Part shown: one piece after another, positions 1 through 64,000 of the stretch | Layout of the letters: each line of letters begins with the position of its first letter | Numbering within the stretch: position 1 is the first letter of the stretch | Virus record (IMG/VR): IMGVR_UViG_3300025118_000006 | Coordinates: 14,500-78,499 of that record | Reading direction: 5' to 3' (one strand) | DNA length: 64,000 nt | From: a virus | Translations under genes and position numbers: made by a program | The notes under the pieces: generated by a model | What the model was told of the DNA's origin: nothing | The model's database searches: none | What the model saw: the letters and a program-made list of their open reading frames with translations, nothing else

Positions 1-13
1 ATGCTGCAAAAAT

Positions 14-430
14 ATGGGCGTGGACCGGAACACCATGAACAGGTGGCTCGTAGACATACATGCTGAGTGGAGCCAGAGTGTAGAGCCGGAACGATTAGAG
101 GCCGAGCGAGCGCGACTGATAGCAGAGGCAAGGGAGGTTCAAAGAGACGCTTGGACCTTCGCCAATTTATTGATTGATGAAACTCAGGCCAGAGAAAGAA
201 GGGGCTGGATGGGGTTGGTGCTGGCAAGCATCAAGCAGCAGTCGGAATTGCTTGGTCTGAATAAAGTTAATATCCAGGCTATAAGCACAGAAATCAACAT
301 GCAGCAAAACAACATAAACCAAGCCGACATGAGGCTACTCGACAAGATACCAGACAACGTGCTAGACAGCCTGGGTACCGCAGTAGCGAGAGCCATGAGT
401 GACAACGTCGTTGTCCTCGACACAGATTAG
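14..430 (+). CDS. probable terminase small subunit (5' end may lie outside the window)
   Basis: Helical protein with an HTH-like start (YGVDRNTMNRW) and a 'SELLGL' C-terminal motif typical of TerS; lies upstream of TerL. Confidence 0.45.
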   Translation: MGVDRNTMNRWLVDIHAEWSQSVEPERLEAERARLIAEAREVQRDAWTFANLLIDETQARERRGWMGLVLASIKQQSELLGLNKVNIQAISTEINMQQNNINQADMRLLDKIPDNVLDSLGTAVARAMSDNVVVLDTD

Positions 431-670
431 GCGAAAAGGCTTGCTACGACTGGTTGACCGGACTGGGTAGCTGTGATTCGTATTGTCCACCCGGTTTAAG
501 CTTGCACTCGTCCTTGTGTGGGCTGGCCAGAGGTATCTAACTCACTCCTTCAAGGTCCATTTCTGGTTGGAACGCTAGTGAGTCAGTCGCATTGCCCAAA
601 GAGGCCCCGGCCTTCGAGGGTATGCGTACATTTTGGTGACTTGCGGGCTCACCTCTTGTAGAATTCGAGT

Positions 671-997
671 ATGAGCCAAGACTTGCTAAAAGAGCTATTG
701 GACTTTGGCGCACTGGGAATCTTCGCTGGGTTTTTGGTGTGGCAGCATCTCGGAATGCAGAAGCGGCTGGACCGTTCGGTTGGTGACTTTCACGCAGGAC
801 TAAAGCGTAACACCGAGTTCTTCGACGAGCGCACAAAGATGATTAGTGACCGACACGACGCTGCAATCGGCGCAATGCGTGAAGATCATCGTGCGGAACG
901 CGAGAGGCTAGAGCAGAAGGTTTCAGAGCTTCAGCGCGATCTTCTAACTAGAGAGCGAGAATCGTTGATGCACTTTAAGTTAAAAAGAGATTCGTAG
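671..997 (+). CDS. hypothetical membrane protein (N-terminal TM helix plus coiled coil; holin-like)
   Basis: LDFGALGIFAGFLVWQ hydrophobic helix followed by a charged coiled coil. Confidence 0.55.
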   Translation: MSQDLLKELLDFGALGIFAGFLVWQHLGMQKRLDRSVGDFHAGLKRNTEFFDERTKMISDRHDAAIGAMREDHRAERERLEQKVSELQRDLLTRERESLMHFKLKRDS

Positions 998-1162
998 AAG
1001 TGTGTTTTTAAGCACATTTTCTGGCTTATATTTTATAGACAGTCTGGGTCTACGCGGGTACCCTCCGTGGGCACTCGATGGAGCAACAATGGAAGTTCTC
1101 GAATTCTACAGCATGTGCCTTTGGGTCGCAGTCCTTCATTGCTTAACGGTCTGGAAATAAAC

Positions 1163-1438
1163 ATGGAAGCAAACCTTGGAAACCGAGTGCAAGGAATCAT
1201 CGTCGCACTCATTGTGGCCGCCATAATCGGTGGCTGGAACTGGATGCAAGATATGACGACGCGGGTTGCCTTGCTCGAAGATGACCTCACAGAAACAATA
1301 GAGGTCTTGCACACGATCAACAGACCTCTTCGCCAAAGGCCGAAGGCAGAACGCGACGTAGTCGAGCGCAAGCGTAGAAAGCAATCGAAGCGTGCAAAGC
1401 GCCGAAGCCAGCTAAAAGCTTTGAGTAACACCCCGTGA
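1163..1438 (+). CDS. hypothetical membrane protein
   Basis: ATG at 1163; TM segment GIIVALIVAAIIGGW; basic C-terminus. Confidence 0.5.
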   Translation: MEANLGNRVQGIIVALIVAAIIGGWNWMQDMTTRVALLEDDLTETIEVLHTINRPLRQRPKAERDVVERKRRKQSKRAKRRSQLKALSNTP

Positions 1439-1690
1439 CCCAAATCTGGGACTCGGCAACGTGGGTGATTCACTGGCAGGTTATCATCGGTAACATCGAG
1501 CCAGAGGCTATACCTATCGGGTATCTGGTTGATGCCCTCTACGGCACCGACTATCCGAGGGCCTAGAAGTGGTCGGCCAGGTCGCGATCATCAATCGCGC
1601 TCGTCTCTTCCGGTCCATTCATTCTATCCCCCTACAGAAGGCAACAGCCCCACCCAACAGTCCAACGTAAATAGGCGGGGCTGCGTGCCT

Positions 1691-1924
1691 TCATTCCTCG
1701 TTTCGTTTTTGAAGCTCTGAAATAAGCTCCGAGAATCCATCCAGTTCGTCATAGAGCTTACGGACCTTCTCTGCAAGCACCTTTGTTTCGTCTGTTAGTT
1801 TCCAGACTGCCTCTTGATGCTCTGCGTAAGTGTGTCCAATCGCAGCACAAAGCTGCTCAGTGGTTAGGTCACTGGGTATCTTTGCGGTACCGTCTTCGTC
1901 CATAAATATTATCATTGCATACAC
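1691..1924 (-). CDS. hypothetical protein
   Basis: GAGG RBS; overlaps neighbours in the minus-strand operon. Confidence 0.6.
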   Translation of the reverse strand: MYAMIIFMDEDGTAKIPSDLTTEQLCAAIGHTYAEHQEAVWKLTDETKVLAEKVRKLYDELDGFSELISELQKRNEE

Positions 1925-2277
1925 CTCTCAGGTACGAAGAGTACGTCGCCAACCAACTCGAATCCGACCCGGTCGGATGCTGATAGGTTCGGGGGAAGCT
2001 CTTTGAGCCTGCCATCCTCGTTGAAGACCGCCACCCATCGAGGTGCGTACTTCTTGACCTCCACATAGCCTCCTACGTGCCTCTGAAGCTCGTCTAAGGC
2101 GAAGTGTTTGCCATCCACGGGTCGAACTATGTCTATCGAGCCAGTGGCTCGATAGAGGAAAGCCTCAGTCGATTTAGAACGCGCCATCATATCCTCCGTA
2201 ATCTTGTAACAATCTTTGCAGACCTCGTTACCAGCGGGGATGCGAGCCGCGCAACTAAAGCACACTATTTCTGCCAT
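1912..2277 (-). CDS. DUF3846-like protein with short N-terminal CxxC..CxxC
   Basis: LDELQRHVGGYVEV...NEDGRLKELPPN..AS...LVGDVLF pattern; GGAGG RBS before 2277 (alternative start 2190). Confidence 0.65.
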   Translation of the reverse strand: MAEIVCFSCAARIPAGNEVCKDCYKITEDMMARSKSTEAFLYRATGSIDIVRPVDGKHFALDELQRHVGGYVEVKKYAPRWVAVFNEDGRLKELPPNLSASDRVGFELVGDVLFVPERCMQ

Positions 2278-2279
2278 GA

Positions 2280-2729
2280 TTAACCTCCATCCGACTTGTA
2301 TTTTAACACCCCGAAGCGCAAAGACCACTCTTCTGTGGTCACTCGCTCTGGTAGCGCGTAGCGGCGGCCCTTGTAGTTGATGGCGATGATGTCACCGGCC
2401 ACTCCAACCGGATCGAACCGGATTGGCTCACCCTCGGGCACATCGATAGCCAGCGTTTTAAAAAGCTCTTCGACGTTGAGCCGATATTTTAGCTGCCTTG
2501 AAAGAGCCTCTCGCTCCGCGTACCGGCCTTCAAGCCGATTAATTAACTCATCTCTTTTACTCATTGCGCCCTTAGCCTCCGTGCTCGGGTTCATCGATAG
2601 CCTAAGCTTGTCGGCTATATAAAATTGGAGATCCGAGGTAAGGCTTTTTGGGATGTTGGCGACCGCCTTATCTCTGTCGTAGTCGTGTTCTGACATGAGT
2701 CGGTCTGCCCATATTTTATCTTCAGTCAT
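2280..2729 (-). CDS. hypothetical protein
   Basis: AAGGAG RBS; in operon. Confidence 0.65.
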   Translation of the reverse strand: MTEDKIWADRLMSEHDYDRDKAVANIPKSLTSDLQFYIADKLRLSMNPSTEAKGAMSKRDELINRLEGRYAEREALSRQLKYRLNVEELFKTLAIDVPEGEPIRFDPVGVAGDIIAINYKGRRYALPERVTTEEWSLRFGVLKYKSDGG

Positions 2730-2743
2730 GATCGTTGTGCTCC

Positions 2744-3145
2744 TTACGCAAGACATTGTTCTTTTTCATCGACCCATGCTTCTGATCGAGGGGCCACCAT
2801 CGCGGGCAGAACCGTGAGGCTCGGAAAGTGTTCAGCGAGGAAAGTGTCGATCACAGCCATCGCCGCTTCTTTTGTGTCTTCGATACCGCTGGTGCAGCGA
2901 CCATCGCCGTCGGGGCAGCTTTTGTAGCCCCAACCATTGGTTCCACCGTGCGCGTCTCCGAAGCCGCCTAACCAAGAGGTCACGATTGCGACCTGCTTCC
3001 CCATCCCATTGACTCGGACGAATTTCGGTGGATAAGAAGAATCGGGTGCCCACGGAAGAACCACCTTGGCTAAGACCTTCTGGGCTTCACGTATGGAACT
3101 GGGGTCTTGGGTGTCGAAGGATTTAAGGTTATTAGTGACCATCAC
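2744..3145 (-). CDS. hypothetical protein
   Basis: GGAGG RBS; in operon. Confidence 0.65.
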   Translation of the reverse strand: MMVTNNLKSFDTQDPSSIREAQKVLAKVVLPWAPDSSYPPKFVRVNGMGKQVAIVTSWLGGFGDAHGGTNGWGYKSCPDGDGRCTSGIEDTKEAAMAVIDTFLAEHFPSLTVLPAMVAPRSEAWVDEKEQCLA

Positions 3146-3152
3146 AGCCTCC

Positions 3153-3620
3153 TTATTTCTGGCAATTCAGCAGCTTGGTGTTGCCGTAAATGTCACGAAT
3201 GACCGTGAACGGTGAGGTGTTTGGCTCATCAGGAACGGCCTCAATAAGGGCAGTCTTCACGTAGGTTTCTTCGCCTGTCTCGGCGCAGAAAATCTTTGTC
3301 AGGCCGCCGGTCTTGTTTCCGTAGCCAAGTTGAGCAGCGGTGCGAGCGCGGAGCACGGTGTAGGTCCGGTCGCGATGAAGCATAACCGACACCGACCTTG
3401 GCGCGAGCCGTGTCTCGCCAGCACTGTTCAGTCCATGCGAGCGGGGGCTGTCGTACCAAGCGTTACGCTCGTCTTGCGTAATAGGTCGGCTGGAATGAAC
3501 TGTTCCGTCCATGTCGTTGCCATAGGTTTCGAGGGGATACTCAAGCTCGCCACCCTCTTTGTTGGTGAAGCACTTGGCTACGTTTAATCGAACGATGGTA
3601 TTTTTGAGAATCTTAGTCAT
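3153..3620 (-). CDS. hypothetical early protein
   Basis: True start at 3620 (MTKILK) after TGGAGA RBS and a sigma70-like promoter; the upstream ORF extension is probably spurious. Confidence 0.7.
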   Translation of the reverse strand: MTKILKNTIVRLNVAKCFTNKEGGELEYPLETYGNDMDGTVHSSRPITQDERNAWYDSPRSHGLNSAGETRLAPRSVSVMLHRDRTYTVLRARTAAQLGYGNKTGGLTKIFCAETGEETYVKTALIEAVPDEPNTSPFTVIRDIYGNTKLLNCQK

Positions 3621-3647
3621 TTTCTGTCTCCAATCAAGATTTGCTAA

Positions 3648-3700
3648 CGTCACATTCAGGATTATAGGCATAGCCCTGGGGGCACGGTCAAGTACTTTAT
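3648..3700 (-). promoter_or_regulatory. sigma70-like early promoter with GTGACG box
   Basis: TAAAGTAC-TTGACC-N19-TATAAT-N7-GTGACG. Confidence 0.65.
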
Positions 3701-4002
3701 TACATAAAAGTTGAGAAAAAGAACTCGAACTCTGCCGACTCAGCCGCAGCAAGTCGATTAGCGAGTTCATTTTTTTCGTCTTCATCCTGCAATTCACGCG
3801 CAATCGCACCCCATGAGCAGTCGCCAGATTGGCATTCTGCCTTACCCTCGCGACGGGTAACGCGCTCAATAGCACGCTCTTCAGCGCCCATAGATGCGCG
3901 GGAGCAGGAGGAGCCGGGGGAGCCCTTACCTGGGTCACCCCAGAAAGAGCCCCGGCGGCCTCGGTGTCGAGGGACTAATGATTTAGAAGTAGATGCAGCC
4001 AT
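3700..4002 (-). CDS. hypothetical protein
   Basis: GGAGG RBS before ATG at 4002 (MAASTSK...). Confidence 0.5.
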   Translation of the reverse strand: MAASTSKSLVPRHRGRRGSFWGDPGKGSPGSSCSRASMGAEERAIERVTRREGKAECQSGDCSWGAIARELQDEDEKNELANRLAAAESAEFEFFFSTFM

Positions 4003-4004
4003 GA

Positions 4005-4226
4005 TTACTTTACCTCCGCTTTGCGAGCACGCTTCCATTTGGGCTTTGTAGGCTCTCTCAGTTCGCAGCCCTTTGGGCATTTCATCTCCGTAAGACCCTC
4101 CACGAGAGGAACGCTACCCCACCCGCCACAGACGCACTCGTTGTGCATCCACGTGGGCCGTGGGTATGGAAGGTTTGCTCGCCATGGAATGGTCGCTGAC
4201 TCTGTTCTTATTGTGTTCGTATTCAT
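4005..4226 (-). CDS. small Cys-rich (CxC..CxxGC) hypothetical protein
   Basis: TAATG coupling with the upstream gene; Zn-ribbon-like cysteines. Confidence 0.55.
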   Translation of the reverse strand: MNTNTIRTESATIPWRANLPYPRPTWMHNECVCGGWGSVPLVEGLTEMKCPKGCELREPTKPKWKRARKAEVK

Positions 4227-4408
4227 TACTTAACCTCCACTGGCTCGGCTACGGCTTTGCCAAGCGTCCATACACCGCCCATCGACTCGACCATCTCGTA
4301 TAGTGAGCGGTGGAACTTGTAGCGGCAATCATCAACGCTATTCGCGATGTACGTTACGTTTTCTTCGCCACTGTTGACGGGCGCAAGGTCTGTGATTCTA
4401 ACTTTCAT
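4226..4408 (-). CDS. hypothetical early protein
   Basis: TGGAGA RBS; start MKVRIT downstream of a promoter. Confidence 0.6.
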   Translation of the reverse strand: MKVRITDLAPVNSGEENVTYIANSVDDCRYKFHRSLYEMVESMGGVWTLGKAVAEPVEVK

Positions 4409-4429
4409 TTTTTTCTCCAAATAAATTAA

Positions 4430-4480
4430 CGTCACCCGATAAGTTATAAGCCCTACCAAGCCTGTAGTCAAGCACTTTAC
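4430..4480 (-). promoter_or_regulatory. sigma70-like early promoter with GTGACG box
   Basis: TAAAGTGC-TTGACT-N17-TATAAC-N7-GTGACG. Confidence 0.7.
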
Positions 4481-4500
4481 TACAAGTTTGTGAAAAAAAG

Positions 4501-4677
4501 TTAATAACCGAGCAACAGCGCGACAGTGCCTATTGCGACAACGGCGCAACTAATGGTGACGATAGGGTCAAAAACTATGCGCCCAGTGAATGGGCTCTTG
4601 TGGGTGTAGAACGACGGTTCCTTCGCGTGAGGGTTTACCGTCCATTCACCACAGTGGTTACATTTAAGCCTTTCCAT
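4501..4677 (-). CDS. small membrane protein with CxxC
   Basis: MERLKCNHCG; C-terminal TM helix. Confidence 0.5.
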   Translation of the reverse strand: MERLKCNHCGEWTVNPHAKEPSFYTHKSPFTGRIVFDPIVTISCAVVAIGTVALLLGY

Positions 4678-4915
4678 AACAGCCCCCCGTTCGCTCACGA
4701 GCATCGAACTCGCTTGCTGCTCTGATCAAGTGCGTGGCAAGGTTACGTGCTTGGGCAGATGACAGGTTGAGGCTTGGTCCTGGGTGCTCGATACGGACGG
4801 TGAAGAGGTTGCCTTCATCATATCCACCACAGACGCTCACGATGCCGTTAAGTGTGTTTATACCAGTACATTCCAGGCCCTCAAGCTCCGGCTGATTCAT
4901 TTCATTGCTAGTCAT
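4664..4915 (-). CDS. hypothetical protein
   Basis: GAGGA RBS; first gene after the promoter at 4982. Confidence 0.6.
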   Translation of the reverse strand: MTSNEMNQPELEGLECTGINTLNGIVSVCGGYDEGNLFTVRIEHPGPSLNLSSAQARNLATHLIRAASEFDARERTGGCYGKA

Positions 4916-4953
4916 AAAGGTGTCCTCTCGATAAAATAGTAGTAGTTACGCCA

Positions 4954-4982
4954 AATTTACAGCCCGTGGGGAAGATTGTCAA
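4954..4982 (-). promoter_or_regulatory. sigma70-like promoter divergent from TerL
   Basis: TTGACA-N17-TAAATT. Confidence 0.6.
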
Positions 4983-6644
4983 GTGGTTGCGAACGAACAC
5001 AGTGATATGGCCGCCAACATACTAGCTACGACAGCAGGTCGCAGGCGAATGTCTACGGCCTCTTTAATATACTTTGACACATACTATTGCGGCATGGCCT
5101 ACGCGGAACACAGGCAGAGGTGGTTGGACATTCTAGCGACCGCATATCGCAAGGGTCAGTCATCACGGGATGACCAGTCTTTACTGCTTCTGGCCCCTCG
5201 AAAGCATGGAAAGACTGAGCTTGCAGTTACATTCACGCTCTGGCTTATCTGCATGAACCGGAACATTCGTGTGCTTTGGATTGGTTCCAAAGCTGACTTG
5301 GCGAAGAAGCGTTTGGCGAGGTGTAAGGCCCTGCTAGAGAGCGCAAGAGTCCAGAATGACTGGTGCGGTGAGCCTGAAACCGGGTTCGGGCCTTGGCGTG
5401 GGGATTCTGGCGATGTTGAGTGGGACAAGAGCCGTATCCGAATCACGCGCAGCGCGGCACTTATTGACCCAACGATTGAAGCAGTCGGTATGCGTGGCGC
5501 AATCACAGGTGGTCACTTCGATGTTATTATTCTGGATGACGTGGAGGACGAGAATTCGGTGCGCTCGGGTAGCGTGCGCGAGCACACGAGAGAGTGGTTC
5601 GAGGGAACGCTTACACCGATGTTAAATCAGGGTGGGCTCATGCTTTGCATTGGTACCCGAAAGCATTTCGACGATCTTTACGGTCGTTTGGATGAAAATC
5701 CCATGTGGCAAATCATCACCGACAAAGCCATTATGCAATGGCCTGATAAGTATGAGCCGACGTACGAGGAAATCGACGGCAAGGATATATTCACAGGCGT
5801 TTCGGTGGAGGGTGAGGCGAAGGTTTTGTGGCCTGAACAGCGACCGTTCGAGTACATGATTCGTCAGAGAATTAAGATGGGTTCGACGATTTTCGCTCGC
5901 GAGATGCAGAACGAGGTAGTGGATGATGAGACGGCCCAATTCAGGCTTGCTTGGCTGAAAGACGCTATGGCGAACGGGTCGAACTATAGTCTTTACGAGT
6001 TCCCGCCAAACGTGGACATCGTAGACATCGTGCAAGGCTGGGATCTCGCGCTAGTTACAGATCAAAGAAAGGCAGACGAGGGCGATAGGGACTTCACAGT
6101 AGGCGTGACGTGGGGTCGAGATGCGAAGGGAAATCGGTATCTTCTAGGAATGAGGCGGGAGCGAGGTATCACCCCAGGAACATTGCGGAACTCCATCATC
6201 AAAGAGCATGAACGCTTTGCTGGAAAGGTTCGAGCTATTGCTATTGAGAAGAACAGCTTTGGCGAACTCCACTTCCTCGGACTTCAGAAAACCACAGATT
6301 TACCTCTAAAGGCACACATTACGGGGCGAAACAAAACCGACTCATGGGAAGGCGTACCGTCGATGGCGGCGCTTTTTGAAAACGGCAAGGTTCACTTCCC
6401 AAGCAAGACCCTGCGCGACAAGGAGATCATGAAGGACGTGATCGCGGAATTCCACGGCCTTGGCAGGGAGCGACACGACGACATCGTAATGTCTATGTGG
6501 ATAGCTGAAACCGTGCTACGCAAAGGTGGCTTCCAGTATCGTGCCGCGCAGGGAGACGACCTAATAGAGACGGATATTGTTGGCGCAGACGACTTCTCTC
6601 ATTTCGGTGGCGGGTTCGACGACCTACCCTTCCTTGACGATTGA
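4983..6644 (+). CDS. terL: terminase large subunit
   Basis: Walker A APRKHGKT; ITGGHFDVIILDD Walker B; IGTR coupling motif; RNase H nuclease GWDLA...DFT...HDDIV. Confidence 0.95.
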   Translation: MVANEHSDMAANILATTAGRRRMSTASLIYFDTYYCGMAYAEHRQRWLDILATAYRKGQSSRDDQSLLLLAPRKHGKTELAVTFTLWLICMNRNIRVLWIGSKADLAKKRLARCKALLESARVQNDWCGEPETGFGPWRGDSGDVEWDKSRIRITRSAALIDPTIEAVGMRGAITGGHFDVIILDDVEDENSVRSGSVREHTREWFEGTLTPMLNQGGLMLCIGTRKHFDDLYGRLDENPMWQIITDKAIMQWPDKYEPTYEEIDGKDIFTGVSVEGEAKVLWPEQRPFEYMIRQRIKMGSTIFAREMQNEVVDDETAQFRLAWLKDAMANGSNYSLYEFPPNVDIVDIVQGWDLALVTDQRKADEGDRDFTVGVTWGRDAKGNRYLLGMRRERGITPGTLRNSIIKEHERFAGKVRAIAIEKNSFGELHFLGLQKTTDLPLKAHITGRNKTDSWEGVPSMAALFENGKVHFPSKTLRDKEIMKDVIAEFHGLGRERHDDIVMSMWIAETVLRKGGFQYRAAQGDDLIETDIVGADDFSHFGGGFDDLPFLDD

Positions 6645-6703
6645 CGTTGACCAGAGTGTGTTTTTAGACATAATTTCATAATAGAATCTCGGAGTAGAAG
6701 CTC

Positions 6704-7087
6704 ATGCCTCAGATGCAAAAAAACAAGAAGTTCACCTTTCAGGCCACTAACGGCCAAGAGAAGGTTTTTAATTTAAATAGACGAAACCTCGGCTTTAACC
6801 CAAGCCAAACCTTCGACCATCACCAGATACAGGTGTACGCGAGCAACACGTCCCACGCTATTGCGACGGACCAGATTTCGCTGACCTTCAAACCTGTTAA
6901 TTCAGATGTCTTTGCTAGTCTGTCTGGCTCCACAACAATGGACAACGGTGACGTTTTTCTCGTTGATGTTGGTCCGTGGGAGGAGATAAAGGTGACCCTG
7001 TCAGCAACGCACGGGTTGGCCACATCGGCTGATAACGTGACAGTCGTGTGCAATTCCTTCGTGGCCTTCGGCGGCATGGGACAATAA
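6704..7087 (+). CDS. putative virion structural protein (beta-rich)
   Basis: GGAG RBS; composition; context. Confidence 0.55.
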   Translation: MPQMQKNKKFTFQATNGQEKVFNLNRRNLGFNPSQTFDHHQIQVYASNTSHAIATDQISLTFKPVNSDVFASLSGSTTMDNGDVFLVDVGPWEEIKVTLSATHGLATSADNVTVVCNSFVAFGGMGQ

Positions 7088-7107
7088 AAAATTAGGAGAG
7101 TCGAAAG

Positions 7108-10100
7108 ATGGCAACTGTAATACGGGCCTCTGTATCAACAACTAGCTCTAAAGAGGGTGTTCAGACTCTCGCAGCACTGAAGGCGCTTACGGTACGAACA
7201 GATAAAGAAGTTCGACTCGTGGAGGATTCTGGAATCCAGTATCGGTGGGATGCTGACAGCACGGCTACGTCGGAAGATTTCGACATCGTGCGCCCAACGG
7301 ATGTTGGTTCGGACGCATCCGCTGGACGCTGGCTCCGTATTTTCGGTAACATTCAAAGCGTAGCAGGCAGGACTGGGGTTATCACGCTTGCTTCAAGCGA
7401 CCTCACAGACTGGGGTGCGGCTACACCCCTGGCGTTTAGAACCACCACGAACGAAAACAAGATCACCTTTGGCGCGGCTGATATCGGAATTGCCAACAAG
7501 GACGGTACCGATCTGGTTTTCTTCTCAGACGCTGCGGGCGAGATATTGTTCGCGGACGGTGGGCGAACCGGAAACGTCAAGATGGCCATTGACATGGACG
7601 CTGGCGGCGTCTCCATCGGGAACAATGTTCACAGCAACACACCGCCAACGAGCGGCCTCTACGTCGAAGGCAGCGTTGGTGTTGGCGTAGCACCAAAGAC
7701 TCAGCTATCGGTTGAGGGCGCGGTTACCATCAAGGAGCAGGCGGCGGCTGATTCAGACACAGCCGCCTACGGGCAGTTGTGGGTCAAGACAGCTACACCG
7801 AATGAATTGTATTTCACCACAGACGCGGGAAATGACATTCAGATCACCACTGGCTCGTCGATAGTCGCTGCGAGCGGTGGGTCCACTGCGGCAGATGACA
7901 TTACAGCCGGTGATGCGGCGGTAAGTGTTGCGACAAGCAGCGGTGCTGTCGTTATTGACTCCAACGCGAGCACTGTGACAGTAGACGGCCACACTGGCGT
8001 GACCGTGACTTCGTCGAATTCGGGAGAGGTTGATATAACCTCGGCTGCGAACGTAGACATCAACGCTACGACCGGGGTCACGATAGACGGAACAACCGTT
8101 TCTATCGACGGGACCGATACGACTAACCTTACGATGACCGCTAACAGCAGTAGCGCCAAGGCGTTGACCATTGACGCTGTAAATTCCGGTTCAGGGGTCG
8201 CGAGCATTTCGTTGGGAACCACGAGCGGAACGGCGATCAGTATTGGACATTCAACCTCCGAAACGACCGTCAACGACAACCTGACCGTGACCGGTAATTT
8301 GACCGTTGACGGAACGACCACGACGATCAACTCAACCACGCTTACCGTAGACGACAAGGTAGTCGTTATTGCGTCCGGCGCTGCGGATTCCGCTGCTGCT
8401 GATGGTGCAGGTATCTCGGTTGACGGCGCGAGCGCCACGATACTTTATGACCACACTGGCACTCAATGGGAAATGAACAAGCCCCTTGAGATCACTGGCA
8501 CGTTAGCCACGACAGGTGACGTGACTTTCGGTGTGGACGATACGGGCGTAGACGTGCGTATGTTTAGCGCGACAGCTTCCGAGGGTGTGCTCTATGACGC
8601 CTCCGAGGACGAGCTTGCTTTGTTACTCACAACCAAGCTGAAGTTTCATGATGTAGGTGGTGGCGAGGAAATTTTTGCTTCAGCAGACGGACACCTTGAG
8701 GTGAACGCTGGTACGACGCTGGACATGACTGCGCCGACAGTGGATATGAACGCCTCAACAGCAGTAACTATTGACGGACCAGCAGTGACAGTTGCCGACA
8801 GTGCTGCTGGTAAGCCAGTGCTTACCTTAAAAACAACGCACACAACCAAGACATCTTCAAGTGAATTACAGTTCTTGAAAGACGCTGCTGATACAGAAGA
8901 CGGCGAGGTTCTGGGTCAGATCACATTCTATGGCGAAGATGAAGGAAATAATAATACACAGTTTGCCGGCATTGTAGCGTCGATTAGTGAATCCGACGAA
9001 ACTGACGAAGCAGGCAAATTAGAGCTTCAGGTTGCTGAGAGCGATGGTACAAATACAGCTATGACGACCGGCTTAACCCTAGAGGGTGAGCACGCAACTG
9101 ATGGTCAGATTGACGTAACAATCGCTGCCGGTGCAGCATCCACAACAACAGTTGCCGGTGACTTATCAGTTACCACCGACCTTACAGTTAACGGAGATGG
9201 AACATTCCATAACGCAAGTAGCAACTGTTTAATTTCGTTAGAGGCATTATCAGGAGCAAACTCTGCAATAGAATTTAGAGAAGGAAGCCTCTATTGGCAA
9301 ATGGGTCATCGAGGAAGCAATAACGCCTTCTACCTTAGAGATGCTCTTTCGACTACAGGCGACGTTATACAAATTGAAGAAAATGCTGGTGACAATCTCA
9401 TATATGGTAAAGCCGGATCTCTTTTGGGTATCAATACAGATGCCCCAACACACACTCTTACTGTAGCCGGAACATCTTTGATTACAGGCGACGCAACATT
9501 CGGCGTTGATGATACTGGAGTAGACGTAAGGCTCTTTAGTGCCACCGCAAGCGAAGGTGTGCTCTACGACGCATCCGAAGACGAGCTTGCCCTGCTTCTT
9601 ACTACGAAGCTCAAGTTCCACGACGTTGGTGGTGGTGAAGAAATCTTTGCGTCTGCTAACGGACACCTTGAGGTGAACGCTGGGACAACGCTGGATATGA
9701 CAGCGCCAACGGTTGACATCAACGCATCTACAACACTGACCATTGATTCGCCGAGCGTAGTAATCTCTAGCTCTACAGATGACAAGCCGCTGGTTGAGAT
9801 TGTGTCAACAAACGCTGGTGCGAACCCACCAACGCTTCTCTTGAATCATGCTAGCGCCTCTCCTGCTGACAACGATGAGATTGGCGAGATTGTCTTTAAC
9901 GGCAACGACGACGGCGGCTCGTCCACTATGATGGCGAAGATCGTAGCAACATCCCCGGATGTTTCTAATGGCTCTGAAGATGGTAAGATTGCGTTTAAGC
10001 TGCGTACCGCAGGGGCAGTATTGACGCCTGTTGAAATCGTAGGAGCAGGTTTAACGATTGGTTCTGCCACTGAAGCAGACTCTATGATTATCTTCGACGG

Positions 10101-10641
10101 TCACGCTCAAGACTACCGAATTGGTATTGACGACGGGACCGACACCTTAGAGATTGGGCACGGAACGGCGCATGGAACCAACACTGGGCTTACGATTAAC
10201 TCTTCGGGTGATGTAACAAAGATTGGTCAAGACACACCAAGTGATGCCCAGGTCCTTACATGGGACAACAGCAACACGAAGGTTGTTTGGTCTGATGCCT
10301 CAGGTGGTGGCGGTGCTCAAGAGAAAGCAATCACAATCCTCGCATCCGGCAACAGCCCACTAGAACTAACAACAAGCCACGGCGTTATCCTTGTGGACAC
10401 CAGTGCAGGCGCATATCAGGTAAACCTACCAAGCTCAGACTTAGCTGACGGGCAGGTTTGGCACATCAAAGATCAGGATGGAAATGCTTCTGCGAACAAT
10501 ATATCCATCGCGCTTGTAGACACAACAAACGACCGGATTGACGGGTCGACAGCCAACGTCGTCATTAACCAAGACTATGGCTCCGTCACTCTCACCCAAT
10601 ACGAGGTTTCGTCGGGCGTTTACCAATACTTCATCTTGTAG
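7108..10641 (+). CDS. long fibre-like virion protein (tail or head fibre) with internal duplication
   Basis: 1177 aa, T/S/G/D/A-rich beta repeats; 'NLTVTGNLTVDGTTTTINSTTLTVDD' fibre motif; C-terminal 'HGVILVDTSAGAYQVNLP...WHIKD..GNAS.NNI' module. Confidence 0.75.
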   Translation: MATVIRASVSTTSSKEGVQTLAALKALTVRTDKEVRLVEDSGIQYRWDADSTATSEDFDIVRPTDVGSDASAGRWLRIFGNIQSVAGRTGVITLASSDLTDWGAATPLAFRTTTNENKITFGAADIGIANKDGTDLVFFSDAAGEILFADGGRTGNVKMAIDMDAGGVSIGNNVHSNTPPTSGLYVEGSVGVGVAPKTQLSVEGAVTIKEQAAADSDTAAYGQLWVKTATPNELYFTTDAGNDIQITTGSSIVAASGGSTAADDITAGDAAVSVATSSGAVVIDSNASTVTVDGHTGVTVTSSNSGEVDITSAANVDINATTGVTIDGTTVSIDGTDTTNLTMTANSSSAKALTIDAVNSGSGVASISLGTTSGTAISIGHSTSETTVNDNLTVTGNLTVDGTTTTINSTTLTVDDKVVVIASGAADSAAADGAGISVDGASATILYDHTGTQWEMNKPLEITGTLATTGDVTFGVDDTGVDVRMFSATASEGVLYDASEDELALLLTTKLKFHDVGGGEEIFASADGHLEVNAGTTLDMTAPTVDMNASTAVTIDGPAVTVADSAAGKPVLTLKTTHTTKTSSSELQFLKDAADTEDGEVLGQITFYGEDEGNNNTQFAGIVASISESDETDEAGKLELQVAESDGTNTAMTTGLTLEGEHATDGQIDVTIAAGAASTTTVAGDLSVTTDLTVNGDGTFHNASSNCLISLEALSGANSAIEFREGSLYWQMGHRGSNNAFYLRDALSTTGDVIQIEENAGDNLIYGKAGSLLGINTDAPTHTLTVAGTSLITGDATFGVDDTGVDVRLFSATASEGVLYDASEDELALLLTTKLKFHDVGGGEEIFASANGHLEVNAGTTLDMTAPTVDINASTTLTIDSPSVVISSSTDDKPLVEIVSTNAGANPPTLLLNHASASPADNDEIGEIVFNGNDDGGSSTMMAKIVATSPDVSNGSEDGKIAFKLRTAGAVLTPVEIVGAGLTIGSATEADSMIIFDGHAQDYRIGIDDGTDTLEIGHGTAHGTNTGLTINSSGDVTKIGQDTPSDAQVLTWDNSNTKVVWSDASGGGGAQEKAITILASGNSPLELTTSHGVILVDTSAGAYQVNLPSSDLADGQVWHIKDQDGNASANNISIALVDTTNDRIDGSTANVVINQDYGSVTLTQYEVSSGVYQYFIL
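8512..9747 (+). repeat. ~265-bp direct repeat (8512-8775 and 9484-9747), in frame, offset 972 bp
   Basis: Near-identical ~88-aa segment TGDxTFGVDDTGVDVRxFSATASEGVLYDASEDELALLLTTKLKFHDVGGGEEIFASA...; differences mostly synonymous. Confidence 0.9.
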
Positions 10642-10649
10642 GTGGCACT

Positions 10650-11126
10650 ATGACCGTAGGACTAGGAATACTTGAACCTATTTTTCACCAGCGCAACTAC
10701 GCGCCTGGGCTGGGCGCGGGGCGTGACACGTTCAACAACGGCGCGAATCAGATGCACATTGCGACGGTAGCCATGCCAAAGGATATGACTACTCGCGATT
10801 ACATTGTGATGATGTGGGCGGGTACAATCCAGACAGACGGTGACGACCCTGGGTACAAGGTAGAGATAGCAGACGAGGCTGGCAATTCACACAGCACGGC
10901 CTGGGAGTACAACAAGGGCTCGTCTATGGCATTCCGTGTAGCCGATTGCACACGATACACAGCCGAAAAAGCAGTTAGCACCGACCTACGCGATTACTGC
11001 ACAGGCTCGGGCTCTGGTGGTAGCGCAGCCGACGCACACCTTTCTCGGGTGGACCACTACAACGCAAACACCAGCGAGGGGCTTTCGACGGTATACGGGT
11101 TCACCATGTTTCTTCGGAGAGGCTGA
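10650..11126 (+). CDS. fibre-associated paralog 1
   Basis: MPKDMTTRDYI motif shared with the next two genes. Confidence 0.65.
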   Translation: MTVGLGILEPIFHQRNYAPGLGAGRDTFNNGANQMHIATVAMPKDMTTRDYIVMMWAGTIQTDGDDPGYKVEIADEAGNSHSTAWEYNKGSSMAFRVADCTRYTAEKAVSTDLRDYCTGSGSGGSAADAHLSRVDHYNANTSEGLSTVYGFTMFLRRG

Positions 11127-11605
11127 TGACCTACAAGCACCGATATTGCATCCCATTCCTGCAATACAAACGGTCGAATGGGACCACAGACCCTGTCTCT
11201 GGTGGTTGGACCAAATCTTGTGGCTCCGACGAGTCCTCGCCAAGCAGCCTGTGGTACTTTGGTTTACCGCTCGGATTAACAACGCGAGACGTGATTCACG
11301 TTCGTGTTGGTATTAAAGAGCCGGATGATGTCAACAGAGGGTTCAAACTTTACTTTGCCACTGCGAACACTAGCTATTCCGCAGATGATCTGAAAGAAAC
11401 ATACATCCTAAACCCAAGCGATACAGCCAACGAGGCTAAATACCCTGTAATGCAGATAACGACTCGTGTGAACGCAGACCTTGTTACCGCCAGCGCAAAC
11501 CACACTGCAATGCGCTCGTGGGTGAGCCCTTCGGAGTCAGGCTCGGGAACGGTGTACATGCACGGGCTATTGGCCTGGGTAGAAAAAAATGTTGGGGGTC
11601 CATAA
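11126..11605 (+). CDS. fibre-associated paralog 2
   Basis: LPLGLTTRDVIHV; TGATG coupling. Confidence 0.65.
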   Translation: MTYKHRYCIPFLQYKRSNGTTDPVSGGWTKSCGSDESSPSSLWYFGLPLGLTTRDVIHVRVGIKEPDDVNRGFKLYFATANTSYSADDLKETYILNPSDTANEAKYPVMQITTRVNADLVTASANHTAMRSWVSPSESGSGTVYMHGLLAWVEKNVGGP

Positions 11606-12060
11606 TGACGTACAAGCGCGACGACGACGTTATACCACTTTTGTTCTGCAACTACTTGGGTCCGAAGCCTAATGTGGTTATACCGTTTCACCTTCCAGAA
11701 GATCTGACAGCCAACGACCGGATTCACCTAAACATCCCGTTTAGAAACAACGCTACCTCTGGAAACATCACGGCGACCGGCCACATCCAGAAAGCAAACG
11801 ACTCCGACGCAGACTTTGATATCACTGGTACAGGGAATGCGACGGCCTTTAGTACAGCATGGGAGTCCGACGCTAATGTTACCGTCACGGGCTCAAGCGG
11901 GTCTTACATGAAGCAAATTGCCCGGTTCGTTTTCTCACCCGACAACGCTGACTACCTCACGCACGCGGCGGCGGGAAAGCTATTTGTGTTTACCATCACG
12001 GTAGATAGCGGTGCGCTAACAGCACTGAACTCACACGCATATATTCAAAGGTGCAGATAG
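11605..12060 (+). CDS. fibre-associated paralog 3
   Basis: LPEDLTANDRIHL; TAATG coupling (start 11605). Confidence 0.65.
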   Translation: MTYKRDDDVIPLLFCNYLGPKPNVVIPFHLPEDLTANDRIHLNIPFRNNATSGNITATGHIQKANDSDADFDITGTGNATAFSTAWESDANVTVTGSSGSYMKQIARFVFSPDNADYLTHAAAGKLFVFTITVDSGALTALNSHAYIQRCR

Positions 12061-12062
12061 TC

Positions 12063-12335
12063 ATGCCAACGCTTAATTTAGGCTTAGTCAGCCCAGGATT
12101 TTTCAATGATGGCGACCTCGAAATTAACGGAGAGCAGCTAGGCGCATTAGAGGTTTTAGCGGCTGACTCGGATAACGCACTAGCGGACGCCATAAGCGGC
12201 TTTGACAACCTAACAGCCACCGTAAGCGAAACAGGCGAATTGGTGATAGAATGGAGTGGAGTGCTTTCGGTAGACGGCCAAGACCCTACCGGAGGCGGGG
12301 CCATAAACGACCTTCAGGCAGGGTCTTACGAATAG
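12063..12335 (+). CDS. acidic hypothetical protein
   Basis: ORF fills the gap between coupled genes. Confidence 0.55.
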   Translation: MPTLNLGLVSPGFFNDGDLEINGEQLGALEVLAADSDNALADAISGFDNLTATVSETGELVIEWSGVLSVDGQDPTGGGAINDLQAGSYE

Positions 12336-12344
12336 GAGTGAAAG

Positions 12345-13310
12345 ATGATCAAGCGGGGAAGCAAGGGTCGCTTGGTTTCGGAGTTGCAGCTAGGGCTTGC
12401 AAGGCTCGGATACCACCCAGGACAGGCCGATGGAATATACGGCGGGCTAACAGAACAGGCAGTGGCAGAATTCCAGACAAAAGCACACATTTTGTCCGAC
12501 GGGGTTTTTGGGCCAATAACACGCGAGGCTTTCAACGCATCTTTGAAGGAAGCTGGCATTGGTGAGCTTAGAGTTGCGATGGAGCAACCAAAGAAGTCGG
12601 TCCACGCGGTTCCAGACAAGCTACTAAGATGGGTTCGATGCCCAGCCGACACGGTTGAGGGTTATGCGGGATACTCACGAACCACTCTTCGCGAGGGAGG
12701 CGTTGCGGATGCTTACAAGCAGCTACACAAAGAGGTGAAGAGTTTGGGCGGGGTAATCACCTCTGCTGGTGGCAGGCGGTCGCTTTCAAGCAAGGCAAGC
12801 CCGTCGCGTTCAAAGTGCAGTATGCACTACCTCGGTAGAGCCTTCGATATGTCAATTTACTCAGGCATGGTGAAGCCTGAGAAAGACCCATTCATAATAA
12901 CGAAGGATACGACGGACCCTCGCGGAAGAAAGTGGGTTGTCTGGTGCAGGACTGAGAGCATGGATGTTCCCCCAGTTTCACTAGATGCGGTCTACGTGAC
13001 GAGAGGAAAGAACGCCAAGGGCAGAAAATACACACAAATACACACAAAGCCGGTGACAGCCCGTGCGTTCAACTTCACAGACCTCTGCGCCAAGCACGGG
13101 TTCTACAACATCAGTGCTCGCTCATCATTCTTCAGGGGAGGCAGTTTTGGTGGCGCAGAGTGGTGGCATTTTCAGTGGGAGGACGGATTGATTCATGGTA
13201 AGACCACATTCGGGCAAGAGCTTTTAAAGGTTTACCCAGTCGAGAAGTGCAAAGAGTTCGTTTATTGGAATGTCGTAAAAGACTTTGTGTTCGGAGAGCA
13301 TTGGAATTGA
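12345..13310 (+). CDS. modular endolysin: N-terminal PG_binding_1 domain plus M15-type Zn peptidase
   Basis: GSKG..V.ELQ..L..LGY....DGIYG..T..AV..FQ....L.DG.FGP.T; SMHYLGRAFD and EWWHFQ zinc motifs. Confidence 0.88.
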   Translation: MIKRGSKGRLVSELQLGLARLGYHPGQADGIYGGLTEQAVAEFQTKAHILSDGVFGPITREAFNASLKEAGIGELRVAMEQPKKSVHAVPDKLLRWVRCPADTVEGYAGYSRTTLREGGVADAYKQLHKEVKSLGGVITSAGGRRSLSSKASPSRSKCSMHYLGRAFDMSIYSGMVKPEKDPFIITKDTTDPRGRKWVVWCRTESMDVPPVSLDAVYVTRGKNAKGRKYTQIHTKPVTARAFNFTDLCAKHGFYNISARSSFFRGGSFGGAEWWHFQWEDGLIHGKTTFGQELLKVYPVEKCKEFVYWNVVKDFVFGEHWN

Positions 13311-13603
13311 GTGAAGACATGCAGCAAATGGTGACGCTTTTCGCGGCTATCGCGGGAGTGATACTGCCAGCCGTATGGCACCTATCCACCCGTATCCAGA
13401 GGATACAGGGGTCACAGGAGACTCACTCACGCACAGTCGAAACAAAGCTGGACAACATTGAGGTTGACCTTCGGCACGTTCGGGATGAAATCAAAGCTGC
13501 TCGCGAGGGAAGAGCGAATCTTTGGGAGCAATTGAACAGGACACGAACCCGTGTGACGCGGGTGGAAACAGTTGTAGAAATGAAAAAAGGAGAAGGCGCA
13601 TGA
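13307..13603 (+). CDS. holin/antiholin-like membrane protein
   Basis: One N-terminal TM helix plus coiled coil; directly after the endolysin. Confidence 0.5.
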   Translation: MSEDMQQMVTLFAAIAGVILPAVWHLSTRIQRIQGSQETHSRTVETKLDNIEVDLRHVRDEIKAAREGRANLWEQLNRTRTRVTRVETVVEMKKGEGA

Positions 13604-14040
13604 GCGTAACTATCACAAAGACTAATAACATCTCCGCTGAAGGCGATGTCCCGACGCTGGAGCAGACTATTCACGTAACCGCTGCGCCGTCGGTGCCTGT
13701 TGCGGCTCCGGCAAAGCCAGATGCGAATGACATTGCTTCTATCGCAATTATTGGTGCGACATGTGCAGTCATTGCCTACGGCTGCACTCAGGTGATTAAG
13801 TCGTTCTGCCAAGATCTGTTTCGGGTCCGCAAGATGGAAAAACCTTGGTGGTACCTCAGTCTGATAAGATTGCTTTGTATTGTTTTCGGTGGTGTTGCGG
13901 GGTTCTACTTGCAGGACTCGTTCGGTCCAGCCGAAGCGCATTTTGCAGTAGCTACTGGTTGCGGTGCGGGCGTCCTCTCTACATCAATCGTAGCGGTTGT
14001 GAAGAAGAAGATTAAAGCGGCTGCACCTTCGGACAAGTAA
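13600..14040 (+). CDS. putative holin (3 TM segments)
   Basis: Three hydrophobic helices and a basic C-terminal tail. Confidence 0.6.
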   Translation: MSVTITKTNNISAEGDVPTLEQTIHVTAAPSVPVAAPAKPDANDIASIAIIGATCAVIAYGCTQVIKSFCQDLFRVRKMEKPWWYLSLIRLLCIVFGGVAGFYLQDSFGPAEAHFAVATGCGAGVLSTSIVAVVKKKIKAAAPSDK

Positions 14041-14384
14041 TGATACCCAGTTGGTTAAACAAAGCTTTGGGTGTCCCTATTGTTAAGTGGCTAATCGGGG
14101 CGGTTGCGCTCTTACTTGTGATTGTATGGGTGGCACTCAAGCGTATGTGGCTGCTCCAGCAACGGCTTATTGTGACACAGCAAATTCGCAACGTAGAGAA
14201 CAGCTACAATCGAGAGCGTGCAAAATTGCGATCAGACCAGCTATCAAAGCTAAATGCGCTGGCACTGAAGAGGGAGCGGCGGCATATCGAGCTAGAGCGT
14301 TCGAGGCGGGTCATTCGGAAGGCGCAAAACGAGGGTGTTGATGCGGTTGCTGGGATCGTAAACAAGGCTTTTAAGGGGAAATGA
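14040..14384 (+). CDS. putative i-spanin-like protein
   Basis: N-terminal TM plus periplasmic coiled coil in the lysis cassette. Confidence 0.5.
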   Translation: MIPSWLNKALGVPIVKWLIGAVALLLVIVWVALKRMWLLQQRLIVTQQIRNVENSYNRERAKLRSDQLSKLNALALKRERRHIELERSRRVIRKAQNEGVDAVAGIVNKAFKGK

Positions 14385-14794
14385 TGCGGTCGGTTGCGCT
14401 GATGCTTGTTATGGTTCTAGTTGGGCAAACCTCTCTAAAAGCACAGGTTTGCACTCAGGCGGTCGGAATCGAGGCTGGCGTCGTAACACCGTGCGACGGT
14501 GTGCTTTGGAGCCCTACGCACTCAGTACAGGCTGTGGAGTGCGTGTCTGTAGATCTACCGAAGTGTGTTGCAGATGTGGATTACCATAGCGGTCGGTCTG
14601 CTACTTGTCGCCAGCACATCTCGAAACTGGAGACATTGTGCGACGGGAAGATCGGCCAACTAATCGACATTGCTGAAGATGCTGCGGGCCTGAAGCCGGA
14701 GCCGTGGTATAAGAACCCGTGGCTGATGTTGGGATTAGGGGTGGTCATAGGCGGGGCTTCGGTTTACTATATTGGTACGAACTACGGGAACTAA
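14381..14794 (+). CDS. putative spanin-like protein (signal peptide, Cys-rich, C-terminal TM)
   Basis: N-terminal signal; six Cys; PWYKNPWL plus a TM tail. Confidence 0.45.
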   Translation: MMRSVALMLVMVLVGQTSLKAQVCTQAVGIEAGVVTPCDGVLWSPTHSVQAVECVSVDLPKCVADVDYHSGRSATCRQHISKLETLCDGKIGQLIDIAEDAAGLKPEPWYKNPWLMLGLGVVIGGASVYYIGTNYGN

Positions 14795-14796
14795 GC

Positions 14797-16413
14797 ATGG
14801 GTTGGTTAAAAAACATCGTTGCGCCAGACGTTATTGATCTGGAAAAAGCACGCAAAGCCGAGGTTGTGAACAAGTCAAAGGCTTGGAGCTTCGACCCAAA
14901 CGAGCTACGGACAGGTCTGTACGGCGGGCCTGAAGTAGCGGAGCACCAAGGTACGCTAGGGGTCAATTACAACACACTTATGGTTATGAGCCGGGTGCCC
15001 ATTATAGGTGCCATTATACAGCTTAGAACAAACCAGTTAGCTGAATTCGCGATGCCACAAATGTCGCGCTACGGCCTTGGATTTAAGATCGCGATGCGCG
15101 ACAAAAAAGCCAAGGCGACGACAGCAGCGGAAAATCAGATTAAGGAAATACAGACGCTCATACAGACATGTGGTGGCTACAAGTACGAACCCCAAGGTTT
15201 CGAGGGTTTCATGCGGAAGATTGTTCGAGATTCGCTCACCTATGATCAAGCGAACTTCGAGGTTGTTTACAACAAGGCCGGTAAGCCCGGAGCTTTCTGC
15301 GCTGTGGATGCGATGACAATCAGAAGAGCTATCCCAAAGGACGCCAAGCGCAAGGGCGGGGCAGCAGGTCTTGACAGCAACGATAAGGATGCTTTCGTTC
15401 AGGTTCTAGGCAATAAGCAGGTAGCTGAATTCGGAAGGCAGGAGATGGCTTGGGGGATTAGAAGACCCAGGACTTGGATGAGAGTAAACGGCTACGGCTA
15501 TCCAGAGTTGGAAGAGTCGATGAGGATCATAACAAACCTCTTGAATGCGGCTGAATACAACTCAAACAACTTCACTCATGGAGTTCACGCGAATTCGATT
15601 CTGACAGTGAAGTCTGGGATGTCGAAAGAGGTGTTTGCGGCTTTCAGGCGACAGTTTTACGCAATGGTTTCCGGGGTTCGCAATGCGAAGAGAACACCGA
15701 TTATCCAGCTTGACCCAGAGATGAAGGAAGAAATCTCAAACGTGTCAATGAGCCAATCGAACAAGGAAATGGAATACTCCAACTGGATGTCTTTCCTCCT
15801 TAAAGTCTTGTGTAGCGTGTACGGCCTGGACGCGGCAGAGCTAGGCTTCGTGTATGGCAACGAAGGGCAGGCGGCTTCACTCTCGCAAAAAGGGCCGGAG
15901 GAGCGAATTGTCGCGTCGAAGGAGCGTGGGTTGAGGCCGCTCGTTCGTGCCGTACAGGGATGGATGAATCAGTGGGTTGTTTACCCGGTAGACGAGGATT
16001 TTGAGATTCAATTCGTAGGTTTCGACGCTCACTCTGAATCAGAAAAGGTAGAGCTAGACACGAAGGCTGTAAAAGCGTTTAAAACCGTAAACGAAATCCG
16101 CGCAGAACACGACCTACCGCCACTCGAAGACAGCGTTGCTGACATGGTCTTAGATCCAACTTACGTGCAGTTTGCAACGGCGGGTGGAGAAGAAGAGGGC
16201 GGCGAGGAAGAAGGCGACTACGGGTCATATTTTGATGACTCTAAAGGCGACGAAGGCGAAGATGACGAGGAAAAGGGAGAAGAGGAAGTGCCCAGTGGCA
16301 AGCCGAAGAAGCCAGAGCCTCGAAAAAAAGAAGGCGGCAAAGGCGACTATAGTGACTCCTTTGAAGAGAAAACAGAAAAAGGGCTCCGAACGGTCACTAT
16401 CGAGGTGACCTAG
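14797..16413 (+). CDS. portal protein
   Basis: VRDSLTYDQANFE, GYGYPELE, N.F..G, KEMEYSNW..FL...CSVY..D..ELGF, SKERGLRPL, KTVNEIRA motifs (Twort/SPO1-type portal). Confidence 0.92.
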   Translation: MGWLKNIVAPDVIDLEKARKAEVVNKSKAWSFDPNELRTGLYGGPEVAEHQGTLGVNYNTLMVMSRVPIIGAIIQLRTNQLAEFAMPQMSRYGLGFKIAMRDKKAKATTAAENQIKEIQTLIQTCGGYKYEPQGFEGFMRKIVRDSLTYDQANFEVVYNKAGKPGAFCAVDAMTIRRAIPKDAKRKGGAAGLDSNDKDAFVQVLGNKQVAEFGRQEMAWGIRRPRTWMRVNGYGYPELEESMRIITNLLNAAEYNSNNFTHGVHANSILTVKSGMSKEVFAAFRRQFYAMVSGVRNAKRTPIIQLDPEMKEEISNVSMSQSNKEMEYSNWMSFLLKVLCSVYGLDAAELGFVYGNEGQAASLSQKGPEERIVASKERGLRPLVRAVQGWMNQWVVYPVDEDFEIQFVGFDAHSESEKVELDTKAVKAFKTVNEIRAEHDLPPLEDSVADMVLDPTYVQFATAGGEEEGGEEEGDYGSYFDDSKGDEGEDDEEKGEEEVPSGKPKKPEPRKKEGGKGDYSDSFEEKTEKGLRTVTIEVT

Positions 16414-16703
16414 TGAAAGTAATCGTAAAAGAATCCTTTTCAGGAGAGCTTGACAGTCGCCACGCGGTAGAAAAATTGGAACAGGCTATAAGCGAGTTCT
16501 CAGAACTTGCTGGGTTGGGGGTGGGTAATTCGTTCCAAAAGCACACTTGTGATGGCCACGAGGTTTTGGAAAAGGCCGTAAAGACACACGACCACCGAGT
16601 GGACGCTGTCGATGAGATGGTTGAGTTAATGCGTAAGGCTTATGAGAAGCGCATGAAGGCGATGGTCAAAGACATCGCGAAGCGTGTCAGCGATGGCGTC
16701 TAA
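16413..16703 (+). CDS. hypothetical head-associated protein
   Basis: Coupled to portal and MuF. Confidence 0.6.
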   Translation: MKVIVKESFSGELDSRHAVEKLEQAISEFSELAGLGVGNSFQKHTCDGHEVLEKAVKTHDHRVDAVDEMVELMRKAYEKRMKAMVKDIAKRVSDGV

Positions 16704-19183
16704 TGTCCTTACCACCAAAAATAGATGACATAGTATCCGCGCACCACGATGGGTTCCTCTACGATCTTTTTGGAGAAAGCCTCGGTCTTCCACTGGAAAG
16801 GGTCGCTGAGTTGCGAAGTATGGGGATACTTCCTGATATCCCGGTACCAATTTTAGCCCGTGCAGGGCTGGACGTATTGGCTGCTCGCCCGCTCATGATG
16901 GCCATGATGATTGGTGCCGCAAAGCAGTCGATGGAACCTGGGAGGCGAAAACAGGCAGACCGATGGCCCGCAAAGAAGTGGGCCAAGCAAATCATCAGAG
17001 ATGCCCCTTCGGTAAGTTCACCACCCCCGACTATCCCCTCGGTGACACCTATCGGTGGCGATACGCCTGACCTTCCACCACCACCTCCTCCTCCTCCGAC
17101 CGGATCGGGAGGTGGTGGGCCTAAACCACCGGACCCACCGGACTTTTTGACCGACCTACAGAGGCACTCTTGGACGCAAGCAAGGGAGCGTGCAGGATCG
17201 TTTGTTCGAGGGCTAGGTAACATTGTCACAGCAGAAGCAGAAACAACGCTTGCGGAAGTGTGGAACGGAGAGCAAATAGAGCGCGAGACAGACGCAGATA
17301 AGCGTGCAGAGGTTGTCGATATCATTCGGGAAGAGACGGCGGCAGCCACCGCCAACAACACGAAGTGGAGATCTAGTACAGCGCAAAAGCTCGCATCAAA
17401 CCTTGCACACAGGACTGGTGACTGGAGTCGCAATTGGGAGCGGATAGCGCGAACGGAGCTTCAGGGTGCGTACAATGAGGGCAGTGTGTTGGAGGCCATC
17501 GAATGGGACGGCCCAGACGCGCTCATAGCCAGAATACCTGAGCCAAGCGCGTGCGCTGATTGCCGACGTGTACACATGACACGAGATGGCAGGCCACGGG
17601 TTTTCAAGGCGAGCGACCTCATAAACAATGGTACAAATGTAGGCCGAAAACGCGCACAGTGGCAGGCTACTATCTGGCCCGTTCACCCGAATTGTAGATG
17701 CGACACGCAACACATCCCCGAGGGAATGGAGTTCGATGATGAGTGGGGGCTTGTATACAAGGCGTATTCATTCTCGCAGTTAGCGAACCTTGTAAAGGCC
17801 AAGGGCTATCTATACAAGGCAGGGCCTTTTATCGGTCCACGCGGTGGCAAGTGGGCTGACGCGAAGCATACGATAGCCTGGAAGGAAAAACAGACAACAA
17901 GGACTAAGGGGCATGAAATAGCAAGACTCCCGCCAGAGGTTCAATCAGAAATAGCAGGGGCGGTCACTTTTGTGACCCGCCTTTTTCCAGAATTGCAAGA
18001 TGTCCGCGTGGTGATTGCAGATCATGATCTTGGCCATTCTCACGCCACTAAGGACAGTAAAAAAATCAAGCTCAACCCCACAACTTGGCTGGACGTAAAT
18101 AAGCTAAAACAGCAACGGGATGAGGCGGCAGGGCTGGTGGTAGATGGGTCGATCAAGGGCATTATCGTACACGAGTTAGGCCATATACTGGCTGGCCGAA
18201 TACTCAACGCGCTTGGATCGAAAAAGTACAACGAAATAGCGCAAAAGCACTTAGGCGTACCGCAAGATGGCTTAGATCCGTGGGGAGAGCCTGTATTCAC
18301 CACGCTGTCTAACTCTGACATGCCAAGCGCATACGCTATGGATAACAGGAGCGAGTACGAGGCAGAAGCCTTTTCAGCAGCGGTATTTGGAAAAGCAGAA
18401 ACGAACCCCAAGTGGGCGGCAGGGGCTGTAAACAAGTCTAAAGCGTATTGGGCAGACATGCTCCACGCTTATCGAAATCTAAGCAAGTCATTAGCAAAAT
18501 CCGGTCCCTACATCGGCCCTCGCGGTGGTAAGTGGGCTGACGCCAAGCATACAATTGCGTGGAAGGAAAAGTCTAAGAGGCAGCTTAAAAGGGAGGCTTC
18601 GGAGAAGAGAAAGAAGGCGCGAGCGAGCGCAGAAGGGCCTGCGGTAGAGGCGTATAACAAGGCCGTTAAAGACCACAACGAACACGATGACGCTGGGTAT
18701 GACGCAAACGCTTCGGACATGGTCGATGTCGCGTACGGCGGGTACGCACCGGCAAAAATAGACGCCATGAAGGTTTGGGCCAAAAAGGTGGGGCTAGAGG
18801 TTGGCGAAACTGATTTTTCAGGTGGAGCATCGTATGGCAGCGCGTACATACAATTGAAAGTTCCAGGCATCGGCGCGGTGGGAGGATCAGGACGGTTGGA
18901 CCGGGCCGTTGTTGTGAGAATGTCGGATCACGGAAACATGGCGCGAGTTGGCGGGCGGCTGCAAACTGACACAAACATAGCGCCTGATTTTGGTTGGACT
19001 TTCATGAAAGGGATAGGGCACGCGATTGGTATCTTGCGCGAACGCTTTCAAGAGCACCTCGACAACGCAGACGACGACGATTATTTCGACCAAGACCCAG
19101 ATGGCGATGCAGAGCGCAAGCGAATGGAAGAGGCTATGCCACTTCTTGACAAGCTCGGAAAGCTGTACCGAAAACCCGGTTAA
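16703..19183 (+). CDS. MuF/SPP1 gp7-like head morphogenesis protein with two C-terminal cargo modules (zincin peptidase; RxSDH domain)
   Basis: RIARTE...AC.DC...PVHPNCRC MuF core; HELGH...SAYA...EYEAEAF; two GP[FY]IGPRGGKWADAKHTIAWKE leaders. Confidence 0.85.
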   Translation: MSLPPKIDDIVSAHHDGFLYDLFGESLGLPLERVAELRSMGILPDIPVPILARAGLDVLAARPLMMAMMIGAAKQSMEPGRRKQADRWPAKKWAKQIIRDAPSVSSPPPTIPSVTPIGGDTPDLPPPPPPPPTGSGGGGPKPPDPPDFLTDLQRHSWTQARERAGSFVRGLGNIVTAEAETTLAEVWNGEQIERETDADKRAEVVDIIREETAAATANNTKWRSSTAQKLASNLAHRTGDWSRNWERIARTELQGAYNEGSVLEAIEWDGPDALIARIPEPSACADCRRVHMTRDGRPRVFKASDLINNGTNVGRKRAQWQATIWPVHPNCRCDTQHIPEGMEFDDEWGLVYKAYSFSQLANLVKAKGYLYKAGPFIGPRGGKWADAKHTIAWKEKQTTRTKGHEIARLPPEVQSEIAGAVTFVTRLFPELQDVRVVIADHDLGHSHATKDSKKIKLNPTTWLDVNKLKQQRDEAAGLVVDGSIKGIIVHELGHILAGRILNALGSKKYNEIAQKHLGVPQDGLDPWGEPVFTTLSNSDMPSAYAMDNRSEYEAEAFSAAVFGKAETNPKWAAGAVNKSKAYWADMLHAYRNLSKSLAKSGPYIGPRGGKWADAKHTIAWKEKSKRQLKREASEKRKKARASAEGPAVEAYNKAVKDHNEHDDAGYDANASDMVDVAYGGYAPAKIDAMKVWAKKVGLEVGETDFSGGASYGSAYIQLKVPGIGAVGGSGRLDRAVVVRMSDHGNMARVGGRLQTDTNIAPDFGWTFMKGIGHAIGILRERFQEHLDNADDDDYFDQDPDGDAERKRMEEAMPLLDKLGKLYRKPG

Positions 19184-20123
19184 AAACACACTTGTTGAAC
19201 TGAAAGCCACTCCATAGTAATTTGAACTGAACAACTCGGAGCCCACAATGAAGACTTTTCAAAGCCTGAACGACATTTACAAGGCTGCAAAGAAGCCAAA
19301 GAAGGAAGAGAAGGAACCTGAAGAAGAGGTGTCCGAGGGGCAAATGTCCTTGTTTGACGGCCTAAAAAAGGCCGCAGACGAAGAAGAGGACGAGGACGAG
19401 AAGCGCGACAAGAAGCTGCAACAACGGCTCGACGAAGAGGCGGCTGGTGGCGAGGAAGAGTATAAGCGGATGAAAGAGGAAGAGGCTGAGAAGTCTTTCT
19501 CGGGCCTCGAAGGAATGGACATTGTCAAAAACATGGCCAAGGTCCAGGCCGAAATGAAGAGCGGGAAGTCCGCGAAAGAAGCTGTTCAGGCCGCATACCC
19601 GGATTACACCGAAGAGCAGGTAGAGATCTTTGTGAAGGACATGAAGAAAGGCTACGGCGTCTATCGTGCCAAGAAGGAAAAGAAGATGATTAAGTCAGAC
19701 AATGAGAACACACGGCTTGTGGTGAGCCTCACAAAAGGCGCATTGGAAGAGAGCGTTTCGATCATGCGAGGTGGTCCAAGTCGAGCAGACGTGGCTACAG
19801 CGTTGGCTTCATCGATTAAGAAGGGTTTCAACATCCCTGCGGAGTTCCCAGAGATGATGTTAGACGATCTCGACACATGCTCTAACGTAGCTCGCAAGAG
19901 CTTTGCTAATGCGTGCATGATGACCGCATCGGGATACCCAGAATTGCAGGTAGCTGGCGACATGGTCGGGTACCTTGAAGAGCTTACAGAAGGATAAATT
20001 ATGGCAGATTTTACGTCGCTAATTCATGGTGGGCTCAACGATCTCCGCAAGGGGAAGGGTCCGTTTATCGGACCCCGTGGCGGCAAGTGGGCCGATGCCA
20101 AGCATACAATTGCGTGGAAAGAG
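17822..20123 (+). repeat. three copies of the 22-aa motif GP[FY]IGPRGGKWADAKHTIAWKE (17822-17887, 18503-18568, 20058-20123) in two genes
   Basis: 21/22 aa identical with many synonymous nucleotide differences. Confidence 0.95.
19248..19997 (+). CDS. highly charged head-internal/scaffold-like protein
   Basis: E/K-rich; many x-K-[A/S/G] motifs; GGAG RBS. Confidence 0.6.
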   Translation: MKTFQSLNDIYKAAKKPKKEEKEPEEEVSEGQMSLFDGLKKAADEEEDEDEKRDKKLQQRLDEEAAGGEEEYKRMKEEEAEKSFSGLEGMDIVKNMAKVQAEMKSGKSAKEAVQAAYPDYTEEQVEIFVKDMKKGYGVYRAKKEKKMIKSDNENTRLVVSLTKGALEESVSIMRGGPSRADVATALASSIKKGFNIPAEFPEMMLDDLDTCSNVARKSFANACMMTASGYPELQVAGDMVGYLEELTEG

Positions 20124-23100
20124 GACGGTGGGAAGTCGGGTGGTAAAAAGTTCAAGCCGGACCCTGAGTATAAGTTAAGCTCGGAGGGGCATAACAAAAA
20201 AGACTACAACCGTGGCCTGAAGGAGGGGATGTCTAGCACGACAATCCCGCAAACGTCCGAAAAAGATAAGAAAGACACGAGCTATATGGCTGGCCTGAAA
20301 CAGGGCTTAATGGTGCAGATTAAGGCAAAAGACCACGCGAAAGCTCGCTATAAAATGCTGCGAGAAAGAGCAGACCGAGGTGAAAAGGGTGGGATTCCGA
20401 AGGGGTCTAGTGTCACCGAGAAAGTCTACATCGAGGCAAACACCGACGCCATCATGGAGAACATCCTGTCCGGCATGGAGCCGGACGGAAAGGGTGGCTA
20501 CAAGGGTGGCTATAGAAAAGCCTCCACCACCTTCTCGGACCTCGCGAAAGGAAAGCCCACAAAGTATCTCAAGCGTAAACGCGGCAAGGGTGGTCGCTAC
20601 GAGTACACCTACGCCGAAGACGGTAAACCTAAGAAGAAGAAGGGCCGCTTTGGGAACCTTCTAAGCACGTTGATGGGTGTCGTTAAGAAGCATCCATACG
20701 CGCTGATGGGTGAGTTTAAGTCGATGGTACGCGACTTCGATTTGGATGAGCTAATTGAGATGCGCTCCGAGATCAAAGACGCACTCGAAGCGAAACCTGA
20801 GAAGAAGGCTCCGGGCGAGAAGAAGGCTCCCAAGAAAGAAACCGCCGAAAAGAAAAAGCCAGCCCCAAAGAAAGGCCCGTCGGAGAAAGATATTCTTCGC
20901 CAGATGCTCAAGGCCATCGACAAGATGATCGCCAAGAAGCAGGAGGCGAACTCGAAGCTAAGTCTGAGGAGCTTGGTCGCGGGCTATCACAAGGGCGACA
21001 CTGAAGCGATTAAAGAGCTATACAAGAGAGCGCAGGAATTGCTTCCTGGCATTCGCATCTCAGACGCTCTTAACGTGGTCGCAACGGCGGCTGAAAACTA
21101 CGGGAAATTGCCGAAAGAATTTGTGGACGAGATGATTCGGGAGAACCGGGTCAAGGGCAAGAAGCCACCCGCAGCCGCTACAGAAGAGGCTCCGAAGCCC
21201 GCTGCCAAATACGAACGCTCAAAGTGGGCTGATTTTAAGAGCCAAATGGCCTCGTCTGACGGCGGCGCAAAATTAAACAGGCAATACGCGGAATTCGCGA
21301 AAAACGCACTGAAAGCCACGTCAAAGAAAGACCTAAAGCACGCCATCGAACAGGCGAAGGCAGCGAGTAGAAAGGATGACACGGTGGTCACTAGGACTGG
21401 TGTCGGGTATTCGACAGGAATCAAAGGCAAATTAAAGCGATTGCAAGCCCACTTGGAAAACAAGCTCAAGCTAGTGTCCAAGTATGGCGAGAGCGGGTTG
21501 GCCAAAGAAAGCGAAAAAAAGCAGAAAGAAAAGAAGCCAGTCACTCCGCAAGTTCCCGCGATGGAGGGCATGGCACCACTTGGAATAGCTCCGAAGCCCG
21601 CTGGCGAGGACATTGGCGTAGCCAAAGAGAGAGGCGACAACCGATACAAAAGCTCTGGCACCACCGACAAGGCCACGAATCACGATGAGATTATCGCCGC
21701 TGGCGGGGAATACCTCGGTCAAGGTGTGTACACGGATAAAGGTCCACCCAAGGCAAAGCGTGGGAAAAAGGGCAAGGTTGAGATCGTCCACCGTGGAGAA
21801 AAGAAACTGACCGATGGGACCATCTACGGCAAGGGTGACTGGGCCATCACTAAGCAACTTGAGTCGAAAAGGGTTACAGTGACAAACATAGCTACCGGGC
21901 ACTCCATCGGTGGCGAGATGTCCGGGCCACAGGCTTCGTACTTGATGGACCAAGTCATGGAATTGGAAGCGAGTGGAAAGCTGGACGGGTTCGACCCAGA
22001 CAATTTGTCCTCATCGTCATCAAAACCAGCGTTTGATGCTCTCAAGAAAGTCGCAGACGAAGTGCGCGAGGAAGGTAACTCTGGTATGCCTATCTGGAGC
22101 CGACGAAACAAGGCGAAACGAGAGGCTAACAGGCGGGCGAAGGTCGAGAAGCTCACCGAAGCAGCGTCCGTGAAAGGCGTCATCAGCCGCCCACTAGCCC
22201 TGGCTGATGTGAAAAGAAAAGAGCACAAGAGCGGAGAGGCCGCTCACAAGCGGGCAAGAAATTTTCAATCTACAGACGAATTCCGACTAAATCTTCAGCA
22301 GTCCATAGTAGACCGTTTCGAGGGCGAGCAGTACATGATTTCAACGGACGGCCACAGGATGGCGTTGATACCAGTATCGAATGACGTGAAACAAGGGGTG
22401 GGCTACGGCGAGGGTTCGCGAGATGCTCTGGGTGGAGGACGTGAATTTCCAAACTATAAGCAGGTCATACCGGATGACCGGAAGGCAAATGACACCCACG
22501 ACTTCGACGCCGAAACACTGCTGGCGCACGCGAAGCTGGGGGCATCGACGCCGGGTGTCATGGCGGGTTACGTTCATTTATACGCAGACGGTGGTGCCCA
22601 CAAAGCCCAAGCCAGTCATTCGGCTGTGATATCGCCTGAAGTTGACGAGAGGGAAAAGGGCATGGCGGGGATCGCTCTTGCGGAGTCCAAGCGCCCTTCC
22701 ACTGCGGGCGAGCCCACCGGAGGCGACAGCAAGAGCATCTCGGTGAACGCAAGGTATTTGGTAGACGCCCTTGAGGGCGCAAAAGGCTCAGTGTCCGTGT
22801 ATTACAAGGACAAAGGTAGCCAGATGATCATTGAAAGAGCCGATGGCGAGATACACGTCATCATGCCTGTGCGTGATGCTATGCCGAAGGACCACCCACA
22901 CAGGACGGAAGAGTGGGAGGTAAGCCCAGCCAGCAAGTCCTTCACCAACTTCTCCGATCTTTTCAAAGCGAAGCCCACCAAGTACAAGACTCGCAAGCGC
23001 GGAAAGGACGGAAGGTGGGTTTACACGTATGCTGAGAAGAAGGCACCGAAATCGCGGATGGGCGCGTTCTTGAACAAGATTGTCGGCTTTTTCTCTGAGC

Positions 23101-25319
23101 ACCACGACAAAGAGGATAACCTCATAGCGGCAGAAAAGAAGCTCATCTACGATCTGGAAACGCCACAGCTTGAGATGCTTAGGGATGCGATAAAGGCCGA
23201 ACTGGCCGCGATGGAAAAGAAGCCTGTTCCGGGGGCAAAGAAAAAGAAGCCCTCAAAGAAACGCTCGGGAGCACCCGTAACAGCAGAAAAGAAGGGGCCG
23301 TCACGCAAGCAAATTCTTCAGCAACTTCTTGCGAAGATCGATGGAGAGTTGGCTGCTCGCGCAATCGTGGGCTCCGCACCAACGGAGTCCGAAGACAACT
23401 TCGAGACGATGCCTGATGAGGAGTCCATCGGGCACCGTAGAGCCCGAGAAGTAATGGCCATGACCGTGAGCGATGCTTCACGGCTTGCGAGCGAAGAGCC
23501 AGGGACTCCGTTACGAGCCCCACACCACACAACATCGACACAAGGTTTACTCGGTGAACTTGACCAAGCGCAGGGGGGCATCCTATTTCTCGACCAGATC
23601 GAGGACTTCTCCCTTGAGTCGATCAAAAAGCTCGCAGTTGCGATGCGAGACAACCCCTATGTGATGATCGGGTACAGAACCACCGGCACCGGCACCGAAA
23701 CCGACAAGGTGAAGCTGAAGGCCCGCCTCGAAGCCCTGGGTGTTGATGTCAGCATGTGGGATGCCAATGAGGGCGTATCCGAAGACAACTTCGAGACGAT
23801 TCAAGAGCACTATAGCGCGAAGAAGCAGCTTCTCAGAGACGTGGACGTTGTTCGCGCCTCGAAACTTAATGAGCTTAACGTGCCGTCACACTCGGAAATT
23901 ATGGACCACGCGGTCAATCATTCCCATTATAGGCACGTTAAGCCAGCCTTTAAGAGTGCCAAGGAGAAAATTGACCGCCTAAATGAAGCTCTTGCGGCGC
24001 TAGGTGTAAGAGAGTGGCGGGGTTACAAAATAAAGCCGTTCGCCTCTAGCGACTTAGATGACTTAATCGCGATGAGGGATCAGATACGGCGCGATGAAGA
24101 AGCCCTAAGCGCGAGGGTGGGCTTGGTTTCGGTAGACCTTCCGTCGAATTCAATGATTGGCCGTGAGCATCCCGAGGTAGGGCCACAGATCAGGGAGGAA
24201 AGGGAGAAGTTAGAGGAGGTCAAATCGGCTATTGCAGCTTACAACAATGAGGGCACATCCGAAGACAACTTCGAGACGATGCCTGAAGCAACCACGCCCG
24301 TAAGCCAAGCGCATGAAGAGAATCGCCTGGACGCTGAGTTGCGAAGCAACAACACCAGCGAGCAGAAGGCCAACGAGAACATCTTCACGTATGCCGAAAA
24401 TGCCTTGGACCCGGACTCGCTTAAATTCGTCATCGAGTGGTCAGAAAGTGGTGCTGTAGAAGACGGCCAAGAGTTCGCATCAGTCAATGAGCTTAACGCC
24501 AAATTGCAGGAAATATCCGACCACCATAGGGAGCGGTACGGTCTTGGTGGTGGCTACTTTAAGACAAAGGTCTACGCTGAACTTGAGGGCAATCGGTTCT
24601 TTGGCAACCGTCTGGACGTTACATCGGGCGGCGAAGACGTAAATCTGGTAGATCACATGACTGCGATTTCTCATTATTACCAGTCCGACAGGGGTCGAGA
24701 ATATTGGTCGGCGGTTCAGGCTAACCAACGTGACAGGGGTGAAGAGACAGGCGAGCAGGCGCACGAGCGGGCGCAGTCGTATAAGAACATGGTTCAGCTA
24801 GTGCGGGACCATCAAAGAATTGCCAGTGGCTACGACATCGCAGGGGGCGACCCTCCTCAAGTAAAGTCTAAGAGAGAGTTAGACAAACTATCCGAAACAA
24901 GAAGAGCACAGGCCGATGCTTGGGAACAAGCAGAGCGAGAGGCCGAACAAAGAGCCGCCCAGGATGCTCACGCGGCTCGAACAGCAGGCTGGGAAGCCCC
25001 GCAGAGCAGGCGAGAGGTAACCAAGCGCGTTAAGCGAGCTATCGTTCAGGCGACTGGTTTGCCAGCGAAGGACGTTAGCGTTCGTGGTTCAACAGGGACC
25101 GCCTGGGGGTGGGTACGGATAAGCGGAAAAACGCAAGCAGCGCAAGCGGCTATTGATGCGTTTCAGGGAAGGACTTATTGGGGCAACATTTCTCCAGATG
25201 ACTGGGACAGGGCAACGCTAGAGTTTGAAATTGGTGCGGGCATTCACACTCCGGGCTCTATCTCGCGAGGCGGCTTCACTAACTTCTCAGACCTGCTCAA
25301 ATCAATAGGCCGTGCCTAA
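20001..25319 (+). CDS. large polyvalent/cargo polyprotein (beta-clamp-like, ComM/YifB-like fragment, LPD25-like domains)
   Basis: STDGHRMA...FPNYKQVIP...VNARYLVDAL...VIMPVR; PLRAPHHT...GILFLDQIEDF; VIEWSES...GYFKTK; repeated linkers and leaders. Confidence 0.75.
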   Translation: MADFTSLIHGGLNDLRKGKGPFIGPRGGKWADAKHTIAWKEDGGKSGGKKFKPDPEYKLSSEGHNKKDYNRGLKEGMSSTTIPQTSEKDKKDTSYMAGLKQGLMVQIKAKDHAKARYKMLRERADRGEKGGIPKGSSVTEKVYIEANTDAIMENILSGMEPDGKGGYKGGYRKASTTFSDLAKGKPTKYLKRKRGKGGRYEYTYAEDGKPKKKKGRFGNLLSTLMGVVKKHPYALMGEFKSMVRDFDLDELIEMRSEIKDALEAKPEKKAPGEKKAPKKETAEKKKPAPKKGPSEKDILRQMLKAIDKMIAKKQEANSKLSLRSLVAGYHKGDTEAIKELYKRAQELLPGIRISDALNVVATAAENYGKLPKEFVDEMIRENRVKGKKPPAAATEEAPKPAAKYERSKWADFKSQMASSDGGAKLNRQYAEFAKNALKATSKKDLKHAIEQAKAASRKDDTVVTRTGVGYSTGIKGKLKRLQAHLENKLKLVSKYGESGLAKESEKKQKEKKPVTPQVPAMEGMAPLGIAPKPAGEDIGVAKERGDNRYKSSGTTDKATNHDEIIAAGGEYLGQGVYTDKGPPKAKRGKKGKVEIVHRGEKKLTDGTIYGKGDWAITKQLESKRVTVTNIATGHSIGGEMSGPQASYLMDQVMELEASGKLDGFDPDNLSSSSSKPAFDALKKVADEVREEGNSGMPIWSRRNKAKREANRRAKVEKLTEAASVKGVISRPLALADVKRKEHKSGEAAHKRARNFQSTDEFRLNLQQSIVDRFEGEQYMISTDGHRMALIPVSNDVKQGVGYGEGSRDALGGGREFPNYKQVIPDDRKANDTHDFDAETLLAHAKLGASTPGVMAGYVHLYADGGAHKAQASHSAVISPEVDEREKGMAGIALAESKRPSTAGEPTGGDSKSISVNARYLVDALEGAKGSVSVYYKDKGSQMIIERADGEIHVIMPVRDAMPKDHPHRTEEWEVSPASKSFTNFSDLFKAKPTKYKTRKRGKDGRWVYTYAEKKAPKSRMGAFLNKIVGFFSEHHDKEDNLIAAEKKLIYDLETPQLEMLRDAIKAELAAMEKKPVPGAKKKKPSKKRSGAPVTAEKKGPSRKQILQQLLAKIDGELAARAIVGSAPTESEDNFETMPDEESIGHRRAREVMAMTVSDASRLASEEPGTPLRAPHHTTSTQGLLGELDQAQGGILFLDQIEDFSLESIKKLAVAMRDNPYVMIGYRTTGTGTETDKVKLKARLEALGVDVSMWDANEGVSEDNFETIQEHYSAKKQLLRDVDVVRASKLNELNVPSHSEIMDHAVNHSHYRHVKPAFKSAKEKIDRLNEALAALGVREWRGYKIKPFASSDLDDLIAMRDQIRRDEEALSARVGLVSVDLPSNSMIGREHPEVGPQIREEREKLEEVKSAIAAYNNEGTSEDNFETMPEATTPVSQAHEENRLDAELRSNNTSEQKANENIFTYAENALDPDSLKFVIEWSESGAVEDGQEFASVNELNAKLQEISDHHRERYGLGGGYFKTKVYAELEGNRFFGNRLDVTSGGEDVNLVDHMTAISHYYQSDRGREYWSAVQANQRDRGEETGEQAHERAQSYKNMVQLVRDHQRIASGYDIAGGDPPQVKSKRELDKLSETRRAQADAWEQAEREAEQRAAQDAHAARTAGWEAPQSRREVTKRVKRAIVQATGLPAKDVSVRGSTGTAWGWVRISGKTQAAQAAIDAFQGRTYWGNISPDDWDRATLEFEIGAGIHTPGSISRGGFTNFSDLLKSIGRA
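23388..24286 (+). repeat. three perfect 23-bp direct repeats TCCGAAGACAACTTCGAGACGAT (23388, 23778, 24258), in frame (SEDNFET)
   Basis: Identical at synonymous positions; spacing 390 and 480 bp. Confidence 0.95.
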
Positions 25320-25537
25320 TGCAGCCAGCCCAGCCCCCAAAGGATACAGCAATTGTGTGCGATTACTGCGGTTTTCGCTTGGGCGTCTGGGTTAAATCAC
25401 GCCTAAAGATACACGTTCGGAGTCGGCTTTTAGTGGTAAGAAAAAGTGGACAAGCTGAGTTGAGATGTCACAATTGTAAAAGCGACACTCTACTTCCTCT
25501 TTTTCTACCTCTGGAGCAGCCATGTTCATCTGGTTAA
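25319..25537 (+). CDS. small zinc-finger protein (Com-like CxxC...CxxC)
   Basis: CDYCG...ELRCHNCK. Confidence 0.55.
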   Translation: MQPAQPPKDTAIVCDYCGFRLGVWVKSRLKIHVRSRLLVVRKSGQAELRCHNCKSDTLLPLFLPLEQPCSSG

Positions 25538-25977
25538 ACGTACTTCTGACTATGATGTTCCTTCCGGTTGCGCTGTTGTTTGGTAAAATTAAGCGAGTCG
25601 GGCTCTGTAAGGACGCAGTAAACGATCAGGTAAACGAAGCGTTTCCCGTGTCGAAGTGGACCCCGTATTTAGATCTTGAACCACGAGGCTGGTTTAGGTG
25701 TTGGATGGAGAGGAATGGGATCGGTGGTATGGCGTGCCTCGGGTACGTGTTTATCCAACAAAGACACGAGTTAATTGTGTTCCATGAGTGCGTGCATGTG
25801 ATGCAGCAGAGCGCGGTGAGCCCTGCACTGATAGGTCTTACCTACCTTCTGGACATAATCGTGTTCCTTCCGTGGCGTGGATGGTTCAAGGAGGGAGAGG
25901 CTAAGAGGGTGTCCACGGTAGAGGTCGTAGCGTACCGGGTGACAGGGCAAGACGAGTGGTCTTCGGGACAAGATTAA
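25522..25977 (+). CDS. membrane-associated HExxH metallopeptidase-like protein
   Basis: LGYVF...LIVFHECVHVMQQ...Y...EVVAY. Confidence 0.6.
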   Translation: MFIWLNVLLTMMFLPVALLFGKIKRVGLCKDAVNDQVNEAFPVSKWTPYLDLEPRGWFRCWMERNGIGGMACLGYVFIQQRHELIVFHECVHVMQQSAVSPALIGLTYLLDIIVFLPWRGWFKEGEAKRVSTVEVVAYRVTGQDEWSSGQD

Positions 25978-25981
25978 ATAC

Positions 25982-26010
25982 TTGACACCGATCTTGGCCC
26001 GGACAAGAAT
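25982..26010 (+). promoter_or_regulatory. possible sigma70-like promoter upstream of the head operon
   Basis: TTGACA-N17-AAGAAT. Confidence 0.4.
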
Positions 26011-26083
26011 GTGCAGAGAGGCCCGTAGTTTAGGGGCGCGAGAATCCGTGTGGTTTTTGTGCCTTTTTTTGTTTTGGTGATTT

Positions 26084-26842
26084 ATGTACGAGAATAATAT
26101 CGACGTATTCAGCGCATGGACCCCGTTCGACGTTGTCGAAAAGGGTGAGTCCGAAAGCAGTCCTAGTGGTCGTATCTCCGGTGTTGTTTCAACTGAGACG
26201 GTAGACCAACAGGGCGAGCAGGTTGTACAGAAGGGCCTCGACTGGGACTATTTCCTGAGCAAGGGTTGGTTCAACTGGGAGCACGCGGCTGGGCCTGAAA
26301 ATGTTCTAGGGTACCCAGACAAGGTTGAACCCGTAGAAATCAACGGAACCCACGCAACTCGCGTAGAGGGCCGTCTCTTGATGAACAAGGCTAAGGCCAA
26401 AGAAATTTACAATACGGCGGTAAGTCTACAGAAGTCGGAATCAAACCGACGGCTTGGATTTTCCATCGAGGGTCAGGTGTTAGAGCGCGAAGGGAAGACG
26501 ATCAAAAAAGCTCGTATTCTCAATGTTGCGATAACTGCTCACCCGATTCATCCAGACGCACGTTTGGAGATCCTAGCGCAATCACTCCTCGCCCGCGCCG
26601 CCTCTGTCGGCTATCAAACCCCAGCCGGTGAGGGCGGCTCTATAGCACCTTTGGTCGCACAATCTCTGGAAGGCTCAGTTTCAACTGCCACCTTCGGGGC
26701 TCGTGGTCTTGAAGCGTATTTGAAGAGCTTGAAAGAGGAAGACCTGATTGCGCTGCGTATTCTAAAGAGCTTTCCAACGCTCAATTTTGGAGACGCACAT
26801 TCCATAGTAACAGACTTTTTACGAAAAAAGGGAGTCCTCTAA
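26084..26842 (+). CDS. prohead protease
   Basis: ISGVVSTETVDQQGEQVVQKGLDWDYF..GWFNWEH, LGFSIEG, NVAITAHP motifs (Twort/SPO1-type). Confidence 0.9.
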   Translation: MYENNIDVFSAWTPFDVVEKGESESSPSGRISGVVSTETVDQQGEQVVQKGLDWDYFLSKGWFNWEHAAGPENVLGYPDKVEPVEINGTHATRVEGRLLMNKAKAKEIYNTAVSLQKSESNRRLGFSIEGQVLEREGKTIKKARILNVAITAHPIHPDARLEILAQSLLARAASVGYQTPAGEGGSIAPLVAQSLEGSVSTATFGARGLEAYLKSLKEEDLIALRILKSFPTLNFGDAHSIVTDFLRKKGVL

Positions 26843-27564
26843 TGAAGAAGGCAACGCAACTCCGAGAGGAGTTAAACGGCGTGCTTGCGGACGGGGAAGT
26901 AGATCGCGTAGTAAAATCCGCGATTGACGCTGGAACAGTCGAGAATGACATCGACTACAAGCCAGCGGTAGATCCAGAAGCACTCGACGTAGCACTCGAA
27001 GCCGTTAAGAAAGCGATGAATATCGCTAAAGAAGAAGTATCAACTGAGCAAGCACTAGCTCAAGCCGAAGAGATTGAGGAAGAAGTTTCCAAGTCTCTTA
27101 GCTTTGACGAAGTCGCTCTCGCAGAAGAAGAGGACTACGTTGATGTAACGGACGTTCTCGACACAATCACAAAGGGCGCAGACAGCCTTCTGAGTGAGAT
27201 TCGCCACGAGCACACAGTGTTGGCAAGCGCAATCACTGAGATGACTGCTGTATACCGCGACATCGCTAAGGGCATCAACGCGCTTAGTGGTCGAGTCGGT
27301 GACCTAGAGAACGAAACCAAAGAGGTCCAAAAGGGTCTTGCCATTACTCCTGAACGTAAATCCGTTACAGGCACGTTAGAGGCAGTTCCCCACCCAGGTG
27401 ACGCTCCAGTGCAGCTTGACCGCGCCGGACTCATCCAGAAGGGCCTGACACTTCTTGAAACTTCGACTGAGCCAATGAAGCAAGCAGAACTCTCGAAAGC
27501 CATTTCGCTTTTGGAGTCTGGTGCTGACATTAACGAAGTCGTAAGCAATTACCATCTTAACTAA
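26842..27564 (+). CDS. capsid scaffolding protein
   Basis: Acidic coiled coil between protease and MCP; multiple K|S/A/G sites. Confidence 0.7.
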   Translation: MKKATQLREELNGVLADGEVDRVVKSAIDAGTVENDIDYKPAVDPEALDVALEAVKKAMNIAKEEVSTEQALAQAEEIEEEVSKSLSFDEVALAEEEDYVDVTDVLDTITKGADSLLSEIRHEHTVLASAITEMTAVYRDIAKGINALSGRVGDLENETKEVQKGLAITPERKSVTGTLEAVPHPGDAPVQLDRAGLIQKGLTLLETSTEPMKQAELSKAISLLESGADINEVVSNYHLN

Positions 27565-27578
27565 GGAGGGCTTTCATT

Positions 27579-29009
27579 ATGCTTTCAATGCCCCAAGCAA
27601 ACGACCTAGTGTCGGTGAAGGACTTGCATGAGCTTAACAAAGCTCTCCGCAAGGCCACAGCGGCTGGCTACCAGACACCAGCCAGCCAAACACCAGACGG
27701 CAACACCACCTTTAGCCCACTGGTGCCTCAATCTATTGAGGCGACTCTCGCTTCAAAAACTTTCACTATGGACGAACTCGTTCTGTGGAAAATGCTGCCT
27801 AAACGCGCAGTTTCTCAAACCGTTCATGAGTACACCGTTGTAAATGAGCATGGTGGAGATATGGACCCATTCTTCGTGGAAGGTGGTGGTGGATATGAAT
27901 CCCTCAGCACTTACGAAAGAAAGAGTCTGCGAATCAAGTACCTCATGGAAAAGCGAGAGGTTACTGACGTGGCCTCTATGGTCGGAATCATCGGCAATAA
28001 CGCAAACGCTATTGCTGAAGCCACCGAGCGTGGAACCATCTCTCTTTTGAGCAAGTTGGAGAAGCAGCTTTTTATCGCTGACTCCAGCATCAACCCACTT
28101 GCATTCGATGGTATCGATAAGCAGATGGCTGATGGCGCTCCTAACAATGTCAGCAACCTTGCTGGTGATGACCTTACTCCAATGAAGTTGCAGGAAATCC
28201 TGTCTGGCTCCTATGCCGAGCCAAACTTCGGTAAGCCATCCGTAGTTCTCGTTGAGCCTCGCGTACACGCGCAGCTTATTGAGCAGGCTACTGCTTATGG
28301 TCGCCACGACATGATGGGCACGGGACAGGGAACAATGACCTTCGGTCGTTCCGACCTCCGCATCTCGGTGCCTTACGGTACTGGTTCCGTACCTGTAGTT
28401 GGTTGCCCGTTCTTGTACCCAGAAGGTGCACCGAACGCAGCCGCTGTTGGTACTGCACCGACAGCACCTTCTGCTTTCAACACCCCTACCGTTGCAACTC
28501 ACGCTTCTTCCCTGTTCCTCTCCGGCGATGCCGGAACTTACTACTACCACGCGGTAGCAGTAGGACAGGGCGGTAAGTCAGCACCGATTGTGTCGGCTGC
28601 TATAACAGTAGCTGCTGGTGAGCGAGTATCCGTTGGTATTAACGATGACGCCCTTGCTACACCAGTAAGCGGCTCCGAGAACACTGCAAGTATCTTGTAC
28701 TACAAGATTTATCGCAGCACGACCGGCGTCCACGCTGATGCAAAGTGGGCCTTCAACGTCAAGAAAGCGGATACCAGTAGTGACACCGCATTCAACGATG
28801 ACAACCTTCACCGCCCTGGCATGTCCAAGGCGTATGCTCTTCAGATGACTCCAGATGTAATCGAGTGGGTAAAACTTCTCGACTTCATCCGTCGTCCTCT
28901 TGCAGAGGTGAAGACCACTAAACCATTCTTGCTCATGCTCTTTGGTGCGCTAAACATCAAAGTTCCGACCAAGAACTGGCTTATCCGTAACATCAAGACT
29001 AATCCTTGA
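27579..29009 (+). CDS. major capsid protein
   Basis: Propeptide then K|ATAAGYQTP; QSIE..L; HEY; LE..LF.ADS.I.PL.FDG; Ig-like insertion; C-terminal LFGAL.IK.P.K...IRNI; terminator follows. Confidence 0.9.
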   Translation: MLSMPQANDLVSVKDLHELNKALRKATAAGYQTPASQTPDGNTTFSPLVPQSIEATLASKTFTMDELVLWKMLPKRAVSQTVHEYTVVNEHGGDMDPFFVEGGGGYESLSTYERKSLRIKYLMEKREVTDVASMVGIIGNNANAIAEATERGTISLLSKLEKQLFIADSSINPLAFDGIDKQMADGAPNNVSNLAGDDLTPMKLQEILSGSYAEPNFGKPSVVLVEPRVHAQLIEQATAYGRHDMMGTGQGTMTFGRSDLRISVPYGTGSVPVVGCPFLYPEGAPNAAAVGTAPTAPSAFNTPTVATHASSLFLSGDAGTYYYHAVAVGQGGKSAPIVSAAITVAAGERVSVGINDDALATPVSGSENTASILYYKIYRSTTGVHADAKWAFNVKKADTSSDTAFNDDNLHRPGMSKAYALQMTPDVIEWVKLLDFIRRPLAEVKTTKPFLLMLFGALNIKVPTKNWLIRNIKTNP

Positions 29010-29028
29010 TGTTATAGTACTATGAGTT

Positions 29029-29072
29029 AGCCGCCTCTTCTTAGCGGGGGAGGCGGCTGCTTGTGTGCTTTT
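29029..29072 (+). terminator. probable intrinsic terminator after MCP
   Basis: AGCCGCCTC...GAGGCGGCT stem followed by a U-rich tract. Confidence 0.65.
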
Positions 29073-29101
29073 AGTGTTAATTAACCTGGGAGGAAGTACC
29101 G

Positions 29102-29362
29102 ATGGCGGTAATCTGGAAACATAAAACAATTCGCAACAGCACTGTTGTGGTTGGCTCTGAAACCTATCAGATTGATGGAGAAGGCGTTTTGTCGCCTGAA
29201 TTGTCGGAGCCAGCATCAACACGTTTGCTAGGTATTCCCGGCTATTCGTGTTCGCGAGTGCCCGATGCGAAGCCAAAAGAAAAACCTGCGCCGAAGAAAA
29301 ATCCAGCAGCCAAAAAGGCTGCCCCAAAGAAAAAAGCGGCTGCAAAGCCTAAGAAAAAATAA
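29102..29362 (+). CDS. small protein with Lys/Ala/Pro-rich tail
   Basis: GGAGG RBS; PKKxxAAKK repeats. Confidence 0.7.
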   Translation: MAVIWKHKTIRNSTVVVGSETYQIDGEGVLSPELSEPASTRLLGIPGYSCSRVPDAKPKEKPAPKKNPAAKKAAPKKKAAAKPKKK

Positions 29363-29373
29363 GGAGAATTCTC

Positions 29374-29904
29374 ATGGCCGATCCTACCGGAACCAACATG
29401 ACAGCCGCGAAAGCCAAGGCGATTGACGCGACTGACCCTGCCCTCTACGAATTACGTCTTTGCGAGCGTGTGCAACAGCTTCGCACAGACCACGAAAACC
29501 CAGTTCTCAGCACTGTGTCTGCGCCTGCGAGCACCACAACCACGCTCACATCCGCACAGTCCGGCAGCGTGGTGCTTATGGCACCGAACGCAGCCGCAAT
29601 CGTACTGCCTACGCCATCTGTTGGCCTGAACTACAAAATTGTTCTCACAGCAGACTACGCCACGGCTGTATGCACTGTGAAAACAGCGACCACAGACGGT
29701 TCGGTGCATTTTGTCGGTGGCTGGACCTCTCCAGACTCTAACCACGGAGCGGCGTCCAACAACAGCAGCAATGATGCCATCACCTTCGGCGCTGATACAG
29801 AGGCGGGTGACAACATCGACCTGACCTGCATTAGTGCCACACAGTGGCTTGTGACCGGGTTCTCGAACGCGACGACGAACGGAATCACAATCGCTGACGC
29901 ATAG
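29374..29904 (+). CDS. putative capsid decoration/fibre protein
   Basis: TLTSAQSG.V......I.LP...GLNY...W.V.G beta module. Confidence 0.6.
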   Translation: MADPTGTNMTAAKAKAIDATDPALYELRLCERVQQLRTDHENPVLSTVSAPASTTTTLTSAQSGSVVLMAPNAAAIVLPTPSVGLNYKIVLTADYATAVCTVKTATTDGSVHFVGGWTSPDSNHGAASNNSSNDAITFGADTEAGDNIDLTCISATQWLVTGFSNATTNGITIADA

Positions 29905-29928
29905 TCTTAGTCAATAAGGAGATAGGCG

Positions 29929-30672
29929 GTGGCCATCGCAGATCAAGTTTCAGTCAGCTTTCTCAAGACCAACTTTTTAGCTGGTGTTGACCTGACATTT
30001 GATGATGGCACCGCCTACCCCGACTCTCTTTATCAGCAGAGTATTGATGCAGCCATTTCTTGGCTAGAAGCAGACCTTGAGGTGGTGTTCGATGATGCCA
30101 CCTTCACGGAACGCTACGATGCGCGTGATATTGATCGCAACGCATTCTGGTTAATTCACGTAAATAAGCGTCCGATAAAATCTGTTACGTCGTTAAAGGC
30201 ACGCTACGGGTCTTTCGACGGGGTAACATTCCCGGTAGATTGGATTCACATATCTTCGGAGATAGGTGGCCAGCTTCAGGTCATTCCGGGTCCATCGAGT
30301 ATGGGTAGTTTTGCGTTTACATCCGGTGTACCGTTGCTTATTGGCGACGTGTTTATGCCAGTGGAGTACATGCCGTTGTGGTGGGAGATTACTTACACGG
30401 CGGGGTTTACCAGTCTTCCAAAAGACCTTATCCATGCGATAGCTCTGAAGGCAGCCTTACTCCCTCTTGATGTTGCCGGTGACCTCATTGCGGGCGCAGG
30501 CATCGCGAACAAGTCGATTTCTGTCGATGGGTTGAGCCAGACAATTGGCACGACGGCATCGGCTACGAACGCTGGCTATGGTAGTCGGATTCTTCAATAT
30601 GAACGGGAGCTTAAAGCACTCTTGCCACAGCTTCGGAAGCGTTATCGCGGCAAGAACATGATGGTGATCTAA
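29929..30672 (+). CDS. head-tail adaptor (neck) protein
   Basis: I.AAI..LE..L, RPI.SV, ITYTAGF..LP.DL, GAGIA..SISVDGLSQ...T.SA...GYGSRI. Confidence 0.8.
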   Translation: MAIADQVSVSFLKTNFLAGVDLTFDDGTAYPDSLYQQSIDAAISWLEADLEVVFDDATFTERYDARDIDRNAFWLIHVNKRPIKSVTSLKARYGSFDGVTFPVDWIHISSEIGGQLQVIPGPSSMGSFAFTSGVPLLIGDVFMPVEYMPLWWEITYTAGFTSLPKDLIHAIALKAALLPLDVAGDLIAGAGIANKSISVDGLSQTIGTTASATNAGYGSRILQYERELKALLPQLRKRYRGKNMMVI

Positions 30673-31874
30673 TGCTTCTGCCGGTAGATACCCCAGCAAA
30701 GCTGTCGCCAAGAGTCGATTTCCGACCAGAGGAATTTAAGAAGCTACTGTTCTCGCACGGTCTACGTTTGAAGTGGGAACAAGCAGCGACTTGCCCCTGC
30801 AACATAAAGGTGACCGCAAACGAAGGTGTCGCTGCTTATCTGAAGACAGGCTTTACTGGAGAGACGCGGGTTGCGTGCCCTGCCTGCAACGGCACAGGTG
30901 TTATCTACCACAGTAGCCAAGAGGTTCGCGCTATCGTCACGAGCGCAAGAACGAATCCAGAACGCTTTAAACTCTACGGAGAGCACGCTGAAGGCGCGAT
31001 GGGGCTCACGCTATTACCAGAACACCTTCCGGGCTTCTTAGACCGATTTACGCTCCTTGATGCCGTCATTGTGTACACGGAGACACGCGAGCGAAAGAAG
31101 GCCAAGGCTTCCGCAACCATTACCGTTACATCGGGTTCAGCGCAAACGGTGGGTGACAAGGTGACGATTAACGTACCTGTTGCAGCCGGTGGCACTGGGT
31201 CTGCTATAGACGTACCTTTAGTGGCGAGCAACGGGGTGCCAAGCCTCGAATCAGCAAACTCCTTTCAGTCCTCAACGGACAAGGTCGAGCAAGCCAGATA
31301 TATAGCAGCCGCGATCAACAACGCGGTTTCAGGTGTCTTTGCATCTACAGAAAACCGGCCTGTGGTTACGATACAAGCTACGACATCTGGCACTGCTGGA
31401 AACGCTATAACGGTGGTGGCGACACAGTCGAGTAGTTGGATGACGGTTTCGGGCTCACCACTGAGTGGTGGCGACGATAACGTGATGAAGATGCGGTACC
31501 CGATTGTGAAACGAACGCTCGCGCTCACGGGCGGGAGCAAAACTTTTGGAACGATGTATCTTCGTAGCGCACTGACCGATAATGTCATGGGTAATATCGC
31601 CACGACCGTTTGCGCTGAGGATACGGACTTCAGCGTGAACGGCGATGGTGACCTCGATTTTTCGTCGGCAACATCGAAGACCCCAGCGGTAGGAAATATG
31701 TTTACGGTTTCGTACTACGCCAATCCGAGATTCATAGTACGTGACCACCCACATAGCCTCCGAGTCTCATACGTGAAGGAAAAAAGCGTATCCGCAACGA
31801 AGACGGAGATGCCTGTAAATGTAAATTGCTGGCTCGAATTCAGAGGCGACCCTGAGAGGTTTAGTGATGGCTGA
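30672..31874 (+). CDS. neck/head-closure protein with inserted Ig-like domain
   Basis: WEQA..CPC...CPAC.G.G; DRFTL; SYYANP.F motifs. Confidence 0.7.
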   Translation: MLLPVDTPAKLSPRVDFRPEEFKKLLFSHGLRLKWEQAATCPCNIKVTANEGVAAYLKTGFTGETRVACPACNGTGVIYHSSQEVRAIVTSARTNPERFKLYGEHAEGAMGLTLLPEHLPGFLDRFTLLDAVIVYTETRERKKAKASATITVTSGSAQTVGDKVTINVPVAAGGTGSAIDVPLVASNGVPSLESANSFQSSTDKVEQARYIAAAINNAVSGVFASTENRPVVTIQATTSGTAGNAITVVATQSSSWMTVSGSPLSGGDDNVMKMRYPIVKRTLALTGGSKTFGTMYLRSALTDNVMGNIATTVCAEDTDFSVNGDGDLDFSSATSKTPAVGNMFTVSYYANPRFIVRDHPHSLRVSYVKEKSVSATKTEMPVNVNCWLEFRGDPERFSDG

Positions 31875-32580
31875 GTTACGCGCTGAAACTATCGACCTAA
31901 GCAAGGTTGTGCGAGCGAGCAAAAGCCAGAACGCGAAGCTCATTCGGTCTATCGCGATTCGGGTTAAGATGGAAATTCTGAAGGAGGCAAGGAATAGCCT
32001 CGGTACGACGCTGAATGATTACATTCGCGGCCTCCAGATTGATCACATTTCCGAAACCAGTGCTCGCATCGTCTTGACTGGCCCGATTGCGAATATGATC
32101 GAGCAGGGCTTAGGTAGCGGGGGGATTGGGACAACCGGACCACGGGATATGCGTGCAGTGCTTCTAAAGCCCGGAACAAGAAGCTTGCGGCATGGTAAAA
32201 ACGGCATGTACCTGCACGTCCCGTTTACGCACACGAAGGGATCTATCGAGTCAAAGGGCGGGGCCAGTGCCATGACGGCTGCAAGACGGCTATCCCCGAC
32301 GCAAACCAGCCAGAGAGGGGCAAGTCGGGTCACGCGGTGGGCTCCGGGCGAAACGGGCCGTCTTGGCAATGAGTTTCACAAACACCTAACGGGTATGGTG
32401 AGGCTTGAAAAACAGTATGCGGGAGCGACACAAAGCACATACCGGACTTGGCGTACAATATCCGAGGCGTCAAAGACCGGGTGGATAGCCGCGCCGATTA
32501 AAGCTCGCAATTTCTTTGAAAAAATAAACATGCTTGTGCCACAGTTCGTAAACGAAGCTCGTGCGAGGATGAATCAATAA
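31867..32580 (+). CDS. neck/tail-completion protein
   Basis: L..T..DY..G, ANMIEQG, YL.VPF, YRTWRTIS..S..GW. Confidence 0.65.
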   Translation: MAELRAETIDLSKVVRASKSQNAKLIRSIAIRVKMEILKEARNSLGTTLNDYIRGLQIDHISETSARIVLTGPIANMIEQGLGSGGIGTTGPRDMRAVLLKPGTRSLRHGKNGMYLHVPFTHTKGSIESKGGASAMTAARRLSPTQTSQRGASRVTRWAPGETGRLGNEFHKHLTGMVRLEKQYAGATQSTYRTWRTISEASKTGWIAAPIKARNFFEKINMLVPQFVNEARARMNQ

Positions 32581-33242
32581 TGTTGGATAGACACACACTT
32601 TTAGTGCTGCAAGCCGGTTGGCAAACCTTGATCGATGACCGGGTGATGTTCCACGATCTTTATCCAATCGCATCGGATTCAGAGATCGAAAGCTGGCGAG
32701 CGGCCTTCAAAAAGCATCCGGTGGTCTTTAAGGCGGCGTTTGCTCCGGGCGAAGAAGAGCTACCGCTTTGTGTGGTCCAATTGTCGTCGGAGTCCGTTGA
32801 AGTTCAGCCGCTAGGCGGCGTTGGTGGTTGGACACCAAACCAGTCCACAGGCTCGGTCACGATGTCTAGTGCTGGCGTACCGTCCCACGCTTCTGGCGTT
32901 CGAGATTACTTCCACTACGGAATTCGGCAGAACGTGAACATATCATGCTACACCGAGCACCCCGATCTTACGCGATCACTACATTACGGGCTTCGTGCGG
33001 TTATGTTTGCAGCCCAGGATTGGTTTCTCGGGAGCGGGTATTCAACAATCGAATATCAATCGGCCTCTGATCTAACAACAGAGCTAGAGCTTCTTTTTGG
33101 GTATGTAAGGCAAATGAGTTGGTCCGCGCTACGTATGGAGCAAATTACGGGCGTAAGCCGACTCGCACACAGTATTTCAGTTCACATGAATGATATTGTT
33201 GTCGCTGGGGTAACTGGTGGTACAATAGCTCTTAACGAATAG
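32580..33242 (+). CDS. putative tail terminator
   Basis: Position immediately before the sheath; size. Confidence 0.55.
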   Translation: MLDRHTLLVLQAGWQTLIDDRVMFHDLYPIASDSEIESWRAAFKKHPVVFKAAFAPGEEELPLCVVQLSSESVEVQPLGGVGGWTPNQSTGSVTMSSAGVPSHASGVRDYFHYGIRQNVNISCYTEHPDLTRSLHYGLRAVMFAAQDWFLGSGYSTIEYQSASDLTTELELLFGYVRQMSWSALRMEQITGVSRLAHSISVHMNDIVVAGVTGGTIALNE

Positions 33243-33256
33243 TAAGGAGGCACGCG

Positions 33257-35272
33257 ATGTCAGCGTCCACATTAACCTTCGGTGGTTTCCAAACACGGCG
33301 GCCCGGTACATACGCGCTGGTAGATGCCTCTGCTTTAGGCGGCAAGCAACTAACAGTAGGTCGATTGGGAATCGTTGGTGACTTCCCGTTCCTGCAACAA
33401 AACACAGCGAAAGAGGTCACTTCACCTCTGGCGATGTCACAGCTTGACTCGACGAACGAGGATCTACAAGTCATTACGCGACTTGCGTTCACTCCATCAA
33501 ACGATGAGCGGGTTCCGGGTGGAGCTACAGCGGTAGTCCTTATGAACGCGGCTGTCACGACTCAGGCCAGCAAGGCAGTGTCTTCGTCGGGTGCTGAAGA
33601 CGTACTTCTTTTAAAAAGTCGAATCTGGGGAGCCTCTGGGAACCGTATGCGCTACGCAATCGCAGCAGGGACCAACGAGGGGAAAAAGCTCACCATTGAA
33701 CACAATGGAACATCTGAGGTTCACGACAATGTGACCTGGGGAACCATCTTACAGGTGAACTACAGCGGTAGCTCGTTTGCGACTGCGACCATGTACGTGG
33801 ACAACTCGTCGGCTGGAAACGGGTTGGTGATCAACGCTACGCGCTCGCTTGGAACCTCCACTGGATCGCACGCCTTGGCTACCCCAGCCGACGGAAAGGT
33901 GACCATCACATCAAACGCCATCGGTGCAGCCGACGCCAACATAACTGTTGTTGTCTCGGGAACAGCCTTGGTAGATGGTGTGGCCACAACAGGCCAAACC
34001 GAAACAATCGTGTTCAATAACACGAGCGGAACCTCGAAAGAGGGAACTAAGCACTTTACGCACATCACAACAATTGCGAACACGCACACGAACATTGCAA
34101 ACGCTGCGACTGCACAGTTCGACGTTTTCACAGCGAAAGACAGTGGTTCGACTAACCAGAGCCATAACTTCGCGAAGATTTCAGACGCAGTTGAGGAACT
34201 GACTAGCTACACAGATTTCGCTGCGACATCCGTATCTCCAAGAGTCTCAAGCTTGAAGATAAGTGAGCTTGATGACTTCGCATCGTCCGGGTCACCAACT
34301 TCCATCAAGGCGTCTCTCCAAGATTTGACTGCGGAACTTCACGCAGTCAACGCTGCTTTCAATAGCAGTGCGCTCGTGTCATCGACTGTTTCCCTTGAGG
34401 GAGCGCGCAAGAATGTCGCGAATGTCACAGCAACCTATCTTATTGGTGGGACTGCGACAGCACCTACGACTTCAGGCTACCAGACAGCCTTGGAAAACCT
34501 AGAAAGCCAGAACGCGCAAGTGCTCGCGGTTCTTTCCGATAACGCGACTGTTCACGGTTACACAGTCACGCACTGCAAGAAGATGGCGGGCCTCGGTAAA
34601 TCAGAGCGTAACGCCTGGGTAGGTGCAGCCGCTTCCGAGGCGTTGTCAGCACTGAAGACTCGCGCAAAGGCAATAAACTCTCGACACGTCGCTTTGGTCG
34701 GCCAAGAGATATATATCGCCAACGCGAAAGGGACTTTAGCCTACTACGCGCCAATGTATTTAGCATTGCAGCTTGCAGCTATGCAGTGCGGGACACCAGT
34801 TGCTACGCCTCTCACACGTAAGCTGCCAGCACTGAGTGGGTTTCGGCAAGCAGCATCATGGTCGCCTGATAAAAACGCAGAGGAACTTCTCTCTAACGGT
34901 ATTTGCTTTCTCGTGGATACCGATTTAACGCCACGAGTCGAGCGTTCTATTACGACCTACCTCACGGACGACAACGCTATCTTCTCTGAAGTTTCAGCTA
35001 ATGAGTCTGTAAACACGTCGGTACGTGACTTGCGTGCAGAATTGGACACTTTCATCGGTTCCGCGTCGGTGGCAGGTACAACTGCGCTAATCAAAGAGTT
35101 GGCCGTTTCGAGGCTTAAAAAACAGGTTGAGCTTGGCTATATCAAGGCATTTAGAAATGTCTCGATTGACGACCTTGGCGATACTTTCCGTATCAACTAC
35201 GAAGTAGCTGCCACCGAGCCAATCAACTTCATCCTCATCGTCGCACACGTTGTGCGAATTGCGGCTGCATAA
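33257..35272 (+). CDS. tail sheath protein
   Basis: RPGTY N-terminus; WG..GN; TPLTRK; RSITTY; EVSA.E; EPINFI C-terminus. Confidence 0.92.
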   Translation: MSASTLTFGGFQTRRPGTYALVDASALGGKQLTVGRLGIVGDFPFLQQNTAKEVTSPLAMSQLDSTNEDLQVITRLAFTPSNDERVPGGATAVVLMNAAVTTQASKAVSSSGAEDVLLLKSRIWGASGNRMRYAIAAGTNEGKKLTIEHNGTSEVHDNVTWGTILQVNYSGSSFATATMYVDNSSAGNGLVINATRSLGTSTGSHALATPADGKVTITSNAIGAADANITVVVSGTALVDGVATTGQTETIVFNNTSGTSKEGTKHFTHITTIANTHTNIANAATAQFDVFTAKDSGSTNQSHNFAKISDAVEELTSYTDFAATSVSPRVSSLKISELDDFASSGSPTSIKASLQDLTAELHAVNAAFNSSALVSSTVSLEGARKNVANVTATYLIGGTATAPTTSGYQTALENLESQNAQVLAVLSDNATVHGYTVTHCKKMAGLGKSERNAWVGAAASEALSALKTRAKAINSRHVALVGQEIYIANAKGTLAYYAPMYLALQLAAMQCGTPVATPLTRKLPALSGFRQAASWSPDKNAEELLSNGICFLVDTDLTPRVERSITTYLTDDNAIFSEVSANESVNTSVRDLRAELDTFIGSASVAGTTALIKELAVSRLKKQVELGYIKAFRNVSIDDLGDTFRINYEVAATEPINFILIVAHVVRIAAA

Positions 35273-35284
35273 GGAGTATAAAAA

Positions 35285-35755
35285 ATGGCAACTGAATTAG
35301 GACGTGTATTCTCGGGTGCTCGCGCAGAGATACACATAAAAGGCTCTCAAGGCTTAGAACGAGTCGGCTACGCGACTGGGGTGACTGGGACAGAAACGCT
35401 CACGCTTCAAGAGGTTGAGGTGCTTGGTCACATCGACCCTATCGAAATCGAGCCCATCGGGCGAAGGGTTACTGTCACAGCGGACTTTGTTCGTTTCGTT
35501 GGCACGAGCCTGAGAAGCAAAGGTTTGTGGCCGAAAGCTGGGGCAGATGCCAACTCGGCAGTGTCGGAGGTGATCAATTTTCCAGACCTTGAGTTCATTG
35601 TCTTCGATGCAATCAGTGGCCAGAAGATCTTCAAGGTTGAGGGTATCAAGTGTGAAACAAGGACGTTCCGAGTTGACCGCGCCGGTCTAACTACGACAAA
35701 CGCAACATTTAGAGGTCTTCGCATGACCGACGAAGGTGATGCGTCTAACGAATAA
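35285..35755 (+). CDS. tail tube protein
   Basis: VFSGARA.I...VGYA......E......VLG...P.E; follows the sheath. Confidence 0.85.
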   Translation: MATELGRVFSGARAEIHIKGSQGLERVGYATGVTGTETLTLQEVEVLGHIDPIEIEPIGRRVTVTADFVRFVGTSLRSKGLWPKAGADANSAVSEVINFPDLEFIVFDAISGQKIFKVEGIKCETRTFRVDRAGLTTTNATFRGLRMTDEGDASNE

Positions 35756-35785
35756 TCGCAATATAAACACACGGGGAGGTAAAGT

Positions 35786-36280
35786 GTGTCTTTAGATGAT
35801 ATTAGGCAACTCGGAGAAACTTCTGAGTCAGAAAAGGTTTACGAGCGTGAACACACGTTCGTTGTTAGGTACAAGTGCCCGGAGGGTCGCCAGTACGAAG
35901 CGGCCATTACTTCTAAGATTCTTTCGGGCGATGATCGCAACAAGGTAGCGCGAATTGCAGCACAGATAGCAGCGTGCCCCTGGGATCAGCTTCCGATGGG
36001 TGAGCAAATCCGAATTTATGGCCTTGCCGTGTGCTCTGTCGCACTCGATAGCCCGCCAGACTGGATAAATAAATTCATTACGGAAGACCCTGCTTTGTTA
36101 GGCGGCATCTATGAGGAGGTGGCCCGACATGACACGGGCTGGTTTCGTTCAGGTGGTGGATCGGGTAGCGAGGACGAGGAAGAGGCCAGAGTTTCAATTT
36201 CTTCAGAAGCACCTACCTCAACTCCAGACGAGCGAATGCAGCCCATTAGTTCCAAACCTATGCTTGGCCGATCTGTATGA
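35786..36280 (+). CDS. tail assembly chaperone (G)
   Basis: Between tube and TMP; PPDW...Y..V...WFR. Confidence 0.7.
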   Translation: MSLDDIRQLGETSESEKVYEREHTFVVRYKCPEGRQYEAAITSKILSGDDRNKVARIAAQIAACPWDQLPMGEQIRIYGLAVCSVALDSPPDWINKFITEDPALLGGIYEEVARHDTGWFRSGGGSGSEDEEEARVSISSEAPTSTPDERMQPISSKPMLGRSV

Positions 36281-36494
36281 GGCTAATTTTCTTCGCATGG
36301 AAGATAAGCATTGGAATGAGTTCTTAGCTAGTAGGGCGTCTACCGGAGAAGGGTTAGTGACCGGCGATCAGGTTTTCGATGAAATGGAGCGTAAGCTCTT
36401 CTCGGAGCTTGATGGTGGCGAAGAAGTGGAGACAATTTCCGCAGCTAATGGTACAAATGAGGTAGATAAGAAGCCGGAGAAAGAAGATGCCTGA
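36146..36494 (+). CDS. tail assembly chaperone T segment, probably reached by a +1 frameshift
   Basis: Open +1 frame from TTT CGT (36143-36148) to the TMP start. Confidence 0.55.
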
Positions 36495-38157
36495 GCAGCG
36501 GCATAGAACTATACTCGACATCCAAGCTGACACGTCTAGCGCAGAGCAGGCGATTCAGCGTTTAGAGGATAGGATACGGTCGATGCAGCAGGCGGCTAAC
36601 ATCACATTCGGTGGTGGAGGCGGCGGTGGCGGTGGTGGCGGTGGTGGCCAAATCAACGCGGGAGCTTCAGGTACCGGCTCACACAGGCGCGGTCGGTACG
36701 GCGGGTCAGATCAAGTAAGGGACAGCCAGGGAAGATTCGTTGGCGAAGGTGGTGGAAGCGGTGGCGGCAGCATGTTTCAGGGCCTTGGTCGAGGTTTGCT
36801 CGGGCTTGGCGCTGTCGGCTTTGCGGGTCAAGTAGGTGGATACTCTGCTGGGCAAGTCTCCCCAGGATATGGCGGCGTAGCTGCTCGCCAACAGCAGCGT
36901 TTAGCGATGGGCCAGACAGCCGGTATGACAGCCGGTGGCGCATTGATGATGACAGGCAACCCGGCTCTTATGGCTGGTGGTGCGCTGCTCTCTATCGGTA
37001 GCTCGTTCTTCGGGTCACGCTCGCGTGCAGACCTTCAGCGACAGCAGAATCAGGCTCAAATGCGTCAATCGGTAGCCGAACGAAGCATTAGCATTAACAT
37101 GGCCATGCGAAGAGCTTCCTTTCAGGGCGCGAACGTGTTTGGAGCAGACGCAAGCGCGCAGAACGACCCATTTTCAATGTTGCGTACGGGTGCCAATTTG
37201 GGCATGGACCCAACACAAGCGGCTGGAATGCTTCAGCAAATCACCACGGCTGGTGGTGGTGGCTTTAACGGTGACTTCATGGGTCGAAACCCACAGACCT
37301 TCGCAACCAACCTCATTCAAAGCCTCGCAGCCGGTGTCAGCGCGGGGGGGATGGGGAATTTTGCAGGGCAGTTTAGGGCCGGTGGTGGTTTTCGTATGGG
37401 TGGAAACCGAGGGCTCGGCGGTGGCGAGTTGATGATGGGGCTTATACGCAGCGGGCAAGAGCAAGGTCTTGGCTCCGCTGGTATCGACCAGATGTTATCT
37501 TCGTTCACTCGTATCGGGCAGATGATGGAGGAGAAGGGCATGAAAATAGCCCCAGAATCCATCCTGAGCTTCTCTGAGAGCCTTCGTGGGCACGGGGGCA
37601 TGAATGGCCCATTCGCGGGCGCACAGGGCATGAGAGCGGCCCAGACGATGATACAAAGCAACCTGGGTGCGCGGGATAAGTTACTTTCTCCCTTCCAGGG
37701 GCTAGGCCAAACGATGGCGATGGCGACGGCACTAGATAAAACGGGCGGTAACCTTGTGGCCGCAACCGACCTGCTAGAAACGGGTGGCCCCGGATTCGCG
37801 GCTAACTCGGTGCTCGGCTTTGGTGGAGAGGATTCGTTTTTGTCGAAGATGGTTTTCCGGTCTATGGGGTTCGGGGGAGGTCAGGCTGATGTCCTTGCTT
37901 CCGGTGGCTTTAGGAACGTGAACACGGCGGGATTAGCAGACCAACTCGACACATCGTTTGCTATGGGCGGGGGAATGGACATTGCAGCACCGGACGCACC
38001 GGGGGCCGCCGTAGCCCAGGCATCGAAGACCCTTCGCCAACAACAGATGATTAGTGGTGGCGAAGCGACGAACATAATTAGGTCATTGGCAAATATGGAG
38101 GATGCGTGGGTACGCACGGCATCTTCTCTTGAGAAGTACGTGACCAAGAATTACTAA
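36487..38157 (+). CDS. tape measure protein (short, Gly/Met/Gln-rich)
   Basis: Position after the chaperones; I.ADTS N-terminus; RDSQGRF motif; Gly/Ala helical content. Confidence 0.7.
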   Translation: MPEQRHRTILDIQADTSSAEQAIQRLEDRIRSMQQAANITFGGGGGGGGGGGGGQINAGASGTGSHRRGRYGGSDQVRDSQGRFVGEGGGSGGGSMFQGLGRGLLGLGAVGFAGQVGGYSAGQVSPGYGGVAARQQQRLAMGQTAGMTAGGALMMTGNPALMAGGALLSIGSSFFGSRSRADLQRQQNQAQMRQSVAERSISINMAMRRASFQGANVFGADASAQNDPFSMLRTGANLGMDPTQAAGMLQQITTAGGGGFNGDFMGRNPQTFATNLIQSLAAGVSAGGMGNFAGQFRAGGGFRMGGNRGLGGGELMMGLIRSGQEQGLGSAGIDQMLSSFTRIGQMMEEKGMKIAPESILSFSESLRGHGGMNGPFAGAQGMRAAQTMIQSNLGARDKLLSPFQGLGQTMAMATALDKTGGNLVAATDLLETGGPGFAANSVLGFGGEDSFLSKMVFRSMGFGGGQADVLASGGFRNVNTAGLADQLDTSFAMGGGMDIAAPDAPGAAVAQASKTLRQQQMISGGEATNIIRSLANMEDAWVRTASSLEKYVTKNY

Positions 38158-40592
38158 TGACCACGAAAACACCAAACGAAGATGTCGGCTTTGCTTCCGC
38201 TGGAATTTGCGTCGAATTGCACACTTTCGACAAGAACACGGTCTTGGACCTGAGTGACGCTGCCAAAGCTGAGGGCCTCAATACCCAACTTTCATCGTGG
38301 CTGCTGGCCTCGGATAACAGTGTCCAGGGAATTGATGATGGTTGGCTCAAAGATGTGGTGAGAGGTAATAATCTAGGCGACCTGACGGAAAAAACAGGCG
38401 GCCAGGTTTCGGAACCGAAGATACCCGACGCATCCGCTTGGCAGGGAGGAGGTATCCCGCTAGACGTGACCTGCTGGGTGAAAAGCCTCTCTTGGTCACA
38501 GTCTACGACGCCACCATACGACACAATATCTGTAGAGCTTGCCTTGCCTGTTGCAGACGCAGGGTGGCTCGCAAAGCACCTAATGAGCGATGCCCAAGGC
38601 GGTTGCGTCGTAGTTCGCCGTCGCGGTGGGTACTCAACCAACACAACAACCGATTGGCCAGCCGTGGCGTGGGGTTTTATTGACAACGTAGAGCACGGTG
38701 CGAGCGCGGGTCAGAATGGTGAAATCAGAAGTTATGGTGTCCAGATTAAGACTATCAGTTGGTTTCAATATCTTCGGTACACGAGGCCGATAGTGGACGT
38801 TTTTCAGGCGGCACAGGCGAAGGCAGCGGGCTCTGAAATTGGCGGGTTTAGGATTGGGACGCTATTTTCGTTGTCGAGTTGGTACAAAGGTGTAGTTACA
38901 CCTATGCTCAAAGGCATGACGGGCGTCCGCGTTCACCGGCTGGTAAGATCGCTCCTGAAAGTTCTGGGCTCTCCACAAATACCAAAGTCACTCACTCCAG
39001 GCGCAAATAGTAGCAGGGACAGGGAAATCGGTCGGTCGGTTTACGTGTATCAATCGATGGGTGCAGACATGGTGTACAACCATGCTTACACACCGACTGG
39101 TGATGTCGGGAAACAGGAGTTGGAAAAATGGGCGGCTGGCGGCGTTAATGCGATTCATCCGACAGCAAACGTGTCTGTTCCTGCACCACCACCGGGAGCA
39201 AGAGTTGTGTGCCCACCCGGCATCGCAATGCTGAATCTTGGCGACTGGAAACAGACATCGTCTGTACATGACATGATTCGTCAGAATTTCGCGCCAGACG
39301 ACGCGCTCATCGAGATGTTCCCATCGCTTGTTCCGCTCGACCACCATTTAAAAGAAAACGCTAATTTCGGGAAGGACTGTAAGTATTGGAAAGGCGATAA
39401 ATCGCTTACACCATTAGGCCGTGGCCTAAATGCGTTCCCGACCCTTATCTATCGCTTCATACCGGACGCTGGAGAGACTTACAGTGGAGAGATGGCGCAT
39501 GTTCTTATCGGAGGCTCGACACGAGAAGGCTCTAAGTTTAGCGAGAATCGAATCAAAGTAAATCAGGTTATGAGCTACCGAATTCGTTACGAGGAATCCT
39601 CTCGAATGAACGTGTTCGCTGCAATCTTTCCGCTTTCGCCTGAGTCTGAGATAAAATTCAAAGGCGGGCTTCCCATTTATCTTAGCTCGTCCATGAAAAG
39701 GTTCGGCTGTAGGGCATACGAGCCCAACTACACCTTCATCGGCTTACCGAAGCAAAAGCGTGAAGACAATCATTACATTACTGGCATGAATGATGCCGAA
39801 ATTAAGGCAGTTGCAGAGTATATGGTCAAGCACGGAAAGGTTGACCAGTTCGGTAATGTGACATCTATGATGGACTCCACGACCACTGACCAGATAGCGC
39901 GTCTGACTGGCCAATTCGGGACGAGCCAAGATAAAGTCATGGAGAAGATGACTGCGTTTTCTAAGTACGCGCAAGCGGCGTTTGAGGTGAAGGAGCGTGT
40001 CGAAAGCGGTCAATCGGACGGCATGGCGGCTGCCGACAACATGGAAGGTGCGCTTTTGCAGGCGAGGGGTTACGCAGATCAGGTACAACAGGCTTTAATC
40101 TTCACACTTCTTCGCCAAGTCAATGAATACAGCGCAAAAGTACATTACTGGGGTCCACTTGTTGGGAATTGCTCTGCGAGCACAGCGTACACACCGGAGC
40201 TTCAGGCCGGGATGCACGTAGAGTTGACCCCGTTTCCAGACCAGCTTCACACAAAAAAGCGGTATGGGGCAGCGGTCGATCAGGCGTACTCGTCGTTTGA
40301 CCCGGCAACTGGAAAGCCACAAGCGAAGGGCTTTGATGATTTCACAATTGACGGGTACTGCACTGAGGTGACGCATTCAATTTCTGTGGGTGAGTCTGGG
40401 GCTGTTAGTAGGCGAACAGATATGTCATTGGCGCGAGCAAGAACATTTCACGGTTTTCCAGGCCCAGGTTCATCGTTAGACATGGACTTTCGATCTTTTC
40501 GTGGAATGAGTGACGAGCAGGCAAGGAAGGTCGCAGACGAGCTACCCAGTGCGACTGGAAGCGACTGGTCATCCGATTCAGGCGATAGGTAA
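38157..40592 (+). CDS. putative baseplate hub protein
   Basis: Follows TMP; WGFIDNV; PELQAG...GYCTEVTHSISV...T...L.R C-terminal pattern. Confidence 0.55.
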   Translation: MTTKTPNEDVGFASAGICVELHTFDKNTVLDLSDAAKAEGLNTQLSSWLLASDNSVQGIDDGWLKDVVRGNNLGDLTEKTGGQVSEPKIPDASAWQGGGIPLDVTCWVKSLSWSQSTTPPYDTISVELALPVADAGWLAKHLMSDAQGGCVVVRRRGGYSTNTTTDWPAVAWGFIDNVEHGASAGQNGEIRSYGVQIKTISWFQYLRYTRPIVDVFQAAQAKAAGSEIGGFRIGTLFSLSSWYKGVVTPMLKGMTGVRVHRLVRSLLKVLGSPQIPKSLTPGANSSRDREIGRSVYVYQSMGADMVYNHAYTPTGDVGKQELEKWAAGGVNAIHPTANVSVPAPPPGARVVCPPGIAMLNLGDWKQTSSVHDMIRQNFAPDDALIEMFPSLVPLDHHLKENANFGKDCKYWKGDKSLTPLGRGLNAFPTLIYRFIPDAGETYSGEMAHVLIGGSTREGSKFSENRIKVNQVMSYRIRYEESSRMNVFAAIFPLSPESEIKFKGGLPIYLSSSMKRFGCRAYEPNYTFIGLPKQKREDNHYITGMNDAEIKAVAEYMVKHGKVDQFGNVTSMMDSTTTDQIARLTGQFGTSQDKVMEKMTAFSKYAQAAFEVKERVESGQSDGMAAADNMEGALLQARGYADQVQQALIFTLLRQVNEYSAKVHYWGPLVGNCSASTAYTPELQAGMHVELTPFPDQLHTKKRYGAAVDQAYSSFDPATGKPQAKGFDDFTIDGYCTEVTHSISVGESGAVSRRTDMSLARARTFHGFPGPGSSLDMDFRSFRGMSDEQARKVADELPSATGSDWSSDSGDR

Positions 40593-40598
40593 CGAGAT

Positions 40599-42551
40599 AT
40601 GGATTTTGTTCAAAAATGTGGAGGCAGGTTGCCCGCTGGAGGCACCTCAGACGTGAACAACGTCGGGTCGATTAGGGAGTTCACAAAGGGCCTTCTTATG
40701 TCCTACGGGCCTGCCGCAGACGGCGGGATGGTGGGAGAGGTATTCGATTTACATGGGTGTCATGTGTATACGGAGTGCCAATTTCTTCATCACGGCGGGA
40801 TGTCCGAAGGCAAGATGAACTGGGACTTTGGTTACGAGCCACCACACCCGGATGTTATGGATAGCCTCATGGGTAACAGGCCGATGTCGGGAGAGGCTGG
40901 TGGGTCAGAGTGGGATAAGGCCAGTTTTGTGCTTTTAGGCTTCATTAACGAAGGCTCTACCCGGATGCCGGTCATCATGGGCCAACTACTCAGCTTGAAG
41001 CAGCGGGTTCTGATGGCTGCCACGTTTGCCGATGACCAAACTGCAAACCGGGGCTCGGGGTCGCTTCTTGGTGGCCGTGTTTCAGGGCGTGACCTTGTAA
41101 GACAGGCGGGAGGCACGCTATTTCAGATATCATACCAAGGCGGCGTCACGTTTGACACGAACTGGCTATCTAAGTCGGACATGCTTGCCGACTCTGTTAG
41201 CAAGGGACTAGCGGACGCATCAGAGCAGAATGCCCGACCGGGCACGGGATCATCTCGCGTATCAACATCCAGCGATGGAGTCTCGCGGGAGTGGTTACCA
41301 AAGACGCCATATATCAGATTTATCTGCACGCACACCGAGGAGGGATTGCGTGGGGAGGTGTCAGTTATCCTTCAGAGGTGGTCTTGGAAAAAAGCAAAAG
41401 CAGGCGGTGGATGGGGAACGGAGTACCCGTCCGAAGAAAGAAAAAACGCGATACTGAAGCGTGACTTTCCCATGCTCGGACAGCGGGTATCAACTTTAAT
41501 GTATGCAGCGTTCAAACATTTTGAGCAGCGTATTTTCCAACTCGAAACCCAGATGTTGTGGTGCTGGAATCAGTTCATCACAGTCGAAAAAGAATTTGGT
41601 AAACTCGATGGTGCAGTTGTCTTGGGTACGGGGTCTTTTAACGGAACCCTAAAGACTCCTCTGGCTACGGTGGCTGGAGGCCCCGTCACAACACCCCACT
41701 CATATTATTGGGGCAGCAAGGGCCTTTTTGAGCACTCAGACCAGAACTCGACGAAAACCGGCAAACATTACATAAGCGGGGCTGCTGGAAATCAGCGCGA
41801 TGGGTGGGGAAGCAGAATCCCCTACGGCGTGCCAACCACGCCAGAGCACGTAAAGGCGTATGATGCCAACCACAGTAAGAACTCCTCGTCGCAAGAGGAG
41901 GCCGCGATGGCATCGACGGTCAAGATGACTGAAAAAAACACCGCCAAAAGCGCAAATTTTGTCAGTGAATTAAATGAGCAGCGGGAGAATTGTGCTCGAC
42001 CACCATCCTACGGAGAGCGTGTCCGGGGTCTGGTTCGGTGGTATCAGGGAGGCTACAATAGCGCCTGGGTGAATTGGCCTGGGCGGTCTTCTTTGACCAT
42101 CAAAAATCCAACGTGGGAAAAGGATATATCAGCGTTCAGTAACATCAAAAACATGAATCCCGTCTCAGGCGCGGGCGCGGGCTCAGGCAGGCTCCATCCG
42201 GTTACCAGTGTTGCTAATAGCCCCTACAACGAAACATCAACCAATATTCAGAAAGCTCTGCCAGCGTCGATAGAATTTCACTTTCCCTGCGATGCCAAGA
42301 TCGCAACTCCATTTTTTAAGAAGCAAGACGTAGGATATGGTCACTACGCACTAAACAGCCCAGAACAGAATGCGCCGATGATCGCCGCGATGACGTTCTC
42401 AGAAACAGCGATGAATCTATTTACCGCTGGCATCCACGTCTCGGGAATGAGCGTGGATGAAGACAGCCCATCGTTCGGATTCGAGACTGTGATGAACAAA
42501 AAAGAAGAATCTGTCACGCAAGATCTACGAAAATTCTTTCACGAGAGTTAA
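40599..42551 (+). CDS. putative baseplate spike (gp5/gpV-like OB-fold) protein
   Basis: VLLGFINEG..MPVIMG OB-fold motif; position. Confidence 0.5.
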   Translation: MDFVQKCGGRLPAGGTSDVNNVGSIREFTKGLLMSYGPAADGGMVGEVFDLHGCHVYTECQFLHHGGMSEGKMNWDFGYEPPHPDVMDSLMGNRPMSGEAGGSEWDKASFVLLGFINEGSTRMPVIMGQLLSLKQRVLMAATFADDQTANRGSGSLLGGRVSGRDLVRQAGGTLFQISYQGGVTFDTNWLSKSDMLADSVSKGLADASEQNARPGTGSSRVSTSSDGVSREWLPKTPYIRFICTHTEEGLRGEVSVILQRWSWKKAKAGGGWGTEYPSEERKNAILKRDFPMLGQRVSTLMYAAFKHFEQRIFQLETQMLWCWNQFITVEKEFGKLDGAVVLGTGSFNGTLKTPLATVAGGPVTTPHSYYWGSKGLFEHSDQNSTKTGKHYISGAAGNQRDGWGSRIPYGVPTTPEHVKAYDANHSKNSSSQEEAAMASTVKMTEKNTAKSANFVSELNEQRENCARPPSYGERVRGLVRWYQGGYNSAWVNWPGRSSLTIKNPTWEKDISAFSNIKNMNPVSGAGAGSGRLHPVTSVANSPYNETSTNIQKALPASIEFHFPCDAKIATPFFKKQDVGYGHYALNSPEQNAPMIAAMTFSETAMNLFTAGIHVSGMSVDEDSPSFGFETVMNKKEESVTQDLRKFFHES

Positions 42552-42575
42552 AATGTGTGTTTTTGGAGGTAAATT

Positions 42576-44357
42576 ATGGAATTTCTAGGAAGCCTAAATC
42601 CGCACGCGACTCCGATTAAATATATAATTGAGTACACAACGAGCGGTGGTGACGTGAAATACATACCGCTCCCATACAACCCGATACAGATTCGCTTCAA
42701 CAAACAATTTGCGACGGTGGTGACCCCGACCCTTGGCCGGCTTCCTGTGGTAGAGCATTCAGGCCCTCGGTTCATGGAGATTGAGCTTCAGGGTCGCACG
42801 GGCCTCAAAGAGCGAAGACAGGTGTTAGACGGGGGGTGGTGGTCACCAAACAACATCTTCGACGGTTACGCGGCATTCTCGAAGCTGTACAAGGCTTTGG
42901 TGGATTGGGAATCGGAGGCCGCCTCGATTGAAGCCGAACACCATAGTGAAAAAAAGCCCTTTAGGCTCGCAGCCTCTTCTTTTACTGGGTTAAAGTTCGA
43001 CGATGCAGACCAGAACCTAACGCGGTCTGGTGGTCGAATGGTTTTACGCGCACTTGACGAGCAAATCGAATACCACGTTGAGCCAACCTCGTTCACTTGG
43101 TCAAGGCGGGCGTCTGGGCCTCGTTTTGGGTACCAGTACACACTAAACCTTAAGGGGTACGGCGAAGCAGAGAGGATATCCAAGCCTAGCGTTGTCGAGA
43201 TGGCGTTTAGTGCGTACGCGGGAGCAACCGCGTTTATCGATACCTACCGGCGTGGCGTTCAAAATCTGACCGGCATTGTGAGCGACCTCAATGCTTTGGT
43301 CCACGGCGCGTCAACTCAGATCAAAAGAACCGCGCTCACTGTCATAAATATGGGCAACGAGCTTGTGGCTACATCGCGAGCGTTAAAAAACACTCCAGGC
43401 AATTTAAGCCTCAACGCGCTGGAGGTATCAAACAGATATAAAGCTCTTATGAACGACTTGCAGAACGCATTCGATGACGAGGACGTATACGACGCGGACA
43501 CTGATCCTCAAACAAACGCAGTAGCCAAATCGAGCGTTCACGACTTCCTGCTGGCACTAGCCCCAACGATAAATGCCGCGAATTTAACAGCCGCATCAAC
43601 GCTCCAACTCCACTACCAACCGAACATGCCATACGTGTATTTCCAGTCACAGTTGGATGTTGAGAAGCAGATGGGGCTAGAGTCGATGGATGGTGCGATA
43701 CTCAGTGACGAGCGCAATCGATCACATGCAGTCGAGGCTGGTTTTGATGGTGGCGACTGCGTCTACCATACAGTCGGTGTTGGCGAAAGCCTGTATGAAA
43801 TTGCTGAAAAGTATTACAACTCCCGACATTCGGTTGGCCTCTTGATGCTGGCTAATCCGGCCCTTGATGAGATGTACGCCTCGGACGCTGGGACGCCAGG
43901 GTATTTAGAGGTCGGTAGCGTGCTTATTGTGCCAAGCCCATCAAATAAAGAGCAGGGAATCGTTGATCCTAACAACCCACTCGTTCAAGGGCTCTTTGGA
44001 ATCGACCTAATGCTCGACGAAGACGGTGATCTAAAGATCAAAGGTGATGATAGCGATGATATCGCGTTGATCCGGGGGCATGAAAATCTTCGACAGGGCC
44101 TTCTGAACAAGCTAAAAACATATCGTGGCGACAACAAGGTTTTCCCTGAAATCGGCCTACCGATACGTCCTGGCGACCCTTCGTCTACGGAATCTATCGC
44201 GATTCTTTTGTCCGAACTGAAGAATCAGATTGTAGGAGATAAGCGGGTTTCCAGGCTGCAAGACGTACAGATTGTGGACGGTGGCGACCGCCTCGCGGTA
44301 AGATGCGATGTGTATCCTGTGGCTGGTGGATTTATACCGGCTGAGATACCGATTTAG
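42576..44357 (+). CDS. baseplate protein: tube-initiator-like N-terminus plus LysM plus gp25/GPW-like C-terminus
   Basis: LPYNP..I; HTVGVGESLYEIAEKYY...AN...L.VG.VL.VP; GIDL.....DL......G.ENL.Q....L.T..G....PE.G...D.RV. Confidence 0.7.
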   Translation: MEFLGSLNPHATPIKYIIEYTTSGGDVKYIPLPYNPIQIRFNKQFATVVTPTLGRLPVVEHSGPRFMEIELQGRTGLKERRQVLDGGWWSPNNIFDGYAAFSKLYKALVDWESEAASIEAEHHSEKKPFRLAASSFTGLKFDDADQNLTRSGGRMVLRALDEQIEYHVEPTSFTWSRRASGPRFGYQYTLNLKGYGEAERISKPSVVEMAFSAYAGATAFIDTYRRGVQNLTGIVSDLNALVHGASTQIKRTALTVINMGNELVATSRALKNTPGNLSLNALEVSNRYKALMNDLQNAFDDEDVYDADTDPQTNAVAKSSVHDFLLALAPTINAANLTAASTLQLHYQPNMPYVYFQSQLDVEKQMGLESMDGAILSDERNRSHAVEAGFDGGDCVYHTVGVGESLYEIAEKYYNSRHSVGLLMLANPALDEMYASDAGTPGYLEVGSVLIVPSPSNKEQGIVDPNNPLVQGLFGIDLMLDEDGDLKIKGDDSDDIALIRGHENLRQGLLNKLKTYRGDNKVFPEIGLPIRPGDPSSTESIAILLSELKNQIVGDKRVSRLQDVQIVDGGDRLAVRCDVYPVAGGFIPAEIPI

Positions 44358-44365
44358 GGGTTCCA

Positions 44366-45805
44366 ATGCCATTCACACCACGCCTAAGAAATGAAATCTT
44401 GCAAGACATGGTCGCTCGCGTCGTTGCGAGGACCGAATTAAATGACCTCAACGCAGGCTCGGTGTTGTTACAAATCCTGGGTTCTGTAGCTGAAGAGCTT
44501 GAGCATATTGAGCTACGGATGAAGTCGGTTCGTGACAGTTACTTTCTCGAAGGTGTTTTCGGATCGGAGCTTGATGAGCGCGTTGCTGAACTACCACCGA
44601 ACGGCGTTATAAGAAAGGGTGCGGTTTCTGCACGCGGGACAGTGACGATTCAGAGAACAGTATCCGCTGGTGATGCTGGCCTTTCTGTTCCGGTCGGCGG
44701 CCTGATTGTGTCCTCGACTTTTAATCCTGGGGTCACCTACACAAACGACGCGGTAATCAGCTTTGCGACCGATGCAGCGAGCGCAAACGCTAATGTGGTA
44801 TCGCTAGTCCCAGGCACGTCCAGCAATACAGCGGCAGGCACGATTAACTCGATTGACTTGAGCCCGAGCCCCTCGGTGTTTAGCGTTACCAACGCTGCAC
44901 CAATAGCGGGCGGCCAAACAAGGGAGAGTGACGCATCACTACGCGCTCGCGCTAAAAAATACCTAAAGTCCCTATCTCGATGCCAGCGGCCCGCGCTGGA
45001 GTATAAGGCGATAACTTTTACCGGCAGTAATGGTGACACTTTCAAAAATGCGACTGTCTATGAAGATGTCAGCCGACCCGGCTATTGTGAATTGGTTGTG
45101 GACGATAAAGGTACCACCGCGAATGGTGTGTCTTTAGGCGCAATTCCTCCACAGGTGACAGTCCCATCGACAGGTATTTCGCAGTTATACTTTCAGGCCC
45201 CGGCGCAGGACGCGCCAAAAATATTTAAGAAAGCGAGTGGTGCATCGACGTTTACAGAGCTAGAGCCCGATGTCTACAAGTCGGACTTTACAATCATCGA
45301 GGAGCGAGGCGTTGTTTACATCAATAACCCTGAGCTTTTCTCGACTGGCGATACCATAGCCGTCGGAGTTGTTGCTGACACGTCAGCGGACTTGATCGAT
45401 GCAACGCAATCCGGCTACTACGTTTACGGTGCTTCGATCAAAGAGCTTCAAGATCAGTTGGAGGGTGACCTCAATAAAGGCGCGGGCTTTTACGGTTTCC
45501 GTGCAGCCGGAACCAGGGTCCGGGTGGTGCCACCGACAGCGCAGTATTTTGATGTAGAATTCACAGCAACTTATACGACAGCGTCGGAAGTAGCTCTTTT
45601 CGGAGAACAGGCTCAGTTGGCCGTCGTTGACTATGTGAACGAATTGGCCCCAGGGCAGCCAGCCCTGCTCGCAGAAATGTCGCGCAGAATTATGGATATC
45701 TCTGGTGTAACGAACGTGCTCATAAATGAGCCACAGACTGACGTGTATCCTAAGTCGATGCGTCACAGCCTTCGCGTCGAGAAGGCCAATATTACGGTGG
45801 TCTAA
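44366..45805 (+). CDS. baseplate J-like wedge protein
   Basis: DLNAGSV...L..VA.E; R..A..ARG.V; G...N..AG.I; N.....GG..RESDA.LRAR; RAAG. Confidence 0.88.
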   Translation: MPFTPRLRNEILQDMVARVVARTELNDLNAGSVLLQILGSVAEELEHIELRMKSVRDSYFLEGVFGSELDERVAELPPNGVIRKGAVSARGTVTIQRTVSAGDAGLSVPVGGLIVSSTFNPGVTYTNDAVISFATDAASANANVVSLVPGTSSNTAAGTINSIDLSPSPSVFSVTNAAPIAGGQTRESDASLRARAKKYLKSLSRCQRPALEYKAITFTGSNGDTFKNATVYEDVSRPGYCELVVDDKGTTANGVSLGAIPPQVTVPSTGISQLYFQAPAQDAPKIFKKASGASTFTELEPDVYKSDFTIIEERGVVYINNPELFSTGDTIAVGVVADTSADLIDATQSGYYVYGASIKELQDQLEGDLNKGAGFYGFRAAGTRVRVVPPTAQYFDVEFTATYTTASEVALFGEQAQLAVVDYVNELAPGQPALLAEMSRRIMDISGVTNVLINEPQTDVYPKSMRHSLRVEKANITVV

Positions 45806-45807
45806 AA

Positions 45808-47931
45808 ATGGATAAAGTAAAGCTACATGACCTAGAACGCTTAGACATCCCAGATGCTAACGCGCTTCAAGATTTGGTCTACACCTACTGTTCTCGATTC
45901 ATTGGCCAGATTTTGGGCCAAGGGAATTGGACGCATGACCAGAAGAGCTTCAATCGTGGCGGCGTGTTTTCAAAACCGGACCTCACAATTACGCACAACG
46001 CAGTTGGCGTAGCTGGGAGCGATGCGTTTAAACGAACGCAGTTGAAGGTGACGCTAGGCAGTAAGTTCATGGTTTATCATTACGCGACTGACGACACTGC
46101 AATCAGCGTGAGTGCGGATGACCCTCGCGAGGTCGAGGGCCACATCCTATCCATTGACCCATCGAACGCGCAGCAGCAGGACAAGTTTGACCTAATCGGC
46201 GTACAGGACGCTTTCGATTCGACTGGGCAACACCCTTACGTTTGGGTTCGGCCTGTAGCATACGATGCTGATACGGCTACCCGAAGAAAGTGGTCTACGA
46301 CAACTTCTAAGGAAGTAGCTGTCGCGCTAAAAACACGCATTCGCACGGTGGCTGAGTTCGCCTTCCAGGCTGATGACCCAGGCCCCGAATGGTGTGCGAT
46401 TGGACGTATTTTGATGCACAAACCGGAAACTGCCGGAACGGGCGCACAAAAACCAGAGATTAAATGGTTCCACTGGAGCGACATGGAAGCCTTTGGTGGA
46501 GAGATCCCAAAGGGCCTTTTGGGTGAGCTAGGCTTATACTCCAGCACATCGACTGGCTACAACATTCAGGGAAAGGATGGTCGAAGAATCGACGGGCTTG
46601 TGAACCAATTAACTGAGATCAAGAGGCAGATTGCACGTCTCTACGGGGGCAACCCGCATTTTCCAGAGCATGATTACTGGCATCACTGGCGTGCCGGTGT
46701 GCTCGACACGGTGCCGCAACCGCAAGGTATAATGAGCCTTACGCGGAGGCAGCGAGAGCTAAAGGAACTTTGGGGAGCTAACGGGTACGCTATCGAGGAG
46801 TTAGTTGATGATGCTCCGACATCTCAGTTTAGCTGGGACAAGTTCATTTCAGACAACGGGCTTTCTGACGGGACTTACAATTTCCCGATCAACGTAACCG
46901 CTGGCATTCTTCACGACGAAGATGGCGAGCAAGTGTACGATACGCCCGAAGAGCAGGGAGCCGATGGTGGTTTGAATTTAAGGGTAGAGATTGTTGTGTC
47001 GGGTGGAGCACTGGATAGCAGCGTTTTCTTCCTCGGTGCCACCGAAGAGTTCTCGCCGGGTGCTGGATATGGTTTTATGGCCAACCAACCCGGAAAACCA
47101 TTCAAGGTAACGTCGAAGGGTTTCACAGCAGAGAGCCTGACTCACCTCGCTTTTGTAAACTCTGCGTGGTCTGGGACTGCGACCGTCGGAACCGAATTGA
47201 AGTCGCTCGACAAGGATGATTTCGACCGGAGAATACAGGCCAACGTAGACGAGAGTTTAACTGCCTCCACCATGCCAGTCGCAGTGTTCCACGCAGCGCA
47301 CACGTTAGAAGGTTTCACGGGTGCTGAGTCGGATGGTGAGTGGAACGAAAAAAGGAACTGGAATTACTCATACCAGCATCGCAATGGTAAAACCGTTCGA
47401 TTTTGGCGAGTCGCTCGCGGGACATACGTGTTGGACTTTGGTTCCAAGGTGAATTGCGTGGTCGCTACGTCCACCCAGTTCAACGGGTCTGCAACCGTGG
47501 CCGCGTTGGACCCAAACACAGACCCGTTGAACGGAACGTCGTCCACTGGTGCGAAGGGTCCGAAAACATGGGTGGTGCAGGGCCAAAATCCACAACAGGC
47601 TTCAGGCGCAACCTCGGACCTTTCTGGACCGACCGCGCCCACACGTTACTGGCTCGTTAGAACGCAGTATTACGCAGGCCACCAAGACTACATTAGCGAG
47701 GTTGGCGAGGGCTGGATTAGTGGTCGAGAGGAGCCTATGACCTCCTACGAAAACTTGAGCCAAGAGGCGGGTGGGTTTTTTGAAAAACTCGAAAACGTCC
47801 ACGATGCGTCGTTTAGTTTGGCGGCATGGCTAATTTCCAGCGCAACTGGTGGTCGAGTGGTCAAGCAACAAAAGACGCTGATTGAAGGTGACCTTGAAGG
47901 CAATGGCTTTGGTGGCATCTTAAATGACTAG
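45808..47931 (+). CDS. baseplate/tail-fibre-associated protein
   Basis: MDKV...LER.D..D...LQ N-terminus; position after baseplate J. Confidence 0.55.
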   Translation: MDKVKLHDLERLDIPDANALQDLVYTYCSRFIGQILGQGNWTHDQKSFNRGGVFSKPDLTITHNAVGVAGSDAFKRTQLKVTLGSKFMVYHYATDDTAISVSADDPREVEGHILSIDPSNAQQQDKFDLIGVQDAFDSTGQHPYVWVRPVAYDADTATRRKWSTTTSKEVAVALKTRIRTVAEFAFQADDPGPEWCAIGRILMHKPETAGTGAQKPEIKWFHWSDMEAFGGEIPKGLLGELGLYSSTSTGYNIQGKDGRRIDGLVNQLTEIKRQIARLYGGNPHFPEHDYWHHWRAGVLDTVPQPQGIMSLTRRQRELKELWGANGYAIEELVDDAPTSQFSWDKFISDNGLSDGTYNFPINVTAGILHDEDGEQVYDTPEEQGADGGLNLRVEIVVSGGALDSSVFFLGATEEFSPGAGYGFMANQPGKPFKVTSKGFTAESLTHLAFVNSAWSGTATVGTELKSLDKDDFDRRIQANVDESLTASTMPVAVFHAAHTLEGFTGAESDGEWNEKRNWNYSYQHRNGKTVRFWRVARGTYVLDFGSKVNCVVATSTQFNGSATVAALDPNTDPLNGTSSTGAKGPKTWVVQGQNPQQASGATSDLSGPTAPTRYWLVRTQYYAGHQDYISEVGEGWISGREEPMTSYENLSQEAGGFFEKLENVHDASFSLAAWLISSATGGRVVKQQKTLIEGDLEGNGFGGILND

Positions 47932-47943
47932 GAGTAGATAGAG

Positions 47944-49158
47944 ATGGCAGCACCGATAGCCACAGCTAAAATTGGAACCTCCAGCGAGGCGACGTATCTT
48001 TATTCAGACGTTGTCTCGGGCGGGGGTGTTTCAAGCATAACTTTAACCGGGGCCGGTACTGCGGACGGTGGGGCTACAATTGCCTCCTACAAGTGGTATA
48101 TAATTTCTCAGCCACCAAACGGTACTGCGGTTCTTTCATCCGACACAGCGCAAAACCCGACCATCGGGCCGATTAGCAAGTGGGGTAACTACCGCGTACT
48201 TTTGGTGGTGACTGATTCGGCTGGCGTTACTTCTGCCACTGACCCACTTTTAGCACCGGATAGCGCGTTCGCTACCGTGCGAGTTCGTGGCCCGAACGTC
48301 AAGCTTGCTGGGTACCCAGGCGACCCTGCCGCTATTGGGCTGATAAAGCCAGCGGCTACCGAGCGAAATTGGTACGATGAGTATTGGGAGCTTGTTGAGG
48401 CGGTTTCAGATAACGCCAATCGTTGGCCAGTCATTGAGCACACAGACGTTACCGCTTGCACAGGCCCCAATTTGGATGAGCTTGTTTCAGGCGATTACAC
48501 TACTCTGCACAAGCATCAAGGCGATTCGATTGAGGCGTCTACTGCGAGTGCCCCCGGAACTGTCGTCTTACGCGACACGCCAGCGGATGCGGCTACTCCG
48601 AAGGCAGTGAACTACGAGTATTTTGTTTACACCGCGCAGGTTTACGGATCGTTCTATATCGACCTCCGAAATGGAGTCACCACACCTTTGCCATACTGGA
48701 TTGCATCTACAGACACTTCCAGCCTAACAGGCGCAGGGCAGGGTGGTGCGTTCACTCAGGATGGACTCTCTCACGTTGTGGCTCGACCTCACGTAATGTT
48801 TACATTGCCGAAGACAGGCGCGAGCGCAAACCTAACGATGGATTTGTGGCAAGTCACAGTAAATATGGCCGATTCTGGCTTTGATTCAGGTGGTAGCGGA
48901 AGCTATCAGTTCAAGGTTGTCGAGGGTAGTGCGGCTGAGTGGGCTGCGAATGCGCTTATCGACGGCTCGGGAGGATTAGATTCAAAGCACACGATTTCTG
49001 GCTCTGTTGGTACAGCCCGTTCACCACTCTCCATCGATAGCTATGTTGGTGGGTCGGTTCAACTTAGCGATGCACACTTTGGGCTTGTCTGCACGGGTGC
49101 TCCGGCCAACATCGGTGGAGGCATGAGCGTAACCATTATATTGAGGCACAGAGTATGA
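47944..49158 (+). CDS. tail-associated protein with N-terminal PKD/Ig-like domain
   Basis: I.SYKW.....P......L......P......G.Y...LVVTD..G. Confidence 0.6.
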   Translation: MAAPIATAKIGTSSEATYLYSDVVSGGGVSSITLTGAGTADGGATIASYKWYIISQPPNGTAVLSSDTAQNPTIGPISKWGNYRVLLVVTDSAGVTSATDPLLAPDSAFATVRVRGPNVKLAGYPGDPAAIGLIKPAATERNWYDEYWELVEAVSDNANRWPVIEHTDVTACTGPNLDELVSGDYTTLHKHQGDSIEASTASAPGTVVLRDTPADAATPKAVNYEYFVYTAQVYGSFYIDLRNGVTTPLPYWIASTDTSSLTGAGQGGAFTQDGLSHVVARPHVMFTLPKTGASANLTMDLWQVTVNMADSGFDSGGSGSYQFKVVEGSAAEWAANALIDGSGGLDSKHTISGSVGTARSPLSIDSYVGGSVQLSDAHFGLVCTGAPANIGGGMSVTIILRHRV

Positions 49159-50066
49159 GTCCTACTTTCGATCTACCACTGTTTATCCCTAGTTCGGTCG
49201 GGTCTGGTACAGCCCTTAATGCTACCCAGGCGACCGCGAAGATCACAGTTTCAGGTAACCCTTCGTCGAATCCGACGTTTAAGGTAAATGGTTTAGACAC
49301 AGAGGTGACGCGAGGCGTCTCGACTACAGCGACAGCGACAGCCATTGCGGCTGCGCTACTCGCGGCTGGCAACGGCTGCGTGGCTGAATCTGATGGTGCC
49401 GTTGTTACCCTCACTTCCTCGGTTCGGGGTCCGGTTGGTAACAACATGAGCTTAGGTTTGGTGAGTGCTGGAGGCGGGACCATCACGGTGACGGGTTTTA
49501 GCGGTGGTGGCGTTATCGGCACGACCTACCTCGACACAGTTTCGCTCGGGACGCAGAATAACACTCAAGAATTGGCACAAATCGACGCGCCAGGAATACC
49601 GAAAGTGCTCGTAAAGCATGTGACGCACGCTACGATTTCCGCATCCGCATCAACTAAAACAGTGACGCTTCTGTCTGCTATCGATCAGAACAATATCGTG
49701 ATTACGGATGCCTTCGCATACCTAACGCAAAACTTTTCGATTGCGGCTGGGTCTGCTCCTACGACCACCTTCGAGTTAGGCATCGACAGCGACCCTGATT
49801 GGCTAATTACCTCGGTAGACGTTTCGTCATCGGGCTCAATAGGTGACGCATTCGGGTTTGATGCGACTTACGATGGCGCAGGTTGGGCTTTTCCGACTCG
49901 TGTTATCGGAGCGGATTTCGGACCATCAGGCAACAACTTGCTTAAAATAAAATTTACGGTTTCGTCGGGCAACACAAGTGCTCTGGATATGGGTAAGCTC
50001 ATGGTTGTCGTACGTTACTGGGAGTTCCCAACGCTTATCGGTGATAAGGCTGGCGGTCTTACATAA
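49155..50066 (+). CDS. tail-associated structural protein
   Basis: S/T/G-rich; domain similar to the neck insertion. Confidence 0.55.
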   Translation: MSPTFDLPLFIPSSVGSGTALNATQATAKITVSGNPSSNPTFKVNGLDTEVTRGVSTTATATAIAAALLAAGNGCVAESDGAVVTLTSSVRGPVGNNMSLGLVSAGGGTITVTGFSGGGVIGTTYLDTVSLGTQNNTQELAQIDAPGIPKVLVKHVTHATISASASTKTVTLLSAIDQNNIVITDAFAYLTQNFSIAAGSAPTTTFELGIDSDPDWLITSVDVSSSGSIGDAFGFDATYDGAGWAFPTRVIGADFGPSGNNLLKIKFTVSSGNTSALDMGKLMVVVRYWEFPTLIGDKAGGLT

Positions 50067-51493
50067 TGTGGGGTTTTGGATCACCATCAAACAAATTTGG
50101 TGAGAACGTAACTCACACCGACACCAATTTGAGTGCAGCCCTCGGCGTTCAGCTTCGAGAGATTCTCAACGTGAAGTTCGAGCCAGCATCGGTCGATTAC
50201 GACCGGGCTTTTCTGGAGGCCAACACCGACGGTCACTTCACCGCAGGAAAGGTGGCTCGCTCAGTTAAGGGTGTAGACGTTCATTTTGAGAAAGAAATCA
50301 CAGTAACCGCTGGTCAGCAGTCGGTTCAGTACGTAGCCTCCTCTGCTGCAAACATGCCGATTTCAGGCCCGCTTTACCTTCGTGCCAACCAGAAGACACA
50401 GGTCGCTGGAATCACGATTGGCGTGGTGGTCGTCGGCAAGGATGCGTCCGGCTCGGCTCAGACTTACACGGATACCACGTTCTGGTCGTCTGCTAATGGT
50501 GTTAAAAAGCAAATTGTTGGGCCTGGAACGGCTAACTGGTCTGAAATCACATCGGTTACGATAAACCTCTTTACGGGTTTAGGGGGATGGGCGACGTTGT
50601 CCGCAAACGCAGTCTTTACGCTCTCTGGAAGGGCGTACACAGGTCCGACATCAACATACAGTAGCGTAAAAGCTTTCTTCGATGTGCTTCACGCAAAACC
50701 CGGCTATACCGTGGCTTATGTGGATTACACTGCCGAAACCAGCCATCCGCTCACTGTTTATGGAACACTTTTGGGGCTGGAAGAGTTGGGCTTCATGGGC
50801 AATCAACCTATCACGCTCAACTCGACTGGAACAAAATGGAACGAGGCGTCGGCTCCTGTTCCGATTTACGGCAACATAACGCCTCATTTAGATCACACGA
50901 CGGTTGGCACATCGACGACCCGGACAGCGCATTCTTGGGGCCTTGGCGACTATACTGTTACGGGAACTACGCCCGCCACTTCAGCGATAGCCGCTGCAAA
51001 CCAAGATTATGGCTTTGGTGACCCGACCGGCGTTAGCGATAGGTCTTTGGTCGTGCCTGACCTCGGTACAACCTATGTGCCAGACCTTGGTGGTACAGTG
51101 TTGAAACTAAAAGGAACATACCCGACCAAAGGTCCATACACGGCCTACCTTTTCGACGCATCGAACAACAAGTTTGGCCCGCTCTTTTCGGCGTTTCCAG
51201 GCAACGCGAACGCGCTCAGTACCAACAAGCCTAGAAAGGTGCTAACACTGTCGCTTCCCAATCTCCCCGTGGGCTCATACACTCTGAAATTGTATCACGG
51301 AACCGCAGACACAGAGATCGTTGCGACCGGAACTATCGTGGTTGTCCGGCGTCACCGGGTCCACTCTGCATACGCGATGCGTAAGAACTTTCCACCGGAC
51401 CTGTACAAAGTGGGTGTTCGGCAGATTCAGCGCGAAGAGCTTATTGACGGATACGACGAGTCAAATTCAGTTAAAGATGTGAGCGTTAGCTAA
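50066..51493 (+). CDS. tail-associated structural protein
   Basis: Coupled ORF; Ig-like composition. Confidence 0.55.
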   Translation: MWGFGSPSNKFGENVTHTDTNLSAALGVQLREILNVKFEPASVDYDRAFLEANTDGHFTAGKVARSVKGVDVHFEKEITVTAGQQSVQYVASSAANMPISGPLYLRANQKTQVAGITIGVVVVGKDASGSAQTYTDTTFWSSANGVKKQIVGPGTANWSEITSVTINLFTGLGGWATLSANAVFTLSGRAYTGPTSTYSSVKAFFDVLHAKPGYTVAYVDYTAETSHPLTVYGTLLGLEELGFMGNQPITLNSTGTKWNEASAPVPIYGNITPHLDHTTVGTSTTRTAHSWGLGDYTVTGTTPATSAIAAANQDYGFGDPTGVSDRSLVVPDLGTTYVPDLGGTVLKLKGTYPTKGPYTAYLFDASNNKFGPLFSAFPGNANALSTNKPRKVLTLSLPNLPVGSYTLKLYHGTADTEIVATGTIVVVRRHRVHSAYAMRKNFPPDLYKVGVRQIQREELIDGYDESNSVKDVSVS

Positions 51494-52194
51494 TGGCTGG
51501 TTCAATCACAATAGCGTCTGCTCAGAACAACTCGATCACAATCAATTTCGGTGAGTCGATGACATCCGGGGTGTCCAGTATTGATGACTATGTGTTCGCT
51601 CCAGCAACCGGCTACAGGCAGGTTTACGCAACAGAGGTCGTGGCTGTTACCGGAACGCAAACGTACAAGGTGAAGGTGTCACCGGAGTTCGATGTTCCAG
51701 GCACATACACTGTCACATGCGCGAACGCGAGGGACGCTGGGAACGCTGCGCTCTCGACTAACAACAGCACGTACACGCTCGCGGGCCACCTACTTTTTCA
51801 GGTACCAGATGGCGAGGTTAATTACGTTGATAGCAGCAGCAATGCTCATAAAACCGGCAACTACATCGGGGTGCTAGAGGCTTTAACGCTGGCTTTTGGA
51901 GACGCTATCCAGAAGACCGCTGGTAGACCTGTGACACGTTTGCGTAAAGAATACACATTGCAGACAGACAGTGTGATGTTGATCGAGACAACGCTTTCGT
52001 TTCCAGACAGCGGCTACGTCTATTTGGGCGGGCAAAAGTTAAAATATGCGTCTAAAGACACAAATTGTCTATACATGGACAATACAACTATCGCATCGGA
52101 CCTTGCCGAGGGTAAACTAGCTGTAGAGCCAAGGAAGTCATTTGTTAGCGGTTCGGAGGTCCATTTAGATGTTAGATCCATACTCCCAGCTTGA
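51493..52194 (+). CDS. tail-associated structural protein (Ig-like N-terminus)
   Basis: I.FGE.M......Y......G.YTVT..N.RD..GN. Confidence 0.55.
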   Translation: MAGSITIASAQNNSITINFGESMTSGVSSIDDYVFAPATGYRQVYATEVVAVTGTQTYKVKVSPEFDVPGTYTVTCANARDAGNAALSTNNSTYTLAGHLLFQVPDGEVNYVDSSSNAHKTGNYIGVLEALTLAFGDAIQKTAGRPVTRLRKEYTLQTDSVMLIETTLSFPDSGYVYLGGQKLKYASKDTNCLYMDNTTIASDLAEGKLAVEPRKSFVSGSEVHLDVRSILPA

Positions 52195-55100
52195 AACAGC
52201 AAGGCGTGACACAAGCATAACGCATTCTGAGCACTCGGCAGGCTACCCGCTATCGTCTTTTGCAAAGATAGCAGATTGGTATGGGTTCCCGCTGCCCAGC
52301 GTAAATTGGAACAAGTCCGATTGGCGGGATGCTGTGAACGAAGCGGCATTCGCGGTACGAGGCCCAATGCCAAGTCTCTTCAAATTCCTTCGCGCAGCGT
52401 TGAAATCTCACGACACTGTTTTGGACGTGACTGTGAACACGTCGGCTGCTACCTATGGCACTTATGCGCTATACCTTTCGTCTGGTAACTTTACGACATG
52501 TCACGTTGGTCGAATCGTTGAAATTACGAAGGCAGACGGAACGGTGCTGCTCTTTAAGAGTGACCCCACCCAAGACATCTCCTCACACAATACCCGGCTC
52601 GACCTGATTAAGTCGCCGTTCGGCAACGCGCAATATCTGGGTGCTAACTTTACGGACTCTTCGCAGGCTGTGACGAGTGGCAGCTACAGTGTTCGGTTCA
52701 TTCCATTTTTGATTCACGAGCGCAGCCCTGGAACAACATACAAACACGTATCGGACCCACTCGTCTTGGGCGACTACTATAAGCCTTCGGTTTTGGGAGC
52801 AAACGCTCACGAATTCGACATCGGGACTTGGGGAGGTCTACATTGCGTCGTGGAGGTAGAGCTTTTCCCTGAGCTTTTTAGCGTGCTACCTGCGTATCTT
52901 CTTGCAGACAATGAGCTTTCGGCATTATCCGTTGGGTACGGCGGGAAAGGTTACAACGATGGCGTGATTGTGTTCAAGGGCGGTGGCGGCCAAGGTGCTC
53001 ATGGAACCTACACAGTGGACTCCAGCGGAACAATTAACTCAGTGACTTTGGTCGATAAGGGCGCGGGCTACACATCAGCACCGACGCCTATCGTGATGCA
53101 CTCCAAATTGGCATCGGCACAGGTTGTTTTGCCGGGGTCGAGTTACACCACAAATACTGGCGGCCCGGATGGTAAAGGGAGCTTGACCTTCACGGGTGGC
53201 GGTGGCTCTGGCGCAGTCGGGGAATACACTGTGAACGCTGATGGCGAAATCACGTCTGCGACTATCACAGCGCAAGGAAAGAACTACACGTCTATACCAA
53301 AAATTGGATTCAGTGACCCAGGCGGCCTTGGCGTAAACGGGTTCGTGACCTGCAACTTAGAAAAAACAGTCGATATGGGGTCGGGGGCCTTGCGTGCGGT
53401 TACGATTAGCGACGGTGGTGGAAATTACGGCAACGCGCAAACATATCCGCTGATTTTTAGGGGCGGTGGTGGCTCTGGCGCAGTCGGAACGGTCACGTCG
53501 AACTCTGGTGGAGAGATTGCGTCGATATCGACCAGCGCACTGGGAACGAGCTACAGAACCGCGCCTGAAGTGTATGTCGGGAGTTACGATAAATCGATAT
53601 CTAGCACAATAACGATTAGTGACGGCGGGAGATGGTTGGACGCGCCAACAATTTCGGTGACCGGCACAGGAGTTGGAAACTCGTATAGTGTGCTTTTAGA
53701 CCGATTTTTAATTAAAAACGGTGGCTCGGGGTATGAGCCCAACAGCGAATTAAAGTTGAAATTTACAGGTGGCGATCACACTGTCTCGATCACAGGCATT
53801 GCCCCTCAAAATTTAGACGACTTCATGGGCCACACCGGAAGTCTTTCTGGCGAGGCGAATTATCAAGGCACGGTGGCTCTCGTTACGACTTCCGCAGCGC
53901 ACCAGTTGACTGTTGGTCAGACCGTCCGAATTGTCGTGAACGACCCAAATTCGGGTAACGCTGGTACAGTCAGTTACTCTGGCTCTCTCGATACAGTCGA
54001 GATGAGGGTACTACCGGGCGACGGATTGCGTATCTCTTACCAAGAAGCTCTTACTTTTTCAGCTTCGACGAGCGGAACGAACACTACGACTTTGAATATT
54101 GGGCACGACGGGCCTGTTCACTTTTGGCTAAGAAAACCTTTGAAAGAGGGTACGGTTAAGGTGACGATCAACGGAACCGTCTTAGAGAAATCGACGGACG
54201 ATGGCGAGGTTTACTCTACCTCTTCGGGGCAAAGCGAAAGCTTCACGCTTGCTCCGGGCCTCAATCCACAGTCGCTATCCTCCACAAAGCATTTCACGCA
54301 CATAACGTCTGTAGTGATAGTTCAGACAAGCGCGGATTTATCCGGCGTTGGCACCGATTACAATTTCCAGCCAAAAATCTCAGGCACACTGTTTAATGCT
54401 GTGAAGTCTGGCTCTAACAATCCATCCGCTAACCTCGGCACGGTCAGCGCAACCTTGACCGCAATAAACGCCCTTACCGGATTTACAGCCACGCTGACCG
54501 GAGATTCAAAAGAGGCCGGTAGCATTCAGGAGTTGGATGGCCTCGCGCTGCAATCTATCAAGAGCACGACTGTCACCATTACGAACAAGAAATCTTCAAC
54601 CAAAAAGGCGAAGTACACTTCTGGTGTGAATTACACTGTGATGCGGCTGACCGACAACACAAGCCAGTTCTACATATTTAAGCCGTCATGGCAAAGCCAA
54701 GGCACACCATTCAGTAGCGCAGTAACGTACACTGGAAGCGTGTCGACGGTTTGGAAAAAGCCGACTGTGTACGCCCACACGGACAGCCTTGGAAGGCTGG
54801 TTAGGCTCGATGTTCAGGGTCACGGGCACGGATATGTAAAGGCTCCGACGGTCACGCTTGAATCTGAAGATGTAATTCAAGACCCTCTGAACCAGAGCCC
54901 ACCCAAAACAGTAACATCCGAGGCAGTCCCTCAAAATCACATTTTAACTCAGGTATCCGCAGCACCCAAAGAACCCCTTGAGCCACAGTTTGACATTGTA
55001 GACGAGTTGGCAGAGGCAGGTTTAACGTACAAAGATAACGAGTTTCTGAAAACTGGGCTTGGTAAAAAGGAAAACCGAGTCAAAATCTTCTTAGACCGGC

Positions 55101-58100
55101 AGGGCCAAGCAACAATTCAGGCTGGCCAACTCGCCTGGATAAAAAACGTATCTCGCTACGACGCTGCGAAAAAAACATTCAAGCGCCATCCAGTGAGTTA
55201 CCCATTTTTCAAATTTGTCTCGACTGGCCAAAAGGTGCCAAACAAATTTAGTGACACATCCGAGGCTCTCTACCCGCCAGTAGGAACAGAGGTGCGTATC
55301 TCGCAGAACCCATCGCAAGATATTAAAAATCTTACTGGAAGAACAGGCACGGTCGAAGCGTTCGCAACGGTTGCTGGCGATGAGGACTACAAGTATCTGA
55401 CACTCATTGAGACTGAATTTGGTGACCAAATTACCTCTCACGAGTTTTTCGACGGCGGGACGGCAAGCGTGTCGGTTTCGTGGCGGCATCCAGACACTTT
55501 TGGAATTGGCGATTTAAAATCTATCGAGCAGTATGAGTCACCTCACGGCCTAGTCGATAACTGCTTGTCTTTTGTGCTTAATCCCGACTACCACAAGCTG
55601 GCTTCTGTCTCAGGTTGCTTCGCGACATTTGAGTTACCTTACGATAATTCGGCTGGCGAAACGATGGTGTTCGAGGGTACAACCGCGTGGGGTATGGCTC
55701 CTGCCCTCGCCACTATTTATACTGAGGGTCGCGCCTGTGAAATTCTCGCAGAACCTCAAGGCCGTGTGTCCTGGGCGGGTGGCGGTGAGAAGGCGGGTAT
55801 ATCGAGAAGCTTGCTCACTGACCCGACCTTGAGTGTTCGGCTATCATCAGACATTCACTTACCTGAAGCCGGTGGATGGGCTTACATCACCGGGCACTCA
55901 GTGTCGGGCTTGAATGGTCGAGTGTACGTGTTGCCGACGAGCCGCAGAGATACTGTGCGTTTACGGGACTTTAACAAAGATAGCCTGTCGATTACGACTG
56001 AAGGCACGGGTGGTTACTTCTACGCGCCCGGTGGGCACGGCCTAAAAGCGCACTACAAGATTTCAGACGATGGGAAGGGCCAAATAAGCAGTAGCTCAAA
56101 ATGGGTTTTGGAAAAAAATGGAGGTACTTTCCGTACCGCACCCTACCTTTTTCCTGAAAAGCCGTCCGAGCCTCGCGATGACTATCGTGGGCCGTCTATG
56201 GGGTGGCCAACAGGTGTAACTACCCTCGCAGACGGGCTCGCGCACACGTATGCGACCGTCGGATACAGCCACATCACAGGTGGCCTCGCTTTCACTTCTG
56301 ATGCCTCAGCAACGACGGCTCGCGGTGGTGACCTGCTCTTTCATGGTGGAGGCGGTAAGCCAGTCGAGATCGAAGAAGTCGTAGCCGGTGGAGGATGGAT
56401 AGCTGGCATTAAGACGCAGTCCGCGCACGGTCTTTCTACAAACGACTACGTGCGGATTCGCAATGTCCGAGACGCCAATGGTGAGCCCGTCGATATAATT
56501 AATCGCAAGGTTAAGGTGACGGTTGTCTCAGCCACTGCATTCATGGTTTTCGACGCAACGCTGGGCACAAATACTTTTATTGCCACGGACCTTTCGACTG
56601 ATGACTTCGTGGGTGGAGCCGTCGATTTGGTAGCAGAGCAAGCGACAGGCACGTTTACGATTGGTGACGATGGTTCAGTCTCAGGCGCGACTGTGACGAC
56701 GGCGGGAGGCTACTATTCCTTTCCACCGGAAATAACTGTGCCCAAAAACTCAATTGCTTATAAAAGCACACTTTATAAACTCAGCGCAGATGAAAATGTT
56801 GTGGACGACGCAATGTTTGGTTCGGCTAACGCGCCGCTCGCGCCACCACACCTCACGTCAACGCTCCTTTACGATGCAACCATCGCTGCAACCGTCGAAA
56901 AAGCTGCTTTCTCTGTGACACTGGCGGCCAACGCCGCCGAAAACACAAACACGAGCGACTCTTCCACCATTCACGTTACTGAAACTTCCCAAAAAGATGT
57001 CAGCGTTTCTTTGAGTTGGAACGATGGTGAGGTAACTCATTTCTGGGGAGCGAAGGTTCCAGGCGGCTGGCAAGTGACAGGAACACCTTCAATTACGAAT
57101 GCTGGCTCGAACTACGTTTCTGAAAATAACTTCGGTGGCTTTCAGGGGTTTTTAAAGGTCGAGGGCGGTGGCAATCAGGTAATTGAGCACGCAAAAATCA
57201 TGTTCAGAATTAGCAGTGGCACCATTGCGGAGCTTGCTGTTGTCCATCCTGGCCTCGGTTACACTTCCGCGCCAACGCTTTCGATGCCGGACGGCTCCGA
57301 AGGTGCTGGCGCAACTTTTTCAGCATCTATCCAGTCGAACACGATGGCCAATATGGCTGAAAAGATAGCCGACACCATCAACAACGGATGCCTATATCCC
57401 GTTTTAGCACTCACAGAGGATAAGGAGCAGGAAGGTTTTGTGTGGCACAACGGAGCAAACCCGCCGTCATTTAATGGCATCGGCTTTAGCGCGACCGATA
57501 GCGTGAGCGGTAGCAGCGGTTTCGGTGAAGTGCTTGTGAAAGTTACGCCCAGCGGCCCAACGGTCCCGAACGAGGCTAAGATGAGCGTCTTAGGGCCAGG
57601 CGGTGCTTTGGCAAAGAACTTCGCGGTAGGCGATAGCTCGACAGGATTCGTTGGGCTAGGGCACTACGGTCAGTGCATTATAACTCAACCAAATTGGTCA
57701 CTGGTTAGCCAAGGCACCGACACGTCTCTTAGTAAGGTCATTTTCGACCGAACGCACGCTGACGGACTGACAGAATCACATACGCTCTATTTGACTGGCG
57801 GTGGTGGCTCGCCGGTCGAGGCAGAGAGCCCGACTAGACCAGCAGGAATGGAGTTTTCGGCACATCTCCGCGAGGGTGTGATTAGAACCAACTCTGTGAC
57901 TGGCGAGGTTGAGGAGCTTTTGGGCCACGCGGACGTTCCAAATTCAGGGACGCCATCAACTAAATACGCATACCCGATTTATTTACAGTCAGCGTACGAC
58001 CGCTCGCTAATGGACTACCTGTCCGCGCTCGTGCCTGCTGGAATTCAAGTTGTAGTGACGCATCGCGACTGTGACTCAGATAGCTACATCTCGCCAGCCG

Positions 58101-58315
58101 ATGTTGTTGACGCGCTCTCGCTTGCGCCAACTGCACACGGTAACCCGTTCGTTACCAAGAAGGGGCCACAATTGGTCACCGAGCCTTTCCATGCCGGAGC
58201 AAAGTCCGGGCAGGCTAGTCAGGAAGACCATTCCGACGAGAAAGATGACGAAAATTTAAACCCGGATGTCCCGCCACCTTGGTCCGGTCCAACCCCAGGC
58301 GGCCCAGGAATCTAA
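52169..58315 (+). CDS. giant (2048 aa) baseplate wedge/tail appendage protein
   Basis: Repeated GGGGSGA and G.GY...P.V modules; N-terminal 'YGFP.P' and C-terminal 'LVPAGIQV' resemble a gpI-type wedge split by insertions. Confidence 0.65.
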   Translation: MLDPYSQLETARRDTSITHSEHSAGYPLSSFAKIADWYGFPLPSVNWNKSDWRDAVNEAAFAVRGPMPSLFKFLRAALKSHDTVLDVTVNTSAATYGTYALYLSSGNFTTCHVGRIVEITKADGTVLLFKSDPTQDISSHNTRLDLIKSPFGNAQYLGANFTDSSQAVTSGSYSVRFIPFLIHERSPGTTYKHVSDPLVLGDYYKPSVLGANAHEFDIGTWGGLHCVVEVELFPELFSVLPAYLLADNELSALSVGYGGKGYNDGVIVFKGGGGQGAHGTYTVDSSGTINSVTLVDKGAGYTSAPTPIVMHSKLASAQVVLPGSSYTTNTGGPDGKGSLTFTGGGGSGAVGEYTVNADGEITSATITAQGKNYTSIPKIGFSDPGGLGVNGFVTCNLEKTVDMGSGALRAVTISDGGGNYGNAQTYPLIFRGGGGSGAVGTVTSNSGGEIASISTSALGTSYRTAPEVYVGSYDKSISSTITISDGGRWLDAPTISVTGTGVGNSYSVLLDRFLIKNGGSGYEPNSELKLKFTGGDHTVSITGIAPQNLDDFMGHTGSLSGEANYQGTVALVTTSAAHQLTVGQTVRIVVNDPNSGNAGTVSYSGSLDTVEMRVLPGDGLRISYQEALTFSASTSGTNTTTLNIGHDGPVHFWLRKPLKEGTVKVTINGTVLEKSTDDGEVYSTSSGQSESFTLAPGLNPQSLSSTKHFTHITSVVIVQTSADLSGVGTDYNFQPKISGTLFNAVKSGSNNPSANLGTVSATLTAINALTGFTATLTGDSKEAGSIQELDGLALQSIKSTTVTITNKKSSTKKAKYTSGVNYTVMRLTDNTSQFYIFKPSWQSQGTPFSSAVTYTGSVSTVWKKPTVYAHTDSLGRLVRLDVQGHGHGYVKAPTVTLESEDVIQDPLNQSPPKTVTSEAVPQNHILTQVSAAPKEPLEPQFDIVDELAEAGLTYKDNEFLKTGLGKKENRVKIFLDRQGQATIQAGQLAWIKNVSRYDAAKKTFKRHPVSYPFFKFVSTGQKVPNKFSDTSEALYPPVGTEVRISQNPSQDIKNLTGRTGTVEAFATVAGDEDYKYLTLIETEFGDQITSHEFFDGGTASVSVSWRHPDTFGIGDLKSIEQYESPHGLVDNCLSFVLNPDYHKLASVSGCFATFELPYDNSAGETMVFEGTTAWGMAPALATIYTEGRACEILAEPQGRVSWAGGGEKAGISRSLLTDPTLSVRLSSDIHLPEAGGWAYITGHSVSGLNGRVYVLPTSRRDTVRLRDFNKDSLSITTEGTGGYFYAPGGHGLKAHYKISDDGKGQISSSSKWVLEKNGGTFRTAPYLFPEKPSEPRDDYRGPSMGWPTGVTTLADGLAHTYATVGYSHITGGLAFTSDASATTARGGDLLFHGGGGKPVEIEEVVAGGGWIAGIKTQSAHGLSTNDYVRIRNVRDANGEPVDIINRKVKVTVVSATAFMVFDATLGTNTFIATDLSTDDFVGGAVDLVAEQATGTFTIGDDGSVSGATVTTAGGYYSFPPEITVPKNSIAYKSTLYKLSADENVVDDAMFGSANAPLAPPHLTSTLLYDATIAATVEKAAFSVTLAANAAENTNTSDSSTIHVTETSQKDVSVSLSWNDGEVTHFWGAKVPGGWQVTGTPSITNAGSNYVSENNFGGFQGFLKVEGGGNQVIEHAKIMFRISSGTIAELAVVHPGLGYTSAPTLSMPDGSEGAGATFSASIQSNTMANMAEKIADTINNGCLYPVLALTEDKEQEGFVWHNGANPPSFNGIGFSATDSVSGSSGFGEVLVKVTPSGPTVPNEAKMSVLGPGGALAKNFAVGDSSTGFVGLGHYGQCIITQPNWSLVSQGTDTSLSKVIFDRTHADGLTESHTLYLTGGGGSPVEAESPTRPAGMEFSAHLREGVIRTNSVTGEVEELLGHADVPNSGTPSTKYAYPIYLQSAYDRSLMDYLSALVPAGIQVVVTHRDCDSDSYISPADVVDALSLAPTAHGNPFVTKKGPQLVTEPFHAGAKSGQASQEDHSDEKDDENLNPDVPPPWSGPTPGGPGI

Positions 58316-58380
58316 ATTTATTTTCGCTCTACTGAGAGCCAATTTGGCCTCGTGGATAATTATTCTTATTTTTTTTGTTG

Positions 58381-58431
58381 TAAAGGGCTTGACAACACCC
58401 CCATCGCTGAGGCATAAAGGTGAATGTGACG
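58381..58431 (+). promoter_or_regulatory. sigma70-like early promoter with GTGACG box
   Basis: TAAAGGGC-TTGACA-N18-CATAAA-N7-GTGACG, preceded by an AT-rich UP-like tract. Confidence 0.7.
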
Positions 58432-58453
58432 AACTTGAGATGGAGATTTCAAA

Positions 58454-59503
58454 ATGACTAAGAAACTAAACGTAATGACTGACCTCGCAAACATCTTCTT
58501 CGGAGTAGAAGTAGAGATGTCCATGCCTTCCCGTTATTCTGGTACTACTCTGTTGGCAGACGGCCTTCGTGAGGCTGGCGTGCTTCGGGCTCAGGGCTCT
58601 TCTTGTGCTCACGATACGCAGGGTCGTGTCTGGAACATCGTTTCAGATTGCAGTGTTAGCGGTTCCGTCGGCTTCGGTGGCGAGCTTGTGTGTCCACCTC
58701 TTACTGTTGAAGATATCGAAACACTTCAGACTGTGCTTCGCGTGATGCGACGTGGTGGATGCAAGTCCAGTGCTCGTCTAGGCTGTGGAATTCACATTCA
58801 CATCGACGGTGCTTACATGACTGGCGCGGACCATACTGTGAATCCGCTTAACGGTCGACGCACATCGTCGGTAGGGTCGGACATGCAAGCGGTTATTCGT
58901 TTACTTAAGACAGTTCACGCTCACGACGCTCAGATGCAGGCGATGCTTGGTAACTCGACTCGTCGTAACTATTGCCGACCCATTTCGGAGTCCTACGTGA
59001 AGCGCATGAAAGGCGTTAAGAGCTTCGATCAACTGAAGGTTGCTATCGTCGATGATATGAATGGTGGTCGAGGCACTGTCGGTCGACCTTCCGCAAATGA
59101 CCGAGCACACTTCAATAACGTGCTTCGTCGCGCCGACTATCAGCTTGGCTCACGCTACCCAAGCGCCCGCTATGCTGCTTTGAATCTTTGTCCGCTCGCG
59201 TCTAAAGGAACTGTCGAGTTTCGACTCTTCAACGGCACTTTGCACGCTGGGAAGGTTCGCGCTTACATCCTGTGGGCACTCGCAATGGCTCACTTCGCAA
59301 AGAACGCTACTCGCGTATCCTCGAAGCAAAAGGCAGTATCCCGTAACATGAAGTACGACTGTCGCACTTGGCTTAATCGTCTCGGCATGATCGGTGACGA
59401 TTTCAAGACTGCACGTCTTCACCTCGTGGGCCGGAAGTCGCTTCTGGAGGGTAACTCCTCTCGCGCTGGACACAACAACAACGAAACTCAATTGGCTGCG
59501 TAA
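58454..59503 (+). CDS. putative amidoligase (COOH-NH2 ligase, Amidoligase_2 family)
   Basis: FGVEVE, DCSV, ELVCPPL, CGIHIHI, RYAALN, TVEFRLFNGTL motifs. Confidence 0.88.
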   Translation: MTKKLNVMTDLANIFFGVEVEMSMPSRYSGTTLLADGLREAGVLRAQGSSCAHDTQGRVWNIVSDCSVSGSVGFGGELVCPPLTVEDIETLQTVLRVMRRGGCKSSARLGCGIHIHIDGAYMTGADHTVNPLNGRRTSSVGSDMQAVIRLLKTVHAHDAQMQAMLGNSTRRNYCRPISESYVKRMKGVKSFDQLKVAIVDDMNGGRGTVGRPSANDRAHFNNVLRRADYQLGSRYPSARYAALNLCPLASKGTVEFRLFNGTLHAGKVRAYILWALAMAHFAKNATRVSSKQKAVSRNMKYDCRTWLNRLGMIGDDFKTARLHLVGRKSLLEGNSSRAGHNNNETQLAA

Positions 59504-59513
59504 CGTCACACCC

Positions 59514-59557
59514 CTGGCTGACCGGCTCGCAGCCTTTACTCCATCCCGGTCAGCCAG
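59514..59557 (+). terminator. 12-bp perfect stem-loop after the amidoligase (terminator or processing site)
   Basis: CTGGCTGACCGG...CCGGTCAGCCAG; no strong U tract. Confidence 0.5.
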
Positions 59558-59617
59558 CCCCTCGGGGTTATTCTAAAGCTGTTGACAGCGTGACCATTAT
59601 TTGAAACAAAGGACATA

Positions 59618-60214
59618 ATGAAAGATTATCCAAAATACTACTTCGCCTACGGCTCGAACGTGATGTCCGAGCAAATGGCTAGAAGATGCCCTAGCGCGAC
59701 GTTCGAGCAGGCTGGCTACTTAGATGGTGCAAAACTCTGCTTTCGCGGTTACAGCGGTGGCTGGGGCGGCGCAGTGGCTACTCTGTCCAGGGGCTCGGGG
59801 CGCGATGTTGTGCCGGGAGTTCTTTACAGCATGACCACCAAGGACTGGAAGCTGCTGGATGCTTTCGAGGGTTACCCATGGCAGTACACTGCCATAAACC
59901 GGTTGGTTCGGTTACAGAACGGGGCGGTGGTTCGCGCCAGAACATATATCCTGGCAGACCACACTAAGCTGGTTGCAGAACCGGCCACCGTTTACACGCA
60001 GCAGATTGAGCGCGGGCTCGCCAGTCGTGGCCTTTGCTTCGACCATGTGTCCGATGCGGCCATTGAGAGCCATTACGCCCTTAAAGCGCGTGTCAACGAG
60101 GTCGGCCAGTTCCAGTTAGAATTTGAAAAGGACCAGCGGTTTTCACGCAAAGGTGTCCGAAACAATGTTTGGCGAGCCTCTACGGGTCGAGCCATTTTCG
60201 CAAAAGGGAGATAG
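59618..60214 (+). CDS. gamma-glutamylcyclotransferase (AIG2-like)
   Basis: YFAYGSN...QM..RCP...V.GVLY......LD.FEG.P..Y. Confidence 0.88.
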   Translation: MKDYPKYYFAYGSNVMSEQMARRCPSATFEQAGYLDGAKLCFRGYSGGWGGAVATLSRGSGRDVVPGVLYSMTTKDWKLLDAFEGYPWQYTAINRLVRLQNGAVVRARTYILADHTKLVAEPATVYTQQIERGLASRGLCFDHVSDAAIESHYALKARVNEVGQFQLEFEKDQRFSRKGVRNNVWRASTGRAIFAKGR

Positions 60215-60216
60215 AT

Positions 60217-60597
60217 ATGAAGCACAAAGTTTTTGTTTACGGGACGCTCAGGCGGGGGCTTGGCAATCACGGTTACCTGGCTAATAGCAGACTTGTTGGC
60301 GAGGCGACGATCAACGGTTACGAGATGTTCGACTATGGATACTTTCCAGCGGTCGTCCAGGGTAACGGGGTCATTCACGGGGAAATTTACGAGATAAGCG
60401 ATAAGACGCTGAAGCAACTGGACACGCTCGAAGGTCATCCCAAGTTTTATCTTCGGATGGAGGAAAAGACTTGGGCTGGCCAGTTTGTTTGGCTCTACAC
60501 GATGCAGGCGAGCAAGGTCGAAGGCATGACTCGTGTGACCAGTGGTGACTGGCTCGAACACAGGCGAACCCGACCAGAAAGTACAGTATTCCATTAA
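60217..60597 (+). CDS. gamma-glutamylcyclotransferase/GGACT family protein
   Basis: VFVYGTLRRG..NH...GEIYEI....L..LD.LEG.P..Y.R...SGDW. Confidence 0.9.
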   Translation: MKHKVFVYGTLRRGLGNHGYLANSRLVGEATINGYEMFDYGYFPAVVQGNGVIHGEIYEISDKTLKQLDTLEGHPKFYLRMEEKTWAGQFVWLYTMQASKVEGMTRVTSGDWLEHRRTRPESTVFH

Positions 60598-60617
60598 TTT
60601 GTGATGAGGTGAGAATC

Positions 60618-61511
60618 ATGGGAAGTAGCGTTATGAAATCAAACTCGAACATCGTGACTGATGTCGATACCGCAAACCGATGGCTGCAAGCCGCTCAGGG
60701 CCGGGGAAACCTAGTCTCGACGGTCGCTGGACTCAGCCACCTACCACCGTTTAAGGCGCTGGCAATTCAGCGTGTCGAGGTGAATCCCGATCAGGCTGTC
60801 GGTGATGTCTACTCGATACCCGGACCCGGCAATAAATTCGGGCTATCAAAACACATTTTGGGCAAGCTCTTCGCGGCGAAGCACGGCTCCATCCTTAAGA
60901 GCTACCGCAAAGATGACGGGTCCGATCCGTATTATGTAGAGTGGGCTGTTGAGGTTGAGGTCATGGAGGTCACAGGTGTGAAGCGTATCTGCAAAGGAAC
61001 GCGGCGCGTGGACCTTCGCGACGGCTCGCCAGAACTCTCCACGATGCGTGGTGAGAAGCACATTCAACAGGCTCGGAGGTGGGCTATGGAAAATGCCGAA
61101 ACCAAGGCTCTGAACCGGGCCATTCGGTCGGTGCTCGGGCTCAAAACAGCATACACTGGCGATGAGATTCAGCGCCCATTTATCATTCCGGTATTGGTCC
61201 CGCTCGTAAACGAGGCAGACTTGTCTCCACAGATGCGTGAGATTGTGGCGATGCAGAGCCTCTTTGGCGATGCCGCACTCAAACTTTACGGCGGTGCAGA
61301 GGAGCCAGCGGTGACGGACTTGAAGGCTTTACCAAACATCGACACTTCGACGGGAGAGGTTATCGAAGAGACGTTCGAGGACGTTGGTTTGGAAGATGAG
61401 CCGGAGCCTATGCCTGCTCCTCTTCCTGCTCCAACTCCTGCTCCTAAAGTTCAGCAAAGCTCGCTACCACCTTCGTTGGATGAAATCGACGCTGACGAAA
61501 TTCCATTCTAG
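60618..61511 (+). CDS. putative ssDNA-binding/annealing protein with acidic DEIPF tail
   Basis: AETKALNRAIRS.LG; Pro-rich linker; C-terminal DADEIPF; upstream of SbcCD. Confidence 0.5.
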   Translation: MGSSVMKSNSNIVTDVDTANRWLQAAQGRGNLVSTVAGLSHLPPFKALAIQRVEVNPDQAVGDVYSIPGPGNKFGLSKHILGKLFAAKHGSILKSYRKDDGSDPYYVEWAVEVEVMEVTGVKRICKGTRRVDLRDGSPELSTMRGEKHIQQARRWAMENAETKALNRAIRSVLGLKTAYTGDEIQRPFIIPVLVPLVNEADLSPQMREIVAMQSLFGDAALKLYGGAEEPAVTDLKALPNIDTSTGEVIEETFEDVGLEDEPEPMPAPLPAPTPAPKVQQSSLPPSLDEIDADEIPF

Positions 61512-61521
61512 GGGGTGTGTG

Positions 61522-62643
61522 ATGACTAATTTTCTACACTTGGCAGACCTGCATCTAACAAGCACTTCTGACAACTGGGGCGAGCAGCAAACGGTAATGG
61601 CGTGGCTGTTAAGTCAGGTCCAAGAGCGTTCGCCGGATGGCGTGCTTATCGCTGGCGATCTTACCAACAAGCAGCCTCGCAGGGCCACCATCGAAGAGCG
61701 TCGTGTTTTGGCGCGATGGTGTGCCCAGGCCGCGATGGTATGTCCGGTCACAGTCATACGCGGAAACCACGATTTGCGTAACGATTGGGGCTTCTTGTCG
61801 CACCTTCCAGGCGTGAGGTATTTTGAGAAGCCGGGTCGAGTCACTGTCGATGACACCGAGATCTTCTGCCTACCCTATCCTCGTCGGTCTGCATTCGCAG
61901 ATGTCGGGGTAAGCAAGGTAGGCATCAGCGAGGAGTTGAAGCAAGCAGTAGTCGAGCTTCTGAGGGCGGTAGGTTTAAGCTGGAAGTCGAGCAAAAGAAT
62001 TCTGCTCGGCCACCTCAATATCTCAGGCTCTCTTTTGTCTAACGGGCAGCCTTTTGTTGGAGACGATGTGGAGGTCACATTGGCACAATTAGAAGTCGCT
62101 CGCGCAAGCTACTATGCGCTTGGTCACATCCACCAGCCACAAGATTTGGGTCAGGCACGCTATCCCGGCTCGCTGTGGCCATCGGATTTTGGCGAGGAGC
62201 ATGAGCATTCGGTGTCGTGGGTGACCATCGATGACGATGGAGCGCACGTTGAGACGGTGGAATCGATAGCCCGACCAGTGTGTACGATTAGCGCGATTTT
62301 TTCGGAGGGCGAATTGCGACCTGAAGACAAGCATGTGCCCGAGCGAGCGCGGGTGAAGCTTCGGGTGGAGGTGTCCGAAGAAGAGGCTGCTCTTTTGAGC
62401 GAAGAGCGAGCGTCTTTGGTGTTTGGGCACGCAGTCGATGTTTTTGAGAAGAGGGTGGTTAAAAGCCACCGAGTGAGGGCACCGAAAATTGCGGAAACGA
62501 AAGACCTACGTGAAAAACTAAAATTGTACTGGGAAGTCGCGAGCGAGCCACCAACGGAAGACGTACAGGCGATGGCGTTGGAGCGTTTGTCTGCGATAAT
62601 TGAGGGAGAAAACAATGAAGCTAAAATCTCTAAAGCTGTCTGA
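61522..62643 (+). CDS. SbcD/Mre11-like nuclease
   Basis: HLADLHL, IAGD, RGNHD, GH, YALGHIH, YPGS metallophosphoesterase motifs. Confidence 0.92.
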   Translation: MTNFLHLADLHLTSTSDNWGEQQTVMAWLLSQVQERSPDGVLIAGDLTNKQPRRATIEERRVLARWCAQAAMVCPVTVIRGNHDLRNDWGFLSHLPGVRYFEKPGRVTVDDTEIFCLPYPRRSAFADVGVSKVGISEELKQAVVELLRAVGLSWKSSKRILLGHLNISGSLLSNGQPFVGDDVEVTLAQLEVARASYYALGHIHQPQDLGQARYPGSLWPSDFGEEHEHSVSWVTIDDDGAHVETVESIARPVCTISAIFSEGELRPEDKHVPERARVKLRVEVSEEEAALLSEERASLVFGHAVDVFEKRVVKSHRVRAPKIAETKDLREKLKLYWEVASEPPTEDVQAMALERLSAIIEGENNEAKISKAV

Positions 62644-64000
62644 TTTAACAAGGTTCCATGACCAAGAAATAGTCATTCCTTTTGGTGAAATGCCGAGCGG
62701 ACTGATAGCGATTTGCGGTGCGAACGGGGCGGGCAAAACTACGGTCCTTGAGGCGTCTTGCCCAGGCATAATTTACAGAACAATGCCCAGCCGAGTACCT
62801 CGTGGTCTAGCGCATTGCGCTCGCTCGCGTGAAGCTGGTATTGAGCTTGATTTTGAACACGGTGGAGACGATTACCGAGCCAAGGTTTTAGTCGATAACG
62901 TATCGGGCAAGCAGGAAGCTCATATTTGGCAAAATGGTGAGGCTTTGGTCGATGGGAAGGTAAGGGACTACGACCGTGAAATCCAGGCGATTCTAGGCGC
63001 AGAGGAGGAGGTATTAGCTTCTGTTTTTGCAGTCCAGGGCGGTGCGGGGTCATTCGTTAATCTGTCGGTTTCAGAGCGCCGCAAATTGTTTAGAAAGCTT
63101 CTTGGCATCGAACGTATGGACTCGATGGCCAAGCACGCGAACGACGAGGCAAAGCGTTATGCTCAGGAGTATGAATTCTCGCTAAAAGGTCATCGTGTAA
63201 GAGAGGATGTTGAGAGTGATCTCAACGACCTCTACAAGCAGGTAGCGGAGTCCACTGACCTGTTAGCAAAGGTCGTGACATCCTGTGACGAGGCGAATCG
63301 TGGATACGAGTTTGCACAATCGCAGTATCGCGAGCTAGAGAAAAGGCTTCGGGAGTCTCATTCGACCGCAATGGCACAGCATGAGATTTTGAAGGCGTCG
63401 AAAGAAAAAGCGGTCCTTGTCGCAGCGCGTCATAAAGATTTGAAAACAGGGCTGGAGAGAGAAATAGCTTCAAAAGCACACTTTGAGAAGTCGATTAAAT
63501 CAATCACAGGTAGGCTCTCGAAGGGTTTGACTGGTTACGACCGGGTGAAGGGCTTTGATGCAAACGAGGCAAAGCTGTCTGTGTTGGAATTGTCGGAGCA
63601 GCTTGTTGAGATGCGCGAGGCGAAGGCAGAGCACGAGAAGTCGGTTTCTGAGTGCTATCGGCTCGATTTATTGGAAGCTCAATTAGCTGCCCAGTGCGGT
63701 GTGGACACACCTTGCGAGCCGGACATGAAAAGCGAGTGCCCACTTGCCTCTGCCGCAAACGACGCGCAGGAAAAGCTAAAATCAGTCACTGAGGCTTTGT
63801 CGGTCGCACGGGCTCGTGTTAGCGAGAAGCCAGTGACGGACGAAGGGATTATTGCGATGGAGGAGCGGTTAGCTGTTTTGCGTGATGATCTTCGCGATTA
63901 CGCATCGTACACTACACGCGCAAGCGAGCTTGAATCTTCGCGGGCCGAAGACAAAGCCGAGCTTTCGAGGCTCGAAGGTGAGCTTGCGAAAGTTAGCCAG
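62615..64000 (+). CDS. SbcC/Rad50-like ATPase (partial, runs off window; absent from the ORF track)
   Basis: MKLKSLKL...GANGAGKTT Walker A; SVFAVQG Q-loop; ERRKLF..LLG; coiled coil; PC..CPL hook-like cysteines near 63700. Confidence 0.9.
   Translation, partial: MKLKSLKLSDLTRFHDQEIVIPFGEMPSGLIAICGANGAGKTTVLEASCPGIIYRTMPSRVPRGLAHCARSREAGIELDFEHGGDDYRAKVLVDNVSGKQEAHIWQNGEALVDGKVRDYDREIQAILGAEEEVLASVFAVQGGAGSFVNLSVSERRKLFRKLLGIERMDSMAKHANDEAKRYAQEYEFSLKGHRVREDVESDLNDLYKQVAESTDLLAKVVTSCDEANRGYEFAQSQYRELEKRLRESHSTAMAQHEILKASKEKAVLVAARHKDLKTGLEREIASKAHFEKSIKSITGRLSKGLTGYDRVKGFDANEAKLSVLELSEQLVEMREAKAEHEKSVSECYRLDLLEAQLAAQCGVDTPCEPDMKSECPLASAANDAQEKLKSVTEALSVARARVSEKPVTDEGIIAMEERLAVLRDDLRDYASYTTRASELESSRAEDKAELSRLEGELAKVSQ

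Follow-up and report, generated by a model that had tools for sequence, protein, structure and literature searches.

A recurring linker and leader signature bounds exchangeable cassettes in two large head-module proteins of an uncultured phage

The head module of the phage analysed here encodes an 826-aa MuF fusion and a 1772-aa protein that are both built from linkers, leaders, and cargo domains. This grammar, proposed by a sequence-only reading of the DNA, is present and recurs in hundreds of metagenomic proteins. The two proteins are best read as polyvalent head cargo composed of cassettes, whose junctions would be cut by the prohead protease encoded at 26084. Based on sequence comparison, the confidence in this reading is moderate. 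The window is the whole stretch of DNA analysed, 64,000 nucleotides of a 78.5-kb record.

Organization of the head module

The head module is of the Herelleviridae type, as judged by the homology of its major capsid protein (MCP) and prohead protease to those of SPO1 and Twort-like phages (Table 1). In tblastn, the MCP matches Bacillus, Staphylococcus, and Enterococcus myoviruses. Homologues of the protease are found in 761 cultured-phage records, nearly all Herelleviridae-type, and an alignment places its conserved residues at His67 and Ser127. The MuF core has PHROG head-morphogenesis and minor-head matches (1e-6 to 1e-5) and no Pfam MuF match at E 0.01. The match of the zincin-like cargo to Peptidase_M48 lies below cutoff (E 0.0022, 18.3 bits). 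The scaffold-like protein has 26% identity to the protein at the same position in the relative G009.

Table 1. Features of the head module; ↓ marks a predicted cut, and PSSM is the junction matrix described in the text.
Feature	Position	Strand	Evidence or remark
TerL	4983-6644	+	same strand as portal, MuF, protease, scaffold, MCP
Portal protein, 564 aa	14719..16413	+	PF04860 1.2e-16; phrog_12 2.6e-45
Portal predicted junction-type site, ends K43	14818-14847	+	linker PSSM rank 5/1030 window Lys sites
MuF-like minor head protein core, aa 1-353 of 826-aa protein	16703..17761	+	phrog_4728 1.1e-6, phrog_115 1.2e-5, aa 225-346
MuF linker 1, aa 354-373, three consecutive hydrophobic-x-K↓A sites	17762..17821	+	PSSM 11.7, window rank 4
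Leader 1 copy 1, MuF aa 374-395	17822..17887	+	self-comparison
Cargo: zincin-like metallopeptidase, HELGH motif, MuF aa 396-575	17888..18427	+	weak Peptidase_M48 match
MuF linker 2, aa 576-600, ending LSK↓SLAK↓S	18428..18502	+	homology to P0006 resumes after swapped cargo
Leader 1 copy 2, MuF aa 601-622	18503..18568	+	self-comparison
Cargo without assigned family, MuF aa 623-826	18569..19183	+	no Pfam match at E 0.5
249-aa acidic protein	19248..19997	+	6 hydrophobic-x-K-[AGS] sites vs 1.8 expected
249-aa protein pre-sequence, ending IYK↓A	19248-19283	+	translation
QMSLF motif in 249-aa protein	19341-19355	+	translation
1772-aa protein pre-sequence, aa 1-17, ending DLRK↓G	20001..20051	+	PSSM 12.2, the window maximum
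Leader 1 copy 3, 1772-aa protein aa 20-41	20058..20123	+	self-comparison
Cargo A, small domain, aa 42-170 of 1772-aa protein	20124..20510	+	no Pfam match
Linker (aa 171-183, ends FSDLAK↓G) and leader 2 copy 1 (aa 184-206)	20511..20618	+	self-comparison, PSSM
Cargo B of 1772-aa protein	20619..22928	+	basic helical module aa 207-330, long stretch, beta-clamp domain-III-like module
Beta-clamp domain-III-like module, cargo B, aa 815-959	22443-22877	+	phrog_947 4.4e-8; weak DNA_pol3_beta_3 match
Linker (aa 977-989, ends FSDLFK↓A) and leader 2 copy 2 (aa 990-1012)	22929..23036	+	self-comparison, PSSM
Cargo C of 1772-aa protein	23037..25262	+	second basic helical module, SEDNFET x3, AAA+ fragment, LPD25
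SEDNFET copies, cargo C	23388, 23778, 24258	+	identical 23-nt
AAA+ fragment, cargo C	23469-23681	+	Mg_chelatase 24.9 bits, cutoff 20.3
LPD25, cargo C	24414-24683	+	29.2 bits, cutoff 27
C-terminal linker (aa 1755-1767, ends FSDLLK↓S), 5-residue tail, and stop	25263..25319	+	translation
Prohead serine protease	26084..26842	+	phrog_1028 1.3e-45; catalytic part aa 1-168
Protease segment aa 169-204, resembling MCP cut site and mature N-terminus	26588-26695	+	E 4e-5
Scaffold-like protein, 240 aa	26842..27564	+	9 junction-type sites vs 1.1 expected, p<0.002
Major capsid protein	27579..29009	+	phrog_752 3.7e-54; PDB 9vel (SPO1 Gp6.1) 1.2e-20; 5lii 4.5e-18
MCP predicted propeptide aa 1-25, ending ALRK↓A	27579-27653	+	PSSM rank 8/1030

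Linkers and leaders

All motifs quoted in the sequence-only reading are present at their places, as checked by translation, self-comparison, and coordinates. In the two proteins, leader 1 occurs three times and leader 2 twice, along with three FSDLxK linkers; every one of these elements lies at a hydrophobic-x-K↓[AGS] site. The linkers have the form [ST][TN]FSDLxK and end at aa 183, 989, and 1767 of the 1772-aa protein, the last being 5 residues short of the C-terminus. A C-terminal linker is not a general rule, as only few proteins end in this way. N-terminal pre-sequences ending in L/I-x-K are found in the 1772-aa protein (aa 1-17) and in the 249-aa protein (aa 1-12).

Leader 1 is a 22-aa peptide, GP[FY]IGPRGGKW...WKE. 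As peptides, its three copies in the window are identical or differ by 1 residue. At the nucleotide level, 11-14 of 66 positions differ (17-21%) and nearly all differences are synonymous, so leader 1 is under selection at the level of the peptide. The core pattern has 3 matches in the record and 0 in a reversed control, which, together with the synonymous divergence, places the repeats beyond chance. Leader copies of the relatives G001, G002, and G004 also vary in nucleotide sequence at positions that the pattern leaves free, mostly third codon positions. The peptide is much alike even in phages whose MCPs are ~30% identical.

The repeats could instead be DNA-level recombination joints for cassette shuffling, devoid of protein function. 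Cassette gains and losses do map to the repeats, and a third repeat type beyond those listed in the sequence-only reading, SEDNFET, is present three times in the 1772-aa protein as identical 23-nt copies (3 found versus 0 expected). For leader 1, the conserved peptide and the synonymous divergence, within the window and among the relatives, contradict this reading. It is possible for SEDNFET, and overall it is the least probable of the explanations considered.

Leader 2 reads KPTKY..RKRGK.GR..YTYAE. Unrelated cargo was expected after every leader; this fails for leader 2, both copies of which precede a homologous ~120-aa basic helical module in self-comparison. No Pfam model covers leader 1, a look-up with the leader in the ESM Atlas gave no usable match, and a full-text literature search for the motif strings found no paper. 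AlphaFold2 modeling of the 42-aa linker plus leader (31 sequences) gave a pLDDT of 60; the model has a helix confined to the linker, and the leader is not folded with confidence.

Cassette exchange in relatives

The case for junctions was made to depend on whether the motifs bound variable domains in homologous phages. In five comparisons with relatives, the boundaries coincide: cassette gains, losses, and swaps start and stop at junctions. The zincin of the window MuF protein is exchanged for a ParB-like domain in the close relative P0006, which also has a 41-aa mini-domain inserted between two K sites of MuF linker 1. Between G004 and G001, the difference is a 161-aa insertion placed exactly between DLRK↓ and GLKK↓, and G004_1209 has one whole additional module. 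The MuF core of G009 is a stand-alone 357-aa protein at the MuF position that has no zincin and ends where the first linker of the window starts. Residues 560-968 of the 1772-aa protein are 46% identical to G009_1346, which ends just past a linker whose window equivalent leads into the next module.

These exchanges bear on which enzyme would cut the junctions. Iyer et al. (2017) propose that polyvalent proteins are autoprocessed by zincins (PMC5512222), and a zincin domain with an HELGH motif lies within the MuF fusion. It is nonetheless improbable that this zincin-like metallopeptidase, rather than the prohead protease, cuts the junctions. The zincin is itself swapped or absent in relatives where the junctions persist, and most of the leader-bearing proteins scanned show no peptidase domain. 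The prohead protease and the MCP type, on the other hand, are found in every sufficiently complete leader-bearing record. As a general processing enzyme, the zincin was rejected because it is swappable cargo.

Distribution among metagenomic phages

A profile of linker plus leader, the database search suggested by the sequence-only reading, finds 778 protein clusters at E<=1e-3 and 454 at <=1e-10, all metagenomic, with up to 5 leader copies per protein. A word-based search finds the leader in 55 proteins. As anticipated, leaders lie between unrelated Pfam domains, i.e., Topoisom_I (here Topo IB), Zeta_toxin, RelA_SpoT, InPase, PolyA_pol, and GNAT; ParB-like domains and zincins are further cargo types. 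Ten of 13 leader-bearing records contain a homologue of the window MCP, and the other 3 are fragments that are 17-41% complete.

All members carrying the leader are uncultured phages. Neither leader has a tblastn match among 50,697 records of cultured phages, the head module itself has no megablast match in cultured phages, and a related-locus search with the whole 1772-aa protein found no relative. Cellular genomes hardly ever contain this phage clade (4 of 185,579 species genomes).

Junction sites and head maturation

The leader is much more conserved than the linker, and the information content of the junction is low upstream of P3. In 330 of 385 leader copies, a hydrophobic residue or Ala, any residue, and Lys lie 1-4 residues upstream. 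In 32 copies (~8%), the 4 preceding residues contain no Lys; thus, the leader can occur without the site. The 53 N-terminal leader copies almost always follow a 6-20-aa pre-sequence ending in hydrophobic-x-K-[AG]. The pre-sequences can thus be very short (6 residues), and the strongly conserved part is on the retained side of the predicted site. Neither feature supports the proposal of the sequence-only reading that the linker recruits the polyprotein to the scaffold.

A P10-P1' matrix was trained on 329 junctions taken from other proteins. Its top 8 matches in the window are all in the head module and include MCP K25 and portal K43. Among the 20 best matches of the window, 8 are in classic substrates (portal, protease, scaffold, and MCP; p=2e-4); for the complete genome G001, the figure is 10 among the 30 best (p=5e-6). 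Hydrophobic-x-K-[AGS] sites are enriched in MuF, the 249-aa protein, the protease, and the scaffold. In relatives, the same signature is found at the N-termini of the MCP (..LAELRK↓A), scaffold (LDELLK↓A), and portal (LQSLRK↓A), and in the C-terminal part of the protease (VLAK↓S). Against cutting at such sites, P1 of the window protease's own predicted site is Arg instead of Lys. The K↓[AGS] signature is common to the junctions and to the classic substrates of prohead proteases, both in this phage and in its relatives. Because MCP, portal, scaffold, and the protease C-terminal region share it, the linker site is most likely a cut site of the Herelleviridae-type prohead protease.

Lys-type head maturation, which the sequence-only reading described for Twort/SPO1-like phages, agrees with the Herelleviridae-type MCP and protease. 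The ALRK↓A of the window MCP (residues 22-26) aligns with ALNK↓A of SPO1 Gp6.1, and similarity to relatives begins at residue 23. The homologous phi812 MCP begins directly after Lys; PDB chain 9row (439 aa) is the same protein as the 5lii MCP (463 aa) but lacks 24 residues at the N-terminus, so that its first residue is the one that follows ..VK↓. This Herelleviridae cut position was taken from PDB chain lengths, as a literature search yielded nothing usable. The MCP of the window phage is predicted to be cut after Lys25.

Linker and leader could also be an uncut inter-domain element, e.g., a repeated unit that binds DNA, the capsid interior, or a host factor, in which case the proteins stay whole. 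The likeness to the MCP cut site would then be a by-product of helix-ending Leu-x-Lys-Ala patterns. The N4-type virion RNAP, for example, is packaged unprocessed (PMC5512222). The higher conservation of the leader and the leaders that lack an upstream Lys fit such an element, as does the family-wide lack of motif depletion inside cargo (observed/expected 1.42, reversed motif 1.29), although interior sites may include further junctions, leader-2 type or leaderless, which makes this count uninformative. Without depletion in cargo domains, stray sites do not seem to be selected against, and the four-residue motif alone cannot define a site. An uncut element is considered unlikely, since in two genomes the junction-trained matrix selects sites of the MCP, portal, scaffold, and protease, a pre-sequence that a spacer would not need precedes nearly every N-terminal leader, and one inserted cassette has K sites at both ends.

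The host protease Prp cuts the capsid and scaffold proteins of the staphylococcal phage 80alpha after Lys. A Prp-like host enzyme might cut the junctions here while the phage protease only degrades scaffold. The site is short and simple, and nothing specific favors the host enzyme. The C-terminal part of the phage's own protease opens with a copy of the predicted MCP cut site and mature N-terminus, and the signature is common to head proteins of phages found in MAGs from different phyla. Cleavage by a host protease is thus very improbable.

Proposed mechanism and significance

The MuF fusion and the 1772-aa protein consist of exchangeable cassettes with a two-part code at each junction. The first part is a short, weakly amphipathic, acidic stretch that ends in hydrophobic-x-Lys before Ala, Gly, or Ser. 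The second part, directly after the site, is leader 1 or a leader 2 of the HKYxRR..GxYxY type, and under cleavage by the prohead protease the leader would become the new N-terminus of each cargo. Inside the prohead, the predicted products of the first protein are the MuF core, the zincin, and a third domain without a family; those of the 1772-aa protein are aa 18-183, 184-989, and 990-1767. Multiple pieces are predicted from the linker sites, as had been proposed, but the count is six, three large ones per protein, rather than about five effectors. The grammar, its spread, its coincidence with cassette boundaries, and the common site signature are seen in the sequences, whereas we infer cleavage, capsid packaging, and injection of the cargo pieces; both giant proteins probably enter the capsid, are cut into pieces, and are injected.

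As a guess, the leader most likely stays on the cargo as a tag for loading or ejection, or it binds a partner that does not vary, such as DNA. More tentatively, and with less than even probability, site and leader may form a portable, self-sufficient code by which whatever protein follows them enters a Herelleviridae-type prohead, is set free by the prohead protease, and reaches the host together with the DNA; the leader would bind an invariant partner (e.g., DNA or the host sliding clamp). The leader would then be more tightly conserved than the capsid protein because its partner is invariant and not a fast-evolving phage protein. The term programmable delivery system, used in the sequence-only reading, is speculation.

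If the code works as inferred, it would be a sequence rule for injected effectors (anti-defence and host-takeover) in a large uncultured clade, where cargo is whatever follows the tag. The tag occurs in ~780 protein clusters, whose cargos include topoisomerase IB, zeta-toxin-like kinases, and RelA/SpoT. Polyvalent proteins would then be polyproteins that the capsid maturation protease cuts, a point that Iyer et al. left open. T4-style capsid targeting would extend to HK97-fold, Herelleviridae-type heads, and in laboratory strains the tag and site, being short and portable, could serve in practice to bring foreign proteins into phage heads.

Comparison with known systems

Polyvalent proteins (PMC5512222) are very large and multi-domain, have genes that adjoin portal and MuF, mix unrelated effectors (zincin, InPase, RelA/SpoT, ParB-like, and LPDs), and, by prediction, enter the capsid and then the host along with the DNA. 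The proteins described here are alike in size, gene position, and mix of domains, and their packaging and delivery are likewise a prediction. They contain at least two unrelated domains (zincin-like, beta-clamp-like, AAA+ fragment, and LPD25) and are encoded in a portal-terminase phage, adjoining head genes on the same strand. Iyer, Burroughs, Anand, de Souza, and Aravind (2017) attribute processing mainly to in-built zincins or a C-terminal assemblin-like domain; they describe no junction signal and the word "linker" is absent (PMC5512222). LPD25, which they list as confined to conjugative elements (PMC5512222), is here in a phage head gene, above the Pfam cutoff.

The internal proteins and Alt of T4 (PMC9026906) have short N-terminal peptides with a hydrophobic-x-charged residue at the end. 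These peptides are cut by the prohead protease gp21, and cargo of various kinds enters the head and is injected, as is predicted here. T4 differs in its L/I-x-Glu site, its protease family, its capsid targeting sequence (CTS), which is the part removed, and its use of one gene per internal protein. In the window proteins, the sites are internal and repeated, and a strongly conserved peptide is on the retained side. With Herelleviridae-type protease homologues and Lys at P1 of the junctions, the window system falls outside the T4-type CTS/gp21 group; by analogy, it may work like the T4 system without being a member.

In phiKZ-like giant phages, e.g., SPN3US, many head proteins, injected ones included, are cut by the prohead protease at a short consensus (PMC10052503, PMC7411985). 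That consensus has Glu at P1 and the protease is T4-related; the abstracts speak neither of a conserved tag behind the cut site nor of cassettes exchanged at junctions. DarB of P1 (PMC9024508) is a 250 kDa multi-domain anti-restriction protein with a short N-terminal head signal that works on a reporter. Its signal is single and N-terminal, with no repeated internal junctions and no similarity to the leader.

MuF-fused polymorphic toxins of temperate phages, reportedly described by Jamet et al. in 2017, combine a MuF core with a variable C-terminal effector. A MuF-like head-protein core also carries a variable C-terminal effector here, but as two tandem cargos, each after a junction. Such toxins have one toxin domain and a downstream immunity gene, an arrangement that differs from that of the window. 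No immunity family was matched, and the next gene encodes the 249-aa acidic protein with its own pre-sequence.

The junction-tagged proteins are probably a variant of polyvalent proteins and of the protease-processed head cargo of the T4/phiKZ type.

Head module and phage type

The source IMG/VR virus record, of which the window covers bases 14500-78499, is 78.5 kb long and has a CheckV completeness of 54%. The phage is a myovirus, as both TerL and a tail sheath were found. By sequence, its MCP and prohead protease are assigned to the Herelleviridae (SPO1/Twort-like) type. For the MCP, the PDB matches are 9vel (SPO1 Gp6.1; 1.2e-20) and 5lii (4.5e-18), the latter from staphylococcal phage phi812. 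The tblastn matches of the MCP are in Bacillus, Staphylococcus, Enterococcus, and Thermus phages, and homologues of the protease occur in 761 cultured-phage records, nearly all Herelleviridae-type.

The 151-aa membrane ORF has a hydrophobic segment at its N-terminus and an HExxH-type motif (HECVH), and it has no family match. The 1177-aa ORF has no PHROG match and contains none of the 2.4 junction-type sites expected.

Features of the head module and of its proteins
Feature	Position	Strand	Remarks
1177-aa ORF	7108-10641		Terminase on one side, portal on the other
Portal	14719-16413	+	First of the head module
96-aa ORF		+	Between portal and MuF-like fusion
826-aa MuF-like fusion	16703-19183	+	MuF core, zincin-like cargo, second cargo
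249-aa acidic protein	19248-19997	+	Pre-sequence at 19248-19283
QMSLF	19341-19355		249-aa protein, aa 32-36
1772-aa protein	20001-25319	+	Second polyvalent protein
Beta-clamp domain-III-like module	22443-22877		Within head-module polyvalent protein; phrog_947, 4.4e-8
SEDNFET repeat (x3, in frame)	23388-23410, 23778-23800, 24258-24280		1772-aa protein
LPD25	24414-24683		29.2 bits, cutoff 27, domain scanned alone
151-aa membrane ORF	25522-25977	+	Between polyvalent gene and protease
Prohead protease	26084-26842	+
MCP-like copy in protease	26588-26695		Protease aa 169-204; versus MCP aa 22-62 (27642-27764)
Scaffold-like protein	26842-27564	+
MCP	27579-29009	+	Last of the head module

A two-part junction in modular proteins

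The MuF-like fusion and the 1772-aa protein are polyvalent proteins built from modules that are joined by a conserved two-part junction. The first part is a hydrophobic-x-K/[AGS] site (the slash marks the predicted cut), which carries the signature of a head-maturation site, and the second is a basic leader. All motifs quoted in a sequence-only reading of this DNA were found in the window translations: three copies of leader 1 (22 aa, GP[FY]IGPRGGKW..), two of leader 2 (KPTKY..YTYAE), and three of the FSDLxK linker, the last of which stops five residues short of the C-terminus. That reading had described a grammar of linker, leader, and unrelated cargo. The motifs stand, but the sequence behind leader 2 is not unrelated, as a homologous basic helical module of ~120 aa follows both copies. 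The three copies of leader 1 differ at 11-14 of 66 nt, nearly all at synonymous third positions, and leader 1 is thus conserved as a peptide and not as DNA.

The 1772-aa and 249-aa proteins begin with short pre-sequences that end in L or I, x, K. In the 249-aa protein, this pre-sequence (MKTFQSLNDIYK/A) looks similar to the capsid targeting sequence of T4 IPIII (MKTYQEFIAE/) but has Lys instead of Glu at P1.

The SEDNFET repeats flank an AAA+ fragment and a 160-aa segment. Their 23-nt core, TCCGAAGACAACTTCGAGACGAT, is identical across the three copies, whereas the leader copies diverge, which suggests a recent duplication or a recombination joint at the DNA level. Within the core are GAAGAC and GAGACG, both recognised by type IIS enzymes.

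The sliding-clamp-binding type motif Q[LM]xLF occurs 38 times in 34 of 190 proteins, nearly all of them leader-bearing; 1.4 copies are expected, and the reversed motif is absent from the same proteins. It is mostly found in basic, Pro-rich spacers, at times immediately upstream of leader 1. In the window, the gene with QMSLF adjoins the gene encoding the beta-clamp-like module, which is kept at 46% identity in the relative G009. Host DnaN, or the clamp-like domain that the phage itself encodes, may serve as a docking site for cargo.

Spread of the junction

Both the grammar and its wide occurrence are well supported. Residues 350-400 of the MuF fusion, used as a query, retrieved 55 further proteins (454-1446 aa), all of them unnamed and from metagenomes, in which the leader is near-invariant at ~20 of its 22 positions. 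A profile of 31 linker-plus-leader segments (window and IMG/VR loci), searched against 1.84 billion cluster representatives, matched 778 proteins at E<=1e-3, or 454 at the stricter E<=1e-10. The matched proteins span 260-3135 aa and have up to five copies each. Among 385 leader copies in the 187 sequences examined, 330 have a hydrophobic residue or Ala, x, and K 1-4 residues upstream, and 32 (~8%) have no Lys among the four residues before the leader. Leader 2, too, is widespread, as HKYxRR..GxYxY behind L-x-K-[AGS].

Leaders separate unrelated domains, e.g., in the metagenomic protein P0023, where the order is MuF core, InPase, leader, zeta toxin, leader, RelA/SpoT. In P0007 and P0008, a topoisomerase IB core follows the third leader. 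The MCPs of leader-carrying phages are just 30-47% identical, despite the near-invariant leader.

Neither leader is covered by a Pfam or PHROG model or matched in 50,697 cultured phage records, and the leader motif strings are in no paper of the searchable literature. Among 185,579 species genomes scanned, the leader is present four times, each time in a MAG (two Myxococcales, one Lentisphaeria, one Sedimentisphaerales; contigs L030-L033: BTVJ01000060.1, JBAZOO010000014.1, DATKWR010000218.1, CP070713.1). An MCP homologue lies on the leader's own contig in all three MAGs checked. One of these contigs, a 3.5-Mb chromosome, gives a hint of a prophage and of the host range.

Junctions as domain boundaries

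The sequence-only reading had set its own refutation test beforehand, namely whether the motifs mark the boundaries of variable domains in relatives. They do so in five independent comparisons. The close homologue P0006 aligns with the window MuF fusion through the end of leader 1 and resumes its match where the next linker begins; between these points, it has a ParB-like domain where the window has the zincin. The MuF-like protein of G004 has a 161-aa insertion relative to that of G001, beginning with a leader directly behind DLRK/ and ending with GLKK/. The G004 protein G004_1209 has one more complete module (pre-sequence, leader, and cargo) than G001_990. The MuF of G009, whose MCP is 47% identical, is 357 aa long and ends where the window's first linker starts. 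G009_1346 has the clamp-like region in common with the window (46% identity) and ends just past a linker, which in the window precedes the next leader-2 module.

The Lys site as a probable prohead protease site

On indirect grounds, the hydrophobic-x-K/[AGS] site is probably cut after Lys by the prohead protease inside the prohead. In the head proteins of relatives, the same signature is present at the predicted MCP propeptide boundary (..LAELRK/A), near the scaffold N-terminus (LDELLK/A), and near the portal N-terminus (LQSLRK/A). SPO1 Gp6.1 ALNK/A aligns with ALRK/A of the window MCP. The chain of PDB 9row (439 aa) equals that of 5lii (463 aa) minus the first 24 residues and starts right behind ..VK/.

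The C-terminal part of the protease opens with a copy of the predicted MCP cut site and of the mature N-terminus behind it (VLAK/S.. in relatives). In the window, ALRK/A..GYQTPA of the MCP corresponds to LLAR/A..GYQTPA of the protease (E 4e-5). The copy co-varies with the MCP by lineage, being of the GYQTPA type in the window and of the AGS.V.DPG..GFPLRTESLE type in relatives. Such a copy might allow the protease first to co-assemble and then to release itself.

A P10-P1' matrix, built from 329 leader-1 junctions of other proteins, was applied to all Lys positions. All eight best window sites fall within the head module, MCP K25 and portal K43 among them. Portal, protease, scaffold, and MCP account for 8 of the top 20 sites in the window (p=2e-4) and for 10 of the top 30 in the complete genome G001 (p=5e-6). 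The hydrophobic-x-K-[AGS] motif is enriched against shuffles in each of MuF, the 249-aa protein, the protease, and the scaffold. N-terminal leaders almost always follow a 6-20-residue pre-sequence ending in a K site, as would be expected of a propeptide and not of a spacer. An MCP homologue is present in 10 of 13 leader-bearing records; the other three are 17-41% complete fragments.

Four points weaken the case. Cargo domains show no depletion of the four-residue motif, positions upstream of P3 hold little information at leader junctions, some leaders are without a nearby Lys, and some polyvalent proteins are packaged uncut (PMC5512222).

Proposed processing

In the proposed mechanism, the prohead protease would cut after the junction Lys inside the prohead. 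The MuF fusion would yield the MuF core, a zincin-like enzyme, and a second cargo domain of unassigned family. The 1772-aa protein would also yield three pieces (aa 18-183, 184-989, and 990-1767). The linker sites thus predict three large pieces per protein, or six in total, in place of the "about five" proposed earlier. The first residue of each released piece would be Ala, Gly, or Ser, and a leader would come next. The retained leader could be a loading or ejection tag, or a binder of an invariant partner, though this is a guess and a rather doubtful one. Recruitment of cargo to the scaffold by the linker, also proposed earlier, is not favoured because some pre-sequences have just six residues and the conserved part is on the retained side.

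Comparison with known systems

Judged from their sequences, the MuF fusion and the 1772-aa protein fit the working definition of phage-type polyvalent proteins. For these, Iyer et al. proposed that zincins built into the proteins process them, and reported assemblin-like peptidase domains at the C-termini only, in few proteins (PMC5512222). As a general processing enzyme, the zincin is ruled out here because it is exchangeable cargo, replaced by a ParB-like domain in P0006 and missing from the G009 MuF. No junction signal was described for the polyvalent proteins of Iyer et al. (PMC5512222), unlike those of the window.

Likenesses in function are found in the T4 internal proteins with their CTS (PMC9026906), in the P1 DarB localisation signal (PMC9024508), and in the ejection proteins of phiKZ-like phages, which are protease-processed (PMC10052503, PMC7411985). 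The T4 CTS is removed by the cut (PMC9026906), the opposite of the window, where the conserved leader is on the retained side. From T4 and P1 DarB, and from the phiKZ-like phages as their abstracts describe them, the window system differs in its protease family, P1 residue, repeated internal sites, and invariant retained tag.

Follow-up and report, generated by a model that had tools for sequence, protein, structure and literature searches.

Leader copies within the head module

The 64,000-nucleotide stretch analysed here (the window) contains a phage head module in which two genes for polyvalent proteins are placed between those for the portal and the prohead protease. Both genes carry copies of a 22-residue peptide, termed the leader in the following. 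The features of the locus are:

14719–16413, plus strand, portal protein, which sets the head-module context
16703–19183, plus strand, 826-aa polyvalent protein (MuF fusion); its matches to MuF and minor head proteins in Pfam and PHROGs are all weak or below cut-off
17810–17821, plus strand, L-Y-K-A element with the putative protease site K|A, abutting leader copy 1; the family logo is anchored on its K
17822–17887, plus strand, leader copy 1, GPFIGPRGGKWADAKHTIAWKE, aa 374–395 of the MuF fusion protein, at the junction of MuF domain and zincin
18491–18502, plus strand, L-A-K-S element with the putative site K|S, abutting leader copy 2, where a predicted helix ends
18503–18568, plus strand, leader copy 2, GPYIGPRGGKWADAKHTIAWKE, aa 601–622 of the MuF fusion protein, at the junction of the zincin and the C-terminal 204-aa segment
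20001–25319, plus strand, 1772-aa polyvalent cargo protein with leader copy 3 and two type-2 leaders
20043–20057, plus strand, L-R-K-G-K element with the putative site K|G, abutting leader copy 3
20058–20123, plus strand, leader copy 3, GPFIGPRGGKWADAKHTIAWKE, aa 20–41 of the 1772-aa protein, preceded by a 19-aa N-terminal stretch
20553–20618, plus strand, type-2 leader KPTKYLKRKRGKGGRYEYTYAE, after FSDLAK|G
22971–23036, plus strand, second type-2 leader KPTKYKTRKRGKDGRWVYTYAE, after FSDLFK|A
26084–26842, plus strand, prohead (head maturation) protease, the candidate processing enzyme (phrog_1028, E 1.3e-45)
27579–29009, plus strand, major capsid protein (SPO1 gp6.1 / phi812 type)
27579–27653, plus strand, putative 25-aa capsid propeptide ending in ...L-N-K-A-L-R-K|A, an L-x-K|[A/S] element without leader

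The 826-aa protein is composed of an N-terminal region, a MuF-like domain (aa ~225–346), leader copy 1, a HELGH zincin, leader copy 2, and a C-terminal segment without assignment. The zincin segment behind copy 1 matches Peptidase_M48 weakly (E 0.0016), and neither the 204-aa segment after copy 2 nor the 139-aa segment after copy 3 matches any family. A Lys/Arg-rich tail follows copy 2. Apart from its leaders, the 1772-aa protein holds three F-[ST]-x-F-S-D-L-x-K elements, three SEDNFET delimiters, a beta-clamp-like region, an AAA-like fragment, and LPD25, the latter as a weak match of 26.1 bits against a 27-bit cut-off. The type-2 leader represents an alternative leader type with a core of RGG plus an aromatic residue.

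Degenerate back-translation of GP[FY]IGPRGGKWADAKHTIAWKE yields exactly three matches in the window, all on the plus strand; back-translation of the 22-aa peptide matched none of the dinucleotide-preserving shuffles of the window (0/100). The three peptides vary by F/Y only, and they are preceded by YK|A, AK|S, and GK|G, respectively. At the DNA level, they differ pairwise by 11, 14, and 12 per 66 bases, with all changes at synonymous third positions except for the F/Y codon. No relationship is seen between the 45-nt flanks (9–15 of 45 positions identical). Back-translation and pairwise comparison thereby confirm the initial annotation of three near-identical copies with synonymous divergence.

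A leader family in polyvalent proteins

The leader profile retrieves 779 cluster representatives at E<=1e-3 (full HMM scan, 1.84 billion), a typical member being a phage "polyvalent" protein of 400–3000 aa with 2–5 copies. The peptide forms the core of a module of ~26 aa, Leu-x-Lys-[Ala/Gly/Ser](1-3)-Gly-Pro-[Phe/Tyr]-Ile-Gly-Pro-Arg-Gly-Gly-Lys-Trp-Ala-Asp-x-x-His-Thr-Ile-Pro/Ala-Trp, in which Asp16 and His19 are invariant and ~12 of the 22 leader positions near-invariant. In the tail behind the motif, Lys/Arg are overrepresented and hydrophobic residues scarce, although a basic tail is not universal (net charge <=0 in 178 of 458 tails).

Arrangement statistics from 204 proteins with 479 leader instances reveal a strict grammar. 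Copies are never in tandem, with a spacing never below ~60 aa and a median of 256, and they always precede a domain-sized segment, the last copy being followed by a median of 386 aa. A short remainder after the last copy occurs in only 2–4 proteins, which are probably truncated; thus, the leader is almost never C-terminal. The first copy falls among the 30 N-terminal residues in 28% of the proteins, as does copy 3 of the window, and such N-terminal copies are preceded by a stretch of ~3–30 residues that ends in the L-x-K element. Recognised domains bracketed by copies comprise Zeta toxin, InPase, ART-PolyVal, ddrB-ParB, DarA_C, LPD1, Topoisom_I, RelA_SpoT, SNF2, GNAT, GGDEF, DSP phosphatase, and PolyA_pol. 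Among them, InPase, ART-PolyVal, ddrB-ParB, DarA_C, LPD1, RelA_SpoT, and others score above the Pfam cut-offs in the relatives. The placement of copies ahead of different domains, which had been proposed for the window, is thus borne out in the family.

At nearly all loci with enough flank, MAG contigs included, homologues of portal, MuF, terminase, protease, or capsid genes are found no more than a few kb from the carrier genes. Hence, the leader does not belong mainly to non-virion proteins, the finding that would have spoken against the initial annotation. The carriers are binned with Lentisphaeria, Myxococcales, Sedimentisphaerales, and Zixibacteria. The leader module heads every cargo unit in the polyvalent proteins, probably packaged in the virion, of a single lineage of uncultured phages with genomes of ~100 kb. 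Neither tblastn of the motif nor megablast of the region against INPHARED gave a match, the motif being absent from the cultured phages of this database. A four-copy family member searched by tblastn against INPHARED and PLSDB matched by its cargo domains only, never by the motif. Up to E 10, the motif has no match in Pfam or among PDB sequences. A weak match to phrog_3202, the sole PHROG match, was not reproduced on four genomes and was dismissed as chance. The string GPRGGKW occurs in no paper found by literature search, and a term search of the papers on polyvalent proteins and MuF toxins found no linker or leader motif. The 22-residue peptide has apparently not been described so far.

Leader identity amounts to 16.3/22 within a genome and 16.7/22 between genomes, and the codons of identical residues differ in about half of the cases at both levels, which bears out the earlier proposal of protein-level selection. 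Concerted evolution or gene conversion was rejected, since copies are as similar between genomes as within one and synonymous sites show saturation. Likewise, we rejected a DNA-level element because the copies diverge synonymously. The initial annotation had further regarded the leader as common to two genes. While the copies in both genes are real, there is no special tie between the two, as each copy is close to the family-wide consensus and within-genome identity does not exceed that between genomes.

The motif is ~76–95% identical between phages with only 24–43% identity in their core proteins (in the genomes compared, portal 38%, protease 43%, capsid 30%, and terminase 26%). This conservation, far above that of portal, protease, capsid, and terminase, would imply an invariant binding partner.

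The segments between the motifs are, in turn, highly mosaic in domain content. In one relative, a ParB-like cassette takes the place of the window zincin between the same two motifs. Visual inspection of the alignment puts its MuF domain at ~85–90% identity; the blastp values are 61% for the complete P0041 match and 74% for the MuF domain of P0202. In another relative, this junction is not followed by the motif. Among the viral and metagenome contigs scanned with the MuF domain, no close DNA-level relatives were found. The cassette swap, the missing motif, and the mosaicism would be compatible with a motif that is mainly a cassette junction, i.e. a linker marking safe recombination points with little biochemical function, as would SEDNFET, the other delimiter in the 1772-aa gene, which is a perfect 23-bp DNA repeat. 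Yet this reading is highly improbable: a mere linker would not keep ~12 of 22 positions near-invariant over saturated synonymous sites, and copies that have diverged by 17–21% in DNA are poor substrates for homologous recombination.

The upstream element and the candidate protease

The motif is preceded by an L-x-K|[A/G/S] element with Leu at P3 in 61%, Lys at P1 in 95%, and Ala, Gly, or Ser at P1' in 95% of 438 anchored instances. The initially proposed link to K|[A/G/S] therefore extends well beyond the window. In ~93% of instances, the motif follows directly on the C-terminal side of the element, whereas the spacing from the Lys to the core varies between 5 and 10 residues. No second site of this type is found after the leader core. 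The element is kept even if the motif lies at the very N-terminus, where no upstream domain needs removal, so that it may belong to the binding motif rather than to a cut site.

The same element occurs without the motif. In four genomes, L-x-K|[A/S] is present at the capsid N-terminus and in the C-terminal tail of the protease, followed by a common stretch of ~30 aa; in the window, the protease tail accordingly resembles the N-terminus of the capsid protein. Two genomes (G001 and G003) have the bare element between MuF and zincin, a place at which the L015 homologue has the motif, and an L-x-K-type element stands ahead of the type-2 leaders. Judged from these sequences, site and motif are separable. 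Because the putative site matches the capsid propeptide junction, it points to the prohead protease as the processing enzyme. The family assignment of this protease rests on its PHROG match, as Pfam Peptidase_S78 is matched at E 0.046 only, below cut-off. The capsid propeptide stretch aligns with ALNKALEAG of SPO1 gp6.1 (residues ~20–28), and the 9row chain begins opposite capsid residue ~30. Literature search found no published cleavage site for SPO1-type capsid proteins.

AF2 predictions were based on shallow alignments (28 and 12 sequences). The 44-aa module is modelled mostly as coil with a pLDDT of 56. In the 826-aa protein, the model is confident for the MuF domain only, and pLDDT falls below 50 over aa 355–409 (copy 1) and aa 594–625 (copy 2), with each copy following a helix that ends at the Lys. 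The modelling gives a leader without autonomous fold, embedded in low-confidence linkers. This low-confidence model does not show the motif docked on the zincin next to it.

Two explanations of the motif by proteolysis itself have to be considered. First, it might be a prime-side recognition or docking element for the prohead protease or the embedded zincin, ensuring efficient or ordered cleavage after the Lys without any later role. The position directly behind the element, the location in disordered linkers within reach of a protease, and the strong conservation, for which the enzyme cleft would be the conserved partner, agree with this idea, as do the zincin domains in the same proteins, which Iyer et al proposed as processing enzymes. 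Nevertheless, we consider it unlikely. L-x-K|[A/S] lacks the motif at the capsid, protease, and G001/G003 MuF/zincin junctions and ahead of the type-2 leaders, a Lys-to-core spacing of 5–10 residues is unusual for subsite recognition, and known prohead protease sites are short, comprising 3–4 residues (PMC10052503). Moreover, the relative mentioned above exchanges the zincin for a ParB-like cassette between the same motifs, and the zincins of the window and of G001 have no detectable homology, with neither found in genome G002. The 2635-aa giant ORF of G002 carries HExxH. Nor does this comparison of zincins support the zincin as an obligate partner.

Second, the motif could be a self-cleaving element that employs its invariant Asp and His and needs no separate protease, an idea to which Asp-Pro in ~45% of copies lends some appeal. 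This is hardly credible, since Asp-Pro is replaced by Asp-Ala in half of the copies, including all three of the window, no fold that could provide a catalytic geometry is predicted, similarity to solved or curated self-processing modules is absent, and a dedicated protease with a matching site is present.

Possible roles and known packaging systems

The leader may be a retained N-terminal tag on each protease-released cargo unit, serving loading, retention, or ejection; we rate this, our preferred explanation, at about even. The polyproteins would enter the prohead, the MuF fusion probably via its MuF domain near the portal. A prohead protease of the HK97/S78 type would then cut after the Lys of L-x-K|[A/G/S], the element common to the capsid junction and the protease tail, and each released enzyme would keep the unstructured leader at its new N-terminus, often together with a basic tail of low complexity. 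The leader could then serve all cargo as a handling tag and engage one invariant partner, which would keep unrelated cargo in the head and let it exit with the DNA at infection. Candidates for this partner are the DNA inside the head and a head component with a conserved site.

A close analogue is found in phage T4, where the capsid targeting sequence (CTS) is the only feature common to the internal proteins IPI-III and can load foreign proteins (PMC3012670). Like the CTS, the leader is a short conserved peptide at the N-terminus of unrelated cargo and adjoins a site, here a putative one, of the prohead protease. In contrast, T4 removes the CTS, which precedes the cut (after L/I-x-E), while the leader follows the putative cut (after L-x-K) and would stay on the product; unlike the CTS, it is also repeated within polyproteins, and its targeting role is predicted. 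The leader sequence presumably bears no resemblance to that of the CTS. Retention of the peptide after cleavage would depart from the T4 precedent, in which the targeting peptide is removed, and counts against the preferred explanation.

In the giant phages SPN3US (gp245) and phiKZ (gp175), the prohead protease cuts many ejection proteins at a short consensus and trims its own C-terminus (PMC10052503). There, long N-terminal propeptides are cut off at sites with a terminal Glu, whereas the putative sites described here have Lys; moreover, the giant-phage cargo consists of separate gene products with no reported conserved retained leader, as opposed to polyproteins. In HK97, gp5 reportedly undergoes a maturation cut at Lys|Ser, and a short C-terminal tail of gp4 is said by Duda et al to suffice for encapsidation. 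The protease is said to belong to the same broad family and to recognise Lys before a small residue, but the tail resides on the protease rather than on the cargo and shows no visible resemblance to the leader. In eCIS/PVC systems, payloads with diverse domains are loaded into an injection particle of phage origin by way of a disordered N-terminal leader. That particle is a tail-like tube and not a capsid, and its leaders are longer, poorly conserved, and not known to involve a protease site.

A more specific version, which we advance tentatively, is that the leader is a portable address tag read on every cargo unit by a lineage-wide receptor site or by the packaged DNA. If so, a cassette that gains the L-x-K site plus the leader would automatically be excised, stored inside the head, and then injected. 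Such a plug-and-play system for cargo would be the capsid counterpart of a secretion signal. The tag would be kept frozen because compatibility with horizontally exchanged cassettes is needed. Such a loading tag would explain the cassette-like mosaicism and could be used to package proteins of choice into phage heads.

Alternatively, the motif could act after injection in the host, where it would bind a conserved DNA, RNA, or membrane interface to place or activate the effectors. Conservation far above that of any phage protein across varied carrier bins points to an invariant target, and a composition of RGG plus Trp/Tyr/His with a frequent basic tail would suit nucleic-acid or interfacial binding. 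However, the cargo targets are unrelated (kinases, ADP-ribosyltransferases, topoisomerase, phosphatases, nucleases), so that a common host address is not obviously useful, and the motif is strictly coupled to a protease-type site and to genes of the head module, which points to the virion side. In addition, one RGG does not amount to a canonical RGG box, and there is no AT-hook core. We regard a host-side role as quite improbable. Identity with an AT-hook or RGG box was itself rejected: the core reads Pro-Arg-Gly-Gly-Lys-Trp, and RGRP occurs only by chance in the tail of one relative.

A survey of phage-type polyvalent proteins (Iyer, Burroughs, Anand, de Souza and Aravind, 2017; PMC5512222) predicted that they enter the virion, are injected, and undergo proteolytic processing; it described no processing signal, and no short inter-domain leader or delimiter was found in its main text. 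A short peptide that always heads a cargo unit beside a capsid-type protease site thus provides a concrete, testable handle, and the 779 representatives constitute a sequence signature for virion-delivered effectors in metagenomes. Like the proteins of the survey, the carriers are large, multidomain, and encoded among late virion genes, and both share the domains MuF, zincin, InPase, ART-PolyVal, ddrB-ParB, DarA_C, RelA/SpoT, and LPD. They differ in the processing enzyme, which is the embedded zincin in the earlier proposal, while the match to the capsid junction suggests the prohead protease here. Finally, LPD25 was conjugative-element-specific in the survey, whereas it is weakly matched here in a phage protein.

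The peptide and the head module

We read the 22-residue peptide with the GPRGGKW core, with medium confidence, as a leader retained at the N-terminus of each protease-released cargo unit, where it would serve loading, retention or ejection; cleavage, packaging and the partner of the motif are all steps that we infer. Degenerate back-translation yields exactly three matches in the window, and none of 100 shuffles contains one. Both motif-bearing genes lie in a head module and encode phage-type polyvalent proteins sensu Iyer et al. 2017 (PMC5512222). The 78.5-kb IMG/VR record from which the window derives has an estimated completeness of 54% (CheckV), and its closest cultured phages are very remote, with capsid identities of 24–30% to Thermus and SPO1-like phages.

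Head module and motif copies in the window (vertical bar, putative cut).
4983–6644, terminase
14719–16413, portal
16703–19183, MuF-like fusion protein, 826 aa, with MuF and HELGH zincin; motif copies 1 and 2
17822–17887, + strand, motif copy 1, in ORF 16703–19183, preceded by YK|A
18503–18568, + strand, motif copy 2, in ORF 16703–19183, preceded by AK|S
19248–19997, acidic protein, 249 aa, between both leader-bearing genes
20001–25319, giant protein, 1772 aa, with clamp-like region, AAA-like fragment and LPD25; motif copy 3
20058–20123, + strand, motif copy 3, 19 residues into ORF 20001–25319, preceded by GK|G
26084–26842, head maturation protease, its family assigned through PHROGs, the Pfam S78 match being sub-threshold
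26842–27564, scaffold-like protein
27579–29009, major capsid protein of SPO1 gp6.1 / phi812 type

The initial annotation had described three near-identical, synonymously diverged copies, each directly after a predicted K|A/S/G site, and both points hold. The peptides differ solely by Phe/Tyr, their DNA differs at 11–14 of 66 positions (synonymous third positions throughout, except in the Phe/Tyr codon), and the flanking sequences are unrelated. That the motif merely marks a recombination junction is thus very unlikely, as its residues are invariant though the DNA has diverged. In contrast to the GPRGG copies, which are 17–21% diverged in DNA, the three SEDNFET delimiters (23394–23416, 23784–23806 and 24264–24286) are one identical 23-bp word, a perfect repeat, and the two kinds of delimiter seem to evolve under different regimes.

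Several smaller features surround these genes. The very acidic 249-aa protein, which contains Q-M-S-L-F-D, similar to a clamp-binding motif, could act as a counter-charge partner of the basic leaders. A 151-aa ORF (25522–25977) that lies after the giant cargo gene and before the protease has a hydrophobic N-terminus and H-E-C-V-H (HExxH); it gave no Pfam match and could be a small membrane metallopeptidase. A 72-aa ORF (25319–25537), which overlaps the giant gene at its stop, has two CxxC pairs and only weak zinc-ribbon matches. Upstream of the MuF domain, the low-complexity stretch Pro8-Thr-Gly-Ser-Gly4-Pro-Lys-Pro-Pro-Asp-Pro-Pro (17070–17140; aa ~124–146 of ORF 16703–19183) is kept in close relatives and disordered in the model.

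Family, predicted structure and cassette exchange

An exact IMG/VR scan for GPRGGKWADAKH returns 17 stretches on 13 contigs, which on reading carry several copies per ORF. A 28-sequence profile (A2) retrieves 394 proteins from a word-indexed collection, and exhaustively scanning 1.84 billion representatives with an HMM yields 779 proteins at E<=1e-3, of which 460 reach E<=1e-10. The motif was found neither in Pfam, PHROGs or PDB sequences nor in INPHARED phages or PLSDB plasmids, and a literature search for the string GPRGGKW found it in no paper. The logo of 287 distinct instances reads L-x-K-[G/A]-G-P-[Y/F]-I-G-P-[R/K]-G-G-K-W-A-D-[A/P]-x-H-[T/K]-I-P-W-[K]-[E/D], with Gly8, Gly12, Pro9, Gly11, Asp16 and His19 at 96–100%.

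AlphaFold2 predicts the 44-aa module as mostly coil (28-sequence alignment, mean pLDDT 56), helix being limited to short turns in the flank upstream. The 826-aa protein (12-sequence alignment) is confidently modelled in the MuF domain only (aa ~200–350); both copies fall in stretches of pLDDT <50 (355–409 and 594–625), each after a helix with Lys at its end. Since both alignments are shallow, this is moderate evidence that the module is a short linear motif within a linker rather than a domain. We give hardly any credence to self-cleavage by the motif, which is without a predicted fold and in which Asp-Pro is not conserved.

The motif is strongly conserved across remote genomes. The window phage shares with three complete relatives 24–26% identity in the terminase, 29–30% in the major capsid protein, 37–38% in the portal and 39–43% in the protease; the motif core averages 16.7/22 (76%) over all between-genome copy pairs and reaches 20–21/22 for the best copies. 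Identity inside genomes (16.3/22; comparison over 18 contigs) does not exceed the between-genome value, and about half of the codons for identical residues differ both within and between genomes. It follows that the copies are old and change independently of one another at the DNA level; neither gene conversion nor lineage-specific co-variation is apparent in the same 18 contigs. That all copies are held to a single consensus argues for an invariant partner. Candidates are packaged DNA and a receptor site frozen because it must serve many copies, along with cassettes that are exchanged horizontally.

Two relatives of the MuF fusion protein show exchange of cassettes. In P0041, the same two motifs enclose a ParB-like (DGRHR) segment instead of the window zincin; judged by eye in the alignment, the MuF domain is ~85–90% identical (blastp gives 61% for the match as a whole), and the tail beyond motif 2 is identical. 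P0202 (blastp, 74% identity over aa 1–368) has a different domain after the same junction, without the GPRGG motif. Both relatives also have a 41-aa insertion, absent from the window, between ...SFSQLARLAK|G and ...TAK|GYLYK. Viral and metagenome contig scans with the MuF domain found no close DNA-level relatives.

The upstream Lys element

The proposed association of the motif with K|[A/S/G] extends to the family. In a logo anchored on the last Lys/Arg ahead of the core, P3 is Leu in 61% (Phe, Ile, Met or Val in a further 26%), P1 Lys in 95%, P1' Ala/Gly/Ser in 95% and P2' Gly in 71%. The resulting L-x-K|[A/G/S] looks like a prohead protease maturation site.

The element also occurs without the motif. 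In 4/4 genomes, L-x-K|[A/S] is found at the capsid protein N-terminus and in the protease C-terminal tail, followed by a shared stretch of ~30 residues, which reads ...A-[ST]-[AV]-G-Y-Q-T-P-A... in the window (27579–27700 and 26570–26700) and ...AG...PG..G.GFPLR.ESLE in relatives. Kept in four genomes, this stretch looks like a common maturation or co-assembly signal. Residues ~20–28 of SPO1 gp6.1 align with the capsid element, and the chain of one solved capsid homologue starts opposite residue ~30. Moreover, the MuF/zincin junction of two related genomes (G001 and G003) is a motif-less WDLRK|S/A, and its homologue at a motif-bearing locus (L015) reads WDLRK|AGPYIGPRGG. Site and motif are thus separable modules. 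The motif could instead be a prime-side exosite for the protease, but this is unlikely, given sites that lack the motif and a spacing between Lys and the GPRGG core that ranges over 5–10 residues.

L-x-K|[A/S] further precedes an alternative, type-2 leader with an RGG-plus-aromatic core. The C-terminus of the 1772-aa protein (25286–25319), FTNFSDLLK|SIGRA, has the site five residues from its end and shares F-[ST]-x-F-S-D-L-x-K with the sites upstream of type-2 leaders; if these were cut, every processed fragment would share the same C-terminal helix. The type-2 pattern, Y-x-[KR]-R...G..G-x-[WY]-x-Y-x-Y, occurs at 20553–20618 and 22971–23036 and in ORFs 57842–63628 and 67492–71736 of G003, after L-x-K/L-E-K elements and in proteins that also have type 1. 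P-R-G-G-[KT]-Y, the core of the GPRGG motif, often stands ahead of it in relatives, and both leader types may share an origin.

Placement of the copies and candidate function

The 479 instances, spread over 204 proteins, include no tandem copies (minimum spacing ~60 aa, median 256). A domain-sized segment follows essentially always, with a median of 386 aa beyond the last copy; short remainders occur only in apparently truncated ORFs, as metagenomic ORFs in this set may be. The first copy falls among the first 30 residues in 28% of proteins, preceded by ~3–30 residues with the L-x-K element at their end. Tabulating the domains beside the copies, which the initial annotation had proposed for downstream domains, places the copies between varied recognised domains (Pfam mapping, 12 members): Zeta toxin, InPase, DUF5661, ART-PolyVal, PAPS reductase, LPD1, ddrB-ParB, DarA_C, GGDEF, GNAT, Topoisom_I, RelA_SpoT, SNF2 helicase, lethal-factor-like zincin, dual-specificity phosphatase and PolyA polymerase. 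The DUF5661 end lies no more than two residues from the motif start in two proteins. A function of the motif on the host side is quite unlikely, as the cargo targets are unrelated.

For the retained leader, the nearest functional precedent is the T4 capsid targeting sequence. That signal is removed at maturation, whereas the window peptide would be kept, which places the peptide outside that class. In the 25 residues that follow the motif, Lys/Arg are enriched (19.7% vs 15.6%) and hydrophobic residues are fewer (18% vs 25%); as 178/458 tails are not basic, binding of DNA through the tail alone cannot apply throughout the family.

Carrier genes lie at most a few kb from portal, MuF, terminase, protease or capsid homologues at nearly every locus with enough flank, including contigs binned with Lentisphaeria, Myxococcales and Sedimentisphaerales, and in the three complete ~100-kb relatives (6, 1 and 1 motif copies). 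One locus in a Myxococcales MAG chromosome (CP070713.1, 559006–571083; assembly 3.5 Mb) holds portal and MuF homologues alongside two copies of the motif; it may be an integrated prophage of the motif-bearing lineage, which would supply a host lead.

Follow-up and report, generated by a model that had tools for sequence, protein, structure and literature searches.

Genes of the head module and anatomy of P0001

The window (the whole 64,000-nt stretch analysed here, taken from a 78.5-kb virus record that is ~54% complete) contains a phage head module with the gene order portal, MuF, a 249-aa ORF, P0001, prohead protease, a 240-aa acidic ORF and major capsid protein (MCP). Relatives in the same clade have the same head module. 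All features described below lie on the + strand. The portal protein (14719–16413) is followed by a MuF-family minor head protein (16703–19183) that carries two GP[FY]IGP tags and a HELGH zinc-peptidase-like motif (~18170–18184; weak M48 match, E = 0.0086). P0001 (20001–25319) is a 1772-aa polyvalent cargo protein, and the ORFs downstream of it (72 and 151 aa) matched no family. The prohead protease (26084–26842) is of the HK97/S78 type, with His67 and Ser127 invariant in 13 clade members, and the 240-aa acidic ORF, which has no family match, is likely the scaffold. The MCP (27579–29009; phrog_752) is less than 30% identical to its counterparts in Thermus and SPO1-like phages. The N-terminal region of the MCP and the C-terminus of the protease have in common the segment L-x-K-[GAS]-x-VGYQTP...LVPQ, which is the likeliest candidate for a prohead-protease site.

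Two nuclease genes lie at the far end of the window, an SbcD-like gene (61384–62643) and an SbcC-like gene (62600 to the window end at 64000). A first-pass annotation of the window had suggested that SbcCD and annealing genes could supply homologous recombination at the repeats in P0001. The SbcD/SbcC-like genes are indeed present, and the record gave no match to an annealing protein (RecT, ERF or Rad52). The former are general recombination/repair genes, and nothing ties them to the repeats.

P0001 carries the N-terminal tag GPFIGPRGGKWADAKHTIAWKE (20058–20123), of which two further copies occur in the MuF gene (at 17822 and 18503), all copies differing at third codon positions. The protein also contains a clamp-like domain (phrog_947, E = 4e-8). 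A third leader unit (22941–23387) extends up to the first of three 23-bp repeats and comprises SFTNFSDLFK followed by AK, the basic-aromatic anchor PTKY..RKRGK.GR..YTYAE, a Lys-rich linker and a helix. Repeat copy 1 (23388–23410; SEDNFET(M), then PDEE) is separated from copy 2 (23778–23800) by cassette 1 (23412–23777, 122 aa), a ComM/Mg-chelatase-like AAA+ fragment in which RAPHH..GGILFLD is present and the P-loop is not visible. The ComM/YifB-like character ascribed to this unit earlier agrees with the type of its Mg_chelatase/ComM matches, but these, like a Sigma54_activat match, are weak (E ~6e-4, below the cut-off). Copy 2 encodes a degenerate peptide, SEDNFET(I)QE (M to I, P to Q), and is followed by cassette 2 (23802–24257, 152 aa), which belongs to no recognizable family and is absent from P0002, the closest relative. 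Copy 3 (24258–24280; SEDNFET(M), then PEAT) precedes the C-terminal cargo (24282–25274). This cargo includes the LPD25 domain expected after the last repeat (~24414–24683; 29.1 bits against a cut-off of 27 for the C-terminal segment alone, 26.1 bits on the whole of P0001). The protein ends in the tail FTNFSDLLKSIGRA (25275–25316), which is common to P0002. The AlphaFold model of residues 1100–1300 is too weak to use (mean pLDDT 53); in it, motif 1 has pLDDT <50 and no secondary structure.

The repeats are exact copies of the 23-mer TCCGAAGACAACTTCGAGACGAT at 23388, 23778 and 24258 (+ strand, 0 mismatches). A fourth copy is absent from the 64,000-nt window at ≤3 mismatches, the whole 78.5-kb record holds no copies beyond these three, and 0 of 100 shuffled-sequence controls contained any match. 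All three repeats are in frame within the ORF at 20001–25319, where they read SEDNFET(M/I), and they are spaced by 390 bp and then 480 bp; BLASTP shows no relationship between the two units (E = 0.82). Copies 2 and 3 have a 36-nt stretch in common (94% identity), and copies 1 and 3 are both followed by the six extra bases GCCTGA. With the codon usage of the window, the chance of drawing the same seven codons three times independently is ~4e-6; the GPFIGP and PTKY leaders in these genes differ from copy to copy at third positions. The first-pass description of the repeats, their spacing, their partly shared flanks and the divergence of the GPFIGP leaders was therefore accurate.

The DNFETMP peptide in the phage clade

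The peptide encoded by the repeats is found between domains in giant polyvalent (Dar-like) proteins of more than 50 viral and metagenome contigs. This delimiter has the form [S/G/A][E/A/P]-D-N-F-E-T-M-P-E, with the core N-[F/W]-[E/D]-T-M-P. The TerL, portal, MuF, prohead protease and MCP of the contigs with the motif are 31–54% identical to those of the window. With a degenerate DNA scan, (S/P)EDNFETMPE was located in the giant ORFs of numerous viral contigs, and also in more than 119 contigs from metagenomes. A non-redundant set of 52 ORFs yielded 70 exact copies of DNFETMP and 19 one-mismatch variants, all conservative; T and M are invariant across the motif copies of these ORFs, and W and L are the sole substitutes for F. 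When 1.84 billion representatives were searched independently with an HMMER profile, the search returned 62 protein clusters at E ≤ 1e-3, whose proteins are almost all 800–3165 aa long with 2–6 motif copies.

Pro, Glu, Ser and Ala abound in the linkers that hold the motif, either between the packaging leader and the first cargo domain or between one cargo domain and the next, and several proteins have tandem copies 12–13 residues apart. In most clade proteins anchor B occupies residues ~20–85 and the first motif follows ~110–250 aa later, with the constant anchor before the motif and variable cargo after it. Domains found in the carriers include ddrB-ParB, SNF2 helicase, ART-PolyVal, Eco57I/N6 methylase, RadC, DarA_C and LPD25, and on the sequence evidence these proteins are truly polyvalent. 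Otherwise unrelated modules have no sequence but the motif in common. The motif is not obligatory at a domain boundary, since a cargo domain may occur without it: in four relatives (L014, L037, L064 and L211) a unit 35% identical to cassette 1 has no motif upstream. In the LE1-like phages of Leptospira, which are related to L042, anchor and ParB are present and the motif is missing. Cargo homologues that start as free genes at the motif Met are represented by one ambiguous case (P0055).

DNFE and NF[SE][DT] are confined to P0001; the portal, protease, scaffold and capsid proteins all lack the motif, and the 78.5-kb record has no orphan cassette bearing it anywhere else. At E ≤ 1e-4, none of 30 clade proteins matched a peptidase family; the MuF gene of the present phage is the one place where a metallopeptidase can be seen, and none is visible in the scanned relatives. 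Neither blastn against phages nor related-locus searches with P0001 and the MCP yielded close relatives. The 11 matches from a scan of genome contigs were all chance-like (short ORFs or unrelated proteins) and gave no prophage carrier or host, and no cultured phage with the motif was found. DNFETMP, NFETMP, FETMPE and related strings appear in no paper that we found; DNFETMP is apparently a previously undescribed peptide.

Between loci, the codons of the motif are 51% identical, equal to the expectation from codon usage. Because codons are free between genomes while the residues are invariant, this comparison shows that the peptide DNFETMP, and not the 23-mer, is the primary object of selection. 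The first-pass annotation had opposed to its cassette array the case that close relatives have an unchanged set and order of domains with a diverged repeat, so that only the SEDNFET peptide is conserved. Half of that case holds, in that the peptide is kept over very distant relatives and its codons have diverged.

Within a genome the copies are more alike. Identical codons number 135 of 165 (82.5 expected) and, when the count is confined to copies with unrelated far flanks and the window is left out, 81 of 101 (51.5 expected, p ~1e-9), the pairs compared being phylogenetically non-independent. Codon identity limited to the motif recurs in 14 other genomes (~80%, 51% expected). The near-identical synonymous tract among copies in one genome measures only ~25–45 nt, and in L042, L089, L095 and L097 copies of one genome differ synonymously. 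We infer that the perfect 23-mer of the window is a local 'flavour' of such a homogenised tract.

Module exchange at the motif codons

Ends of homology cluster at the motif: 25 of 149 internal blastn HSP ends (16.8%) lie within 15 nt of it, ~7-fold above the 2.4% for random positions, although these pairs too are phylogenetically non-independent and part of the enrichment is expected simply from the motif marking domain borders. Comparison with related genomes for different cassettes, as proposed at the first pass, was informative for P0002. Here an extra 82-aa cassette and one motif copy stand where P0001 has a single hybrid motif, and the crossover between the two falls inside EDNFETMP. Cassette 1 is 80–89% identical with P0002. 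The P0002 cargo after the ComM-like unit is entirely different from that of P0001, and DNA homology to a P0002-type contig starts again at the C-terminal NFSDLL tail (25275–25316). The exact 23-mer occurs in another context in L123, a distant relative, and in a short Logan contig from run X6 the motif and a further 13 nt are framed by two stretches without relation to the window. Contigs from two further samples bridge the order seen in the window, across copies 2–3 in X3 record 5 and across copies 1–2 in X4 record 13. Logan contigs from four marine runs, of a kind that drops rare variants, contained no joint skipping 390, 480 or 870 bp.

These alignments show that the coding DNA of the motif coincides with junctions of module gain, loss and swap between related phages. 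We infer that the exchange proceeds by general homologous or microhomology recombination with gene conversion and not through a site-specific recombinase. The cassette array proposed at the first pass is thus retained insofar as the repeats delimit exchangeable modules and recombination occurs at the motif (P0002, the breakpoints, the homogenised codons). It is not supported as a fixed DNA site with dedicated insertion and excision machinery (codons diverged, no recombinase in the ~54% complete record).

The identity of the three copies might instead be an accident of recent history, all three stemming from one recent duplication or import with only the peptide of consequence. Seven codons are a short stretch, copies in some relatives do show synonymous differences, and copies 2 and 3 have extra upstream bases in common. 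We nevertheless regard this account as unlikely: the three copies have unrelated flanks, so that there is no sign of a segmental duplication, codon identity limited to the motif is found again in the 14 other genomes, and homology breakpoints concentrate at the motif. It is very improbable that the 23-mer is an integron- or shufflon-like DNA site at which a dedicated recombinase inserts, excises and swaps in-frame cassettes. The first-pass annotation had proposed to look for a recombinase; no tyrosine (PF00589) or serine (PF00239) recombinase is encoded in the 78.5-kb record (~54% complete), the clade conserves the peptide only and not the DNA, and the exact 23-mer is not in the other IMG/VR viral contigs searched. 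The breakpoints are spread over ~0–15 nt around the motif rather than sharing a single phosphodiester bond. What suggests such a site is the arrangement of unrelated in-frame units between exact 23-bp direct repeats, the differing cassette sets of relatives and a small hairpin inside the repeat, but the hairpin depends on the codon choice of the present lineage. The least credible of these accounts is an RNA or DNA structural or regulatory element (hairpin, internal start or small-RNA target) that is coding by coincidence. Relative to shuffles, folding is better for copies 1 and 3 (z = -3.5 and -3.0) but not for copy 2 (z = -0.2), and the repeat has an ATG at its 3' edge. Rfam gives no match, no Shine-Dalgarno-like sequence lies at a usable distance, and the amino-acid changes seen in the motif are conservative (e.g. 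F to W). The stem CGAAG/CUUCG is lost with the GAG/TTT codons of relatives, and the hairpin or internal start is largely refuted at the clade level.

Roles of the peptide and comparison with known systems

We consider it probable that the peptide is a delimiter, most plausibly a processing or docking signal, whose DNA also serves recombination. The repeats would be the codons of a short linear signal that punctuates putatively head-packaged polyvalent (Dar-like) cargo proteins in a large clade of uncultured aquatic tailed phages. At the N-terminal end, this signal would come between the first cargo domain and the packaging leader with its basic-aromatic anchor and Lys-rich linker, and it may mark the point where the polyprotein is taken apart or handled, and its coding DNA would double as microhomology for general recombination.

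Proteolytic processing is the most likely role of the motif, an assignment from sequence that we make tentatively. Complex prediction with an alignment of the prohead protease and a 45-residue motif alignment gave a score of 0.00, which is evidence neither way. The motif is unlike the capsid/protease segment L-x-K-[GAS]...VGYQTP...LVPQ, and this counts against our best explanation.

Next after processing, and possible at a somewhat lower probability, is an uncleaved docking motif through which every cargo module would be tethered, during packaging or ejection, to some conserved partner, be it the portal, MuF, a host factor or the inside of the capsid. The docking element would be a one-turn amphipathic structure with Phe/Trp and Met on one face and acidic flanks. 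The invariance of N-[F/W]-[E/D]-T-M-P between flanks that look disordered and acidic, the tandem copies 12–13 residues apart in several proteins and the dissimilarity to the putative prohead-protease site are consistent with docking; a position strictly between modules, where Met-Pro begins the following module, is in better agreement with release. Asn-driven autocleavage is known from the maturation of nodavirus and tetravirus capsids, and ribosomal skipping from 2A peptides; to our knowledge 2A-like skipping has no precedent in bacteria. A self-acting separator of either kind, cleaving between Asn and Phe of D-N-F or causing ribosomal skipping or arrest between Met and Pro independently of a protease, is improbable, somewhat more so than the accident of history considered above. 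It would account for seven to eight invariant residues, unusual for a simple linker, for the Pro at the motif end, and for the fact that no conserved dedicated protease co-occurs except the prohead protease, whose sites look different. However, the motif does not match D(V/I)ExNPGP, and copy 2 in the window has neither the M nor the P. If such a separator did exist, one phage ORF would give rise to several free effectors inside bacteria, each starting Met-Pro, and the same codons would be a recombination handle for reshuffling the injected arsenal.

A delimiter that serves as a processing or docking signal would bear on the open question of how a polyvalent phage protein can be packaged as a single chain and still work as several effectors. 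Present in at least 62 protein clusters with 1–6 copies per protein, it offers a concrete, mutable handle on processing and a search key for the cargo genes of a whole clade of uncultured aquatic phages, and it splits the cargo into candidate anti-defence modules, many of them outside known families. Motif-limited concerted evolution and breakpoint clustering indicate, quantitatively, that one short set of codons can be both a peptide signal and a recombination junction. This would give phages a way of diversifying injected cargo like that of polymorphic toxins.

Prohead-protease processing cuts the T4 IP proteins at L/I-x-E and the phiKZ inner-body proteins at S/A/G-x-E. The P0001-type cargo with its short signals would resemble these internal head proteins, which are cut at short consensus sites during maturation, but DNFETMP is absent from the capsid, scaffold and protease and is unlike their L-x-K-[GAS] segment. 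In mosaic lambdoid phage genomes, short conserved sequences at module borders act as junctions for homologous recombination. The present junction differs in lying inside one reading frame, in encoding a strongly selected peptide and in being homogenised among copies within a genome. Integrons and shufflons combine a dedicated recombinase with a DNA-conserved site; here PF00589 and PF00239 have no match in the ~54% complete record, and identity at synonymous positions (51%) is that expected. With the 2A consensus D(V/I)ExNPGP, which is broken before its last residue, the motif has the terminal Pro alone in common.

Polyvalent proteins, including the head-packaged anti-restriction proteins Dar/DdrB of P1, are described as extensively mosaic, and it has been proposed that they are packaged and injected and that processing yields separate units, with embedded metallopeptidase (MPTase) domains as the proposed processing device (Iyer, Burroughs, Anand, de Souza and Aravind, 2017; PMC5512222). 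The likeness to the clade proteins lies in giant multi-domain ORFs that adjoin MuF and portal in a virion module and carry unrelated effector domains; P0001 itself has several unrelated domains, LPD25 and a late/virion gene position. The MPTase was not detected in the scanned relatives of the present phage. Term searches in the text of that article revealed no conserved inter-domain peptide, whereas in the present clade a strictly conserved delimiter of 7–8 residues recurs between modules.

In polymorphic toxins, pre-toxin demarcation motifs such as PT-VENN of CdiA or the Rhs junction are thought to mark a processing site, and new modules arrive through cassette recombination (Zhang et al., 2012; PMC3482391). 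The clade proteins likewise have a constant trafficking part, a short junction motif and variable C-terminal modules. They differ in being predicted phage virion cargo rather than secreted bacterial toxins, in the unrelated sequence of the motif and, unlike the pre-toxin motif, in having several copies per protein between successive modules. The locus is a phage head module, in which T5SS, T6SS or T7SS export with immunity genes or orphan cassettes was not seen.

MuF-family polymorphic toxins of temperate phages have the effector fused to MuF itself (Jamet et al., 2017; PMC5576092); the text of that paper does not use the terms recombination, linker, conserved motif, pre-toxin or VENN, or words in cleav-. 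The head-module setting, the MuF domain and the variable C-terminal effectors carried by phage particles are points of likeness. In the present phage, MuF is encoded apart from the cargo protein, which has leaders and delimiters of its own.

A polyvalent protein with three in-frame repeats

The 1772-codon ORF at 20001–25319, encoding the cargo protein P0001, holds in frame three exact copies of the 23-mer on the + strand, at 23388, 23778 and 24258. Each copy translates as S-E-D-N-F-E-T, the next residue being M after copies 1 and 3 and I after copy 2. The spacings are 390 and 480 bp, and the units between the copies bear no relation to each other. Copies 2 and 3 have a 36-nt stretch in common (94% identity), copies 1 and 3 six additional bases. 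No fourth copy occurs in the window at ≤3 mismatches, 0/100 shuffled controls matched the 23-mer, and extending the search to the whole 78.5-kb IMG/VR record containing the window left the count at three. Given window codon usage, the same seven codons in three independent copies have a probability of ~4e-6. Every checkable detail of the first-pass annotation of this array was right except for the annealing genes: it had pointed to SbcCD and annealing genes as a possible source of homologous recombination, and SbcD-like and SbcC-like genes are present, whereas RecT, ERF and Rad52 were not found. Codon comparison also confirmed its remark that the GP[FY]IGP leaders, unlike the 23-mer, diverge at third positions; copies of the basic-aromatic PTKY anchor in the same genes differ there too. 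The observation as a whole is real, and more general than could be seen from the window alone.

P0001 lies in a head-morphogenesis module whose genes are, in order, the large terminase (4983–6644), portal (14719–16413), a MuF-family protein (16703–19183; two GP[FY]IGP tags and a HELGH motif), a 249-codon ORF, P0001 itself, the prohead protease (26084–26842), the probable scaffold (an acidic ORF of 240 codons that matched no family), and the major capsid protein (MCP; 27579–29009). P0001 is a mosaic of an N-terminal tag, two xFSDLxK[GA]K-plus-anchor units, a beta-clamp-like domain and the three-repeat region, which contains a ComM-like fragment, a 152-residue unit of no recognisable family (cassette 2) and a C-terminal part with LPD25. 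The ComM/Mg-chelatase-like unit (23412–23777; also at ~4800–5080 of the related locus L014, and in L083) keeps RAPH[HY]..S and GG[IV]L.L[DE] (the Walker-B region) and has no visible P-loop; since it recurs as cargo in several clade proteins, it appears to be a conserved truncated AAA+ module, not debris.

A second giant ORF (7108–10641, 1177 aa), with neither a family match nor DNFETMP, lies between terminase and portal, a position taken in L014 and L037 by the motif-bearing polyvalent gene instead. The zinc-peptidase-like HELGH (18170–18184) lies between the two MuF tags; the sole family match of this part is a weak one to M48 (E = 0.0086), and tblastn matches to relatives' contigs are confined to the MuF core and tags. 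At 58454–60214, directly before the SbcCD-like genes, an Amidoligase_2 gene (E = 1e-31) precedes one for a gamma-glutamyl cyclotransferase (GGACT/AIG2-like); the two may form a pair that ligates or modifies peptides.

Conservation of the DNFETMP peptide and its codons

The exact 23-mer was absent from the other viral contigs searched. When EDNFET(M/I) was back-translated degenerately and used as the query, many viral contigs proved to carry (S/P)EDNFETMPE within giant ORFs. DNFETMP was on >119 metagenome contigs among the matches listed. With window proteins as tblastn queries, the motif-bearing contigs proved to be relatives of the window phage (identity 51–54% for TerL, 43–52% for portal, 31–49% for MuF, 39–49% for prohead protease and 31–49% for MCP). 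In a non-redundant set of 52 ORFs with the motif, totalling 66,521 residues, DNFETMP occurs 70 times exactly and 19 times with one mismatch (D to N/S/E, N to R, F to W/L, E to D, P to E), with T and M constant. Pro, Glu, Ser, Ala and Thr abound in the flanks, and E follows the motif P in 56 of 65 unique instances. A HMMER search of 1.84 billion representative proteins, using a profile of 40 motif-centred 45-mers, matched 62 clusters at E ≤ 1e-3, of which 17 reach E ≤ 1e-10. With few exceptions these have 800–3165 residues and 2–6 motif copies, and their instances yield the core consensus N-[F/W]-[E/D]-T-M-P. Pfam matches in 30 members (ddrB-ParB in 6, SNF2 and Helicase_C in 3, and one each of ART-PolyVal, Eco57I/N6 methylase, RadC, DarA_C, LPD25 and Mg_chelatase) make up what, on predicted domains, is a classic polyvalent repertoire.

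Most members follow a common grammar, with the anchor at residues ~20–85, the first motif ~110–250 residues later and then cargo, often with further motif copies; P0001 follows this grammar from residue 985 on. Motif pairs or triplets stand in tandem, 12–13 residues apart, in P0004, P0012, P0015, L089 and L155, and decayed copies (TETAREV, AETMREVE) occur directly upstream of intact ones; these may be cassette-loss footprints or landing pads. The cultured Leptospira phage LE1 (L235) has a ParB-domain protein (gp26, record 28608–31187) that opens with the same basic-aromatic anchor (KYYKREPKAKGGYRYWY) and has no DNFETMP, so the anchor is found more widely than the delimiter is.

When different genomes are compared, the motif is 51% identical at synonymous positions (3807 codon comparisons) vs ~50% expected from codon usage, and its residues are invariant. 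It is thus the peptide that is under selection, and a conserved DNA recognition site is ruled out. Half of what the first-pass annotation had set against its own cassette reading was thereby observed, a kept peptide over diverged codons. Copies inside one genome are much more alike than expected, with 135 identical codons among the 165 that can be compared vs 82.5 expected. Restricted to pairs with unrelated sequence (<45% identity) beyond 15 nt on either side, and with the window excluded, the count is 81/101 vs 51.5 expected (binomial p ~1e-9, pairs being partly non-independent). The homogenised tract spans ~25–45 nt and often takes in ~5 upstream residues that vary among genomes, giving the extended motif a genome-specific 'flavour', of which the window's perfect 23-mer is one. 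Peptide and DNA both matter, on different levels.

Exchange of modules at the motif

P0002, a 1491-aa protein encoded in a Logan assembly, is the closest relative found; it has a scaffold in common with P0001 and carries an extra cassette and different cargo. Its order is leader, motif, 82-residue cassette, motif, ComM-like unit, motif and unrelated cargo; that of P0001 is leader, motif, ComM-like unit, motif, cassette 2, motif and LPD25 cargo. Motif 1 of P0001 matches motif 1 of P0002 on its upstream side and motif 2 on its downstream side, and these hybrid flanks indicate that one cassette-plus-motif unit was gained or lost by crossover inside EDNFETMP. Past the ComM-like unit, the two proteins have nothing in common until the final 13 residues.

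Among 149 internal blastn alignment ends between different ORFs (≥150 nt, ≥75% identity), 25 (16.8%) lie ≤15 nt from a motif, vs 2.4% at random positions; some alignments of 93–97% identity end 1–11 nt from one. Segment clustering placed the same cargo family in different neighbourhoods, and the same cargo occurs both with and without an upstream motif. In the marine run X6, a short contig matches the window at 23388–23423 only, with both flanks unrelated; in another, the junction between a P0002-type C-terminus and window sequence falls precisely at the NFSDLL tail. The distant relative L123 has the exact 23-mer in another context.

The proposed cassette-like exchange at the repeat is thus supported by the P0002 comparison, the breakpoints and the within-genome homogenisation. 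The idea of dedicated machinery acting on a fixed DNA site did not hold up: codons vary between genomes, and the search for a recombinase found none of the tyrosine or serine type in the 78.5-kb record, which is about half complete. An integron- or shufflon-type system is rejected on the same absence of recombinase and of DNA-level site conservation. We infer that exchange would use the motif codons, the sole sequence common to the exchanging partners, through gene conversion and general recombination, whether homologous or guided by microhomology, either with co-infecting relatives or among copies of the motif.

Candidate roles of the peptide and comparison with known systems

The near-invariance of all seven residues, the replacement of F by W or L only, the placement in disorder-prone linkers, always between one module and the next, and the Met-Pro that opens the next module fit a release or handling signal. 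Judged from sequence, DNFETMP may be a proteolytic processing site, the reading we rank first but hold tentatively. The prohead protease is of HK97/S78 type (His67 and Ser127 invariant in 13 clade members), and across the clade the capsid N-terminus and protease C-terminus share L-x-K-[GAS]-x-VGYQTP...LVPQ[SQ]L, whose L-x-K-[GAS] segment resembles the xFSDLxK|[GAS] junctions of P0001. DNFETMP is unlike this segment and is absent from the other head proteins of the window phage, so its cleavage would call for a second specificity or another agent. That DNFETMP might instead be a docking motif is somewhat less likely, and a self-acting signal, working by cleavage that Asn drives or by a ribosomal skip at Met|Pro, is improbable. 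A purely structural linker is unlikely, as is an RNA or DNA element: relatives' codons abolish the small hairpin, copy 2 folds no better than shuffles and Rfam gave no match.

Another short motif, x-F-[ST]-[DS]-L-x-K-[GAS], is also conserved; P0001 has it at its N-terminus (20001–20123, MADFTSL..LRK|G), before each anchor (20520–20618 and 22941–23040) and in its C-terminal tail (25275–25316, FTNFSDLLKSIGRA). The 249-aa ORF has a similar N-terminus, MKTFQSL (19248–19300), and amphipathic tails like that of P0001 end many clade proteins (FSDIVHKALR, LLDLYKALRC, ALYKALYKI). From its resemblance to the capsid/protease segment, this second motif may be the real prohead-protease or capsid-targeting signal. 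The block common to the MCP N-terminus (27579–27760) and the protease C-terminus (26580–26700) reads [GAS]-x-VGYQTP...(L/I)SPLVPQ[SQ]L..T.S; it is conserved in every clade member examined.

Our literature search found no paper containing the motif strings, and term searches of Iyer et al. 2017 (PMC5512222), the MuF polymorphic-toxin paper (PMC5576092) and the polymorphic-toxin survey (PMC3482391) yielded no such delimiter. New here are the delimiter peptide, its breadth and the numbers for within-genome codon homogenisation and recombination-junction use. By analogy, the delimiter may work similarly to PT-VENN and other pre-toxin motifs of polymorphic toxins, in which a short conserved junction stands between a constant trafficking part and variable modules that recombine (PMC3482391). 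The window system lacks a secretion system, an immunity gene and orphan cassettes, and so is not a member of that class. By architecture and gene context (domain mix, LPD25 and virion-module setting), P0001 is a phage polyvalent protein in the sense of Iyer et al. 2017 (PMC5512222).
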